32,000 nt of DNA from positions 510,001 through 542,000 of the forward strand of contig NZ_CP007536.1 of assembly GCF_000698785.1 (NCBI RefSeq). Direction: 5' to 3'. The translations under genes were made by a program, and so were the position numbers. Origin of the DNA: Nitrososphaera viennensis EN76. Lineage in GTDB: Archaea; Thermoproteota; Nitrososphaeria; Nitrososphaerales; Nitrososphaeraceae. Positions 1-32,000 of the stretch are shown here, one piece after another. The notes below the pieces were generated by a model that had not been told where the DNA came from, made no database searches, and worked only from the letters and a program-made list of their open reading frames with translations. Positions within the stretch are counted from its first letter, which is position 1. Each line of letters starts with the position of its first letter.

Positions 1-12
1 ACCTATCGGGAT

Positions 13-378
13 TTGTGTGATGAGCTCTTGCAACTCGATCACATTCGGTTAGTGGGAGTGGTTGACAGCAGGGGAAAAATCCTCTTTTCGGATTACGGGC
101 ATTCAGGCTCTCCGGCGCTGTCAAGGCCTGAAGCAGAAGACCTGTTGTTCCGGGCTGCGGTAAGGATGGGGACGCGCAAGGAATTTGCGGAAAAGTTTGG
201 CGGCATCGTATATTCTCTTACAGAGTACGGGTCTATAGTGCAGTATTCAATACCGCTGGACAGGGATGCCAAGGCATTCCTCTTTGTGCAGACAGCCAAG
301 ATGGACGGTCCAGCCCATACGCGTTATATGACAATTGACAAAATACGAGATGTCTTGAAGAAGCACGGATATGGCTGA
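13..378 (+). CDS. hypothetical protein, family not assignable (small regulatory alpha/beta fold suspected); possibly 5'-partial
   Basis: 121-codon ORF. The reading frame is open back to nt 1, so the gene may begin left of the window. No diagnostic motif recognised. Confidence 0.45.
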   Translation: MCDELLQLDHIRLVGVVDSRGKILFSDYGHSGSPALSRPEAEDLLFRAAVRMGTRKEFAEKFGGIVYSLTEYGSIVQYSIPLDRDAKAFLFVQTAKMDGPAHTRYMTIDKIRDVLKKHGYG

Positions 379-536
379 CATCATCGAGCTAGAATTTTCT
401 TTTTGTGCAAAATGCATGTGAATTTTTCACGTTGCTCCCAATCCTGATCCATGTAGATTTCAATAACTGCGCAGATATTAGCTAAAATTGACGGGAGCAA
501 ATAATATTATCAAAGATGACAATAAAATAGACGGAA

Positions 537-1016
537 ATGCCGGCCGATTCACTGAACGCAAATTTTTCTAAAACAATCGAATCTGTGTTAAGCGGGCTTG
601 GCGAGGAAGCAAGGGAACTCATCCTGAAACACATAAGGGAAAAGTACGGCATGGACGCCGAACAGATACTGCAATACCGCGAGGAGTTTGCCAACTATCT
701 ACGCGAGATCATGGGCAATAGCGCAGAAACCATCGTGGAAAAACTGGACGAGGCCATTCCAAAGGCCCAATGCAGTCGCAGAGACGGTCGTGTGGCCAAG
801 CCGCCATCAAGGCTCATGGTAGAGAAGATCCCGACCGGCGTCTTTTTCATAATGTGCGAACATTGCCTTTGGTGTGCCACGCTCCTGAAATACATGCCTA
901 GGCCAAGATGCTACAGCTGCAGCAAAAGAATCCGCGACGCTGTCCCCATTTCAAGCGGAGAGAGCTTTGATGTAAGCATGGATGAAAAAAGAGGCATTAC
1001 ACTTTCATTCTGGTAA
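537..1016 (+). CDS. hypothetical protein with C-terminal Cys-rich (zinc-ribbon-like) segment
   Basis: 159-aa ORF. The C-terminal part has CEHCLWC ... CYSC spacing typical of a 4-Cys zinc ribbon. The N-terminal helical region resembles the N-terminus of the next ORF. Confidence 0.5.
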   Translation: MPADSLNANFSKTIESVLSGLGEEARELILKHIREKYGMDAEQILQYREEFANYLREIMGNSAETIVEKLDEAIPKAQCSRRDGRVAKPPSRLMVEKIPTGVFFIMCEHCLWCATLLKYMPRPRCYSCSKRIRDAVPISSGESFDVSMDEKRGITLSFW

Positions 1017-1109
1017 AATCACGCTTTCGTTCTGTTAAAAATAACCAGAACAGACACAAACCATGGTAAATAATTGATATATATCTGCAAGACAAATAAC
1101 ATCTGAATT

Positions 1110-1940
1110 TTGTCAGAATGTTTGCACATACTCGACAGGTTGGGCTACAGCAGGCTCTCCGGTAATGCGGACCAGATCCTGATCGAATCTGTGAGGGACG
1201 CCTTGAGAATTTTTGGCGACGCCGCCGGATCGCTTATCTCCATTTTGGCCACAGACAGCGGGCTGTCTGAAAAAGAGCTCCTGCTTGACTACAGGGCCGT
1301 CGAAATGTCGCTTAACAGGAGGCTCGGCAAGGATATCGGGAAGATGATAATGGGCCTGATAAAGAAAGAGCTCTTGCGCCACGTCCCCTCGGCAGATTCT
1401 GACCAAGACATCGGCGAGATCGTTGACAGGATCCGCATTACAGATGTAGTAAATTTTGTCCGCTCGCGGGAGGGGCACGAGCACGTGCTTTTCCTTTACA
1501 AGAATGCAAAGACAAAGGACGAGGTGCTCGCAGAATTTTTCGAGTCTGCCGCCACCACTACCCCAAAAGGCATCCTGTCAGTGTCACCATGCCGCATCCC
1601 TTCCACGAACAACATGCTGTATGGCGAGCTTTTGTCCGTAGAACGCTCCAAAGCAATGAGCAAAGCCTTCGACTGGGTTTACACGATACATTCGGTAAAC
1701 GACTCGAAGAAAGGCACGAGGATAGCCGGAGAGGACGCCTCGTGGTTTTTCAGAAACGGCCTTGAAAACGAATTCACCCAGGGAGAAAGGGCCATTGGAA
1801 CGCGGGCGGCCGAAAACATTTCCTTTCTCTGCTCTTACGATCTTGCCAAGCTTGACGAAAGGCATCTTGAAACCATCATCCCCTTCCACGGCTTTGTAAT
1901 TCTTGACGACCCTCCTGCAGTCTACAAGGGCCCAGCGTAA
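1110..1940 (+). CDS. putative MEDS-domain (DcmR-like sensory) protein
   Basis: 276-aa ORF with a TTG start. The central HEHVLFLYKNAKTKDEVLAEFF block resembles the start of MEDS domains. Assignment is by eye only. Confidence 0.5.
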   Translation: MSECLHILDRLGYSRLSGNADQILIESVRDALRIFGDAAGSLISILATDSGLSEKELLLDYRAVEMSLNRRLGKDIGKMIMGLIKKELLRHVPSADSDQDIGEIVDRIRITDVVNFVRSREGHEHVLFLYKNAKTKDEVLAEFFESAATTTPKGILSVSPCRIPSTNNMLYGELLSVERSKAMSKAFDWVYTIHSVNDSKKGTRIAGEDASWFFRNGLENEFTQGERAIGTRAAENISFLCSYDLAKLDERHLETIIPFHGFVILDDPPAVYKGPA

Positions 1941-2068
1941 GGACACTGCAAAATCTATCCAGAGAACGTGTGTACTGATGTGTTTTGCTTGGCTAGTTGC
2001 CACAGGTGAAGGCCGCAAGGCGAGCCGCATCCCCAGACATCCAGGTACTGTCCGGAATTCTCTTTGGT

Positions 2069-2102
2069 AAAAAAAAATGCGCCTAGGATCTTCTTCTAGG
2101 CG
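2069..2102 (-). terminator. hairpin plus T9 terminator downstream of the CoA-binding gene
   Basis: On the minus strand a 7-bp stem (CGCCTAG/CTAGGCG, 2080-2086 pairing with 2096-2102, 9-nt loop) is followed by nine T (plus-strand A-run 2069-2077). It starts 9 nt after the stop at 2111. Confidence 0.55.
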
Positions 2103-2110
2103 TCACGTCA

Positions 2111-2530
2111 TTAGTTGCCGAAAAGCCGCTGGTGCTCTTCGAGCATGCAGCGGTTGTACACCACCTTGATGCCCTTTTCCTTGGCAAGTTTTTCAGCCTG
2201 CTCGTTGTGGATTCCCAGCTGCATCCACACCACCTTGATGCCGGCCTTTTTCACGGCGTCCATCACCACCGGCAGGACGTCGTCTGACGGCCTGAAAACG
2301 TCGACGATGTCGATCTGGTCGGGAACGCTTGAAACGTTCGGGTAGGATTTTCTGCCCATTATCTCTGGCGCTGTCGGGTTGACGGGTATCACGTTGTACC
2401 CCTGCTCTATCAGGTATTTCGGGACATAGTTTGCCGGCTTGCCGTCGGTCTTGGACATGCCCACCACCGCGATGTTTTTCAGCTTGTAGAATTCCCGGAT
2501 TTCCGCGTCAGAGAACGAGTCAGTATTCAC
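2111..2530 (-). CDS. CoA-binding domain protein (YccU/YneT-like)
   Basis: 139 aa. NIAVVGMS...KPANYVPKYL...GYNVIPVNP and a later VVWMQLG block match the CoA-binding Rossmann family. GTG start. Confidence 0.85.
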   Translation of the reverse strand: MNTDSFSDAEIREFYKLKNIAVVGMSKTDGKPANYVPKYLIEQGYNVIPVNPTAPEIMGRKSYPNVSSVPDQIDIVDVFRPSDDVLPVVMDAVKKAGIKVVWMQLGIHNEQAEKLAKEKGIKVVYNRCMLEEHQRLFGN

Positions 2531-2552
2531 AATGTGATTTTCGTCCAGATGT

Positions 2553-2560
2553 TATTTAAA
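2553..2560 (-). promoter_or_regulatory. TATA box (TTTAAATA on minus strand) for the CoA-binding gene, leaderless geometry
   Basis: Box centre is about 26 nt upstream of the GTG start at 2530. Confidence 0.45.
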
Positions 2561-2647
2561 CGCAATCAGGAATGCGTCCCCTAGGTCGAAAGATAAAGGG
2601 AAGCAGGCCAAGATCATAATAGATGATGAAATCTAGGACACGCTAGT

Positions 2648-3427
2648 TCAGCTGATGAATTTCTTTGTGAAGTCGATCATGTTTTGTGCAGTCGTCAGAT
2701 AACTTTGCGCATCTTCGGAGCTTATTTCAAAGGGCTTGCTAAGATATCTCGCTCCGTCAACTAGGCCATGTAGTTTGTTTAGCAGACCTTTGTAGTCTTC
2801 ATTCGCTCTATTCGCCAGCATTAGAGAATTGTATTTGAGTCTAGTCCAAACGTGAGTCTGCTTCTTAACGTATTCTTGTTCAGAAATGACAAATAACTGA
2901 GAGGTTGCTAGCAGTTCCACAGTGCTAAACAAGTTATCTACAAATGATCGCCATAATTTCTTCTCGTAACAATACTTTGCTGCTTCATAGAATTGAATTG
3001 CAGCATCCAGTCGTTCTTGAGCTTTTCCCTTATAATGCCTGAAATCGAATTGGATTATCCAATATCCTCTAAATTGAAGCAGGGTTACATGCCCTGCATC
3101 AGGGCTATCCTGATCAGTCAAGGTTACTCCTATAATCTCTTCAATTTCGTCTTCAAAGACTTCTTCTTTGAATTGTTTTTTGATGTCTGGTTTTAGTTTT
3201 AATTTTGCAATGGCCTTGACTTCATCATTTAGTCTTACTTCAGACGAATTCCTGTTAGGATCAAGAACTATCTGGGCTTTTGTTACTTGATAGTCTTTAG
3301 AGATAAGCCCATTTTCGACTCTCCGATTGAGCTCAGGATAGATCCATAGTTGCAAAATGTGATTGAAGAAGGTCTTTGCGCCTTCTTCATCAAGAGTTGG
3401 CTTTTGGTTTCCGACTTCAGAAGTCAT
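2648..3427 (-). CDS. hypothetical protein, unknown N-terminal domain plus HEPN-like C-terminal helical domain (tentative)
   Basis: 259 aa in an AT-rich segment. The C-terminal half (AAIQFYEAAKYCYEKKLWRSFVDNLFSTVELLATSQL ... THVW ... LHGLVDGARY ... SSEDAQ) resembles the non-catalytic HEPN helical bundle pattern. Its start overlaps the upstream ORF by 4 nt. Confidence 0.55.
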   Translation of the reverse strand: MTSEVGNQKPTLDEEGAKTFFNHILQLWIYPELNRRVENGLISKDYQVTKAQIVLDPNRNSSEVRLNDEVKAIAKLKLKPDIKKQFKEEVFEDEIEEIIGVTLTDQDSPDAGHVTLLQFRGYWIIQFDFRHYKGKAQERLDAAIQFYEAAKYCYEKKLWRSFVDNLFSTVELLATSQLFVISEQEYVKKQTHVWTRLKYNSLMLANRANEDYKGLLNKLHGLVDGARYLSKPFEISSEDAQSYLTTAQNMIDFTKKFIS

Positions 3428-3681
3428 TTCTTTTCTTTAGTGACTGTTTCTGTTATTCCTCTCTTGTATTCGAAGCCACTTCCTAGTGCTCCAATCTTAA
3501 CTCCCCATTCTCTCTTCTTTTCTACTACTTTTCGTTTGACTAGAAACTTCTTTCTTGCCTCATTTTCCATGTTGCTTCTGAACGTTCGGTATGCGTCTTG
3601 GTTCTGCAGATACCTAAGATCTGTAAGTGATGGATACTTGTTTATGGGAAAACGTCTCCCATTGTTTGTAATCCATTTCAT
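3424..3681 (-). CDS. small basic hypothetical protein
   Basis: 85-aa Lys/Arg-rich ORF. Its stop overlaps the start of the 259-aa ORF (ATGA, 3424-3427), indicating translational coupling. Confidence 0.5.
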   Translation of the reverse strand: MKWITNNGRRFPINKYPSLTDLRYLQNQDAYRTFRSNMENEARKKFLVKRKVVEKKREWGVKIGALGSGFEYKRGITETVTKEKK

Positions 3682-3740
3682 GCGGATGTTATAGAAGAAC
3701 TTGCATTAATCCATTTTCCGGTGAATCATGCTCGGATTCG

Positions 3741-5036
3741 TCATTCTAGCATTTCGCGAAGCTCTTCGTATTCTTCTTTTGTGATTTCTCCTTTCGCCAG
3801 ACGCATCTTTAGAACAAGAAGAGGGCTTTCCCTTGTCTGAACAGTTTCCGTCTTTTGGCCTGCCTGAATGTTTGACGTAGGTGCTGTCTGAGGAGAAGAC
3901 TTTTCTTGAAGCTTTACTAGCTGATTGTAGAGTTCGGCGGCGAATTCCCTGATAGCCTTTCCTCTAAATGACGTTACGCCAAACCTAGGCGATTGCGGAA
4001 TCCCATTTTCATCAACATAGGGAATTACTAGGTGATGCTCTTTGCCAGATTCATGAATAAAGCCCGTTCCTCCGAATACTCCATCTACAGGCGAACTGCC
4101 AATTCCTGAAACTTGTTGTCGTCTTGTTTTCTCCTCTATACTATAGCTTCCGACATCAATGCTTGCTAATGGAATTATGATGCTCCAGCGTTTAGAGAGA
4201 TCCTTTTCGTTTTTTGTGAATATAACGTGTTTTTCAGTAAGATAGAGCTTGCCTAATTCTTCCTTTGAGAGGAGCCCACCAGCTAGGTAGGCTTTATGAC
4301 CTCCATAGTATGAGGCGACTTCTCCCTTTAGAAGAATCTTGCCATATTGTTTGTGAAAGCAAGATACGCAGAGATTATCAGACTTGACAAAGAATGACTG
4401 TTCATTCTTCAGGCAAACAGAACAGGGCTTAGAGGGCATTTCGGGAGCTAATTCTTGAATTTCAGAAGTTGTAGTCTGCGTGCTTTCGATCTCCTTAGGC
4501 TTTTCGATAGATTTCGTCGAAAGGTTTCCTATCATCAGTCCTATAGTAGTGCTAACTTCATCAAGCTCTTTCCCTACATCAAGAATAAGAGATTCCTGTT
4601 TGTCTCCATTAAGAAAGTCGATCTGAAGATATCTACTTTCTGAAGTCTTACGGAGTCCTATTGTAATGATCATCTTCTTTAGGGAAGCTTCATTCTTAGA
4701 GACTATCTTGGAGCCTCGGATATCTTTAGATTTGAATGAAATGTAGAGATCATCTTTGCTCTTTTCTTTGTTCTTGAATCTGAAAACTACCTTGTTGATT
4801 TGGTCAAAAAGGAGAATCGACAGAAACCCATCCATCTGAACAGGGAGTTGTGAATGTCCTCCTACGTACGTCACTTCGTATTCTTTGATTCCATTCTTGA
4901 TAGTCTCGAAGCATGAATGACAGAGCTTGCCTTCGAATTCCCAGATCTCTTCAGAATCATGGCTTCTCAGACCTAGCGGTTTATGACATCTTGAACATTC
5001 CTTGTCCTTCTCACGAATGTTCTTAATGAAGCTCAA
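3741..5036 (-). CDS. duplicated zinc-ribbon plus PH/GRAM-like protein with C-terminal SHOCT motif
   Basis: 431 aa with a TTG start. There are two CxxC...CxxC ribbons (CSRCH...CHSC and CSVCL...CVSC). Each is followed by a Y.GGH beta-rich module (second copy: LYLTEKHVIFTKNEKD...). The C-terminal LAKGEITKEEYEELREMLE matches the SHOCT short C-terminal domain. Confidence 0.7.
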   Translation of the reverse strand: MSFIKNIREKDKECSRCHKPLGLRSHDSEEIWEFEGKLCHSCFETIKNGIKEYEVTYVGGHSQLPVQMDGFLSILLFDQINKVVFRFKNKEKSKDDLYISFKSKDIRGSKIVSKNEASLKKMIITIGLRKTSESRYLQIDFLNGDKQESLILDVGKELDEVSTTIGLMIGNLSTKSIEKPKEIESTQTTTSEIQELAPEMPSKPCSVCLKNEQSFFVKSDNLCVSCFHKQYGKILLKGEVASYYGGHKAYLAGGLLSKEELGKLYLTEKHVIFTKNEKDLSKRWSIIIPLASIDVGSYSIEEKTRRQQVSGIGSSPVDGVFGGTGFIHESGKEHHLVIPYVDENGIPQSPRFGVTSFRGKAIREFAAELYNQLVKLQEKSSPQTAPTSNIQAGQKTETVQTRESPLLVLKMRLAKGEITKEEYEELREMLE

Positions 5037-5063
5037 TCGGATGCCATATTATATGGCTGGTAT

Positions 5064-5189
5064 TTACCTTTTTTCTAGTTTATCGTCCCGGAACTTTGGG
5101 TCGTTGGCAGGCTGCAGTTTTGTAGTTCTTGAACGTTTCCATCTATAGATAAACGGGTAGGCCGCCAATGTGATTATTGCCGCAATCAT
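5064..5189 (-). CDS. candidate 41-aa small membrane protein (below ORF-track cutoff)
   Basis: Hand translation gives MIAAIITLAAYPFIYRWKRSRTTKLQPANDPKFRDDKLEKR: one hydrophobic helix plus a basic tail. No other support. Confidence 0.25.
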   Translation of the reverse strand: MIAAIITLAAYPFIYRWKRSRTTKLQPANDPKFRDDKLEKR

Positions 5190-5296
5190 TGTCCAACTAA
5201 CGATCTGCACAGTGGTAATAATCTGCTGGAGTTCTGCAAGAGTGACAGTATTAGTTTTGATTTTGATTTCTCTAGTCCAAAAGTGGCTTACTCCGA

Positions 5297-5668
5297 TCAG
5301 GAACCTATCATGCCGGGCAGTTTTATTGGCGCGCGGTATGCCTGCACTATCCGGATGTCAGGGTCCGCAGTCACCGTCACAGAAGTCAGGGGCGTCCCTT
5401 CAGGCGGATATACCGTTGTTTTATAACCTGGCTCCATCGTGCCGATAAATTCCGTCGCGTTGCCGCCATAGCTGACCATGACGTTTGTAAGGGCAATCTT
5501 GCCTGTGTTTGAAAGGACTACGCGGCTGTTTGTAAAAAGAGACTGCTCGTCTTTTAGCGCGTCGACGCTCAGTGAATAGTCTTGGGTAGGTACCTGCGAC
5601 GCATACATGGCCAGTACTGCGGCGACAACGATGCCACCTGCAATCGCAGCCACAAAGGCGAGCCGCAT
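5297..5668 (-). CDS. membrane-anchored or secreted hypothetical protein
   Basis: 123 aa. N-terminal hydrophobic anchor (RLAFVAAIAGGIVVAAVLAMY) followed by a beta-rich Thr/Val-rich domain. Confidence 0.6.
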   Translation of the reverse strand: MRLAFVAAIAGGIVVAAVLAMYASQVPTQDYSLSVDALKDEQSLFTNSRVVLSNTGKIALTNVMVSYGGNATEFIGTMEPGYKTTVYPPEGTPLTSVTVTADPDIRIVQAYRAPIKLPGMIGS

Positions 5669-5705
5669 CTGAGAAGATTTGCTTTATTTAATATTTAAGC
5701 GATCA

Positions 5706-7220
5706 TCATTCGCCTTTTATCTGGGCGCGCGTCTTGAAGACCGGCTTTATCCCGAGCGGCGCATAGTTGCCAGTCGAGCAGGTAAAGCACAGCTCTTCTT
5801 CCGGCATGCCAATTGCGCTTGCAAGGTTTGCAGTGTCGTTGTACGCGACATAGTCTGCGCCAATCACCCTTGCGACCTTGCCCGCCACCTTTTCGTTTGC
5901 CTGCTCTTCTGCGCCGTGCTGGTACGCAATAAGTTCCTCCTGTGACGGAAAGTCGATTCCGGCGTAGCACGGGTAGCGTATGGGCGGGTACGTGACTACG
6001 AGGCTTATCCGCCTTGCGCCTGCCGCGCGCAGCGTGCTTATTATCGACGCAGAGCTGGTGCCGCGGACAATGCTGTCGTCCACGACCACCACGTGCTTGC
6101 CCTCAATGACTTCCCGTATCGGGATTATGCCCTTGTTTATCTCGACCCTGTCGTTCTGGTACGGCTCGATGAAACTGCGCATCGAGCCCTTCTTGCTGTA
6201 CCTGTCCTTCAGCAGGCCCTCCTCAAACGGCAGGCCGGATTCCAGCGCATAGCCAAGCGCCGCGGGCCTTGCCGAGTCAGGGACCGGCACAACCACGTCC
6301 GCGTCCTGTATCGGGAATTTCTTGGCAAGGAACTGGCCTATCTTTTTCCTTGCCGCGTAGACGTTTATCCCCTCCATGATGCTTGACGGGTGCGCAAAGT
6401 ATGTGTATTCAAACGCGCAGTGGGCGTGCGGCGTTTCCGTCGCAAACTGCTGGGACTCGACCCCTGCCTTGCCCATCTTGACCAGTTCCCCCGGCTCGAC
6501 GTCGCGGACAAGCTGCGCCCCGACTGCGGCAAGCGCGCACGACTCCGACGCCACCATGTAGGTGCCAGTTTCCTTGTGAAAGCCAAGGACGAGCGGCCTG
6601 AATCCCCGCGTGTCGCGTGCCGCATACACTGAACCTTCGTCGGTGAGAAACGTAAAGCAGAACGAGCCGACCATCTCGCTTTTCAAAATAGACATCGCAG
6701 ACGCCATGTCGTCCTTTTCGGCGATGTGCATCACCAGGCGCTGGGCGGCAACCAGCGTGTCGCTCATGGTCTGCGGGGTGAACGTGCAGCCGCCCACCAT
6801 GCCTGAAAGCTGCTCCACGTTTGCTATGGTGCCGTTGTGGGCTATGCACAGGTCCTTGACCTTGAGGGGCTGGGCGTTTTCCAGGTTGCTCTTGCCAAAA
6901 GTGGAATAGCGCACGTGGCCGATGGCCGCGCTTGACTTGTATTTGCGCACAATAGCCTGAAAATCAGGCGCGGCCTGCGATACAAGGCCGAGCCTCTTGA
7001 ACGGGGGCTTGTTCGGGACGGCAATGCCCCACGCCTCCTGGCCGCGGTGCTGCAGCGCGCGCAGCATGTCTATGGCAAACGGTATGACATTGTGTCCGGC
7101 AAGCGAAAAGATGCCTACTACGCCGCAGTTTTCATGTACCAATGTTGTTCTTTGTCCCCCAAGCACAAGCAGGCCGAGCAAAAGAAGCCATGCCCATGAC
7201 CGGCAGTAGATAAACGCCAT
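5706..7220 (-). CDS. purF: amidophosphoribosyltransferase (glutamine PRPP amidotransferase)
   Basis: Has the Ntn nucleophile context ENCGVVGIF and the PRPP-binding loop VVVVDDSIVRGTS. The maximal ORF has 31 codons before the Cys. An in-frame TTG at 7142 would give MVHENC and is the more likely start. Confidence 0.95.
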   Translation of the reverse strand: MAFIYCRSWAWLLLLGLLVLGGQRTTLVHENCGVVGIFSLAGHNVIPFAIDMLRALQHRGQEAWGIAVPNKPPFKRLGLVSQAAPDFQAIVRKYKSSAAIGHVRYSTFGKSNLENAQPLKVKDLCIAHNGTIANVEQLSGMVGGCTFTPQTMSDTLVAAQRLVMHIAEKDDMASAMSILKSEMVGSFCFTFLTDEGSVYAARDTRGFRPLVLGFHKETGTYMVASESCALAAVGAQLVRDVEPGELVKMGKAGVESQQFATETPHAHCAFEYTYFAHPSSIMEGINVYAARKKIGQFLAKKFPIQDADVVVPVPDSARPAALGYALESGLPFEEGLLKDRYSKKGSMRSFIEPYQNDRVEINKGIIPIREVIEGKHVVVVDDSIVRGTSSASIISTLRAAGARRISLVVTYPPIRYPCYAGIDFPSQEELIAYQHGAEEQANEKVAGKVARVIGADYVAYNDTANLASAIGMPEEELCFTCSTGNYAPLGIKPVFKTRAQIKGE

Positions 7221-7262
7221 GCGTTAAAAAACGTATCTTGCTTTCTCTCCTCCTCCTCATCA

Positions 7263-9470
7263 TCATCCCATTATCTTCCCAAGCGATCCAAAGGCGCCTT
7301 CCAGTTTTGACAATGGTAGTGAGATCCGAACCTTCTTGCCCTGGGCAAACTCGGCCTTGCCACGCATAGACTTGCCGATCTTGGCAAACTTGACTCCCTC
7401 TGACTGCAACAGCTGGGCAACCTGCTCGGGCCTGGTCGTCCCTACAAGGTAGCGCGAGTGCGACTCTGAAAACAAGAGATCGTCAAGCCTAGTGCAGGTG
7501 CTTGGGACAGAGTCCAGTTGCACGCGAAAACCAGTGTTTCCTGCAATCGCCATCTCGGCAAGAGCCACCGCAAGGCCGCCCTTGCTGCAGTCATGGGCGC
7601 ACGACACCAGGCCGTTTCTTATCAGTTTCAGGACGGCAGAGCCGTTTGCCCTGTCGGTTGCAAGGTCGACTGCCGGAAGCAGGCCTCCGGTTATGCCGTG
7701 CACGTATTCATAGTATTCCGAGCCTCCCATCTCCGGGCGCGTCTCGCCGATTATGAATACGGACTGGCCGGGGCCAAGCGCCGACTTTGTTATCCATTTT
7801 TCGTCGTCGATGAGGCCAATCGTGCCCATCACGGGCGACGGCTTGATGGGCCCCTTGGCCGTCTCGTTGTAAAAGCTGACCTTGCCTCCAACTACCGGAA
7901 TTTCCATAAAGTTGCAATAGTCGACAATGGCGTTTACCGCTTGCGAAAAGGTCCAGAAGATCTCCGGGTCCTCCGGGCTTCCAAACTGCAGGTGGTCGAC
8001 CACTCCCGCCGGCTCGGCGCCGGTGCAGATGATGTTTCGGCACCCTTCCGACAGGCAGCCAAGCGTCCCCTGGTACGGGTCGAGGTAGCAGTGCTTCGAG
8101 TTGCCGTCCAGTTTTACTGCGGCAAATTTCCCGTTGTCAAGGCGCATCACGGCCGCGTCGGCCGCGCCCGGCTTTGCAACGGTGCGCACGCCCACCTCGT
8201 GGTCGTACTGCTGGTAGACCCACCTCTTGCTTGCTATCGTCGGGTTTGAGAGGAGCGCAAGCAGCGTCTTTCCCAGGATTGGCGGCACCTTCTTTGGAGC
8301 GCGCACCTTTTTGAGCCGGTCGAGGTACGCCGGCCTCCGTGCGGCCCTGTCTGCAAGGGGCGCATGCGCGACGAGGCTTGAAGGCATGCTTGCAACCACA
8401 GAGTCATTGTGCGTTATTACAAGGTCCTGGTGCCCTTCTGCCTTGCCTAGTATCGAGTACCTTATCTCGTACTTGTCAAGGATGGACTGCAAGCCCGGCA
8501 GCTTTTCAGAGTCGGTGACGTAGAGCATGCGCTCCTGCGACTCGGATATCATCAATTCTGCCGGCGTCATGCCGGCCTCCCTTGCGTTGACCTCGGACAG
8601 CTCGACCTTAAAGCCGCGGCCGAGGTTGTCAGACGTCTCTGACAAACAGCACGAAAGCCCGCCTCCGCCGAGGTCCTTTATCGCCTTGACGCACCCCTGC
8701 TGCACGGCCTCCATCGTCGCTTCCAGCAGCAGTTTCTCAAGGAACGGGTCGGGTATCTGCACCGCCGAGCGGTTCTCGGCCTCCAGCGCGCGCGACGCAA
8801 ACGACGCGCCGTGTATCCCGTCCCTGCCGGTGGAGCCTCCTGCAAGCACGATATAGTCGCCGACTTCGGCGCGGTTTGAAATGACGTCCTCTTTTTTGCC
8901 GTGGCCTATAGACGCGACGTCTACAAGGCAGTAATCCTCAAACGACGGGTCAAACTCGATCTCGCCTCCGACCGTAGGTATTCCGATGCAGTTCCCATAG
9001 TCTGCGATGCCCTTGACCACGTTCTTGAACAGCCATTTTGACTTTGCCGTCGCCGACGCTGTTGCTGCCGACTTTTTGCTCTTGTTGTTGTTGCCGCCGT
9101 CTATTGGCGCAAAGCGCAGCGCGTCAAGCACCGCTATCGGGCGCGTGCCCATCGACATGATGTCGCGTATCACCCCTCCGACTCCTGTTGCAGCACCGCC
9201 AAAGGGCTCTACCGCCGACGGGTGGTTGTGGCTTTCAATGTGCACGGTGATGACATAGCCGTCGCCGACGTCGAGCACGCCGGCGTCATAGCCAGGGCCG
9301 ACAAGGACGCGCTTGCCTTTTGTCGGGAGGAGGCGCAGGAACTTTTTGGACGACTTGTACGAGCAGTGCTCAGACCATTCTGCCCCTACGATGTCCTGCT
9401 CGACCTCGTTTGCCTTCCTCTTTAGCTTGCTTTCAAGGTAGGCTAGTTCTTGCTCTGTAAGGACTCCCAT
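7263..9470 (-). CDS. purL: phosphoribosylformylglycinamidine synthase subunit PurL (FGAM synthase II)
   Basis: 735 aa. Contains typical small-PurL blocks (EWSEHCSYKSS, HNHPS, GGVIRD, duplicated AIR-synthase-like halves). Confidence 0.95.
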   Translation of the reverse strand: MGVLTEQELAYLESKLKRKANEVEQDIVGAEWSEHCSYKSSKKFLRLLPTKGKRVLVGPGYDAGVLDVGDGYVITVHIESHNHPSAVEPFGGAATGVGGVIRDIMSMGTRPIAVLDALRFAPIDGGNNNKSKKSAATASATAKSKWLFKNVVKGIADYGNCIGIPTVGGEIEFDPSFEDYCLVDVASIGHGKKEDVISNRAEVGDYIVLAGGSTGRDGIHGASFASRALEAENRSAVQIPDPFLEKLLLEATMEAVQQGCVKAIKDLGGGGLSCCLSETSDNLGRGFKVELSEVNAREAGMTPAELMISESQERMLYVTDSEKLPGLQSILDKYEIRYSILGKAEGHQDLVITHNDSVVASMPSSLVAHAPLADRAARRPAYLDRLKKVRAPKKVPPILGKTLLALLSNPTIASKRWVYQQYDHEVGVRTVAKPGAADAAVMRLDNGKFAAVKLDGNSKHCYLDPYQGTLGCLSEGCRNIICTGAEPAGVVDHLQFGSPEDPEIFWTFSQAVNAIVDYCNFMEIPVVGGKVSFYNETAKGPIKPSPVMGTIGLIDDEKWITKSALGPGQSVFIIGETRPEMGGSEYYEYVHGITGGLLPAVDLATDRANGSAVLKLIRNGLVSCAHDCSKGGLAVALAEMAIAGNTGFRVQLDSVPSTCTRLDDLLFSESHSRYLVGTTRPEQVAQLLQSEGVKFAKIGKSMRGKAEFAQGKKVRISLPLSKLEGAFGSLGKIMG

Positions 9471-9476
9471 ATCCTT

Positions 9477-10175
9477 TCACGCAACCGCCCTTTGCTCTTC
9501 TTTTTGAAGATAGCTGGCAAGCGACCTGAAAACCGTGACCGCGTCGTTTGCGCCCGTGGCAGAAAGCAGGCTCTCGCTTGCCCTCTCCGGGTGCGGCATC
9601 ATGCCCATCACGTTGCCCTGCTCGTTGCATATGGCGGCTATCAGGCCTGTCGAGCCGTTTGGGTCGTCGTTTGAATACTGCAAGACGATCTGGTTCTTTT
9701 TCTTCAGCTCTTTCAATATCGCCGAGTCGGCGACGTAGCGGCCCTCGCCGTGCGCGACCGGTATGTCAAACGCCTGTCTTTTTGCAAACTGGCCGGTAAA
9801 AGGCGTCTTGTTGTTTTCCACCCTGACCTTGGTCCAGCGGCAGACAAAGCGGAGCGAGTCGTTCATCATGAGCGCGCCCGGCAAAAGTCCGGATTCGACG
9901 AGTATCTGAAAGCCGTTGCATATGCCAAGCACAGGCATGCCGTCCTTGGCCATCCGCTTTACCTCCTGCACAATCGGGCTGTGCGCGGCGATGATGCCGG
10001 CACGCAGGCGGTCGCCAAACGCAAAGCCGCCCGGGATTATCATGGCGTCATAGCCGGAGATGCGGTCCTTTGTGTGCCAGATAAAGTCGGCCTGAATCCC
10101 GACAACCTTGTTCAGGACGTGGTGGACGTCGCGGTCGCAGTTGCTACCGGGGAAAACGGCGATGCCGATCTTCAT
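9477..10175 (-). CDS. purQ: phosphoribosylformylglycinamidine synthase glutaminase subunit PurQ
   Basis: MKIGIAVFPGSNCDRD start, nucleophile elbow GICNGFQ, and HPER near the C-terminus. The ORF extends to 10259, but the canonical N-terminus begins at the ATG at 10175. Confidence 0.93.
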   Translation of the reverse strand: MKIGIAVFPGSNCDRDVHHVLNKVVGIQADFIWHTKDRISGYDAMIIPGGFAFGDRLRAGIIAAHSPIVQEVKRMAKDGMPVLGICNGFQILVESGLLPGALMMNDSLRFVCRWTKVRVENNKTPFTGQFAKRQAFDIPVAHGEGRYVADSAILKELKKKNQIVLQYSNDDPNGSTGLIAAICNEQGNVMGMMPHPERASESLLSATGANDAVTVFRSLASYLQKEEQRAVA

Positions 10176-10246
10176 TCTTCTATTCTTTGAAAAAGACTCG
10201 TCGCTGCTCGTATTAATATCTTGAGGGGAGTTCCAGAAAAGAGACT

Positions 10247-10765
10247 GTGTACATCCCACTACGGCAAGGATTAAATTTTCAGCCTTCCAAGATAGCTCCC
10301 GTGGTAGCCGGCGTAGTCCGCGACATCATGACAAAGGAGATAGTCACCATCAACGCCGACAGGAGCGCCCTTGAAGCGGCAAAACTGATGACGGAAAAGG
10401 GGATAAGCTCGGTTTTCATCGTCGACAGGGACGGAAACCCGGTGGGAATCGTGAGCGAGCGTGACTTTATCAAGAAAATCTGCGCCAAAGAGCTTGTCAT
10501 ATCGCAGGTCAAGGTAGGCGACATCATGTCAAAAATCCTGACTACCGCAGGGCCCGAGACGGCCATCGAAGTCGCGGTGCAGAGAATGGTAAACCACAAG
10601 ATCCGAAGGCTCCCCATAATGGAGGGAAACAAGATCGTCGGCATCATCACGGTCACGGACCTTGCCAAGCACCTGCGCACCACGCTATTGCTGGAAGGCG
10701 CGCTGCGCGACACTGAAAGCATCGACGACGTCATTGCGACGATGGGCCACGACGAAAAGCACTAG
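10247..10765 (+). CDS. CBS domain pair protein
   Basis: Two CBS repeats (VRDIMTKEIVTI...ISSVFIVD and VGDIMS...IRRLPIMEGNKIVGIITVTD). The GTG start at 10247 lies about 30 nt downstream of a TATTAATA box (10212-10219). Confidence 0.85.
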   Translation: MYIPLRQGLNFQPSKIAPVVAGVVRDIMTKEIVTINADRSALEAAKLMTEKGISSVFIVDRDGNPVGIVSERDFIKKICAKELVISQVKVGDIMSKILTTAGPETAIEVAVQRMVNHKIRRLPIMEGNKIVGIITVTDLAKHLRTTLLLEGALRDTESIDDVIATMGHDEKH

Positions 10766-10769
10766 CTAG

Positions 10770-11054
10770 CTAGTCAGCCTTTTGCGCCTTTATGGTGCAG
10801 TTGCTGACGACCGGGTTGAATATGCGCAGCTCCTCGCAGAGCTTTTGCACGGTCTTTTCAGCCTCTTTTTCCGAGCTGGCGCTCACCATCATTTTCAGCA
10901 TCTTGGCAGACCTGACGCCCTTGACGTCGGAATAGCCGCCCTTGACCACCAGGTCGCGGTGGATGGTCTCGCCTTCCGGGTCGTTGATGTAGGGCTTGTT
11001 CTCTATGATGACTTGTACCAAGAATTTACCATTATTGCTGCTAGCTCGCGCCAT
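10770..11054 (-). CDS. purS: phosphoribosylformylglycinamidine synthase subunit PurS
   Basis: 94 aa. The pattern KPYINDPEGETIHRDL...GYSDVKGVRSAKMLKM is typical of PurS. Confidence 0.9.
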   Translation of the reverse strand: MARASSNNGKFLVQVIIENKPYINDPEGETIHRDLVVKGGYSDVKGVRSAKMLKMMVSASSEKEAEKTVQKLCEELRIFNPVVSNCTIKAQKAD

Positions 11055-11079
11055 GATCTGCCTGTAATGCCGGCGGTAA

Positions 11080-11087
11080 TTTAAATA
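11080..11087 (-). promoter_or_regulatory. TATA box (TATTTAAA on minus strand) for purS
   Basis: Box centre is about 29 nt upstream of the ATG at 11054. Confidence 0.45.
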
Positions 11088-11158
11088 CTCTCAAGCGCAG
11101 CGCGCCTGGACAAAAGCTTTATGAAATTTGGAGCCCTACTAGCTCAGGTGTAACACAT

Positions 11159-11665
11159 ATGGACATTTTTGACGGCATTGCAACAAAGCTCGACACGAGA
11201 CAATTCAATTCCGAGGATGTTCCCTCTGGAATAAAGCAGAGCGTCCTTGAAGCTGCCCGGCTGACGGGGACTGGCATGAACACCCAGCACTGGCGGTTTA
11301 TCCTGGTGGAAGGCAGGGACCGCCTTGCGACCCTTGCGGAGGACAGCACGAGTGGGCAATGGGTCGCAGGCGCCAATTTCGCGGTCATTGTCCTGACAAA
11401 CCCGGACTACAAGTTCCACATGATAGACGCTGGAAGGGTGCTTCAGAACATGCAGCTAGCAGCATGGAACCACGGAGTCGCTTCGGGGATTTTCACGGGC
11501 GTAAAGGATGAGAAACTGCGCGAGGACTTTGGGATCCCAAAAGAGCTGAATGTTACGCTCGTCGTAGGCTTTGGATATCCTGCCAAGAGATTAGCGGGCA
11601 AGAAAAGCAGGGTGCCGCTGAACGAGCTTGTGTACTATGGAAGATATGGCAACGCCGCTGCCTGA
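11159..11665 (+). CDS. nitroreductase family protein
   Basis: 168 aa. TRQF...ILEAARLTGTGMNTQHWRFILV and later QNMQLAAWNHGV blocks are typical of the NADH-oxidase/flavin-reductase nitroreductase fold. Confidence 0.85.
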   Translation: MDIFDGIATKLDTRQFNSEDVPSGIKQSVLEAARLTGTGMNTQHWRFILVEGRDRLATLAEDSTSGQWVAGANFAVIVLTNPDYKFHMIDAGRVLQNMQLAAWNHGVASGIFTGVKDEKLREDFGIPKELNVTLVVGFGYPAKRLAGKKSRVPLNELVYYGRYGNAAA

Positions 11666-11916
11666 ATGGCAGCAGAGCAGATTATTACCAGAGGCAAAGC
11701 CGCAGCGAAACTATCAATTACGACTATGGCGGACAAACCAAACTAGGAGTATTTAAGCCAAGACTTTTTTCTTCATCATCTTCTGACGAAGCAACCGACC
11801 AGTCTTAAACAAACTGTCATGGGCGTCACTTGAGGGCGACAAGGAAGCGACGAAGAGATAGAAGCGTTTGGGTAAAACTTCAAAAGTAATGCAGAAGGAG
11901 ACTAAATAGTCCGCAA

Positions 11917-12537
11917 ATGCGTACTGCATTACTGCTGACCATTCTTGTTGCATGTGGTACAATGGTCTTAAATGCAGTTTCCGAAGAAGCCCATGCTTGC
12001 GAGGTATTATCACTTCCACCAATCGAACAAGCGACCGCGGATTCGTCAGCAATAATATTCTCTGGCAAAGTGGCAGAAGTTAGAACGATTGTCGTAAGCA
12101 GCGGCATGCAAGATATGCGCGCCGCGCTCTTTGAAGTTGATACATATTGGAAGAGCCAGAATAACTCTCCCAATTACAAAGAGCTTGTGGTGTTTACGGC
12201 AATAGATAGCGGCGCATGCGGCTACGATTTTGAAGTCGGAAAGAGCTACCTGGTCTACGCTTCAGCCCGGGATAATGGCTCCTTGCTTACCAGCATTGGA
12301 ACGCGGACAATGCCTATTGAAAGCGCTCAAGATGACACGGCTGCCCTTGGACAAGGTATTTCTCCTACCGTGCAAGGGAGTTGGAAAGAGCAATTAGAGA
12401 CGATGCCGATGCAGCCACAGCCCGGCAACACGGCAGTTGAGACAAATAATACGCTGCTAATGCTCATTGGTTCAGGTGCGGCAATAGCCGGTGCGGCTGC
12501 TTTCTTTTCCCTGAGAAGGCTAAAAGACAAGAAATAG
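11917..12537 (+). CDS. secreted, C-terminally anchored protein with TIMP/NTR-like OB-fold pattern (tentative)
   Basis: Signal peptide ends in AHA followed by Cys. Then CEVLSLPPIEQATADSSAIIFSGKV ... FEVDTYWKS ... ACGYDFEVGKSYLVYA parallels the N-TIMP/netrin module. The C-terminal hydrophobic helix has an RRLKDKK tail. Confidence 0.55.
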   Translation: MRTALLLTILVACGTMVLNAVSEEAHACEVLSLPPIEQATADSSAIIFSGKVAEVRTIVVSSGMQDMRAALFEVDTYWKSQNNSPNYKELVVFTAIDSGACGYDFEVGKSYLVYASARDNGSLLTSIGTRTMPIESAQDDTAALGQGISPTVQGSWKEQLETMPMQPQPGNTAVETNNTLLMLIGSGAAIAGAAAFFSLRRLKDKK

Positions 12538-12579
12538 CCTAATGCGCAAAAGCTAAAGCTATCGCCAGAAGTAGAACCA

Positions 12580-13158
12580 CTAATCATCAGCGGTAGCAAT
12601 GTGAAGCACCACGAGAAGAACTAGCAATGCTACGAGGAATACCTGGCCATGTAATTGAATATTGAACAGCCGCATTCTAGATGAGGTCAACCTCATCAGT
12701 ACCCCGCTTGCCACCAGGACAGTCATGACCAATGCCAACGAAATGGAGATTCCGTCGGCTGCCCTTGATAGCATGATCCCGTGAGCCATTCCTGCACAAT
12801 ACCCTATCAGGTTCATTGCCATGTGGAAGTTCAGGGCAGGCTTGTACGCCATAGTAAGTGACCTTGTAATCCCGCCACCAGAACCGGCTATTGCTAGCAT
12901 GGCCTTTCTTGACATTTTGTATGCGACAAGCGACCCGGTGCCAAGAGCGCCGGCTCCAACGGCAGCCCATCCAAGGGCCTTCACTGCTCCTCCTCCCCCT
13001 CTTCCTCCGCCTTGTTCACCTTCATCGGCCGCCCATGCTTCTTTAGGAAATCCTTCAGATGCAGTCGTCGTCATTACGGTGGCGGCAGCTGTGATTACTG
13101 CTACCACTGCAAGTATCATCGACAGTCGGAAATGATGAGGGTAACGCTTCTTCATCAA
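12580..13158 (-). CDS. polytopic membrane protein with paired histidines in transmembrane helices
   Basis: 192 aa with several hydrophobic helices. His pairs are spaced H-x13-H (HMAMNLIGYCAGMAH) and H-x15-H (HGQVFLVALLVLLVVLH). Confidence 0.6.
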   Translation of the reverse strand: MMKKRYPHHFRLSMILAVVAVITAAATVMTTTASEGFPKEAWAADEGEQGGGRGGGGAVKALGWAAVGAGALGTGSLVAYKMSRKAMLAIAGSGGGITRSLTMAYKPALNFHMAMNLIGYCAGMAHGIMLSRAADGISISLALVMTVLVASGVLMRLTSSRMRLFNIQLHGQVFLVALLVLLVVLHIATADD

Positions 13159-13178
13159 AGGATATCACCAGAAAAAAA

Positions 13179-13604
13179 TTATGGCGAGCGGGAGGGGACA
13201 GACGATGATGGCGCCTTTTTGCGGCTGACGATGAATATCTTGTACGCGGTGTACCCAATCGTTCCAATAACGGCAGCTATCACTCCGTAAAGTATCAGCC
13301 CCAAAAGACCGCCACCTACAGATGCTCCTTCTTCAGAGTCTTCATTCTCCTCTTCACCCGCTCCGAACTCTTCTCCTCGTTCACCACCACTGCTACTGCC
13401 AATAATGCTGGCGCCGGCTAGTGCGCTTTCCCTCCCGGCTGCCGCTGCTCCTCTGCCATTGTCGCTCACGCCTTCTCTTTCACCTGCTTCTTCTTCTTTG
13501 TCTGCAAATGCAGGCACCAGGCCTCCTCCACCTCCTGGTACTAATGCTGTTGCCACCAGAAGCGCAGCCAGAACACCCGCTGCCAGAGATGCTTGTTTGT
13601 TCAT
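13179..13604 (-). CDS. Gly/Glu-rich secreted protein with C-terminal membrane anchor
   Basis: Start chosen at the ATG at 13604 (MNKQASLAAGVLAALLVATALV signal-like). The region is acidic and low-complexity, with a C-terminal helix LLGLILYGVIAAVIGTIGY. The maximal ORF begins at 13640 and would overlap the upstream gene. Confidence 0.5.
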   Translation of the reverse strand: MNKQASLAAGVLAALLVATALVPGGGGGLVPAFADKEEEAGEREGVSDNGRGAAAAGRESALAGASIIGSSSGGERGEEFGAGEEENEDSEEGASVGGGLLGLILYGVIAAVIGTIGYTAYKIFIVSRKKAPSSSVPSRSP

Positions 13605-13611
13605 GCTAATG

Positions 13612-14046
13612 CTACCATCTCCTCTCAAAGTAAGCACCACGCATCCCTACGCCTCCGCAAAAGCTGCCGTGAACCTCGACGACATCTGGTGAATCCGAAA
13701 TTTCCTTCAGCATTTCGAGTGTCAGTTTCTGGTTGGTTACATAATGGGTGCCCTTGTCAAATATTGCAGGTGCCATTCCTGTTTTGGATATTATGTACTG
13801 CCTTGCAGCTTCAGCATCAATTCCCTCTTTTGTGAATACCTCAATGGTGTAAGATAGTGGCTCTTCTCCTTCTCCTCCTTCTCCGCTTGCGCGGGTTCTT
13901 TCCAGAATGTCATTGATCAGCGCAGGGTCTACTTTTGGTAGCACGTTCTTGTACGCATCGCGCACTTCACTGAATTTGCGCCTAACCTCGTCCACACCTC
14001 CTCTTCCTCCTTCAATCACAGTCTTCTTCATCAATGTTTGAGACAT
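13612..14046 (-). CDS. hypothetical cytoplasmic protein
   Basis: 144-aa ORF, first gene of a three-gene minus-strand cluster. No recognisable motif. Confidence 0.55.
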   Translation of the reverse strand: MSQTLMKKTVIEGGRGGVDEVRRKFSEVRDAYKNVLPKVDPALINDILERTRASGEGGEGEEPLSYTIEVFTKEGIDAEAARQYIISKTGMAPAIFDKGTHYVTNQKLTLEMLKEISDSPDVVEVHGSFCGGVGMRGAYFERRW

Positions 14047-14158
14047 GGTATTGATATGCAGCCAGAACGATATTAAGCCCGAATTAACAGAGTTGCCAGA
14101 CCCATTAACTTTGTTAAGTGTTAGAATATAAGCAGACTGTCAAGAAAAGTATCCTCAT

Positions 14159-14938
14159 ATGGGCGATGACAAGGCTGCTGCTGATTCTCCTTCATCTTCT
14201 TCACCACCACCATCATACTCTACCATACTGGCTACCAGGTATGGAGGGGAAGCCCTAAAGCTCTTACGCTCTGCCTCGCGTTCATTGAACTATGTCATCT
14301 ATGTTGTCGCCGCGCTGGTCGTCTTTTCCCTCCTTGACCTGTTTGGTGTTCTATATCAATTCAGGCTGTATTCTGAGGTGCAGCACGACTACATAATATC
14401 AATAATAGCGCTTGTCCTTCTCGGCGTGCTCTTTCCGCTTGTTTGGCGAGTAATCAAGGCAAGGACTGCGCTTGATTCTTGGCAGGATATCTTTGAGCAC
14501 GGGTCTCTTCGATGGGCGATAAGCATGGCAATGGCACGGCGTGACAAAGGCGAGGCTCTAAAGGCTGTAGCAGAGGCCGTACCAGAGCTTGAACCTCTAA
14601 GAGAGTACCTTGCAAGTGAAGGAACCTCAAAATTTACCGACGTGAGCGTTGCTGGAACCACCACCTTCGATTGTCTTGTAGATGAAAGCTTGGTGGAGAC
14701 TGAAGAGCTGAAAAGGCTTTTGAAAGAATACGGTGCCATCGCAGTGGCCTTGACTGACGTGGCAGATGCATCTTACATTCAAGAATTTAGCAAGAGAATC
14801 AAGACGTATTCCAACAGCACGGGCCGCAAAGTAGCCATCGCAGTAGTCGTGGCCAGGGCGATAAAAGGCAGAGAAACCCATCGAGCCGCAGGTGATTCCA
14901 TGCTGTTGCTGGTAGAAAAGGCCAATAATAGTGACTGA
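14159..14938 (+). CDS. hypothetical membrane protein (two TM helices, Ser/Pro-rich N-terminus)
   Basis: 259-aa ORF with an ATG start. Two hydrophobic helices (YVIYVVAALVVFSLLDLFGVL and IISIIALVLLGVLFPLVW). Confidence 0.55.
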   Translation: MGDDKAAADSPSSSSPPPSYSTILATRYGGEALKLLRSASRSLNYVIYVVAALVVFSLLDLFGVLYQFRLYSEVQHDYIISIIALVLLGVLFPLVWRVIKARTALDSWQDIFEHGSLRWAISMAMARRDKGEALKAVAEAVPELEPLREYLASEGTSKFTDVSVAGTTTFDCLVDESLVETEELKRLLKEYGAIAVALTDVADASYIQEFSKRIKTYSNSTGRKVAIAVVVARAIKGRETHRAAGDSMLLLVEKANNSD

Positions 14939-15021
14939 AGAAAGAAAGAGAGAATGTCAGGCAAGATAGTTTTTTTGCACGGGCGCGTTGCTCCAGAGAT
15001 GCCAGCAATTTACTTTAGGGT

Positions 15022-15333
15022 GTGATACTACAAGGGTTAATGATTTTGGCTGACAGAAGGAGGTTTTCTGTAGAGTACACCATGTTCTCCATACTGGAGT
15101 ACATGAATGCACTGCGCCAACCTGTCAGCAAGTACCACATCACCACCAAGGTTCCCGGCATAAGCTCTCAGCGGCCGGACAGGATCTCGCAGATCGTTGA
15201 TATGCTTGAAAAGAACGGCTATGTCGAAGCTCTGCAGACTGCAAACGTCACCTATTATCAGATATCACAAAAAGGCAGAGATGCATATAACCGATGGATA
15301 AAAGAGTTCCTCGACTTTATGAGGTCGTTATAA
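15022..15333 (+). CDS. small winged-helix DNA-binding protein
   Basis: The FSILEYM...PVSKYHITTKV ... RISQIVDMLEKNGYVEA ... YYQISQKGRDAY pattern fits wHTH (PadR/MarR-like). The start could be the ATG at 15040. Confidence 0.6.
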   Translation: MILQGLMILADRRRFSVEYTMFSILEYMNALRQPVSKYHITTKVPGISSQRPDRISQIVDMLEKNGYVEALQTANVTYYQISQKGRDAYNRWIKEFLDFMRSL

Positions 15334-15735
15334 ACACTCCTCCAGAGCTGCATTTTGGAGGGGGTGAGGGGAGTAGATGAGTAGGCAGACAGAGGGGCTT
15401 TGGCAGAAGGCAGACTGTTGCATCATCCTTCCCCTGCTGTATTCACTGCGCGCGGCACCGACATTCCACAAGTATTTCTCTCGAATCGCAACCTATTCTT
15501 CATCAAATCGCTGTTCTTTTTCTAGCGTTATCGCTAAGGAAGGCACATTTGTGCTGCAAAAAGTCTGATACTATTAGAACACATTTCCTCTAGTTATGGG
15601 CCTAGCAGCTCCCACACGCACCCCGTGAAGCTTGTTCTATGTCTATGGGCGTAAAAGTGGACAGTTTAGTCGACCGGGAGCTCCACAAAGCTATTAATTA
15701 TGTTCTGAAATTGCCCTAACGTGAATAGTAGCGGT

Positions 15736-15809
15736 GGTCACGTAGCTCAGCCTGGCAGAGCGGCTGACTTGTAATCAGCAGGTCGTGGGTCCAAATCCCA
15801 CCGTGACCT
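15736..15809 (+). tRNA. tRNA-Thr, anticodon TGT
   Basis: A cloverleaf was folded by hand. Acceptor stem is GGTCACG/CGTGACC and D arm is GCTC-AGCCTGGCA-GAGC. Anticodon stem is GCTGA/TCAGC with loop CTTGTAA. T arm is GTGGG-TCCAAAT-CCCAC. No encoded CCA and no intron. Confidence 0.9.
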
Positions 15810-15811
15810 TC

Positions 15812-16576
15812 TTACGTTTCCCTCCATATCGCCTTTGTCTTTGCCAGCATCACAAACCCGACCAGGTACGCTATCTGCACGGCAAAGCCGATGGCAGGCG
15901 ACCAGTCGGCAGGGGTCGGCAGGCCCATGATCTCCTGGAACATTATCGACGCGTGCGTGGTCGGCACCACGTACGACAGGTAGCGCAGGCTGTCACCAGG
16001 CAGGTTCGTGACCGGATAGAATATCGGAGGCAGGACGGCAAGCACCACGTTTACAAACGATATCACCTGCGTCGCGTTGCGCATGTGGAGCATGTGCGAC
16101 GACAAAAAGAACCCCATCGCGGACATCGAGCTCCACAGGAGCACTATTGTGGCTATCAAGAGCGGTATCGCGGCAAGGGGCGCGCCGAAATACACGACGA
16201 GCGCGGCAAGCACCGTCAGCGCCGGCAGGCCGAACAACAGTTCAGAAAGCGCAAGGCCCATCATGTACGTCAGGGGAGAGACCGGCGAGGCGACAAAGAC
16301 GTCCTGTATCTTGTACTCGGTCTTGTAGAACGAGATGTCCTGCCCGAGCGCAAGACCATAGCCGACAAGGGCCATGACGAGGCTCCCGGCCACCGCATAG
16401 TGCGTGTACTGGCCGTTGCTGACCACAAACAGCACGAACAGGAGCGAGAACGGGCTTATTGCGGTAAACACAAGCGACATCGGGTTTCTCTGCAGCCACA
16501 GAATGCCTGTCGAGTACGCTATCAGGCACGCCTGCTTGACAGGGAGCATGCCGCTACTCATCCTCATCACCGTCAT
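15812..16576 (-). CDS. ABC-2 type transporter permease
   Basis: 254 aa with six hydrophobic segments. It overlaps the upstream ATPase gene by 4 nt (16573-16576). Confidence 0.85.
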   Translation of the reverse strand: MTVMRMSSGMLPVKQACLIAYSTGILWLQRNPMSLVFTAISPFSLLFVLFVVSNGQYTHYAVAGSLVMALVGYGLALGQDISFYKTEYKIQDVFVASPVSPLTYMMGLALSELLFGLPALTVLAALVVYFGAPLAAIPLLIATIVLLWSSMSAMGFFLSSHMLHMRNATQVISFVNVVLAVLPPIFYPVTNLPGDSLRYLSYVVPTTHASIMFQEIMGLPTPADWSPAIGFAVQIAYLVGFVMLAKTKAIWRET

Positions 16577-17484
16577 TCCTCTGCCTCCTTGCCGACAAGA
16601 AAGACAAAGACGTCGTCAAGCGTGACTGGCGAGACCGTGAACGGCAGGTTCCGGCGTATCGCAAGCTCGGACAGCTCCCTTACGGAAGATTCGTACGCAA
16701 ACACGCGCAGCATGCCGGCGCCCGTGTCCACCACCGAGCCGTACGACTTCAGCGCGTCGCCGTCAAGGCCGTCCTTGGCGATGTCCACCCTCGTGTTGTG
16801 CGGTATGACCCTGCGCAGTTCCTGTATCGTGCCTTGCGCGATTATCGACCCGTTGTCCACGATCACGATATAGTCGGAAAGCATCTCTGCCTCGTCCATG
16901 TAGTGCGTCGTCAAGAGTATCGACCTGCCCTTTGCCTTCCAGTCCTTTATCGCCGACCAGACCTGCCTCCTCGACACGGGGTCAAGGCCTATCGTGGGCT
17001 CGTCGAGGAACAATAGTTGTGTATCAACGGCCATCGCCATTGCGACCAGTATCTTTTGCTTCATGCCGCCGGACAGGTTCATCGCCGGCCTGTCGCGGGC
17101 CTCCCAAAGCTCCAGCTTGCGCAAAAACTCCTCCGTCTTGTCCCTTGCCGACGCCTTGCTCTCGCCCCTTATCTGGAGCCAGTTGTAGACGTGGTCCCAC
17201 GGCGTCAATGCGCGCAGCGGCCTGCCCTCCTGCGGCACGATGGATACCAGGTTTCGCACCTCCTTTGCCTGCCTCACCACGTCGTAGCCGAGCACCTTTA
17301 TCGAGCCGGAGGTCGGCATGAGCTGCGTCGCGCACATCCTCACAAACGTGGTCTTGCCTGCGCCGTTTCTGCCAAGGAGCGTAAAGACCCTGCCAGACTC
17401 TACCTTCAGCGACACTTCAGAGAGCGCCGGGCGGCTGGAACCCTTGTACACCTTTGTTACGCGCTCGGCCTCTATTGCAAGCAC
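16573..17484 (-). CDS. ABC transporter ATP-binding protein (DrrA/ABC-2 exporter type)
   Basis: Walker A GRNGAGKTT, signature LSGGMKQK, Walker B LLFLDEPT, H-loop TTHYM. Confidence 0.95.
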   Translation of the reverse strand: MLAIEAERVTKVYKGSSRPALSEVSLKVESGRVFTLLGRNGAGKTTFVRMCATQLMPTSGSIKVLGYDVVRQAKEVRNLVSIVPQEGRPLRALTPWDHVYNWLQIRGESKASARDKTEEFLRKLELWEARDRPAMNLSGGMKQKILVAMAMAVDTQLLFLDEPTIGLDPVSRRQVWSAIKDWKAKGRSILLTTHYMDEAEMLSDYIVIVDNGSIIAQGTIQELRRVIPHNTRVDIAKDGLDGDALKSYGSVVDTGAGMLRVFAYESSVRELSELAIRRNLPFTVSPVTLDDVFVFLVGKEAEE

Positions 17485-17909
17485 AGCAATGGATGATACA
17501 CGCTGCTCTAATGTAGAGCTTTTGAAATGAAACCAACCATAAATCCTTCAAAAATAGCGAATGCCGTTTGCAAAAAAAGCGGTTACGGCATTTTTTTGCC
17601 GCGGTTAGCAGGCATTTTGCAGGAAGAAATTGCGGCGAGCGCGTTTTACAACTTTTTTGACACAATCTTGTACATAACAAGTAGAGTTTTTGCCCCTAGA
17701 GCCGGGCAATAGACGGGTTATCGACGAGCCTTTTAAGCAAAGGCGCCAAATATACCCTGTCAGGACCAACTAACTGACGACAACAACAAAAACATCATCT
17801 GCCCTTCGTAGACCAGACCAATCCCCGGGATGCCCCTGTCAAGTTCTGGCAGGGCGCCTCCTGGCTTCGATATGCAAATAAGCCCCATTTTGCCAAGTAG
17901 TACCACATA

Positions 17910-18233
17910 ATGAAAAGAGAGTTCATAGTGGCCCGCATTGAAGCTTCCCAGGACGGCAGCCCGTACGTCTATGTCACGTTCAACGACCCAAAGGACTACA
18001 AGCCCGACAGGCCCATGAGCCCCTTTGGCCAGAACACCATGGCGTTTTCTTCCATAGAGGAGATGATGAAAAACATGCCAAAGGTGATGGCAAGCATGCC
18101 CGGCATGTTCGGCGGCGGCCTTACCGACACCCCGGTCATCAAGGCGAGCATGAAGGAGTACCAGGACATGGGGATAAAGGTCGGCGACAAGGTCACAATC
18201 GAGATCCAGAAGGTAGAATCGACGGGCGTCTGA
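17910..18233 (+). CDS. hypothetical protein
   Basis: 107-aa ORF with an ATG start and a Met-rich central segment. No recognisable family. Confidence 0.55.
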   Translation: MKREFIVARIEASQDGSPYVYVTFNDPKDYKPDRPMSPFGQNTMAFSSIEEMMKNMPKVMASMPGMFGGGLTDTPVIKASMKEYQDMGIKVGDKVTIEIQKVESTGV

Positions 18234-18240
18234 GCCCTTA

Positions 18241-18249
18241 ATTTAAATA
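18241..18249 (+). promoter_or_regulatory. TATA box (ATTTAAATA) for the site-2 protease gene
   Basis: Box centre is about 29 nt upstream of the TTG at 18274, which supports that start and a leaderless transcript. Confidence 0.45.
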
Positions 18250-18273
18250 CGCATTCAGCGGTATACCTGCTGT

Positions 18274-19518
18274 TTGGAACAGCAGCGAAAGGTGCGCGCA
18301 GAGGTAAAGCTGCCTCTTATACTCATACACACCCCGTTTGGCCTGGACTTCTTTGACAGGGTAGCCAGGGCTCCCGGCGCAAAGGCATGGGCCAGCATAA
18401 ACACGTACTTGATGCCCGTCATAACCGTCCTTGCGATTTTCCTCATAGTAGGCTCGCTTGCGGTGCTCTTTTCAAACGCCGACGCAAGAACCAGCATCCG
18501 CGGGGTAGGACCGACGGCAAACCTGCTCATACCCGGCCTCAACCCGTACCTGCCCATAGTGGAGGGGTGGGTGGCGCTTGTGGTGACCATCATAATCCAC
18601 GAGGCAGGCCACGGCATCATCGCCAGGGTCTACAACATCCGCGTGGACTCGACCGGGCTCGTGCTGTTCCTCGGGATACCGATAGGCGCATTTGTCAATA
18701 TTGAAAGAGATGAGCTTGCCAAGGCGACCCTCAAGCAAAAGAGCGCGGTGCTGACGGCAGGCCCCCTCAACAACATGATACTTGCAGGCGTCTCGCTCCT
18801 TGCGCTTTTCCTGGTGATGTCGACGCTCACCCCGCTGCCGCCGGCTCCCGGCGAGCCCCAGTTCGGAGTGGCTGTCATCAGCGTCAACCCCGGCTCGCTT
18901 GCCCAGTCCATCGGGCTTCCGCAGGGCGCCGTCATACAGGAGGTGGCAGGCCAGGAGGTCAAGAAGAATGAAGATCTAGGTCCCCTCCTTCGCGCCAACC
19001 TTGGCCAGACCATCGACATTACATGGGTCGAGGGGTCCGGCGGCGACGGCAACACCGCTTCTTTTGCGACAGTGACAAAGTCAGTGACACTTCCCGACGC
19101 CGTAGAGCCCGGCAAGGGCACGCTTGGCATTACAGTGGCGACTATAGATACCACTGGCGCAGTCCTTGAAAGGTACAAGGGCGCATTCAGCTCCAACCCA
19201 CTTGCCATACTCCTCCCGCCAACTATTCAGGAAGGAATCGTGCCATACTCTCAGCTGATGACTCCAAAGTACGAGTCGTCCATCGGCTCTGTGTGGTCGC
19301 CTCTGGCAAACATGCTGTTCTGGCTGTGGTTTGTCAACTTTAACGTCGGCATATTCAACGCGCTGCCGATAGGCCCGCTCGACGGAGGCCAGCTGTACAA
19401 CTCGCTCATTGAAAAGAAGATCAAGTCGCAGATAATGGCCAAGAACGCCACCACGATGCTCACGATACTGATGGCGGTAATCGTGGCGGCGGCGATACTG
19501 CTCCCGTACGTGATATAG
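18274..19518 (+). CDS. site-2 protease family (M50) membrane metalloprotease with PDZ domain
   Basis: HEAGHGIIAR (HExxH) in a TM helix, a PDZ-like insert (ISVNPGSLAQSIGLPQGAVIQEVAGQEV) and a C-terminal NALPIGPLDGGQL motif. Confidence 0.9.
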   Translation: MEQQRKVRAEVKLPLILIHTPFGLDFFDRVARAPGAKAWASINTYLMPVITVLAIFLIVGSLAVLFSNADARTSIRGVGPTANLLIPGLNPYLPIVEGWVALVVTIIIHEAGHGIIARVYNIRVDSTGLVLFLGIPIGAFVNIERDELAKATLKQKSAVLTAGPLNNMILAGVSLLALFLVMSTLTPLPPAPGEPQFGVAVISVNPGSLAQSIGLPQGAVIQEVAGQEVKKNEDLGPLLRANLGQTIDITWVEGSGGDGNTASFATVTKSVTLPDAVEPGKGTLGITVATIDTTGAVLERYKGAFSSNPLAILLPPTIQEGIVPYSQLMTPKYESSIGSVWSPLANMLFWLWFVNFNVGIFNALPIGPLDGGQLYNSLIEKKIKSQIMAKNATTMLTILMAVIVAAAILLPYVI

Positions 19519-19527
19519 AGACGTACG

Positions 19528-19816
19528 GAGAAGCAGCTGCAGGGATTAACCCGGATATTGAGAGAACAATGTGGAATCCCTAACGAGGCAGGCAGCGATT
19601 CATGCAAAGGATGAGCTGGTTAGCCCGGTTGTAAAAGGTCTAGGCATAAGAATCCACAAGGTAACAATCCTGAATGAAAAGGATTGTATCAAGGTCAAGC
19701 AGAAAAGCTGGCTTGACAAAAAGGATTGGGTAGAAATTCACGACATTCTAAGAGTACAAGGGTTTAGTTTGCTTGCAAATGGAAAGGATAGCTGTTGGAT
19801 AAGACATATTCAATAG
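19528..19816 (+). pseudogene. truncated, frameshifted 3' fragment of a transposase gene related to 22351-23823
   Basis: 19574-19816 aligns codon-for-codon with 23581-23823 (81-aa ORF versus the last 80 aa of the 490-aa transposase). Weaker homology continues upstream to about 19528 (AAGIN...) in a different frame and is closed by a stop. Everything 5' of that is absent. Confidence 0.7.
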
Positions 19817-19863
19817 CAGAGGAGACTACAAAAATCCAAAATTAACTGCTGATACGCTCCTCT

Positions 19864-20451
19864 TCATCGAACATATTTAGGAGAAACCTTGATCATCAGT
19901 TCACCGCAACAGGGGCATTTGAAAGCCATCCTGTCTCCCCAATAGCTAAAGACAGTCATGCAATTCGGACACTTGCACATCTTATCACGATATACAAGTT
20001 GTGGATCTCTTATTATTTGTGGCAAAAAGTCTTTCTTTGCAGTAGGAGCCCGAACGTCGCTAATGTAATCAGCGATCTCAAAGTCTCGTCGAGACGAAAG
20101 TGGGTGTGGAAAATAGTGATTTAGATAGGGGACGGCAAAATCAACTCCTTCCTCGTTAAAGACATAGACAGGTTTTTGTGGAATTGAGGCAGCGGCAACG
20201 CCAATCTCGAACGCAACCCAATTCCTGGTATGCATTATTGAAGCCACATTTTTTGTCAGGATTACAAAAAGCGCCTTTGATTTGGTTATCTCTTTCCTTA
20301 TCCATTTCCAGTTGGGTTCTTTATTCCTGTGCCATCCCTCATATTCCATAGCCACTGCCTTAACACCAGTATCTTTGAAAGCGTTGTGAAAGAACTTCAT
20401 GATCTCTGTATCTGAAGCACTATGAGAGATGAAAATGGTTTTTGCTGACAT
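19864..20451 (-). CDS. TIR-like domain protein (DUF1863/ThsB-like) with C-terminal zinc ribbon
   Basis: 195 aa. The N-terminal TIFISHSASD strand, KSKALFVILTKNV, then NWVAFEIGVAAA...KPVYVF reproduce the prokaryotic TIR-like layout including the conserved Glu. The C-terminus has CKCPNC...CPCC. Call made by eye. Confidence 0.65.
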   Translation of the reverse strand: MSAKTIFISHSASDTEIMKFFHNAFKDTGVKAVAMEYEGWHRNKEPNWKWIRKEITKSKALFVILTKNVASIMHTRNWVAFEIGVAAASIPQKPVYVFNEEGVDFAVPYLNHYFPHPLSSRRDFEIADYISDVRAPTAKKDFLPQIIRDPQLVYRDKMCKCPNCMTVFSYWGDRMAFKCPCCGELMIKVSPKYVR

Positions 20452-20470
20452 TTACTCTATGTCTAGAAAG

Positions 20471-20554
20471 AGTCCTGTCGAGATCAAGGGCGATTCCATC
20501 GTTTTTGCTGGCTGTCGAGAGTCGGGCGATTTTGTCGAAGGCAGGGCGATAAGT
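20471..20554. repeat. left copy of an about 84-bp imperfect inverted repeat (partner at 24705-24788)
   Basis: Hand alignment with the reverse complement of 24705-24788 gives 78 of 84 positions identical. The outer boundary at 20471 is abrupt. It contains three copies of TGTCGARR-N3-4-GGGCGATW starting at 20476, 20513 and 20533. Confidence 0.85.
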
Positions 20555-21027
20555 CAGATGTCAGAAGTTGAGGATAATGCTTTCTTGCGGCCAAGTATCA
20601 GGAAAAACCCGACCCAGCCGACCAACGTCAGAGCAAGGAACAAAATCCCGCCTGTTTCTGACGCATAAAAGTCATAATAGAAAGCCTCCAGGAAGCTCTT
20701 AGGAAATTCGGCTACTGCTTGGCCTAGACAGGCTATCAGAAACCCCTTGTAGAAGGGTTTGGTTTTGAAACGCGTGTAGACTACTAGCGGCGATAACGCA
20801 CCAATCGTGCCAAAGAAACCGCCGAAGAAGCGCATGAGTCGGACATCGCTCTTAGAATTGAGGCAAATGGCGTCAATTCCTGTATTAGTGGGCGGTCCGA
20901 CTTTTGCTGTACCGCCGTATGTCTCACAAATTACCTTGTGCCCTATCTCATGGAAATATCCAATTGGCAAGACCGTTATGGCAAATCCCAAGACTGCAAA
21001 CATTGCGACTCGAATATCAAAACGCAA
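20554..21027 (-). CDS. membrane-embedded HExxH protein (DUF3267-like putative zincin)
   Basis: 157 aa with 3-4 hydrophobic helices. HEIGH follows directly after the first helix (FAITVLPIGYFHEIGHKV). TTG start. The stop codon overlaps the inner edge of the left inverted repeat. Confidence 0.6.
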   Translation of the reverse strand: MRFDIRVAMFAVLGFAITVLPIGYFHEIGHKVICETYGGTAKVGPPTNTGIDAICLNSKSDVRLMRFFGGFFGTIGALSPLVVYTRFKTKPFYKGFLIACLGQAVAEFPKSFLEAFYYDFYASETGGILFLALTLVGWVGFFLILGRKKALSSTSDI

Positions 21028-21070
21028 GTTATCTAGAAGACTTTTAGCTATCCTTTAACCATATTGAAGA

Positions 21071-21184
21071 ATGCAGCCGGGCGGCTATTATTATGAGTTC
21101 ATGCTGATAGCAACCTTTCTTGGTATAGGATTTGGCCTAGGGTATTCGTTCATTCATTTGCTGAGAAAGTATCGAAAAAGCTAA
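21071..21184 (+). CDS. candidate 37-aa single-helix membrane peptide (below ORF-track cutoff)
   Basis: Hand translation gives MQPGGYYYEFMLIATFLGIGFGLGYSFIHLLRKYRKS. An AT-rich box lies about 26 nt upstream. Weak support. Confidence 0.2.
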   Translation: MQPGGYYYEFMLIATFLGIGFGLGYSFIHLLRKYRKS

Positions 21185-21340
21185 AAAGTAGCTTGTACTA
21201 ATTTTATCTTGGACACCCAAAGGAAAAAAGGACTCGCCGATGACCCTACCAATGGGATATGGCGGTAGGTAGTGCCATCGGCCTTGTCTTTTGGGTGTCT
21301 GCTCTTTTGGAACAGACAGATTGTACGGCACTATCGGTGT

Positions 21341-21517
21341 TTAGACTAGTCGACGGCCAAGGAGGCCGACTCCTACGCCTATGGCGATAAACAATGCTCC
21401 AAGCCAGTAGACATTGCCAAAATTCCCTATGAATGTGGCTTTGTCTGCCAGTGTCGCTCCGAGCATCGTCATTGCTCCCGTTCCCGACAGTGTTGCTATA
21501 GCTTTTTTTATAGCCAT
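21341..21517 (-). CDS. candidate 58-aa small membrane protein (below ORF-track cutoff)
   Basis: Hand translation gives MAIKKAIATLSGTGAMTMLGATLADKATFIGNFGNVYWLGALFIAIGVGVGLLGRRLV. A TTTAAATA box at 21542-21549 (minus strand) sits 25-32 nt upstream of the ATG. This reading is preferred over the Arg/Ser-rich 96-aa ORF in another frame. Confidence 0.4.
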   Translation of the reverse strand: MAIKKAIATLSGTGAMTMLGATLADKATFIGNFGNVYWLGALFIAIGVGVGLLGRRLV

Positions 21518-21576
21518 GCGCGCGTCCTACCGTCAAGGCAGTATTTAAAGTTTAAATATCTTTACTTTGTCTTCAC

Positions 21577-22248
21577 TTAGTTCCGCTCGAACAGGTCATC
21601 CCAATGGTCAACAACATCCTTGATTATCTTATCCCTATTATCGATCAGCGTTTGTTTTATTTTTGGGTCTTTCTCTTCCCTGATGCGCATATCCAACGCT
21701 TTTGGAAAATCGACTTCTATGACGATTCTGATTTTGCCATCTGACATCACAGCCTTTTTCTTTATCATTTTTGCTACGAGCTCGGCAATTTCTTCCAACA
21801 GCTTAGGGTCTATGTCCATCTTGGTAGGCAGCCACAAAGTAACAGAAGACCGTAAAGCTTGGCCGACCGCGTTTGCAAACGCTCCAAGATCCTTTTTCAC
21901 GTAACCTCTAACAACTAATGCTGGTACTTGTGCAGCTAGCTTCTCTTCTAACGTGTATTTCTTTCCAAGCGACATCAATAGTACATTGATTGCTTCGAGA
22001 TGACGCTTGCGCGCATCATCGACAGGGCGAATATTTGGAACAAGCTCAACGAACTGTTTTCCTGCTTCTGTTGTCTCGTAAAATCCTTGATCCGTCTTGG
22101 CTATCAGTTCTTTACCTTGCAAATCGTTGAGGTGCACCATCAACGTTGGCTCTGTTTTACCAGTTATTTTCACAAGTTCGCTCCAGGACTTTGGGATTAC
22201 GCATGACTCTAGGATAGTCGCCTTAGTTTCCCCGATTTTTTGCGACAT
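21577..22248 (-). CDS. winged-helix transcriptional regulator with uncharacterised C-terminal domain
   Basis: N-terminal TILESCVIPKSWSELVKITGKTEPTLMVHLNDLQGKELIAKTDQGFYETTEAG is a wHTH. The start is placed at the second ATG (22248) because a TATAAGTA box (22272-22279, minus strand) lies about 24-31 nt upstream. The maximal ORF begins at 22269. Confidence 0.65.
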   Translation of the reverse strand: MSQKIGETKATILESCVIPKSWSELVKITGKTEPTLMVHLNDLQGKELIAKTDQGFYETTEAGKQFVELVPNIRPVDDARKRHLEAINVLLMSLGKKYTLEEKLAAQVPALVVRGYVKKDLGAFANAVGQALRSSVTLWLPTKMDIDPKLLEEIAELVAKMIKKKAVMSDGKIRIVIEVDFPKALDMRIREEKDPKIKQTLIDNRDKIIKDVVDHWDDLFERN

Positions 22249-22282
22249 CTGCCAAATACACTTCCTCATCCTACTTATACCG

Positions 22283-22347
22283 TACTAAGTATAAGAACTT
22301 TGCTTTGTCTTAGCAAAGTTTATTAAGATACTTAGTATATACTAAGT
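22283..22347. promoter_or_regulatory. operator-like palindromes in the divergent regulator/transposase promoter region
   Basis: A perfect 18-bp palindrome ACTTAGTATATACTAAGT (22330-22347) sits between a TTTATTAAG box (22319-22327) and the transposase ATG. An extra TACTAAGT half-site is at 22283-22290. A perfect 9-bp inverted repeat AACTTTGCT-N7-AGCAAAGTT is at 22296-22320. Confidence 0.5.
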
Positions 22348-22350
22348 TGC

Positions 22351-23823
22351 ATGGAACCCACTGCCCACCAACCCGATGCACGCGAAATGAAAGGTCTTGC
22401 TATGGCAAAGGATGTCAGCCAGAAAAAGTCCGATGTTGCCATACAGCTTCTAAATGAAATGACCTACAAGGTGAGGTCGCAGTCAGACATCAGCAAATGG
22501 TACATGGTCGTTCGGACAGAGGGCGCATGGACGTGCGACTGTCCAGATTCTACCTATCGCCATGTAACCTGCAAGCACATTCATGCGGTACTGTTCTCGA
22601 AGGCATTTAGAAAGAAGGTGTATGAGGATACGCTATTCCAGACACCGGTAAACCAGCACATCATCAACGAATCAAACGAGCTTGGCAAGATTGTTTGCCA
22701 ACGCTGCGCAAGCGGCAACTACGTAAAATGCTCGGTTCGCCACACGAAAAAAGCGGGCGACATTCAACGTTATCAGTGCAAAGATTGTGGATACAGATTC
22801 ATTGTCAACCCAGCATTTGAACATGCAAAAGTAACTGCTAGGATAATATCGGCGGCAATCGACCTCTATTTCAAGGGTGTTTCGCTCAGGAAAATAGAGG
22901 ATCATGTTTTGCAGTCTTTCAACGTCAAGGTGGACCATTCGAGCGTAGCAAATTGGATTCGCCGCTTTAACAAGGTAGTCCAGCCTTACGTGGATTCATT
23001 CGTGCCCGTGCAGGTTGGCGGCGTTTACCATGTTGATGAAATGCTAGTACATGTAAGAAAGGAGCATAACGACGCTACTATGAACCTGAATAACAAAGAA
23101 AACCATACCTTTAGGAAATTCGACAACCACTATAGCTGGCTATGGAACTTGATGGATTCAAGTACTAGATTTTGGATATGCTCCAAGATTACCCAAAAGC
23201 GTACGGGCGATGTGGCTCGCTCTGTCTTTAAGGAAATGAAGCAACGCGCCCCGCTGCCACGGGCGATAGTGCATGATGGCCTGCGCTCGTACGATGAAGC
23301 ATACACCCGCGAGTTGTACACGAGGGAAAAGCCACAAATCCAGAATGTGAGAAGCGTCGGCTCTAACGAAAAGGGCTTGAACCCTAAAGTCGAGCGCCTT
23401 AACGGAACGGTAAGAGACCGCGAAAGCGTAATGCGCGGCATGGACACGGCGGAAAGCGCGCAGGAGCTCATGGACGCAATGCAGATTCATTACAATTTCA
23501 TTCGAGGCAATCAGGCCATAGGGGGTCAGACACCGGCTGAAGCAGCAGGCATTAACCTCAACCTGAAAGAAAACAAGACGGAATCTTTGATGAGGCAGGC
23601 GGCGATTCATGCAAAGGATGAGCTAGTTAGCCCGGTCGTCAAAGGACTTGGCATACGCATTCACAAGGTAACAATCCTGAATGAAAAGGACTGCTTAAAG
23701 GTCAAGCAGAAGGGATGGCTTGACAAAAAGGACTGGGTAGAGATTCATGATATACTACGTGTACAAGGTTTCAACTGGTTAGCGAACGGCAAAGATAGCT
23801 GTTGGCTCAAATTGATTGTTTGA
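22351..23823 (+). CDS. DDE transposase (IS6/IS240-like, tentative) with N-terminal SWIM zinc finger and zinc ribbon plus an about 80-aa C-terminal extension
   Basis: SWIM motif WTCDCPDSTYRHVTCKHIH and ribbon CQRC...CKDCGYRF. DDE-type blocks are YHVDEMLV, WLWNLMDSSTRFW...KR, AIVHDGLRSYDEAY and KVERLNGTVRDRESVMRGM. The C-terminal module is duplicated at 19574-19816. Confidence 0.8.
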   Translation: MEPTAHQPDAREMKGLAMAKDVSQKKSDVAIQLLNEMTYKVRSQSDISKWYMVVRTEGAWTCDCPDSTYRHVTCKHIHAVLFSKAFRKKVYEDTLFQTPVNQHIINESNELGKIVCQRCASGNYVKCSVRHTKKAGDIQRYQCKDCGYRFIVNPAFEHAKVTARIISAAIDLYFKGVSLRKIEDHVLQSFNVKVDHSSVANWIRRFNKVVQPYVDSFVPVQVGGVYHVDEMLVHVRKEHNDATMNLNNKENHTFRKFDNHYSWLWNLMDSSTRFWICSKITQKRTGDVARSVFKEMKQRAPLPRAIVHDGLRSYDEAYTRELYTREKPQIQNVRSVGSNEKGLNPKVERLNGTVRDRESVMRGMDTAESAQELMDAMQIHYNFIRGNQAIGGQTPAEAAGINLNLKENKTESLMRQAAIHAKDELVSPVVKGLGIRIHKVTILNEKDCLKVKQKGWLDKKDWVEIHDILRVQGFNWLANGKDSCWLKLIV

Positions 23824-24671
23824 TGAAAAAGGTTATTGGGATGCCAGATTTTACCAATTCGATGAATCTTGGTAAAATCTTCGATGAGATTTCCAAGAAG
23901 ATGGTTGTCGATATAAATGAAACAAGAAAAGCGATTGACAAGCACCCGGGTTTGAGAGGAGAGTCTTTCGAGGAAGTAGTCCGTGAATTCCTTGAAAAAT
24001 ATCTACCAAAAGCCTTTGCAATCTCAAAGGGATTCATAGTTGATTCCGATGGCAAACAGTCGAAGCAATTAGATGTAATAATTTCAGATGCGATGAATAG
24101 TCCTATCTTTTATCAAAAGGGCGAAAACCGGGTATTGCCTGTTGAGTGTGTTTTTGCAGTAATAGAAGTCAAAGCACGATTAGATTCTGTCGAGCTTGAC
24201 AAGGCAGTTGATAATATGCTAAGCGTACGTAATTTAACCAAGAAAGCCTTTCGTACGGTGCCATCGTATCAGCCCCTCTTTCGTTCCATAGGTTTGTATG
24301 GAAAGGAAGATTGGATAGGCTACCCAATCAATTACTTCGTTTTTGCTTTTGATTCCATCGATTTGAAGCATCTAACAAAATTATTAGACAGGAAACATAA
24401 GGCGCATAAATTGCCCGAATGGTCACGAATAGATGGGATATATGTGTTAGGAAAAGGTATGGTGACCAATTATATCGAATATGAGTATGATGACAACCGT
24501 ATACCTCCATTGCACATAATCAGGACTTTGCCAGAGCCAAAATCAAAGGTCACATCAATAAAATCGCGGCGATCATTACTCCTGTTTTATCAGGATCTCA
24601 TGGACTGTCTTTCAATGGCAGAAGTGAAAAACTTCATTTTGCCTGACTATACTTACCGACTACGCTTCTGA
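23823..24671 (+). CDS. DUF6602-like PD-(D/E)xK nuclease-fold protein
   Basis: GLRGESFEEVVREFLEKYLP...GFIVDSDGKQSKQLDVIISD...PVECVFAVIEVKARL gives the D...E-x-K restriction-endonuclease-like core. Its ATG overlaps the transposase TGA (TGATG). The maximal ORF starts at a TTG at 23802. Confidence 0.7.
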   Translation: MKKVIGMPDFTNSMNLGKIFDEISKKMVVDINETRKAIDKHPGLRGESFEEVVREFLEKYLPKAFAISKGFIVDSDGKQSKQLDVIISDAMNSPIFYQKGENRVLPVECVFAVIEVKARLDSVELDKAVDNMLSVRNLTKKAFRTVPSYQPLFRSIGLYGKEDWIGYPINYFVFAFDSIDLKHLTKLLDRKHKAHKLPEWSRIDGIYVLGKGMVTNYIEYEYDDNRIPPLHIIRTLPEPKSKVTSIKSRRSLLLFYQDLMDCLSMAEVKNFILPDYTYRLRF

Positions 24672-24704
24672 AGGAATCAATAGGTAAATTTTCGGTAAAC
24701 CATA

Positions 24705-24788
24705 ACTCATCGCCCTACCTTCGACAAAATCGCCCGACTCTCGACAGCGAGGAAAATCGAAGGAATCGCCCTTGATCTCGACAGGACT
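24705..24788. repeat. right copy of the about 84-bp inverted repeat (partner at 20471-20554)
   Basis: See the left copy. The outer boundary at 24788 is abrupt. Flanking sequences are unrelated. Confidence 0.85.
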
Positions 24789-24909
24789 GGAGAGCAGTAT
24801 GCTTTTATATCTGCAAGTGGGAGTTACGCTTGACTTATAGCTGGCTTGTGCCGAGGCATTTTCTACAGCACAATACTTGGCATAGCCGGACGAAAAATGA
24901 GGCAAGAAC

Positions 24910-27015
24910 TTGGAAAAAAACGAAATAGAAGGATTTGAAGAAGAAAGGCAGACTCAGACCCAGCGCAGGCCCCGGCCGGAGCAGATGCAGAGGCGGCCCG
25001 CGCAAGATGTAGCTGCCGCCCACGTGACCAAGGTCACGACGGAAAGCGAGGACGCTGTCGCAAAGATAATACTGCAGTCGATACCGGCTGACTCGCAGGT
25101 AACAAACGTCAGGTTCGAGGGCCCCAACATTGCGCTGTACACGAAAAACCCCAAGTTTGCGCTCACCGAGTTGACCTACTACCTTTCTTCGCTTTCAAAG
25201 ACCCTGAAAAAGAGGTTCATAATACGCACGGACCCGTCGGTGCGCCTGCCAGAAGACGCCACGCGGCAGGCAGTGGTGAAGCTCCTGCCAAAGGACGTGC
25301 AGGTGTCGGCGGTGTTTTGCGACGACGCTACGGGCGAAGTGGTCCTTGAGGTAAGCAAGCCGGAGGCAATCGACCCGGCCATGATAGTAGAGATAGCCAA
25401 GTCCACGGGCTGGATTGCCCACACGAGGCGCTCGCCCCACATACCGTCTACCAGCATCAACACCATACATTCGACGCTCAAAAGTTCTGCAAAAGAACGC
25501 TCGGACTTTCTCCAAAAGCTCGGAAGGAGGCTGTTCCGGGGCTCACTAGTGGTCGGCAACGTGCCGGAGAACGGCGGCAACGGCAGGAGCGAGCAGGCGT
25601 CCGACGTCGTCTTGCCTCCAAGGCCCCAGTGGTCGCAGAACCGCGAAGAAGTGATGCTGTTCTGCCTCGGCGGGGTCAAGCAGGTGGGGCGCTCGTGCTT
25701 TATCGTAGTCACGCCGGAAAGCAAGGTCATGCTTGACTGCGGCATAAACCCCGGCGAGATGTCCGGCCTTGACGCATACCCGCGAATCGACTGGCTCAAC
25801 TTTAACCTTGACGAGCTTGACGCAGTAGTCATCAGCCACGCCCACATCGACCACCAGGGGTTCCTGCCGGCGCTCTTCAAGTACGGCTACCGCGGGCCGG
25901 TGTACTGCACCGAGCCGACGCTGCCGCTCATGACGCTCCTGCAGATGGACTCGGTCAAGATCGCAAACTCTAACGGCACGTACCTGCCGTACGAGGCAAG
26001 GGACGTCCACGAAGTCATAAAGCACACGATAACGCTCCCGTACGGCAAGCCGACAGACATTTCTCCAGACATCACGGTCACTTTGAACAACGCCGGCCAC
26101 ATCATGGGCAGCGCGACGGTGCACCTGAACATCTCTGGCGCGCACAACATACTCTACTCCGGCGACTACAAGTTTGCACGGACGCAGTTGCTTGACAGCG
26201 CGGTGGCGACGTACCCGAGGGTCGAGACATTGATCACGGAAAGCACGTACGGCAACTCGTCTGACATCATGCCCGACCAGGCATTCGTGTACAGGACGTT
26301 TTCAGAGTCGATAAACAAGGTGCTGTCGGAGGGAGGCAAGGTCCTCATACCGGTGCCGGCAGTCGGCAGGGCGCAGGAGATAATGCTGGTGATGGCAAAG
26401 GAGATGAGCGAAGGCAGGCTCGTCGAGTCGCCAATATACATCGAGGGCATGATATCCGAGGCAAGCGCGATACACATGTCGTACGCGCACTACCTTGGAG
26501 CAGACGTGCGCAGGTCTGTCTCGCAGGGCATAAACCCGTTCACGTCCGAATACTTCACGGTCATCAGCGGGGGCAAGCGCGAAGAGGCCATAAACGACCA
26601 GAACCCGGCGATAATCATGGCGACGTCCGGCATGCTCGAAGGCGGCCCGTCCGTCGAATATTTCAAGGAGCTTGCGCCAAGCCCCAAGAACAAGATAATC
26701 TTTGTCTCGTACCAGATAAACGGCACGCTTGGCCGGCGCGTCCTTGACGGCAACGTCTCTGAGGTCAGCATGATGGACAAGTCCGGGAAGGTCAAGGTCG
26801 TTCCAGTCAGGTGCCAGACGCAGAAAATCGACGGCTTTTCCGGCCACAGCGACTTTAACCAGATAATGAACTTTGTAGCCAAGATCAAGCCAAAGCGCGT
26901 TCTTGTGAACCACGGCGAGAGGACCAAGTCAGAAAACGTCGCAAGCGCGATATATTCGCGGCTAAAGATACGTTCCGGCGTCCCGGACAACCGCGAGATT
27001 GTCCGCCTGCGGTAA
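24910..27015 (+). CDS. archaeal CPSF1-type ribonuclease (two KH domains, metallo-beta-lactamase, beta-CASP); aCPSF1/FttA-like
   Basis: N-terminal KH-like region (NVRFEGPNIALYTKNP), the HAHIDHQG HxHxDH motif, and downstream beta-CASP blocks (ESTYG, GRAQE, SGHSD). TTG start; the exact start is uncertain. Confidence 0.93.
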   Translation: MEKNEIEGFEEERQTQTQRRPRPEQMQRRPAQDVAAAHVTKVTTESEDAVAKIILQSIPADSQVTNVRFEGPNIALYTKNPKFALTELTYYLSSLSKTLKKRFIIRTDPSVRLPEDATRQAVVKLLPKDVQVSAVFCDDATGEVVLEVSKPEAIDPAMIVEIAKSTGWIAHTRRSPHIPSTSINTIHSTLKSSAKERSDFLQKLGRRLFRGSLVVGNVPENGGNGRSEQASDVVLPPRPQWSQNREEVMLFCLGGVKQVGRSCFIVVTPESKVMLDCGINPGEMSGLDAYPRIDWLNFNLDELDAVVISHAHIDHQGFLPALFKYGYRGPVYCTEPTLPLMTLLQMDSVKIANSNGTYLPYEARDVHEVIKHTITLPYGKPTDISPDITVTLNNAGHIMGSATVHLNISGAHNILYSGDYKFARTQLLDSAVATYPRVETLITESTYGNSSDIMPDQAFVYRTFSESINKVLSEGGKVLIPVPAVGRAQEIMLVMAKEMSEGRLVESPIYIEGMISEASAIHMSYAHYLGADVRRSVSQGINPFTSEYFTVISGGKREEAINDQNPAIIMATSGMLEGGPSVEYFKELAPSPKNKIIFVSYQINGTLGRRVLDGNVSEVSMMDKSGKVKVVPVRCQTQKIDGFSGHSDFNQIMNFVAKIKPKRVLVNHGERTKSENVASAIYSRLKIRSGVPDNREIVRLR

Positions 27016-27076
27016 AAAATCCTCCACAGCGTTTTTTACCCCGTATATCCAATAGTGTGTGCGGGTAGAGACTCTG

Positions 27077-27217
27077 ATGGCTATTAGGTACAGGTGCGTC
27101 AACTGCAACATTGTTTTGTCAGGCGAGGGGGCCTCCAGGCACTACCTTGCAAACCCGACGCACAAGCTCGAAAAACTGCCGCCACCGCCAAAGCCGGTGA
27201 AAAGCCCCACTAGGTAA
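27077..27217 (+). CDS. candidate 46-aa C2H2 (U1/JAZ-like) zinc-finger protein (below ORF-track cutoff)
   Basis: Hand translation gives MAIRYRCVNCNIVLSGEGASRHYLANPTHKLEKLPPPPKPVKSPTR, with C-x2-C-x10-H-x6-H spacing. Confidence 0.45.
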   Translation: MAIRYRCVNCNIVLSGEGASRHYLANPTHKLEKLPPPPKPVKSPTR

Positions 27218-27288
27218 CATATTATTACTGCACGTCAGCCTCTGGAAATATCATAGAACGACTCGTCGGCGAGCTTTTATAACATGAC

Positions 27289-27894
27289 TTGCCTCGTAAT
27301 TCATTGACTGCAGCAGCAAGGCGTACGGAAGAAGAAAAAGAAGAGTTTTCCAGCGACGCGGTCGGGCAGGGATTTGATCCCAAAGAGGCCGCCGAGGCGG
27401 TAAAGGGAGTGGCAAAAAAGGTACGGGACACTTCTCAGACAGTCAGGAAAACCGCAAGCACTTTCCGCGAGAGCGGCGCGGTGGATGAGATGGCAGAGGC
27501 TGCTCGCGACGCGGCGTTTGCAGCGCGCGACACGACGCGCAGCATCAGAGACACCACAGAGGACATCCGGAAGAGCGGCGTTATTGAAGACACCGCCGGC
27601 GCCGTAGAGCAGACGGCATCGGCGGCATTTGAGACAGCCGAGATGGCCAGCCACGCGCCAAAGCGGTTTGCAAAGTCGGCTCCGAAAACAACGAGGGCGG
27701 CAAGACGGCGCGCCAAGGAAATCAAAAGGCAAGGCAGGGCGGCGGCGCGCCGTACAAAAAAGATAACCCGAAAAGAAGGCGCAAAGGTAGACCGGAATAT
27801 CCGCAAGGCAGGGCGGCGCGTCAAGTCGATATCAAAGGGCTTGAGGGCAAAAGCAAACGTCGCAAAAAGAAAGGGCAAGAACAGGAGAAAGTAA
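27289..27894 (+). CDS. hydrophilic repeat protein with strongly basic C-terminus
   Basis: 201 aa. Recurring RDT/RKT-containing helical repeats and a Lys/Arg-rich tail. A TTTTATAA box at 27275-27282 fits a leaderless start at the in-frame TTG at 27304 better than at 27289. Confidence 0.5.
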   Translation: MPRNSLTAAARRTEEEKEEFSSDAVGQGFDPKEAAEAVKGVAKKVRDTSQTVRKTASTFRESGAVDEMAEAARDAAFAARDTTRSIRDTTEDIRKSGVIEDTAGAVEQTASAAFETAEMASHAPKRFAKSAPKTTRAARRRAKEIKRQGRAAARRTKKITRKEGAKVDRNIRKAGRRVKSISKGLRAKANVAKRKGKNRRK

Positions 27895-28005
27895 GCGAGT
27901 TACACCCGTGTGTGTGCGCGCGGCCAGAACCTGCAACGGGACTGCCAAGCCCCCCACACATACATACCTACCTACCGTGCGATAGAATACAATAAACAGT
28001 TATTG

Positions 28006-28305
28006 TTATTCCCGGATGCTTTCCAGCGTCGACACTACCTGCCACAGCATGGTGCGTATGTGCGACTGCATCTGCGGGCTCTGGGTTGCGCTGTCAAGCA
28101 GGCTTATGGCGTTTGCCGCACGGACTGACACGCTTCCTGATTTTTCATCCTTGAGCGCCATCAGGACTTCCTTTATCATGTTGCGGATGCTCTTTTGCAC
28201 GTCGTTGTTTTTTGTAATCGTGTCAAGCGTCTCAACGGCGCGCGCAAGGCGCTCTTGGTTTTCTTTTTCCTTCTGTTCTTTCTTTGATGATGATGAAGAT
28301 GTCAT
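28006..28305 (-). CDS. UPF0147 family protein
   Basis: VRAANAISLLDSATQSPQMQSHIRTMLWQVVSTLESI closely follows the conserved core of the archaeal UPF0147 family. Confidence 0.8.
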   Translation of the reverse strand: MTSSSSSKKEQKEKENQERLARAVETLDTITKNNDVQKSIRNMIKEVLMALKDEKSGSVSVRAANAISLLDSATQSPQMQSHIRTMLWQVVSTLESIRE

Positions 28306-28373
28306 ATCCCGTTCCCACCAGTCGACGAGCGTTCAATAGCCTTGCGGTTGCTTTTGAATGTTTTTATCGTGTC

Positions 28374-28694
28374 TCAGTATTCAAGGGCTGCCGCCTGCTC
28401 GGCCTGCCTTGCAAGCTCCTCGACGTGCCTTGTGCCCTTGTCGGTCAGCGAAAACACCTGCGCGTCGCCGTCATCGATCCCGTCGGGCAGGCTTGACCTG
28501 ACGTAGCCCTTGGACATCAGGTCCTTGAGCGCCGCATGCAGGAGCATCTCAAAGTATCCCTTGTTGATGTTGTAGTCGTACTCGTGCTCGGCCTTTTGCG
28601 GGATGAGCCACATCCTTATCTGGCCAAGCGACGCGCCTTCAGAGCCCCGCGTCAGGTTTGACAGTATTGCTCTGGCGGCAGGCTCGATTTCCAT
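28374..28694 (-). CDS. small winged-helix-like DNA-binding protein (tentative)
   Basis: 106-aa ORF. LLHAALKDLMSKGYVRSS ... VFSLTDKGTRHVEEL resembles the recognition helix plus wing of a wHTH. A CATAAAT box lies about 23 nt upstream. Confidence 0.55.
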   Translation of the reverse strand: MEIEPAARAILSNLTRGSEGASLGQIRMWLIPQKAEHEYDYNINKGYFEMLLHAALKDLMSKGYVRSSLPDGIDDGDAQVFSLTDKGTRHVEELARQAEQAAALEY

Positions 28695-28772
28695 GCCAGC
28701 ATGTACGCGGCAATCTCATAAATGGCTTTTGCCGCACACGCATTTTTATACCGCAGGCGTGCTCTAGCACGC

Positions 28773-28973
28773 GTGGCGCAGGCAGCAGAAAAGCTACGGT
28801 GCAACATCTGTGACGTGACGGTCGACACGGCAGGGGCAAAGGAGCACTCTGCAAGCAGGGATCACGCGCTGAAAAAGCAAAAGCTGGAAGGCGACCTGAA
28901 GGAGATGAGGGCGTCTGGAAAATACGGCCACGACAGTTCCGTTGTCGTGCAGTGGGCCGCAAGCATACAATAA
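28773..28973 (+). CDS. C2H2 (U1/JAZ-like) zinc-finger protein
   Basis: RCNICDVTVDTAGAKEHSASRDHALKKQK has C-x2-C-x11-H-x5-H spacing. The GTG at 28773 lies about 26 nt downstream of a TTTTTATA box (28743-28750). The maximal ORF begins at the ATG at 28722. Confidence 0.55.
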   Translation: MAQAAEKLRCNICDVTVDTAGAKEHSASRDHALKKQKLEGDLKEMRASGKYGHDSSVVVQWAASIQ

Positions 28974-28979
28974 TGATGA

Positions 28980-29405
28980 TTATTTTACAATAAGGACCGA
29001 GCACCTGGCCCGGTGCAGGACTTTGTGCGACGTGCTACCAAGCACCATCTCCTTCAGCTTGCTGTGCCCCCTGCTGCCCATCGCTATCAGGTCAAAGCCG
29101 CCTTTTTCGCAAAATGCTACGATGCCTGCGGCAGGGTCGCCTTCCATGATCGCAGTGCCGATCTTGAACCCGAGCCCTTCTGCGATGGCCTTGCATTCGT
29201 CAAGCATCCTTGCAGACTCGCTCCGGTATTTTGCCATCGCGTCGTTGAGCACCTTCTGGGATTCTACGTACACGGTCGGCGGTTTTTCAATGACGTGGAA
29301 GGCAGTCACGCTCGCACCGGTCCCCTTGGCAATAGACACGGCCTGCTCGAGGGCTTTTTTTGAATATGTCGAGCCGTCAACCGGCACCAGGATCTTTGAA
29401 GGCAC
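28980..29405 (-). CDS. universal stress protein (UspA family)
   Basis: KILVPVDGS...A and the C-terminal GSRGHSKLKEMVLGSTSHKVLHRARCSVLIV ATP-binding motif. Confidence 0.9.
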   Translation of the reverse strand: MPSKILVPVDGSTYSKKALEQAVSIAKGTGASVTAFHVIEKPPTVYVESQKVLNDAMAKYRSESARMLDECKAIAEGLGFKIGTAIMEGDPAAGIVAFCEKGGFDLIAMGSRGHSKLKEMVLGSTSHKVLHRARCSVLIVK

Positions 29406-29436
29406 TATTTTTCATTTGGCGGCGCGCTATTTTACT

Positions 29437-30480
29437 CTAGTGGAGGGTCAGGTCCTGCGGGAGCATGAACTGGATGACGAGGCTGACGACGTACAGGACT
29501 GCAAGTATGATGCCGATCTTTAGGCCGATCTCTTTTTTGAACATCATGGCGACAGCCGCGAGGGTCATCACTGTTACAAGAATCATCTGGTATTCCAGGA
29601 GCGGATTTGCGTCGATGTGGGCAAAGAACCCGCCGTGGTACATGGCTCCAAACACCGCCACTGCAAGCAGGAGCGTGTTGTTCAGTATCTTTGACCCAAG
29701 CACGTTTGCGACGGCTATCGAAGCGCCTGCCGCGCCCTTTCTTGCAAGCAGTATCATTGAAATCTTTTCGGGCATCTCGCCTGCTATGGGGCTGATGATG
29801 ACTGCAAGCACGATGACTGACACCCCGCTGTCGAGGGAGAACCCCTGGAGCGAGTCTATGAACGGCTCTGCGCCGACGAATATGCCTGCGGTGCCGGCGG
29901 CAAACGCAAGGGCGGCCTTTGTCATCTGCCTGCCGCTCACGGCGTGCGTCTCTACCGCGACCACCTCGTGGCCCCCTGCAGACGCGTTCCCGTTCTTGAC
30001 CTTCCTTTTCTCGGCCTTCATCTCCCAGAGCGCCATCACGAGGTATGCGGCAAACATGCCGGCAAAGATGAATCCGTCGATATAGTCATAGCCGTCGAGA
30101 AAGAGCGCCGCGCTCACCACCGCAGTCGCAAGCAGGAATATCTTGTCCAGCTTGAACGTCGACACGTCTATGCCCTTGAGCGGCGCCTTTGACAGGCGCG
30201 TGGTTGCGACGATTAGCATGATTGCAAGGCCAAGCGTCATCATGAGCAGGTTGCTGCCAAGGCCGGCGCCGATTGCCGTGCCGTACGAGCCGGCCGCGGC
30301 CGCATAGACCACGATGGCTATCTCGGGGAGAGTGGTTGCGACGCTCAAGAGGGTGCGCCCGACAAACTTGGCCCCGTACCTCATGGAGAGGTGCTCTGCG
30401 CCGTACGACAGGACCCAGCTGGCAAGCGTGAGCTCGCCCAGCCACAGCAGCATCATGAGAAGGTTATTCTCTTCGGCCAA
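29437..30480 (-). CDS. Ca2+/cation antiporter (CaCA, YrbG-like) membrane protein
   Basis: 347 aa with about 10 hydrophobic helices. Two alpha-repeat-like segments: SVATTLPEIAIVV and IAGEMPEKISMILLARKG...NVLGSKILN. Confidence 0.8.
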   Translation of the reverse strand: MAEENNLLMMLLWLGELTLASWVLSYGAEHLSMRYGAKFVGRTLLSVATTLPEIAIVVYAAAAGSYGTAIGAGLGSNLLMMTLGLAIMLIVATTRLSKAPLKGIDVSTFKLDKIFLLATAVVSAALFLDGYDYIDGFIFAGMFAAYLVMALWEMKAEKRKVKNGNASAGGHEVVAVETHAVSGRQMTKAALAFAAGTAGIFVGAEPFIDSLQGFSLDSGVSVIVLAVIISPIAGEMPEKISMILLARKGAAGASIAVANVLGSKILNNTLLLAVAVFGAMYHGGFFAHIDANPLLEYQMILVTVMTLAAVAMMFKKEIGLKIGIILAVLYVVSLVIQFMLPQDLTLH

Positions 30481-30514
30481 CGAACAGTTTTCCTAATGAA
30501 AGACGCAATATAAA

Positions 30515-31363
30515 TTACAGAGCGGTTTTCGCCGTTGCAAAGGTAAAGACGTACGGCGTGTCGTGCGCCTGCTCGGCGGTCCAGTGCGTCGGAAGGGTCA
30601 CGACCTCGGCTACTTCCAGCCCATAGTCGCCTATCACCTTGCCCCACCCCCATTTTGAAAGGTCCCTTGCGTACTTGCGAAGCGAGTGGCTTCCCATGAA
30701 CGCAAATCCCGCCGCCTGTTTGAGCTCCGGCACGGCAAGTATCCTTGCAATCGCGCTGTTTGCAAGCATCTCGCCCATCTCTGGGAGGCCGGAGATAAAG
30801 AACACCGGCCGGACGAGGCCGAGCGAATGGTAGTCAAATTTCGTCGCGTCGGCGCCCCTTGCGCAGAATTCCACGCCAGTCGCGGAGGCGATCTGCTCCT
30901 GCAGCATCACGAGGTTTTCATCTATCTCTATCCCGTGAGCCCCAAGCCCGGCAATCTTGGCACAGTAGGCGATCCTGCCGTCGCCGGAGCCAATGTCCAC
31001 CACCTGCCCAAAGCCAAGCCTCCTTGAGGCAAGGGCAAGCGCGTACGCCGACAGTATCCACGTCGGGTAGAACGGCTGGTAGCCCGAGTCGTGCTTGATG
31101 CTTCCAAGCCAGTACTCGTTGATGTCGCCCTCGTACACCCTGCACGGGACGCCGAGGAATTGCGAGTCGTGCCACTTGTAGTATATCGGGTTGTTTCGTG
31201 CAAAATCATGAAGGGCGGCAAGCGCGCCTTGCTCAATAGGCAAGAATCCCGAGGTCTCAAGCGGTATCGCCTCGTGCATGGGGCTTGTGCCCTTGAAGTT
31301 CCTGGCAAAATCGGCCTTGAGCCTCACTATGCCTTCTGCAAGCGCGTCGTTGTTTGCCATCAT
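30515..31363 (-). CDS. class I SAM-dependent methyltransferase
   Basis: Motif I is VVDIGSGDGRIA, followed by an acidic loop HGIEID. The start is placed at ATGATG (31363). The upstream 61 codons of the maximal ORF overlap the zinc-ribbon gene and are Arg/Ala-rich. Confidence 0.8.
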   Translation of the reverse strand: MMANNDALAEGIVRLKADFARNFKGTSPMHEAIPLETSGFLPIEQGALAALHDFARNNPIYYKWHDSQFLGVPCRVYEGDINEYWLGSIKHDSGYQPFYPTWILSAYALALASRRLGFGQVVDIGSGDGRIAYCAKIAGLGAHGIEIDENLVMLQEQIASATGVEFCARGADATKFDYHSLGLVRPVFFISGLPEMGEMLANSAIARILAVPELKQAAGFAFMGSHSLRKYARDLSKWGWGKVIGDYGLEVAEVVTLPTHWTAEQAHDTPYVFTFATAKTAL

Positions 31364-31365
31364 GA

Positions 31366-31614
31366 TCAGTACACAGACTCCGCGCTGGGCCGCAGGCCGC
31401 GCTTGAAGCTCCTGTGGCCGCATTCTCTGCACCTGTAGAGCCGCCGGCGCTTGTAGGTGTATATCGCGTCCGGCTCCTCGATGACCTCGTGTGCCGTGCG
31501 GTTCATGCACCGGTCGCAAAAGCGACGCTCTTCCTGCTGCACGCACACAGTTGCGCCCTGCTGTAATTTTAATACATACGCATGTAGGTGCGTGCGTGTG
31601 CGTGCTAACGGCAC
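31366..31614 (-). CDS. small zinc-ribbon protein
   Basis: CDRC...CRECGH four-Cys ribbon. Its stop is 2 nt before the methyltransferase ATG. The start is uncertain: GTG at 31614 or GTG at 31548. Confidence 0.5.
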   Translation of the reverse strand: MPLARTRTHLHAYVLKLQQGATVCVQQEERRFCDRCMNRTAHEVIEEPDAIYTYKRRRLYRCRECGHRSFKRGLRPSAESVY

Positions 31615-31699
31615 ATATACAAGATTTTATGCCAAAAAATAGAGACCTGGAAACGAAATAAAAAGGAAAGAGAAAGAAAGAGAGAGTGATGGGTTGTTG

Positions 31700-31906
31700 C
31701 TACTTTACCTCTTCCTTGGCCTTGTTGATACCGGCCTTGGCGGCGTCGCCGGCCTTTTGTCCCGTTTCTGCAGCCTTTTCTGTCGCCTCTTTTCCCATGT
31801 CAGCGGCCTTGTCCATTCCCTTGTTGACCGCCTCCGCGGCCTTGTCCGCACCCTCTTTGATCTTTTTCTCTGTCTCTTTCTTGGCATCCTCGATAAAACT
31901 CATCAC
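31700..31906 (-). CDS. small hydrophilic Lys/Ala/Glu-repeat protein (CsbD/LEA-like stress protein, tentative)
   Basis: 68 aa. Repetitive KEGADKAAEAVNKGMDKAADMGKEATEKAAETGQKAGDAAKAG. Confidence 0.55.
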   Translation of the reverse strand: MMSFIEDAKKETEKKIKEGADKAAEAVNKGMDKAADMGKEATEKAAETGQKAGDAAKAGINKAKEEVK

Positions 31907-32000
31907 ACAATATGCGGATGCGCATTATTTTAGAAAGCAGCCCACGAACAATCCAAGACGAGGTTAGTATGTGAGAATTTCCGCGAGAGATTTGCCGTTT

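Follow-up and report, generated by a model that had tools for sequence, protein, structure and literature searches.

In the soil archaeon Nitrososphaera viennensis EN76, the 5.4-kb stretch that separates the housekeeping genes S2P and aCPSF1 is foreign DNA. We suggest, with a probability of roughly 0.7, that one transposon family, a relative of the long IS6 (ISDsp3) group, built it over two or more generations, bringing unrelated passenger genes to an insertion hotspot.

An AT-rich island between two housekeeping genes

We analyzed a window of 32,000 nt (CP007536, positions 510001-542000), in which the island occupies positions 19519-24909. Its GC content is 0.443, versus 0.531 in the remaining window; it is the 5.4-kb stretch of minimum GC, and just 0.4% of sliding windows are equally low. 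GC drops within about 80 nt of the S2P stop codon (19518) and recovers at the aCPSF1 start, the final island feature ending at 24788, 122 nt ahead of that start. GC3 values of the island genes are 0.40-0.56, compared with 0.73-0.81 for S2P, aCPSF1, purL, and a 107-aa gene. The AT-rich shift reported in a preliminary description is borne out by both measures, its two hand counts (22 G+C at 20221-20280 and 35 G+C at 8101-8160) are exact, and all of the open reading frames that it listed are present. Further low-GC patches lie within the window (2501-5000, about 14000-14500, and 17501-18000), and the island is therefore not the only one of its kind. Its features are as follows.

19519-19816, plus strand: 3' remnant of an older transposase copy, a direct repeat (ORF 19571-19816, 81 aa; homology from about 19527)
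19864-20451, minus strand: TIR protein with C-terminal Zn-ribbon, 195 aa (NCBI name "TIR domain-containing protein")
20471-20554: IRL, the left 84-bp end, an inverted repeat with its tip at 20471
20554-21027, minus strand: membrane HExxH protein NVIE_006520, four helices, M50B/DUF3267-like (start may be 21003 or 20991)
21071-21184, plus strand: micro-ORF NVIE_006530, 37 aa, single TM (exact sequence annotated)
21200-21310, minus strand: long hairpin, 3' of the 58-aa gene, within a spurious 64-aa ORF (21137-21331)
21341-21517, minus strand: exported/membrane protein AIC14858, 58 aa (from ORF listing and annotation)
21577-22269, minus strand: wHTH protein NVIE_006550, 230 aa, with an N-terminal winged helix and no assignment for the C-terminal two-thirds
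22270-22350: divergent wHTH/transposase spacer with two palindromes
22351-23823, plus strand: intact transposase, 490 aa, with SWIM, Zn-ribbon, HTH, and DDE domains and an 85-aa C-terminal extension
23823-24671, plus strand: DUF6602/NucC-like PD-(D/E)xK nuclease, its start codon overlapping the transposase stop (TGATG)
24705-24788: IRR, the right 84-bp end, an inverted repeat with its tip at 24788
24789-24809, plus strand: host junction, 13 nt (GGAGAGCAGTATG) and then the aCPSF1 TATA box CTTTTATA (24802-24809)

The S2P-aCPSF1 junction as a probable recurrent insertion site

The preliminary description saw an accessory island on a transposon-like scaffold; this view is supported, and so is horizontal acquisition. 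Where the island is absent, S2P and aCPSF1 are neighbors: they are adjacent in 54 of the 68 related Nitrososphaeraceae loci that have both genes (median gap 171 nt). Unrelated inserts occupy the junction in 14 loci, for example, an Eco57I/MmeI methylase and a helicase (L006), an RTX protein (L007), and a wHTH gene (L055). Insert-free genomes have the S2P stop codon 10-25 nt ahead of the aCPSF1 TATA box, and this box and its downstream leader are kept in all relatives. The region from the S2P stop codon to the TATA box is thus probably a recurrent insertion hotspot, which the island occupies. An oddity is that the TATA box begins 12-13 nt downstream of the element tips.

A long IS6-like transposase and its older remnant

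The intact transposase matches Pfam DDE_Tnp_IS240 (9.5e-10) and SWIM (21.7 bits; cutoff 19.6). It has D229, D309, E348, and R355, as well as C116/C119/C143/C146, in common with ISCpe7 and an archaeal homolog. Hence the earlier assignment as a SWIM-DDE transposase holds, as the DDE+R motif, the zinc finger, and the SWIM domain are all intact. We place the protein in the long IS6 (ISDsp3-like) group. Its score against the NCBIfam IS6 model (93.6 bits) is under the cutoff of 125, a point against our explanation. The transposon unit is known in kind: the transposase (CP007536 532351-533823) was already catalogued as IS6, 48.58% to ISDsp3 (PMC6563490, Table S3), although Harmer & Hall have questioned the family membership of long and archaeal "IS6" elements. 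The genome encodes the exact transposase protein once, and we found the whole 4.3-kb unit nowhere else, which also counts against our explanation; movement of the entire unit is therefore putative.

The decayed transposase fragment noted previously is indeed a relic of a related copy. Over 238 nt it repeats, in direct orientation and at 82% identity, the 3' end of the intact transposase gene (23568-23805), and its protein is 88% identical to the transposase C terminus. An indel interrupts the homology upstream of the 81-aa ORF. With a pS of 0.62 and a dN/dS of 0.07, the remnant is a diverged (18%) copy and not a recent duplication. Comparable remnants are found at the same locus in L010 and L049.

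Three-site inverted-repeat ends bound a 4,318-bp unit

An 84-nt inverted repeat, overlooked in the earlier reading, joins 20471-20554 to 24705-24788 (78/84 identical, 93% complementary). It bounds a unit of 4,318 bp (20471-24788) that runs from the zincin gene through the nuclease gene and leaves the TIR gene outside. Each end contains three ~20-bp sub-repeats, which in IRL take the form TGTCGAr-N4-5-GGGCGAT. The tip in the window, AGTCCTGTC, matches the IS6 inverted-repeat register GGnnCTGTT, and the L010 tip, GGCGCTGTTGC, likewise matches the published IS6 consensus (GG, then cTGTt).

These ends recur in relatives. IRR is also present in the closest relative (L005), where it encloses unrelated DNA, and analogous ends lie at the IRR position in L049, L007, L010, and L026. 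Aligned ends (window, L005, both from L049, L010, and L097) share a common order of tip, spacer, site 2, and site 3, with site sequences that differ by lineage. L007 has an inverted pair of ends that encloses cargo but no transposase. L049 and L010 have tandem ends in direct orientation, in keeping with successive generations of the element. We built a sequence-only model from seven ends, IRL among them; IRL, as one of the training sequences, scored 72 bits. Over 1.48 Mb, the model matched only at this junction, beside one TIR homolog, and beside one DUF6602 homolog. No significant RNA fold was predicted for the arms, and they matched no Rfam family.

No 8-bp target duplication is present at 20471/24788 (CTAGAAAG versus GGAGAGCA), and IS6 ends, described as 15-20 bp, are far shorter than these ends of 84 bp with three sites. 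Both points count against our explanation, and the missing duplication is also what one would expect if the repeats were operator arrays or recombination sites, serving the wHTH protein or an invertase that flips a 4.15-kb segment, within old horizontally acquired DNA. Three direct sub-repeats per arm do resemble protein-binding arrays; the right arm immediately precedes the aCPSF1 TATA box, in a position bound by archaeal activators; and the two copies in L049 are direct, not inverted. The sub-repeats all co-vary between lineages, a pattern compatible with any DNA-binding protein that co-evolves. We nevertheless consider this reading unlikely. The outermost site is in register with the IS6 tip consensus, and at unrelated loci (L097 and L092) the modules accompany this transposase or what is left of it; they are missing from insert-free aCPSF1 promoters. 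Moreover, the island has no invertase or integrase gene, and the wHTH protein has no homolog in other end-bearing loci.

The passenger genes

The 195-aa TIR protein scores 27.9 bits against Pfam TIR_2 (cutoff 28) and 24.7 bits against CAP12-PCTIR_TIR, and PADLOC ThsB matches it at 1e-6. Its family is clearer: 18 of 20 members match TIR_2 (best 3e-10), E82 is invariant, and C161, C164, C179, and C181/182 are conserved. An AF2 model (pLDDT 84.5) has TIR/SEFIR folds as its best Foldseek matches and resembles SEFIR, SPARTA, SpbK, and plant TIR structures. The TIR call therefore holds, and the protein is probably an NAD-cleaving enzyme. Its start codon is 19 nt from the left-end tip, with no TATA box visible. 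The gene adjoins the older transposase remnant, and its placement between this remnant and the left-end tip argues against our explanation. In L092 and L093, transposase remnants precede a TIR homolog and a family end begins 6 nt past its stop codon; taken singly, the L092 end match is marginal (E 0.011). Elsewhere, the neighbors of TIR homologs are HflX, MoaE/MoaC, or RadA genes.

The membrane zincin NVIE_006520 does not itself match Pfam; a set of 1.8 billion representative proteins contains 42 relatives. In this family H26, E27, H30, C34, and C55 never vary, and E114 hardly does. Of 38 relatives, 9 match Peptidase_M50B, 3 match M50, and 1 matches DUF3267; UniRef names NVIE_006520 itself DUF3267. 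These matches and the invariant HExxH sustain the zincin assignment at the family level. The AF2 model (pLDDT 95) gave weak Foldseek matches to RseP and SpoIVFB in the PDB, none of them significant. NVIE_006520 is probably a small intramembrane protease. The two micro-membrane ORFs suspected previously correspond to NVIE_006530 (plus strand), for which we found no evidence of homologs, and the 58-aa ORF (minus strand). Given consecutive GenBank accessions, the latter (AIC14858) is probably NVIE_006540, which is among the highly transcribed 1-TM proteins (PMC10030591). A TATA-like sequence, ATATTTAAAC, lies ~40 nt upstream of the 58-aa gene. The hairpin at 21200-21310, which contains the inverted repeat 21212-21227/21284-21299, has an MFE of -39.2 kcal/mol (z -4.8), equalled by 0 of 200 shuffles; the overlapping 64-aa ORF is missing from the protein collection.

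NVIE_006550 has no relative in the PDB, and its matches are all weak: HTH_45 (5.6e-4), ArsR-type HTH_5 (1.7e-3), the PADLOC Csa3 C-terminal wHTH (5.7e-5), and Sso10a/MsvR (4e-4). The wHTH assignment is accordingly weak. This gene and the transposase gene point away from each other, and the spacer between them is a candidate operator/promoter region, with an inverted repeat (22267-22292/22328-22353) and a palindrome, AACTTTGCT-N7-AGCAAAGTT, read from the sequence. The palindromes alone hint that the wHTH protein might regulate its own gene.

The nuclease assignment stands on Pfam DUF6602 (2.9e-31) and on NucC chains in the PDB (7e-17), with a conserved D...EVK. PADLOC profiles for PD_DExK (CRISPR-associated; 6.9e-41) and the NucC effector (2.6e-33) match its N-terminal half only. 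The protein is probably a stand-alone or signal-gated DNase. TnsA of Tn7 is a PD-(D/E)xK enzyme as well. The nuclease could accordingly belong to the transposition machinery, as a TnsA-like second-strand nuclease that partners the DDE transposase on multi-site ends. Several transposase-type sites per end are found in Tn7 ends too, and the overlap of nuclease start and transposase stop is kept in L097. In that locus, the nuclease gene, which lies between a transposase remnant and a family end, is nonetheless intact though the transposase is down to 35 codons. Most DUF6602 homologs are solitary with no transposase nearby, the nearest solved relatives are NucC defense nucleases rather than TnsA, the older copy's transposase is followed by the TIR gene and not by a nuclease, and the L094 homolog of the transposase lacks a partner of this sort. 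We regard a TnsA-like role as very unlikely.

The passengers are probably independent single genes

The genes of the island had been put forward as a possible new immune system. This is not supported: among ~45 other loci with a TIR, zincin, or DUF6602 homolog, such genes never occur together. No cargo gene was found in the aCPSF1 surroundings of relatives (0/80 loci), and no zincin, wHTH, or DUF6602 homolog beside TIR homologs (0 of 29+5 loci). DUF6602 and zincin homologs stand alone in unrelated contexts. On short contigs, which are numerous in the comparison, a missing partner counts for less.

If the island were nonetheless one multi-gene anti-virus system, TIR would sense infection or make a nucleotide signal, the nuclease and/or zincin would be effectors, and the wHTH protein would exert control. 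Thoeris, CBASS, Pycsar, and type III CRISPR systems are built from components such as TIR domains and NucC-like nucleases, which accords with the PADLOC and NucC matches in the island; the invariant E82 fits an active TIR, and clear defense genes occupy the same junction in other genomes (L006). Against this, the genes are not all on one strand, the TIR gene is beyond the inverted-repeat unit, and GC3 varies among them over the range given above, which suggests separate origins. TIR and DUF6602 homologs recurrently adjoin ends of this transposon family or remnants of its transposase, each persisting singly beside decayed remnants elsewhere. No ThsA, SIR2, SLOG, CD-NTase, or Cas10 gene is present in the island. 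A single system is therefore highly improbable, and the passengers are likely independent single genes rather than one co-evolved system; any role in defense would be putative.

A model for the island

The younger unit (20471-24788) is complete, with two 84-bp ends, the transposase, the nuclease, the divergent wHTH gene, and a group of membrane genes that encode the 58-aa and 37-aa proteins and the M50B/DUF3267-like HExxH protein. To its left, the older copy is represented by the last ~290 nt of its transposase gene, with the TIR-Zn-ribbon gene beside it. The transposase may bind three sites per end, and the ends may have moved or recombined in the IS6 fashion, by copy-in or by targeted recombination beside an existing copy. 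This would also account for the absent target duplication. Passengers would travel in the intervals that separate the transposase gene from the ends; later, the transposase would decay by deletion, with useful passengers and the promoter-proximal end retained.

Comparison with known systems

The unit most resembles long IS6-family elements (clades h/i of Varani et al. 2021; ISCpe7) and ISDsp3. In both, the DDE transposase bears an additional zinc finger and one more domain at its N terminus. IS6 transposases are the best annotated relatives of our transposase, and the tip is of the G..CTGT type. ISDsp3, the sole IS6 member known with a passenger gene, carries one passenger ORF, whereas the unit has five or six. 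Its three-sub-repeat ends, lack of an 8-bp duplication, and archaeal host also set it apart, as does the 85-aa C-terminal domain, which both ISCpe7 and the L094 homolog lack.

As in IS26-type pseudo-compound transposons and translocatable units, passengers gather by existing copies, arrays lack target duplications, and cargo can be flanked by direct repeats of element ends (L049 and L010). Unlike in those, cargo lies within one inverted-end pair, or just ends and 3' remnants are left, with no two complete IS copies around it; an IS26-type mechanism in archaea is putative. Long ends with several transposase-binding repeats (predicted here), a fixed site beside an essential gene, tandem stacking, and defense-type cargo recall Tn7-like transposons (PMC8649781). 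The unit differs in having no TnsC/TniB ATPase or TnsD/TniQ, an IS6-like transposase instead of TnsB, and a NucC-like nuclease instead of TnsA.

Among the passengers, the nuclease aligns with NucC (CBASS and type III CRISPR, cA3-activated) over its N-terminal 130 residues, including D...E-x-K, and total lengths are comparable (about 255 aa in most DUF6602 homologs), but its C-terminal half does not align and no CD-NTase or Cas10 gene is adjacent. The TIR protein shares its fold, the W-x-x-F-E helix glutamate, and small size with Thoeris ThsB and stand-alone TIRs (SpbK, AbTir). Unlike Thoeris, its family has no ThsA or other signal receptor nearby in 34/34 contexts, and unlike ThsB, SpbK, and AbTir it carries a C-terminal Zn-ribbon specific to a small Nitrososphaerales family (24 clusters). 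Finally, the zincin has the HExxH in helix 1 of four and a conserved acidic residue in a later helix, as in Peptidase M50B, DUF3267, and site-2 proteases; at about 155 aa it is much smaller than these, and it differs further in having no PDZ domain and in two invariant cysteines in an extracytoplasmic hairpin.

An AT-rich islet at a variable junction

The stretch 19519-24909, between the S2P and aCPSF1 genes, has a GC content of 0.443, against 0.531 in the remaining window; GC3 is 0.40-0.56 in the island genes and 0.73-0.81 in S2P, aCPSF1, and purL. The change in composition claimed in the preliminary description is thus real and sharp, and its two hand counts of G+C were both exact on recount. 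The island and its ends comprise the following features.

19519-19816, + strand, transposase fragment
19864-20451, - strand, TIR-Zn-ribbon protein
20471-20554, left arm of an 84-nt inverted repeat
20554-21027, - strand, HExxH protein (NVIE_006520)
21341-21517, - strand, 58-aa membrane ORF (inferred NVIE_006540)
21577-22269, - strand, wHTH protein (NVIE_006550)
22351-23823, + strand, transposase (1,473 nt)
23823-24671, + strand, DUF6602 nuclease
24705-24788, right arm of the 84-nt inverted repeat

We retrieved 80 loci around aCPSF1 from other Nitrososphaeraceae, 68 of which hold both S2P and aCPSF1. The comparison of synteny suggested in the preliminary description showed that, where the island is absent, the two genes are usually neighbors (54/68, median gap 171 nt). 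At uninterrupted junctions, the S2P stop codon lies 10-25 nt ahead of a conserved TATA box (GCTTTTATA), which is itself ~100 nt upstream of the aCPSF1 start. Fourteen loci carry inserts of 0.45-9.3 kb here, with unrelated contents, examples of which are listed below.

Inserts at the S2P|aCPSF1 junction of comparison loci
L006: helicase and Eco57I/MmeI-type methylase
L007: RTX calcium-binding protein
L010: receiver-domain gene and further ORFs
L049: two ORFs of 212 aa and 251 aa, the 251-aa ORF without a Pfam match
L055-L059: HVO_A0261-type wHTH

Homologs of the TIR, HExxH, wHTH, and DUF6602 proteins were found in none of the 80 aCPSF1 loci. Because the inserts vary and these cargo homologs are missing from the set, we regard S2P|aCPSF1 as a hotspot for variable DNA whose content in N. 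viennensis is particular to the species. The junction has both marks of an integration hotspot, namely flanking core genes that are adjacent in relatives and variable, unrelated content at one place. Integration linked to a tRNA was ruled out, since the only tRNA gene is 4 kb off: tRNA-Thr (TGT) at 15736-15809 was the sole RNA gene found by a tRNA scan of the window and an Rfam search of 17000-27500, and is unconnected with the island.

The 9.3-kb insert of L006 (548-9900), from another Nitrososphaera MAG, contains a C-terminal helicase fragment, a response regulator, and pieces of an Eco57I/MmeI-type methylase whose ORFs are apparently split; it has the look of a decayed defense island of the restriction-modification type. 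Within the window, a second AT-rich patch (2500-5100, GC 0.39-0.43) may be another accessory islet, with these genes.

2648-3427, - strand, 259-aa protein with a weak HEPN match
3741-5036, - strand, 431-aa protein with GRAM and SHOCT domains

The 84-nt arms resemble transposon ends

The inverted repeat, overlooked in the preliminary description, is identical at 78 of 84 positions and bounds a unit of 4,318 bp. Between its arms lie the HExxH gene, two micro-ORFs, and the wHTH, transposase, and nuclease genes; outside lie the TIR gene and the transposase fragment. Each arm is built of three sub-repeats of ~20 nt (TGTCGAr-N4-5-GGGCGAT). The closest relative, L005, has the same right arm upstream of aCPSF1, and its homology to the window ends exactly at the inner edge of that arm, beyond which different DNA follows. 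Modules of the same layout occupy the same position in L049, L007, L010, and L026 with other site sequences, for example CACGCGG-N3-4-GCAACA, and all three sub-repeat sites vary in concert from lineage to lineage. A reading of the arms as structured RNA was dropped, as they had no Rfam match and fold z-scores of -1.6 to +1.6. Given the co-varying sites, the lack of an RNA fold, and the lack of an Rfam family, the arms look like protein-binding DNA.

Several observations bear on what kind of DNA this is. First, the outermost site of L010 (GGCGCTGTTGC), L049 (AGTTCTGTTGC), and the window (AGTCCTGTCGA) is in register with the published IS6 terminal repeat, a GG tip followed by cTGTt (PMC7986276). 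The tips AGTCCTGTCGAGA (window) and GGCGCTGTTGCGT (L010) fit this register, except that the window tip begins with AG, not GG, and G7 is invariant across seven aligned ends. Second, L007 contains a 1.2-kb unit (4462-5706) whose inverted ends, 33 nt long and 94% complementary, belong to the same family; the unit encodes RTX calcium-binding repeats and no transposase, and it looks like a non-autonomous derivative. Third, we searched 1.48 Mb of fetched loci with a sequence-only model of seven ends, which found ends at only two places outside the S2P|aCPSF1 junction. One, in L097, directly follows a DUF6602 homolog; the other, in L092/L093, begins 6 nt past the stop codon of a TIR homolog (E 0.011), with three sub-repeats and an ACAGAAC tip visible. 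Remnants of the last 25-35 transposase codons are present at both places. On the strength of the IS6-register tip, the L007 inverted pair, and the ends beside transposase remnants, we read the arms as the ends of a passenger-carrying, ISDsp3-like element.

End pairs in direct order, with cargo between them, occur in L049 (4260-4341 and 5956-6037) and L010 (9532-9600 and 9803-9874), a pattern expected if new copies repeatedly insert on the promoter side and displace older ends. The end types are also at odds with the host tree. By aCPSF1, L049 is sister to the window, yet its end agrees with the L007 end at 43/44 positions and with the window end at only ~58%; an end is present in L026 and absent from its sisters L025 and L027. 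Such incongruence makes several independent arrivals at the junction likely.

We found no 8-bp target duplication around 20471 and 24788 (flanks CTAGAAAG vs GGAGAGCA), nor any target duplication around the L007 element. IS26 likewise lacks one after targeted or recombinational events (PMC7986276; Harmer & Hall). The exact transposase protein is encoded by one gene only in the N. viennensis genome. For these two reasons, the missing 8-bp duplication and the single copy, we infer rather than demonstrate movement of the 4.3-kb unit. IMG/VR scans with the end motif, the transposase, and the nuclease returned no relatives. Short-read N. viennensis assemblies (the 4,236-bp Logan contig L088, and also L089-L091) break exactly at the arms, so that the inner 4.2 kb forms a contig of its own; the simplest explanation is that the inverted repeat disrupts assembly, and we do not take the breaks as a sign of excision.

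An intact transposase and eroded copies

The call of a SWIM-DDE transposase holds: the protein combines a SWIM domain, a CxxC...CxxC zinc ribbon, an HTH, an intact D229/D309/E348 triad (with R355), and an 85-aa C-terminal extension. All four catalytic-region residues (D229, D309, E348, and R355) are conserved with ISCpe7; the extension is missing from ISCpe7 and from a 30%-identical archaeal homolog. Pfam DDE_Tnp_IS240 matched above its cutoff, and NCBIfam transpos_IS6 scored 93.6 bits, below its cutoff of 125. The ISfinder-based Table S3 of Krupovic et al. (2019) lists this gene (CP007536 532351-533823) as IS6, 48.58% ISDsp3, along with further ISDsp3-like IS6 entries in the genome; no multigene integrated element is catalogued at the locus, the nearest being NitVie-E2 at 552849-561758 (PMC6563490). 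The coordinates of this entry put the window at 510001-542000 of EN76, in agreement with exact-protein lookups that assign it to N. viennensis (CP103305.1, CP104300.1). A JGI metagenome scan with the C-terminal domain gave no matches. A minimal insertion sequence was considered and dropped, because no terminal inverted repeats hug the transposase gene (22150-22450 vs 23650-23950). The island encodes no TnsC/TniB-type ATPase and its transposase types as IS6-like, which sets it apart from Tn7-like transposons with their TnsB-type transposase.

The fragment after S2P matches the 3' end of the intact gene with 82% DNA and 88% protein identity. Synonymous sites are near saturation (pS 0.62), dN/dS is 0.07, and the frame is broken upstream; judged by this divergence, the fragment is the remnant of a different, older transposase copy. 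The alternative, a selected stand-alone gene, could draw on the low dN/dS, but that value is accounted for equally well if the two copies diverged before either was truncated. The upstream frame break and the varying remnant lengths in other loci favor decay. Transposase remnants of 25-115 codons in L010, L049, L092, L097, and L101 are always the 3' end. This fits erosion of the transposase by deletions that start on its left, while the passenger and the end nearest the promoter are kept. In L010 (8608-8868), a remnant runs in frame into the first 24 codons of an apparent flavodoxin-type gene (MEAIILYYSRFGNTEKIAKSLEAG...), which marks a deletion junction.

Passenger genes and their domains

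The 195-aa TIR-Zn-ribbon protein scored 27.9 bits against Pfam TIR_2 (cutoff 28) and just reached the CAP12/Pycsar TIR cutoff. Its family comprises 24 clusters, all of ~190-210 aa, that conserve four to five Zn-ribbon cysteines, and TIR_2 matches by 18/20 members (best 3e-10) settle the TIR call. An AlphaFold model (pLDDT 84.5) agrees, with SEFIR, SPARTA TIR-APAZ, SpbK, RPS4, and RPP1 as best Foldseek PDB matches (probability ~1); NCBI annotates the protein as 'TIR domain-containing protein'. PDB sequence searches with the TIR, wHTH, and transposase proteins gave nothing usable. An invariant E82, in the helix NWVAFEIG, would by motif position be the equivalent of the catalytic Glu of a putative NADase. 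The PADLOC match to ThsB was weak (1e-6). As claimed earlier for the island, no SIR2, SLOG, or Macro-type receptor is present: a ThsA-type gene (SIR2 or Macro/SLOG) was found neither there nor in the neighborhoods examined in 34 TIR-homolog contexts, so these loci do not qualify as Thoeris. The TIR start codon is 19 nt beyond the left-end tip with no TATA box between, and read-through from the HExxH gene may account for its transcription. In L094, a 19-nt, partly palindromic motif (CTATTGATAGAC..., 7381-7969) occurs three times between a distant transposase homolog, an HxlR-type wHTH gene, and a TIR homolog; the layout of these copies is unlike that of the 84-nt ends, and they may be operators.

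The PD-(D/E)xK/DUF6602 assignment proved correct, with matches to Pfam DUF6602 (2.9e-31) and PADLOC NucC (2.6e-33). The first 130 residues of the nuclease align with NucC structures 6uxf/6p7o (E 7e-17, D...E-V-K conserved); this alignment spans NucC residues 5-132 only and leaves the C-terminal half unaligned. No cyclase gene was found in the island.

The membrane zincin call is probably right for the family, whereas the protein itself has no Pfam match. An exhaustive search gave 42 relatives, with H26, E27, H30, C34, and C55 as invariant positions and E114 as a nearly invariant one; 9/38 match Peptidase_M50B and 1/38 matches DUF3267, which is also the UniRef name of the protein. Its model (pLDDT 95) has four membrane helices and a hairpin, with weak PDB resemblance to RseP and SpoIVFB. 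Matches behind the wHTH call are weak (E 1e-3 to 1e-5). The 81 nt that separate the wHTH gene from the transposase gene (22270-22350) contain two palindromes, TACTAAGTAT-type and AACTTTGCT-N7-AGCAAAGTT, which are candidate operators for the wHTH protein.

Small ORFs include one of 37 aa (NVIE_006530) and the 58-aa membrane ORF. The latter, as inferred NVIE_006540, is listed among highly transcribed single-TM proteins of N. viennensis (PMC10030591); therefore, at least part of the island is strongly expressed. A 64-aa ORF (21137-21331) was rejected as a gene, being not hydrophobic, not annotated, and overlapping a strong hairpin. This nested hairpin (21200-21310, - strand, -39.2 kcal/mol, z -4.8, U-run) follows the 58-aa gene on its downstream side and may represent a terminator, small RNA, or MITE-like palindrome.

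Island genes occur without one another

The preliminary description had implied that the island could be one new, combined immune system. We examined the contexts of TIR homologs in 5 loci found by exact-protein lookup and 29 found by metagenome scan, and none had HExxH, wHTH, or nuclease homologs beside them. Three syntenic groups of TIR homologs lie among HflX, MoaE/MoaC, or RadA genes. DUF6602 homologs (116 clusters) are mostly solitary, in varied bacterial and archaeal contexts, and a further three Nitrososphaera contexts have the HExxH gene, each without the remaining island genes. Hence, the TIR, zincin, and nuclease homologs were nowhere found together elsewhere, and the combined system finds no support in the contexts examined.

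The sole conserved linkage is the transposon. In both the window (TGATG) and L097 (ATGA), the stop codon of the transposase overlaps the start codon of the nuclease, and the two nucleases open with MKKVI. TIR homologs adjoin ends or transposase remnants in L092/L093 and a 30%-identical transposase homolog in L094/L095. The observation of an accessory island was confirmed, as were most of its domain calls; the immune-system reading was not. This is an accessory islet that a transposon built at a hotspot, and its genes are independent single genes, two of them with defense-type domains.

Tips lie at a fixed distance from TATA boxes

Promoter-side tips are all 13 nt before the aCPSF1 CTTTTATA (window, L005, L007, L010, L049, and L026). 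In L097, the tip is 12 nt before CTTTATAT of a different gene, encoding a carbohydrate kinase. With only 10-25 nt of neutral space between the S2P stop codon and the TATA box, the insertions that survive could be restricted to this spot by selection alone. At least two or three independent events share the identical spacing, which is a hint of true targeting; we consider targeting possible but unproven.

Discussion

N. viennensis EN76 is the model soil ammonia oxidizer. The 2019 mobile-element catalogue recorded the islet only as a lone 'IS6' transposase gene (PMC6563490); our analysis places that gene in a bounded, passenger-carrying 4.3-kb unit. The TIR and NucC-like genes, as recurrent passengers, are a concrete example of single defense-type genes moving in Nitrososphaerales, and the S2P|aCPSF1 junction is a place to seek variable genes. 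The case also cautions that defense-type domains can share a mobile scaffold without forming a system.

We hypothesize that the ISDsp3-like family is a promoter-targeting cargo shuttle of ammonia-oxidizing archaea. Its multi-site ends would land at a set distance of 12-13 nt ahead of an archaeal TATA box, new copies would stack there, and the family would spread single-gene defense modules (TIR-Zn-ribbon and NucC-like nuclease). This proposal draws on the fixed spacing seen at the L097 carbohydrate-kinase gene and, for two or more host lineages, at aCPSF1; we give it a probability of roughly 12%. Should the spacing arise from true targeting, the element might be turned into a tool for an archaeal group still without genetics.

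Such a shuttle may sense the BRE/TATA region or bound TBP/TFB, by analogy with Ty3, which reads TFIIIB, and the nuclease might also be a TnsA-like partner of the transposase. 

Apart from this hypothesis, we class the islet as a probable new member of the long IS6/ISDsp3 kind, one that is rich in passengers. Its repeats span 84 bp with two extra internal sites, versus the 15-20-bp terminal inverted repeats (GG tip, cTGTt...caaa) of IS6, of which ISDsp3 is the only member so far noted with a passenger gene (PMC7986276).

Follow-up and report, generated by a model that had tools for sequence, protein, structure and literature searches.

Layout of the locus

The window is the whole stretch of DNA that was analysed, 32,000 nucleotides of the Nitrososphaera viennensis EN76 genome (contig NZ_CP007536.1, positions 510,001 to 542,000). 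The following features were found in it, with positions counted from its first letter.

19519..24788: low-GC (0.39-0.48), strain-specific island of 5.3 kb between the M50 protease and aCPSF1 genes
19527..19536: left copy, GGAGAAGCAG, of a possible, weak direct repeat, with GGAGAGCAG at 24789-24797
19537..19798, plus strand: copy of the 3' end of the transposase gene, about 82% identical to 23545-23805, directly after the M50 stop codon
19864..20451, minus strand: TIR–zinc-ribbon gene, 195 aa (ORF; Pfam TIR_2, 3.7e-6; PADLOC ThsB, 1e-6; AF2; Foldseek)
19885..19980, minus strand: C-terminal Cys4 zinc ribbon, aa 158-189, CKCPNC...CPCC (homologue conservation, AF2)
20104..20451, minus strand: TIR-like domain, about aa 1-116 (AF2 secondary structure; Pfam matches aa 6-104)
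20206..20208, minus strand: codon of Glu82 in W78-V-A-F-E82 (homologue alignment, motif regex, alignment with PDB 8fz9)
20452..20553, minus strand: spacer of 102 nt between the TIR and membrane genes, lacking a TATA-like box and any T-run of 4 or more
20471..20554: left arm of an 84-nt inverted repeat, with ATCGCCC-N5-TCGACA sub-repeats
20554..21027, minus strand: membrane protein of 157 aa with an HExGH motif, NVIE_006520 (ORF; orphan family of 6 clusters)
21341..21517, minus strand: small membrane or exported protein of 58 aa, presumably NVIE_006540, with its own TTTAAATA box at -32
21577..22269, minus strand: protein of 230 aa with a winged-helix domain at its N-terminus, its gene divergent from that of the transposase
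22351..23823, plus strand: DDE transposase of 490 aa (Pfam DDE_Tnp_IS240, 9.5e-10; NCBIfam IS6, 1.3e-26)
23802..24671, plus strand: NucC-like PD-(D/E)xK nuclease, DUF6602 (Pfam, 2.9e-31; PADLOC NucC effector, 2.6e-33)
24705..24788: right arm of the inverted repeat, which reaches the right edge of the island with its outer end

The island thus begins with the transposase-end remnant, followed by the TIR gene and by a repeat-bounded segment with the HExGH gene, the IS6-like transposase and the NucC-like nuclease. In 33 related contigs the M50 and aCPSF1 genes were directly adjacent, mostly with gaps of 130-420 nt, and none of the island genes was present in 80 fetched M50 loci, 33 of which included both flanking genes. 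A search for an empty site by way of identical TIR proteins returned 24 contigs, all of N. viennensis; short assemblies break inside the repeat.

The transposase consists of a SWIM and zinc-ribbon N-terminus, an IS6/IS240-like core and an extra C-terminal module of 80 residues. It scored 39.2 with Pfam DDE_Tnp_IS240 (cut-off 27) and 93.6 with NCBIfam IS6, which is below the cut-off of 125. The copy of its gene end at the left of the island encodes an ORF of 81 residues (19571-19816). The NucC-like nuclease matched NucC of the PDB at about 7e-17 over the N-terminal 150 residues only.

The two arms of the inverted repeat are 84 nt long and 93% complementary. The pattern ATCGCCC-N5-TCGACA was matched twice in each arm, four times in total against 0.07 expected, and by eye a third copy, one base longer, was seen in each. 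From the end of the right arm it is no more than about 7 nt to the point where the native promoter of aCPSF1 continues. Neither an exact scan of a genome collection that probably masks this window nor a degenerate scan of a metagenome collection turned up another copy of the repeat, and we rejected the idea of a multicopy IS end. The sequence GGAGA(A)GCAG, a weak candidate for a duplication and the only one, lies on both sides of the entire island (19537-24788), and no direct repeat was found around the repeat-bounded unit at 20471 and 24788. With its 84-nt repeat and no flanking duplication, this unit differs from IS6-family insertion sequences, which have short terminal inverted repeats and a target-site duplication. 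We conclude that the TIR gene is cargo of a mosaic mobile island between two core genes.

The TIR–zinc-ribbon protein

The 195-residue protein is identical to the database entry AIC14855.1 / WP_075053991.1 of N. viennensis, presumably with the locus tag NVIE_006510, and the RefSeq annotation of EN76 already calls it "TIR domain-containing protein". The first-pass annotation had described a prokaryotic TIR-like layout fused to a cysteine ribbon, and the motifs TIFISHS, KSKALFVILT, NWVAFEIG and CKCPNC...CPCC were all found in the protein. In the Pfam comparison it scored 27.9 bits with TIR_2, just under the cut-off of 28.0, and 24.7 bits with CAP12-PCTIR_TIR, exactly the cut-off. DUF4062 gave 19.2 bits against a cut-off of 24.7, TIR_2 being the better fit, and ThsB_TIR was matched only at E 0.06. 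The best matches in the defence libraries were PADLOC ThsB models, at E 1e-6 to 1e-2. Among the family members, 20 of 22 matched TIR_2 (best 3.1e-10), and DUF4062 and CAP12-PCTIR_TIR were each matched by 18 of 22. No other sequence matches of the family are nearly as frequent or as strong as those to these three; Nuc_deoxyrib_tr was matched by one member.

The AF2 model of the protein (pLDDT 79.6, pTM 0.80) predicts alternating beta-strands and helices in the TIR-like domain, with strands at residues 4-9, 30-33, 61-65, 95-100 and 112-116. The predicted fold is a flavodoxin-like alpha/beta fold of five parallel strands that comes closest to solved TIR domains. When the model was compared by Foldseek, the top matches were RPPT-TIR, prokaryotic SEFIR, TIR-STING, SpbK, SPARTA, ThsB and SARM1; 2'-deoxyribosyltransferase and MilB were also listed. 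The profile matches at or near the cut-offs, the family-wide TIR_2 matches and the model agree on a TIR-like layout.

In TIR NADases the catalytic glutamate closes a W-x-x-x-E motif where helix C begins, and this motif is typical of these enzymes together with a FISHS first strand. The glutamate of WVAFEIG, Glu82, was invariant in the 22 aligned homologues, in keeping with the catalytic role that had been suggested for it, and it is kept in distant bacterial members. W78-V-A-F-E82 aligns with WVPHE of the 'TIR' of PDB 8fz9, and we take the position of Glu82 to be that of the catalytic glutamate in the plant and bacterial motif. The W-x-x-x-E regex matched 88 of 99 family representatives; among the 11 that it missed, three are full-length and retain the glutamate in a variant motif, the others being fragments or uninspected. 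The fused ribbon was also borne out, as its CxxC...CPxC motif is conserved among the homologues and present in 77 of the 99 representatives, those that lack it being mostly fragments of less than 170 aa. It was modelled as a small beta-ribbon (pLDDT 78-89).

Taken together, the 195-residue protein is a real TIR-type protein with a C-terminal zinc ribbon. By analogy to the TIR NADases it is probably NAD-cleaving. Some TIR domains serve as scaffolds only, and TIR-like folds bearing the same glutamate also occur in nucleoside 2-deoxyribosyltransferases.

Family and gene neighbourhoods

Profile searches returned 665 clusters of the TIR–ribbon family at E 1e-3, 370 at 1e-10 and 27 at 1e-30. The members are mostly 180-240 aa long, match the whole profile and come from archaea and bacteria; in some bacterial members a Gly-rich hydrophobic segment precedes the ribbon. 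No match was found among viral contigs, phages and plasmids, and an origin of the family from these was discarded.

The neighbourhoods of 22 other TIR–ribbon loci, 23 with that of the window, were compared by locus retrieval, tblastn and all-vs-all clustering, with flanks of 6-8 kb where the contig allowed. No cluster of neighbouring genes was common to more than three loci, and a Pfam and PADLOC scan of 120 neighbouring proteins showed no family in more than three. A conserved partner gene of any kind was rejected for these loci, as nothing was recurrent in either comparison. Genes of Gabija, MmeI-type restriction-modification or MADS are near some homologues, and an integrase is near one (L001). 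An enrichment in defence islands is not demonstrated for the family because many loci are surrounded by housekeeping rather than defence genes.

The HExGH membrane protein

The 157-residue protein upstream of the TIR gene had been read as a polytopic membrane zincin. Its HEIGH sequence occupies residues 26-30 within a predicted helix (residues 5-36), and H26, E27, G29 and H30 are invariant across four aligned sequences. This part of the claim stood, and the remaining comparisons gave it little backing. Pfam had no match even at E up to 10 and PADLOC had none; the sole NCBIfam match was daptide_HExxH at E 0.033, far under the cut-off. The hhalign comparison with the neighbouring M50 protease gave a probability of 5.6%, the likeness being limited to the motif. 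The AF2 model (pLDDT 58) was too poor and therefore unusable for a fold search.

The protein resembles the DUF3267 and other intramembrane HExxH metalloproteases in the HExGH motif embedded at the end of its first predicted transmembrane helix, in its UniRef label, DUF3267, and in the weak match to the daptide HExxH intramembrane protease. It differs from them in having no Pfam match, in sharing no more than the motif with M50 and in belonging to a family of 6 clusters. The assignment as an M50 or DUF3267 peptidase was rejected on these grounds, and it is solely by the invariant HExGH that the protein may be called a putative zincin.

The spacer and the expression of the two genes

The left repeat arm had been placed in the spacer upstream of the TIR gene, and it does cover 83 of the 102 nt, which leaves 19 nt between its end and the TIR ATG. 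Over a stretch of 70 nt upstream of this start there is no A/T run of 6 or more, and the best TATA-like octamer matches at 6 of 8 positions, at -18. The TIR gene therefore lacks a TATA box as described, but the added remark that most genes of the window differ in this respect overstates the contrast, as roughly one in three of the remaining ORF starts has an octamer of at least 7/8 at -25 to -45. Runs of four and five T follow the TIR stop codon, near 19830-19842, whereas none of four or more occurs in the spacer. A bacterial promoter and terminator scan of the window was disregarded because the organism is an archaeon.

In published RNA-seq data of N. viennensis, the TIR gene averaged 4.2/3.8 and the membrane gene 3.5/2.8 in log2 RPKM, against 9.5-10 for the core genes on either side (PMC7785015, Dataset S1). 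Both genes of the pair are thus near-silent and close to background in culture, at about 7-19 RPKM and about 15 RPKM for the TIR gene; the gene of the 58-residue protein is very highly expressed (PMC7785015). It is plausible that, as had been proposed, transcription runs on from the membrane gene into the TIR gene, as the spacer holds neither a TATA box nor a T-run of 4 or more and both genes are similarly weakly expressed.

Interpretation

The best explanation overall, which we consider probable but by a modest measure, is that the 195-residue protein is a self-contained TIR and Cys4-ribbon protein. With the same reserve we regard its family as sparsely but widely distributed and free of an obligate partner gene. 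On the analogy of SpbK and Swarozyc, the protein is most likely a stand-alone NADase. The HExGH gene is unrelated cargo upstream of it; the two show no conserved linkage.

We infer NADase activity, a role in defence, a role of the ribbon and read-through transcription, which would combine as follows. The TIR domain would be held inactive until a trigger drives its self-association, by analogy with SpbK and Swarozyc. The C-terminal ribbon, with its variable linker, may sense this trigger or mediate oligomerisation, after which cleavage of NAD+ by Glu82 would result in abortive infection or an arrest of growth. The repeat arm in the spacer appears to have replaced the former promoter of the TIR gene, whatever its nature. 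Transcription of the gene is now weak and probably either runs on from the membrane gene or begins at a weak cryptic start. Against this explanation count the scores of the protein at or just under the Pfam cut-offs, the near-background expression in culture, the housekeeping genes around many homologue loci and the negative search of viral contigs, phages and plasmids, as well as the scaffold role of some TIR domains and the deoxyribosyltransferases with a TIR-like fold and the same glutamate. The wider proposal, that the TIR–Cys4-ribbon proteins of archaea and bacteria are a family of self-sufficient, single-protein immune NADases with the ribbon as a trigger sensor or oligomerisation switch, is tentative, and we would put it at rather less than even.

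An unlikely alternative casts the TIR–ribbon protein not as an antiviral sensor but as the toxin of an addiction or selfish module by which the IS-associated island is stabilised, or as a passenger that is decaying and in effect silent. At two independent loci, the window and L006, where IS6-like transposases flank the homologue, the TIR gene has a complete IS6-like transposase gene on one side and a partial copy of the 3' end of that gene on the other, and in the window the replaced promoter region and the transcription at about 15 RPKM would fit this alternative. However, the ORF is intact with every family-invariant residue retained, most family loci are without transposases, and no small antitoxin-like gene was found conserved beside the family members.

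Slightly less likely still is a fold of the TIR or nucleoside deoxyribosyltransferase type that acts on something other than NAD+, for instance in nucleoside or nucleotide processing or in nucleic-acid binding by the ribbon. Zinc ribbons frequently bind nucleic acids, and 2'-deoxyribosyltransferase and MilB among the Foldseek matches, as well as the single Nuc_deoxyrib_tr match, point in this direction. The far commoner and stronger matches to the three TIR-type profiles argue against it, and so does the combination of W-x-x-x-E with the FISHS strand.

The first-pass annotation had proposed that the TIR enzyme, as a signal producer or NADase, is paired with the membrane HExxH metalloprotease as sensor or effector on one transcript that leaves the repeat-bounded element. 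Such a Thoeris-like architecture would be notable, and the genes are indeed both on the minus strand and 102 nt apart, with no TATA box or T-tract between them, similarly low expression and an HExGH motif that is invariant in the four membrane-protein homologues. Comparative genomics speaks against it. A lack of conserved linkage had been named in advance as a reason to drop the pairing, and neighbourhood retrieval for both families, tblastn and all-vs-all clustering showed none: the membrane-protein homologue was absent from all 22 other TIR–ribbon loci, and the TIR gene from all three loci of membrane-protein homologues. The family sizes are unequal, with 6 clusters for the membrane protein and at least 370 for the TIR protein. 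The repeat arm forms a boundary between the two genes within the strain-specific mosaic island and is absent beside the membrane-gene homologues, and nothing in the Pfam and hhalign comparisons indicates that the membrane protein is a protease. Because the TIR and HExGH genes are never neighbours at the other loci compared, they are not a new two-gene immune system; they adjoin here only because both lie in the 5.3-kb mobile island. We regard the pairing as very improbable.

Equally remote is a Thoeris- or CBASS-like pair in which the TIR protein makes a signal for the NucC-like nuclease, which is encoded on the island at a distance of 3.3 kb: the nuclease is clear, no nucleotide cyclase was seen in the window and Thoeris TIR domains do make nucleotide second messengers, but a DUF6602/NucC-like gene occurred at none of the 22 other TIR loci, for which the pair was dropped, the genes are on opposite strands with four genes and a repeat boundary between them, and the ligand of NucC is cyclic tri-AMP, not a TIR product, with only the N-terminal nuclease core conserved here.

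Beyond the pairing, the protein belongs to a coherent, unstudied family of small TIR and zinc-ribbon proteins, with hundreds of clusters in archaea and bacteria. The genes for the TIR protein and the NucC-like nuclease are two candidates for a role in defence, both on a well-delimited mobile island of a soil ammonia oxidiser that serves as a model. If the immune-NADase reading is true, the N. viennensis copy would be among the first candidate TIR defence genes of ammonia-oxidising archaea. The locus also cautions that adjacency within mosaic islands is not evidence of a system.

Comparison with known systems

The TIR effectors of CAP12/Pycsar and CBASS are related to the protein by the CAP12-PCTIR_TIR match, which is at the cut-off for the protein itself and found in 18 of 22 family members. 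They differ in having their own nucleotide-sensing domain and an adjacent cyclase, neither of which is present at the TIR–ribbon locus. Thoeris ThsB is likewise a small protein of the TIR-only type; the PADLOC ThsB models were the best defence match, and EcThsB structures were among the Foldseek matches. ThsB adjoins its ThsA effector, whereas the TIR–ribbon gene has no ThsA neighbour: no ThsA-type partner (SIR2-SLOG or Macro-TM) was found among the scanned ORFs of the window, and no family was recurrent near the homologues.

The closest likeness is to single-protein systems. SpbK of the Bacillus subtilis element ICEBs1 is a single TIR-like protein with one accessory domain that is activated by a phage portal protein and depletes NAD+, its NADase being activated by clustering (PMC12847820). 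Like the TIR–ribbon protein it is encoded on a mobile element; it was the best PDB sequence match of the family profile (9phb, E 5e-4) and among the top Foldseek matches. SpbK differs in that it is bacterial, whereas the host of the window protein is archaeal, and in that it binds the phage portal through an accessory domain at the N-terminus, that of the window protein being a C-terminal Cys4 ribbon of 35 aa; the sequences align over the first 72 residues of the TIR domain only. Swarozyc (DUF4062) is also a single TIR-like protein that is activated by a phage portal and depletes NAD+, but its auxiliary domain is a helical stalk and a zinc ribbon is not mentioned in the preprint (bioRxiv 10.64898/2026.05.01.722283). 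It shares with the TIR–ribbon protein the N-terminal TIR-like domain with the catalytic glutamate, followed by a C-terminal auxiliary domain. Swarozyc is a single-gene abortive-infection system with a patchy, horizontal spread, and 18 of 22 TIR–ribbon members match its DUF4062 profile. The TIR–ribbon family would fit the emerging pattern of single-protein TIR NADases that SpbK and Swarozyc represent.

A mosaic island between two core genes

Between 19.5 and 24.8 kb the G+C content is 0.39-0.48, down from 0.58. The features of this stretch and its flanks are:

18274-19518, M50 site-2-type protease, core gene
19537-19798, partial transposase copy, matching the final ~260 nt of that gene (23545-23805) at about 82% identity
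19864-20451, minus strand, TIR-like ORF, 195 aa (TIR gene)
20554-21027, minus strand, membrane ORF, 157 aa (HExGH gene)
20471-20554 and 24705-24788, arms of an 84-nt inverted repeat, 93% complementary
23802-24671, plus strand, NucC-like PD-(D/E)xK nuclease (DUF6602; PADLOC NucC effector, 2.6e-33)
24910-27015, beta-CASP ribonuclease aCPSF1/FttA, core gene

For comparison, 80 related Nitrososphaeraceae metagenome loci were fetched with the M50 protein, 33 of which contained both M50 and aCPSF1. The aCPSF1 gene followed the M50 gene in all 33, usually after a gap of 130-420 nt, and island genes were found in none of the 80. On the left, homology ended at the M50 stop codon. On the right, the conserved aCPSF1 promoter (…AGTATGCTTTTATA…) restarted about 7 nt beyond the outer end of the repeat arm. 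Gene order in relatives, where the island genes are missing, and these junctions mark 19519-24788 as an insertion of 5.3 kb, specific to the strain or species.

Near-identical decamers, GGAGAAGCAG (19527-19536) and GGAGAGCAG (24789-24797), surround the whole island as an imperfect GGAGA(A)GCAG repeat, perhaps a target duplication or an att core; the second lies within native aCPSF1 upstream sequence. This repeat is weak evidence, and no target duplication was found around the repeat-bounded unit. A few related contigs (L053, L067-L069, L093, L121) carried 0.6-1.9 kb of extra DNA between M50 and aCPSF1, and the junction is a possible hot spot of repeated insertion. Beside the purine-biosynthesis genes (~2600-5100) lies another low-GC patch (0.40), possibly a further small accessory island. 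Encoded in it are a protein that weakly matches HEPN (2648-3427) and a 431-aa protein with SHOCT/GRAM domains (3741-5036).

The island itself is a mosaic of the transposase 3'-end copy, the TIR gene and a repeat-bounded 4.3-kb segment, in this order. The segment holds the HExGH gene, a 58-aa membrane protein, a winged-helix protein, the transposase (SWIM/Zn-ribbon/IS6-like DDE domains) and the NucC-like nuclease. The HExGH gene thus lies inside the repeats, whereas the TIR gene lies outside. As the first-pass annotation had claimed, the left arm sits in the spacer between the two genes; it fills most of the 102 nt, with 19 nt left before the TIR start codon. A pattern search found two ATCGCCC-N5-TCGACA sub-repeats per arm (4 in total, 0.07 expected), and a third, slightly longer copy per arm was seen by eye. 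Such spaced units resemble protein-binding sites, with the transposase or the island winged-helix protein as candidate binders. Genome and metagenome scans gave no further copies of the 84-nt repeat, within which short-read assemblies of N. viennensis break.

The TIR gene as apparent IS-associated cargo

A parallel layout was found in the related locus L006. There, a TIR homologue (45% identity) is flanked by a full IS6-like transposase gene on one side and a 290-nt copy of that gene's 3' end (76%) on the other, and a winged-helix gene is divergent from the transposase, as in the window. It therefore appears that the TIR gene has moved more than once as IS-associated cargo. The last ~240-290 nt of the transposase gene form a module encoding about 80 aa (…WLDKKDWVEIHDILRVQGF..NGKDSCW). 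The module and related sites occur in the window (19537-19798, 23545-23805), L001 (1938-2086, 5058-5135; related peptides near an integrase), L004 (268-372) and L006 (4263-4552, 7340-7629). In the window a truncated direct copy stands beyond the cargo genes, and L006 has an analogous truncated 3' copy. The module is possibly a structural end of the element rather than a product of random decay.

The NucC-like protein aligned to NucC in the PDB (6uxf/6p7o, ~7e-17) over its N-terminal 150 aa alone. With the IS6-like transposase gene next to it and no cyclase or CD-NTase in the window, it could serve type III CRISPR or CBASS as an ancillary nuclease carried on a transposon.

Expression of the island genes

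The 70 nt upstream of the TIR start contain no A/T run of at least 6 and no good TATA-like octamer. The reported lack of a box before the TIR gene thus stood, but not the statement that most genes of the window differ in this, since TATA-like octamers at -25 to -45 precede only about a third of the ORF starts. Some Nitrososphaeraceae TIR homologues (L006, L009) have A/T-rich boxes at about -25 to -35, a position taken by the G+C-rich repeat arm in the window copy. T-runs of at least 4 are absent from the coding strand of the spacer; T4 and T5 runs follow 22-34 nt after the TIR stop, and T6, T5 and T5 runs lie between the 58-aa gene and the HExGH gene.

Published average log2 RPKM, Cu-replete / Cu-limited (Reyes et al. 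2020, PMC7785015, Dataset S1)
NVIE_006490, M50 protease: 9.5 / 10.0
NVIE_006510, TIR (tag deduced from gene order and consecutive accessions): 4.2 / 3.8
NVIE_006520, HExGH membrane protein: 3.5 / 2.8
NVIE_006540, 58-aa protein (tag inferred): 11.6 / 11.7
NVIE_006560, transposase: 3.2 / 2.8
NVIE_006570, NucC-like nuclease: 4.9 / 4.4
NVIE_006580, aCPSF1: 9.5 / 9.3

From these values, the TIR and HExGH genes are almost silent in culture, at similar levels. This is compatible with, though no proof of, weak read-through from the HExGH gene into the TIR gene, as had been proposed. The 58-aa membrane or exported protein (21341-21517, minus strand) has a strong TATA box of its own, a perfect TTTAAATA at -32. 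As the inferred NVIE_006540, its gene is among the most expressed of the region, about 200-fold above its island neighbours.

The TIR–ribbon protein and its family

Both ORFs of the first-pass annotation were recovered in place, on the minus strand, with all their motifs (TIFISHS, KSKALFVILT, NWVAFEIG, CKCPNC...CPCC and HEIGH). By exact protein match, the 195-aa protein is AIC14855.1 / WP_075053991.1, named 'TIR domain-containing protein'. Another public gene model starts at Met18 (178 aa). Homologue alignments begin at residue 3-6 and keep the IFISHS strand, so the 195-aa model is correct.

The protein matched Pfam TIR_2 (E 3.7e-6, 27.9 bits, cut-off 28), CAP12-PCTIR_TIR with a score exactly at the cut-off, DUF4062 (E 1.4e-3) and the PADLOC ThsB models (E down to 1e-6). 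Among 22 family members scanned, TIR_2 was matched by 20, and DUF4062 and CAP12-PCTIR_TIR by 18 each. An AlphaFold2 model built from the family alignment (pLDDT 79.6, pTM 0.80) had five strands with helices between them, then a disordered linker (117-138) and, at the C-terminus, a small beta-ribbon. Foldseek matched it in the PDB to RPPT-TIR, a prokaryotic SEFIR domain, TIR-STING, SpbK, SPARTA TIR-APAZ, MyD88, EcThsB and SARM1, and also to the related 2'-deoxyribosyltransferase fold; the family profile matched SpbK (E 5e-4). Glu82, the Glu of WVAFEIG, lies in W78-x-x-x-E82, the motif in which the TIR NADases of plants and bacteria have their catalytic Glu. It is invariant in the family alignment, as are F7, H10, T75, F81 and G84, and full-length homologues keep the CxxC...CPxC ribbon. 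Predicted fold and motif conservation bear out the TIR-like reading.

Searched exhaustively with the family profile, 1.84 billion cluster representatives yielded 665 proteins at E≤1e-3, of which 370 reached ≤1e-10 and 27 reached ≤1e-30; the majority measure 180-240 aa and match the profile over its full length. The ribbon was present in 77 of 99 inspected representatives, the remainder being mostly fragments. In 18 of the 99, a Gly-rich hydrophobic segment separates TIR domain and ribbon. This Gly/Ala-rich, transmembrane-like segment occurs in many bacterial members (L020, L022-L028, P0056, P0059, P0073, P0082, P0086, P0094, P0115 and others), and the Nitrososphaera proteins are without it. 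Hosts include Nitrososphaeraceae, Thermoplasmata, Desulfurococcales, Dehalococcoidia, Acidobacteriota and Bacteroidales; the family was absent from the IMG/VR viral contigs, GenBank phages and PLSDB plasmids searched. The TIR gene is not new as such, its TIR-domain annotation being public already. Full-text literature searches found no description of a TIR with a C-terminal zinc ribbon; proteins of this architecture form a coherent, apparently unstudied family.

No conserved linkage of the TIR and HExGH genes

The first-pass annotation had paired the TIR enzyme with a membrane zincin. We compared 22 distinct TIR–ribbon loci, with 6-8 kb flanks where contigs allowed, and three loci with homologues of the membrane protein. 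By tblastn, none of the 22 contained a membrane-protein homologue and none of the three a TIR homologue. This absent linkage contradicts a two-gene system, and a novel architecture of this kind is not supported. All-versus-all ORF clustering within ±5 kb gave no neighbour cluster common to more than three loci; the sole three-locus cluster with real content was the IS6-like transposase and its C-terminal module. Among 120 neighbour proteins (Pfam, PADLOC), no family appeared more than three times. Defence genes were few (Gabija GajA in 2 loci, an MmeI-type enzyme, MADS), and the other neighbours were transposases, an integrase and plain housekeeping genes. A signalling pair of TIR and NucC was also considered, but the two did not co-occur in any of the 22 loci. 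In the Dehalococcoidia locus L019, as in the window, the TIR–ribbon homologue has an M50 peptidase gene (5860-6930) some 1 kb upstream; an M50 gene nearby in 2 of 23 loci is probably a coincidence.

The membrane protein, NVIE_006520 (AIC14856.1; UniRef 'DUF3267 domain-containing', exact protein match), belongs to a tiny family, for which a single-sequence search found four clusters and a profile search six. The HExGH motif is invariant among homologues. The zincin label is putative, since there was no Pfam or PADLOC match, hhalign to the adjacent M50 protease aligned the motif alone and the AF2 model was poor; NCBIfam gave only a weak sub-threshold match (E 0.033).

Comparison with single-protein TIR effectors

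For the TIR–ribbon protein, a non-NADase use of the TIR-like fold and a role as an addiction or decaying-cargo gene were considered. The reading best supported is that it acts alone, as a TIR effector like SpbK and Swarozyc. By analogy, Glu82 would serve catalysis, and the Cys4 ribbon with its variable linker would sense the trigger or control oligomerisation; an active NADase with a defence role is likewise suggested by analogy. SpbK (PMC12847820) and Swarozyc/DUF4062 (bioRxiv 10.64898/2026.05.01.722283) are switched on when phage portal assemblies bring their TIR domains together in clusters; inactive before that, they then deplete NAD+ and abort infection. In this reading the TIR–ribbon protein is likewise a single chain, with one small accessory domain beside the TIR(-like), putative NADase domain, and has spread horizontally. 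It is best classed with these known single-protein TIR effectors, as a variant.

Follow-up and report, generated by a model that had tools for sequence, protein, structure and literature searches.

The ends of Mu, Tn7, Tn552, Tn402/Tn5053, and Sleeping Beauty (IR-DR) contain several spaced transposase-binding sites, the terminal one being distinct, an arrangement thought to enforce higher-order transpososome assembly. An ATPase partner is required by Mu, Tn7, and Tn402, whose target duplications measure 5 bp. IS30 (IS30 family) and IS911 (IS3 family) insert preferentially beside their own or similar inverted repeats, with spacers of 2-3 bp and circle or dimer intermediates. The inverted repeat of IS26 reads GGCACTGTTGCAAA. 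IS26 is approximately 820 bp long and has one gene, 14-bp repeats, and a single binding site per end; the hallmark of IS6 is an 8-bp target duplication, and the published IS6 consensus combines GG at the tip with cTGTt and caaa. ISDsp3 (IS6 family, ISfinder; Dehalococcoides sp. BAV1) is a bacterial element. It is 1456 bp long, its 319-aa transposase has no intact zinc finger, and ISDsp3 alone among IS6 members is on record with a passenger gene.

We analysed a 32,000-nt stretch (the window) of the chromosome of the soil archaeon Nitrososphaera viennensis. Two 84-bp inverted repeats in the window are very probably the ends of one 4,318-bp transposon of the IS6 superfamily (20471-24788), closest to ISDsp3, with likely transposase sites in its ends and a proposed history of insertion and deletion at its present position. 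Exactly the 1473-nt transposase ORF of this element (CP007536 532351-533823) was listed as IS6, ISDsp3-like, in Table S3 of Krupovic et al. 2019, with 48.58% identity to the transposase of ISDsp3, the closest named insertion sequence. The ORF has been known as IS6 since 2019, and no description of the ends or the cargo was found. The likeness to ISDsp3 includes the 8-bp target duplication and a longer-than-usual inverted repeat (28/36 bp in ISDsp3). However, the window element is 4318 bp long, encodes a 490-aa transposase with SWIM, zinc ribbon, and C-terminal domain, carries four passenger genes, and resides in an archaeal host. Each of its ends spans 84 bp and has three phased sites, whereas ISDsp3 enters this comparison by its recorded repeat length only.

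Terminal inverted repeats and their bipartite sites

The two arms and their sites are as follows.

20471-20554, plus strand: left terminal inverted repeat (IRL), a 5-nt tip (AGTCC) and then three bipartite sites
20476-20494, plus strand: site L1, terminal, TGTCGAG-ATCAA-GGGCGAT, with a 5-nt spacer
20513-20530, plus strand: site L2, TGTCGAG-AGTC-GGGCGAT, with a 4-nt spacer, starting at position 43 from the tip
20533-20550, plus strand: site L3, TGTCGAA-GGCA-GGGCGAT, starting at position 63, 20 bp past L2
24705-24788, minus strand: right terminal inverted repeat (IRR) with sites R1 (24765-24783), R2 (24729-24746), and R3 (24709-24726) and its tip at 24788

A repeat finder returned the arms as 84 nt, 93% complementary, and 4150 nt apart; the runner-up inverted repeat in 19000-26500 was 26 nt at 73%. 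An earlier note on this DNA had reported 78 matches in 84 positions, uninterrupted identical runs of 27 and 31 nt, and abrupt outer edges. Our own count gave the same figures, with the mismatches at positions 28, 32, 37, 40, 72, and 81 counted from the tip. The edges are indeed sharp: the identity sets in at 20471 itself, just 5 of the 30 positions flanking the tips match, and the identity collapses past position 84.

The bipartite site TGTCGAR-N4/5-GGGCGAT was found with zero mismatches at 20476, 20513, and 20533 on the plus strand, where three copies had been proposed, and likewise three times in the right arm, at 24765, 24729, and 24709 on the minus strand. When up to two mismatches were allowed, the window held one further match, a 2-mismatch site at 14845, and shuffled sequences gave 0.2-0.3 matches per window. 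None of the six arm mismatches touches a half-site (TGTCGAR or GGGCGAT). Each 18-19-bp sub-repeat most likely represents a single binding site for the transposase. The left half of the sub-repeat corresponds to the canonical IS6 inverted-repeat core, which reads CTGTTGCAA in relatives and has diverged to CTGTCGAG in the window element.

The outermost site, which starts 6 nt from the end, would put the catalytic centre on the 5-nt tip, and the inner sites, spaced by 20 bp and set back 37 bp from site 1, would recruit extra transposase protomers. A multi-subunit synaptic complex, whatever its stoichiometry, would then form only with a complete pair of ends. This end logic would resemble that of Mu, Tn7, or Tn552, but with an IS6-type enzyme and without an ATPase partner. 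The ends of Mu, Tn7, Tn552, Tn402, and Sleeping Beauty thus serve as a functional analogy; the transposase families differ and no membership is claimed. Insertion normally duplicates 8 bp, whether its chemistry is replicative or cut-and-paste.

Transposase and related archaeal elements

Three ORFs between the arms read leftward and two read rightward, with an 81-nt divergent spacer between them, so that the terminal genes point outward from a putative central divergent promoter, in the layout described by the earlier note.

20554-21027, minus strand: predicted membrane protein of 157 aa with a HEIGH (HExxH) motif in its translation, passenger gene
21341-21517, minus strand: hydrophobic ORF of 58 aa, passenger gene, chosen by public gene calls over an overlapping 96-aa ORF at 21246-21536
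21577-22269, minus strand: winged-helix protein (wHTH) of 230 aa, passenger or regulator, divergent from the transposase gene
22270-22350, no strand: intergenic spacer between the divergent genes, containing the palindromes TACTAAGTAT / ATACTTAGTATATACTAAGT and CTTTGCT-N7-AGCAAAG
22351-23823, plus strand: transposase of 490 aa, with a SWIM zinc finger, an IS1-like zinc ribbon, an HTH, an IS6-type DDE core, and then a C-terminal domain of approximately 80 aa
23802-24671, plus strand: DUF6602 / NucC-like PD-(D/E)xK nuclease of 289 aa, passenger gene

With a transposase gene and four passenger genes, the element is a "transporter IS", an oversized, cargo-carrying relative of the simple IS6/IS26 insertion sequences. 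The earlier claim that it is not a simple IS stands as far as its enlargement and cargo are concerned; it does not stand as to descent, since the element is derived from an IS family and its repeated unit holds the canonical IS6 inverted-repeat core.

The 490-aa ORF is intact, with every family-invariant residue retained, among them the DDE triad (D229, D309, and E348 in the IS6-type core), R355, and both zinc motifs. In Pfam, it matched PF13610 (DDE_Tnp_IS240) at 39.2 bits (cut-off 27) and SWIM at 21.7 bits (cut-off 19.6), with a weak match to rve_3. The best insertion sequence model was NCBIfam IS6 (93.6 bits, E=1.3e-26); however, the curated cut-off of this model is 125 bits, which counts against IS6 membership. 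The argument of Harmer and Hall that archaeal and long "IS6" elements fall outside the IS6/IS26 family proper likewise counts against the IS6 label. An AlphaFold model of the transposase had a mean pLDDT of 57, with the catalytic core below 50.

When the transposase was compared with plasmids by tblastn, the matches listed comprised only annotated IS6-family transposases of the long clostridial type, with identities of 24-28% and E down to 7e-21. The best annotated among those listed were of the ISCpe7/ISCbo1/ISTet2 type (clades VII/VIII = h/i) and covered residues 116-406. Those elements share the N-terminal zinc finger, the HTH, the DDE core, and the 8-bp duplications; however, they are 1.2-1.8 kb long with 12-25-bp repeats, no cargo, and no SWIM, and repeated subterminal sites are not reported for them. 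With IS26 and canonical IS6 members, the element shares a DDE core with a basic residue behind it, the 8-bp duplication, the inverted-repeat core, and a tendency to build up beside resident copies. In contrast, IS26 transposes through cointegrates, and in its targeted conservative reaction one IS copy is shared and no tip-to-tip junctions with 8-bp spacers arise.

The earlier reading of the repeats as transposon termini with outer-edge polarity is borne out by approximately 20 related elements of the same design in other archaea, which are built around homologous transposases and have variable, often defence-type cargo. The transposase is the sole gene common to all 18 repeat-delimited elements. 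The 8-bp target duplication is perfect in 15 of the 19 complete comparison elements (12 detected by a script, L015 and L022 recognised in its output on visual reading, and L212 identified separately) and agrees at 7 of 8 positions in one further element.

The likeness of the subterminal sites to protein-binding sites, pointed out earlier from the sequence, gains from the recurrence of their design in the family. The ends begin (A/G)G(T/C)(T/C)C, followed by the TG that opens site 1, and many read GGTTCTGTTGCAA, which fits the IS6 consensus. Each end has two or three putative sites at fixed, helically phased positions. The site sequences vary from element to element, but site 1 begins at position 6 in all family arms examined. 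Where an arm has three sites, site 2 begins at 34 or 43-44 and site 3 at 54-55 or 63-65, with a spacing of 20-21 bp between them in all cases. In every type checked, the half-site spacer of the terminal site is 1 nt longer than that of the inner sites.

Insertion site and history of the locus

The surroundings of the element include three further features.

19533-19816, plus strand: pseudogene of a transposase C-terminus, relic of an older related element, 82% identical to 23568-23805
19864-20451, minus strand: TIR-domain (ThsB-like) gene whose product has CxxC...CxxC at its C-terminus, carried as cargo by the older relic and ending 19 nt from the IRL tip
24789-24796, plus strand: GGAGAGCA, the 8 bp at the right tip; in a sister lineage the same 8 bp adjoin the tip of a solo end of another type, and N. 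evergladensis has GAAGAGCA

As the earlier note had stated, the window copy has no target-site duplication (left flank ...TCTAGAAAG, right flank GGAGAGCA...). The collections searched yielded neither a second copy nor an empty site of exactly this element type. These absences count against the transposon reading, and recent mobility of the window copy is hypothetical. L214, the one other complete element whose ends are of the TGTCGA type, likewise has no target duplication.

The right tip of the window element lies at the exact nucleotide occupied by the tip of a solo end of another type in two sister Nitrososphaera lineages (three loci). This solo end, TGCTTCR-N-GGGAG, abuts G(G/A)AGAGCAGTATGC in N. 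evergladensis and a near-identical contig (L087/L090) and in another Nitrososphaera species (L088). At L091, no end is present at this site and the homology restarts 4 nt rightward. The 8 bp at 24789-24796 are likely the surviving copy of a target duplication. On the left, the homology of the relic runs on out of frame upstream of an 81-aa ORF, and its junction beside the M50 stop codon is also present in L088. The TIR gene matched Pfam TIR_2 at 27.9 bits (cut-off 28), CAP12-PCTIR_TIR at its cut-off, and PADLOC ThsB at 1.1e-6.

Six tip-to-tip junctions with spacers of approximately 8 nt were found in 811 kb of family loci and none in 739 kb of control loci (shuffle mean 1.0). In those of L019, L050, and L216, the spacer is the target duplication of the neighbour. 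These junctions suggest insertion beside resident ends, with the old end subsequently lost at the window locus. They resemble the inverted-repeat targeting of IS30 and IS911, but here the spacer corresponds to the 8-bp duplication, and the two ends that meet frequently belong to different sequence types. We infer a history of two steps. An older element would already have resided between the M50 peptidase and FttA genes, and the window copy would have entered the 8 bp next to the tip of that element. Deletion of the old end together with the left duplicate would follow, leaving the older transposase fragment and the TIR gene against the new left tip.

A different history, in which homologous recombination in the M50 and FttA flanks swapped the whole intergenic segment or two elements recombined with each other, would explain both the missing duplication and the common right junction. 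The flanking genes, at 84-90% identity between species, might permit recombination, the M50-FttA segment is wholly different among relatives, and cointegrate resolution in the IS6 family relies on host recombination. However, such a replacement leaves two end types at the identical nucleotide unexplained and still requires one targeted or coincident insertion, and independent loci show insertion into 8 bp beside resident tips. Moreover, the M50-side relic junction is common to L088, so the left part was not replaced; we regard this history as rather improbable. It is also unlikely, though deserving of serious consideration, that the ends are real IS6-like ends of a copy immobile since its capture in a rearranged island, the arm conservation reflecting recency or gene conversion. 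The missing duplication, the occurrence of the exact transposase at one locus only in the N. viennensis assemblies and contigs read, the finding of no other copy of this end type in the collections searched, and the old, heavily rearranged insertion site favour such a fossil. Against it stand the intact ORF with its invariant residues and the arms, 93% identical with each mismatch outside the half-sites. Furthermore, the transposase C-terminus and the relic differ mostly at third codon positions (10:7:32 by codon position), indicating selection on the transposase lineage.

The earlier note had likened the ends to those of Tn7 or Mu, or to iterons. A complex transposon of the Tn7/Mu/Tn552/Tn402 kind, with end sites for an rve-type transposase that acts together with an AAA+ target-selection ATPase, would agree with several subterminal sites per end, a distinct terminal site, and the weak rve_3 match. 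It is nevertheless very improbable, since the repeats enclose no TnsC/MuB-like ATPase or second transposition gene, the genes other than the IS6-type DDE transposase are non-conserved cargo, the best models and annotated transposase homologues are IS6, and the target duplication in relatives measures 8 bp instead of 5 bp. The arms are short and internally repetitive, as a dispersed MITE- or REP-like repeat or an iteron array flanking these genes by chance would be, but they are inverted rather than a direct array, no Rep gene is present, and an equivalent structure surrounds the homologous transposases of the duplication-bearing relatives. The motif recurs elsewhere within the 32 kb at a single imperfect site, and the data searched showed no dispersed copies lacking a transposase; the homologous elements bear equivalent repeats. 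A chance repeat is thus scarcely credible. Tn7/Mu-like ends, iterons, and MITEs were all rejected as the identity of the repeats on the family design and the 8-bp duplications.

Passenger genes and the divergent spacer

The 157-aa HExxH protein had no match in Pfam, NCBIfam, or PADLOC and no homologue in the other 17 delimited elements, and the 58-aa hydrophobic ORF had no family match in NCBIfam or PADLOC. The 230-aa winged-helix protein gave weak, sub-cut-off matches to the HTH_45, HTH_5, and Csa3-type wHTH models. Since it is not conserved among related elements, it is an unlikely binder of the sub-repeats; close relatives have a small MazE/AbrB-like gene in the same position. The palindromes in 22270-22350 may be operator and promoter sequences. 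The nuclease matched Pfam DUF6602 (E=2.9e-31) and, in PADLOC, PD_DExK (6.9e-41) and NucC (1.3e-27).

Terminal repeats and gene content of the element

The repeat finder placed two inverted arms at 20471-20554 and 24705-24788, each of 84 nt and 93% complementary to the other, with 4150 nt between them; the runner-up inverted repeat in 19000-26500 was 26 nt at 73%. The arms, which open with AGTCCTGTCGAG, matched at 78 of 84 positions, with uninterrupted identical runs of 27 and 31 nt and with mismatches at positions 28, 32, 37, 40, 72, and 81 counted from the tip (20471 or 24788, the outer end of each arm). Past position 84 the identity collapsed, and beyond the tips 5 of 30 flank positions matched. 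Each arm carried three exact copies of the bipartite motif TGTCGAR-N4/5-GGGCGAT (sites 1, 2, and 3, counted inward from the tip), which began at 20476, 20513, and 20533 in the left arm and lay at 24765-24783, 24729-24746, and 24709-24726 in the right arm. All six arm mismatches spared the half-sites TGTCGAR and GGGCGAT. When up to two mismatches were allowed, the motif occurred elsewhere in the 32-kb window at a single two-mismatch site, 14845, and shuffled sequences gave 0.2-0.3 matches. The left flank, ...TCTAGAAAG (compared as CTAGAAAG), and the right flank, GGAGAGCA..., contained no target duplication. Thus the sharp-edged repeats, the three sub-repeats per arm, and the missing target-site duplication, all pointed out in an earlier note from the sequence alone, were confirmed.

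Two ORFs of 79 and 81 aa, 20429-20668 (+) and 24660-24905 (-), read inward through the arms, and their peptides resemble each other (SPVEIKGDS...CRESGDFVEGRA). One is publicly annotated as a gene; most probably both arise as artefacts of the repeated arms.

Features between the arms
20554-21027, minus strand, membrane protein of 157 aa with a HEIGH motif
21341-21517, minus strand, hydrophobic ORF of 58 aa
21577-22269, minus strand, winged-helix (wHTH) protein of 230 aa
22270-22350, palindrome-rich divergent spacer of 81 nt between the wHTH and transposase genes
22351-23823, plus strand, transposase of 490 aa
23802-24671, plus strand, DUF6602/NucC-like PD-(D/E)xK nuclease

The window is from N. 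viennensis, whose FttA/aCPSF1 entry is 100% identical to the protein encoded beside the element. The G+C content falls from ~58% to 42-47% across roughly 19500-24800. The palindromes of the divergent spacer are TACTAAGTAT / ATACTTAGTATATACTAAGT and CTTTGCT-N7-AGCAAAG, and similar ones (TATTGATATCAATA) were observed upstream of the transposase gene in the comparison loci L001 and L006. The winged-helix product may control the divergent promoter in which the palindromes lie. In the closest relatives, a divergent ORF of 47-51 aa occupies the wHTH position upstream of the transposase (L212 3044-3199, L214 5789-5932, and L216 5762-5917); it is MazE/AbrB-like in L212 and L216, and no Pfam match is recorded for the L214 copy. 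The winged-helix gene is not a conserved transposition function, and its product was rejected as the repeat binder because the related elements lack it.

Class placement of the transposase

The transposase combines an IS1-like four-cysteine zinc ribbon, a helix-turn-helix region, and a SWIM finger whose CxC...CxH was invariant in a 28-sequence alignment. In the DDE core D229, D309, and E348 were invariant, and R355 follows seven residues past the glutamate. The protein ends in a C-terminal domain of ~80 aa (residues ~410-490, window 23568-23823), which is absent in the ~390-400-aa members that form the bulk of the elements compared. This domain persists as a fragment beside the M50 peptidase gene or the FttA (aCPSF1) gene, the chromosomal neighbours of the element, in two species (window 19533-19816; L088 7174-7480). 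The AlphaFold2 model built on the 28-sequence alignment had a mean pLDDT of 56.9 and a pTM of 0.25, with the catalytic core below 50; only the C-terminal domain (pLDDT 81-86) and the N-terminal fingers were well predicted. A sequence search of solved structures gave no significant match.

With Pfam PF13610 (DDE_Tnp_IS240) the transposase scored 39.2 bits, above the gathering threshold of 27. Its score with the NCBIfam IS6 model NF033587, 93.6 bits, was under the curated equivalog cut-off of 125, but this was still the top of eight IS models. In tblastn against plasmids, the annotated matches among those listed were IS6-family transposases, with one further row unannotated; the best annotated ones listed were long clostridial zinc-finger IS6 transposases such as ISCpe7 (residues 116-406, 24-28% identity, E down to 7e-21). 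Krupovic et al. 2019 (Table S3) list CP007536 532351-533823 (1473 nt) as IS6 with 48.58% identity to ISDsp3, together with ten further ISDsp3-like ORFs in the same N. viennensis genome. In their work IS are handled as one- or two-gene units, and ends and cargo are not described.

The published description of IS6 gives short terminal repeats (14-20 bp) with a GG tip, cTGTt, and caaa, and a target duplication of 8 bp. ISDsp3 spans 1456 bp, encodes a transposase of 319 aa, has repeats of 28/36 bp, and duplicates 8 bp; it is the sole IS6 member on record with a passenger gene. In its Pfam profile, and in the published ISfinder-based classification as IS6/ISDsp3-like, the transposase matches IS6 in the broad ISfinder sense. 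The window element agrees with IS6 in the Pfam profile and the repeat core, and its family, though not the window copy itself, shows the 8-bp duplication; it departs from IS6 in size, gene number, repeat length, and NCBIfam cut-off. IS6 elements have one transposase gene in 0.7-0.9 kb, or as much as 1.8 kb in the long clades, against 4318 bp and five genes in the window element. By descent it belongs with ISDsp3 and the long IS6 branch, which Harmer and Hall would split from IS6/IS26 proper.

The earlier note had likened the repeats to Tn7/Mu-like ends or to an iteron array, and neither reading was borne out. Multiple sites per end, typical of Tn7 and Mu, are indeed matched by the three sites of each window arm, and Mu, Tn7, and Tn552 offer a functional likeness, but the resemblance is one of design only. 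No AAA+ ATPase of the TnsC/MuB type lies between the repeats, the transposase is of the IS6 type and not TnsB/MuA, and the relatives duplicate 8 bp instead of the 5 bp of Tn7/Mu-like transposons. As for an iteron-type replication origin, the two site clusters are inverted rather than direct, lie 4.15 kb apart on either side of the transposase gene, and are accompanied by no Rep-like domain that could be found. Dispersed MITE- or REP-like copies were considered as well; none was found in the 32-kb window, in 84 family loci, or among the metagenome matches listed. BLAST of the 84-nt arm against 79 related loci gave no match besides the window, so that the arm end sequence is apparently specific to the window element. 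A metagenome motif scan with CTGTCGAGN{4,5}GGGCGATT returned at least 120 loci; among the matches listed none had an arm or a site cluster, and these are therefore chance matches.

Related elements and the architecture of their ends

A word-index search found 1164 homologues of the transposase, and a complete HMMER run on 1.84 billion cluster representatives gave 204 clusters (50% identity) at E<=1e-30, rising to 1037 at E<=1e-10. The genome loci of the family, meaning IS6-like transposases and elements related to the window element, were mostly from Nitrososphaeria; the other hosts were Bathyarchaeia, Nanoarchaeia, Woesearchaeota, Micrarchaeota, Thermoplasmatota, Halobacteriales, and a few bacterial MAGs. 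Inverted repeats of 45-84 nt bracketed the transposase gene in 17 loci and in L212 and L214, which were looked up from the closest proteins beyond the 17, and spanned 2.4-8.8 kb. Each related element had one to six passenger ORFs. The transposase was the sole gene common to all of the first 18 delimited elements, the remainder being variable cargo.

Much of the cargo was defence-like, as is the NucC-like nuclease of the window element, and included a fused restriction-modification enzyme, AAA_15/AAA_21 ATPases, SIR2_2, ParB_N-DUF488 with a Panacea-domain protein, an N6/N4 methylase with a ThaI endonuclease, and proteasome-like proteins. The last recurred at L009 2564-3370(-), L018 118-963, L022 49-996, and L050 81-914 (coordinates within the element). 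Those of L009, L018, and L022 grouped by BLASTP, L009 having a Pfam Proteasome match, and that of L050 was counted by eye only.

Of the 19 complete elements compared, 15 were flanked by a perfect 8-bp target duplication; in a further one, 7 of 8 positions matched. Twelve of the duplications were found by script, those of L015 (TGATTTCA) and L022 (AAATTTCA) by eye from the same output, and that of L212 is CTAGCGAT. The element L214 414-9238, of 8825 bp, has 84-nt arms that are 98.8% identical, three TGTCGA-type sites per end, and as cargo an AAA_15 ATPase and a methylase/ThaI pair. It is the other complete element with TGTCGA-type ends and lacks a target duplication, as the window copy does; this subtype may behave differently.

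All family arms shared a tip of 5 nt, (A/G)G(T/C)(T/C)C, after which site 1 opened with TG at position 6. Many relatives have GGTTCTGTTGCAA as their initial 13 nt, which supplies the outermost of two or three repeated sites in arms of 45-84 bp; the IS26 end, GGCACTGTTGCAAA, is close to it. Moreover, GGTTCTGTTGCAA agrees with the published IS6 consensus, and the repeated unit therefore contains the canonical repeat core of IS6, with a second half-site lying 4-6 nt inward. The half-site pairs seen included TGTCGAG/GGGCGAT, TGTTGCA/GGGAG, TGTTGCA/CGTGG, TGCTTCG/GGGAG, and TGGTGGG/GACTGAT.

In the three-site arms, site 2 began at 34 or 43-44 and site 3 at 54-55 or 63-65. The spacing of sites 2 and 3 was constantly 20-21 bp (~two helical turns), and that of sites 1 and 2 fell into two classes, 28 and 37-38 bp, about one turn apart. 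In each type checked, the half-site spacer of the terminal site was 1 nt longer than that of the inner sites. Three-site ends were found in the window element, L001, L004, L009, L013, L212, L214, and L216, which belong to the long-transposase clade (~480-500 aa); most elements with shorter transposases had two sites per end. Each element used one site sequence, and the sequences varied between elements while the positions stayed fixed. Such uniformity within an element, variation between elements, and fixed phasing would be expected if protein-DNA recognition co-evolves within an ordered complex, and it is from this pattern that we infer binding. A single IS6-type transposase would recognise every bipartite site, the two half-sites presumably touching two of its DNA-binding modules. 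The terminal site would set the DDE centre on the tip, and the inner sites would load further protomers, so that a synaptic complex would form only on two complete ends; strand transfer into cuts staggered by 8 bp would then give the target duplication, in a reaction that may be either replicative, through a cointegrate as for IS26, or cut-and-paste.

The M50-FttA interval and proposed insertion beside resident ends

Immediately left of the left arm, a relic at 19533-19816 shows 82% identity to the 3'-terminal part of the transposase gene, and its homology runs on, out of frame, upstream of an 81-aa ORF. The differences between the relic and the transposase gene were distributed over the codon positions as 10:7:32, and the relic therefore derives from a distinct, once functional element. 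It is followed on the opposite strand by a ThsB-like TIR gene, 19864-20451 (-), which ends 19 nt from the left tip. The TIR gene is intact and encodes a terminal CxxC...CxxC zinc-ribbon-like motif, with no ThsA-like partner nearby. Other Nitrososphaeraceae contigs carry homologues at 42-52% identity. When the original right end of the relic was sought via the TIR homologues, L217 and L218 were identical to the window, and L219 and L220, at 51% identity, had no family ends nearby.

In N. evergladensis (L087), a near-identical contig (L090), and another Nitrososphaera species (L088), the M50-FttA interval contains SnoaL, a methyltransferase, small genes, and a solo right end of a different type.

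Solo right ends of the different type, upstream of FttA
L087 7782-7875, N. evergladensis
L090, same position, near-identical contig
L088 7800-7878, another Nitrososphaera species

The reverse complement of this end reads AGTTCTGCTTCG-N5-GGGAGTT..., with two or three sites. Its tip abuts G(G/A)AGAGCAGTATGC, at the exact nucleotide where the right tip of the window element abuts GGAGAGCAGTATGC. Furthermore, L088 retains a transposase C-terminal fragment upstream of the solo end and has in common with the window the junction 'M50 stop - GAAGCAGCTGCAGGGAT...'. A second solo end lies ~620 nt further left in N. evergladensis (L087 ~7170-7256). No left end matching the solo right ends was found in N. 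evergladensis or L088. In L091, M50 and FttA are just 415 nt apart with no family end between them, and the homology restarts 4 nt right of the tip position. The solo ends, fragments, and shared junctions of the relatives thus mark the M50-FttA interval as an old, repeatedly used insertion site. An exact-protein look-up of the transposase returned the same locus in N. viennensis assemblies, including the complete chromosomes CP103305 and CP104300, and short contigs broken at or inside the element; no second insertion site for the exact protein was among them.

Two facing tips are marked by the pattern CAGAAC(T/C)-N~8-(A/G)GTTCTG. It was found six times in 811 kb of family loci, apart from one extra match that is apparently due to chance, and not at all in 739 kb of control loci; the shuffle mean was 1.0.

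Tip-to-tip junctions in the family loci
L001 2398-2453
L010 ~2902
L019 ~7036
L050 ~4808
L216 1889-1911
L216 7889-7909

Since the abutting ends often differ in sequence type, the junctions do not represent circles or dimers of a single element. At three loci the target duplication of the neighbouring element forms the spacer: in L019 and L050 it is the neighbour's own 8-bp duplication, and in L216 an element of 5991 bp with the duplication GAATAGCA lies within what must have been a tip-8 nt-tip junction. The junctions suggest insertion into the 8 bp that abut a resident end. Inside the left end of the 5991-bp element, by 25 nt, stands a left-end-type arm of another sequence type (L216 2002-2085), which may represent either the capture of a solo end or a piece of a hybrid element.

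By the same route, the window element would have inserted into GGAGAGCA beside the old right end, and the right junction would thereby come to be shared. The old end and the left duplicate would then have been lost in a deletion of at least ~90 bp that stopped at the new left tip, whether by transposase-mediated adjacent deletion or through instability of the near-palindromic junction. Homologous replacement of the M50-FttA interval, in place of insertion and deletion, remains a rival to this account.

Taken together, the elements may represent an undescribed archaeal clade of the IS6 superfamily (ISDsp3-like, with a SWIM-finger transposase), in which one IS6 site has been multiplied to two or three helically phased sites per end to give a Mu-like transpososome without an ATPase. 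Its cargo would be mainly defence genes (NucC-like nuclease, TIR, restriction-modification, SIR2, AAA_15/21, Panacea), and it would home to the 8 bp beside the tips of relatives already resident, making defence islands accrete at old sites such as the Nitrososphaera M50-FttA spacer. We put this joint reading forward tentatively, as possible but somewhat short of probable. In the searchable literature, the only earlier record found was the ORF-level IS6 listing; we found nothing there on the 84-bp three-site ends or their phasing, on the cargo, or on tip-to-tip junctions, nor any account of IS6 ends with multiple sites, of IS6 transposases containing a SWIM finger, or of thaumarchaeal cargo transposons.

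IS6/IS26 is the textbook minimal insertion sequence, with one gene, 14-bp ends, and a single binding site per end. The present family suggests that an IS6-type enzyme can power cargo transposons of 2.4-8.8 kb with two or three phased putative binding sites per end, and it offers a natural series for how multi-site ends arise from one site and what they gain for transpososome assembly. It also carries defence-type genes in ammonia-oxidising and other archaea. If the end-adjacent preference is true, it would be a simple targeting rule and would help to explain the accretion of archaeal defence islands at fixed chromosomal sites.

Elsewhere in the window, a second low-G+C island (~2500-5100, 39-43%) adjoins purine-biosynthesis genes.

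Genes in the second low-G+C island
2648-3427, minus strand, HEPN-like protein (weak match)
3741-5036, minus strand, 431-aa protein with GRAM and SHOCT domains
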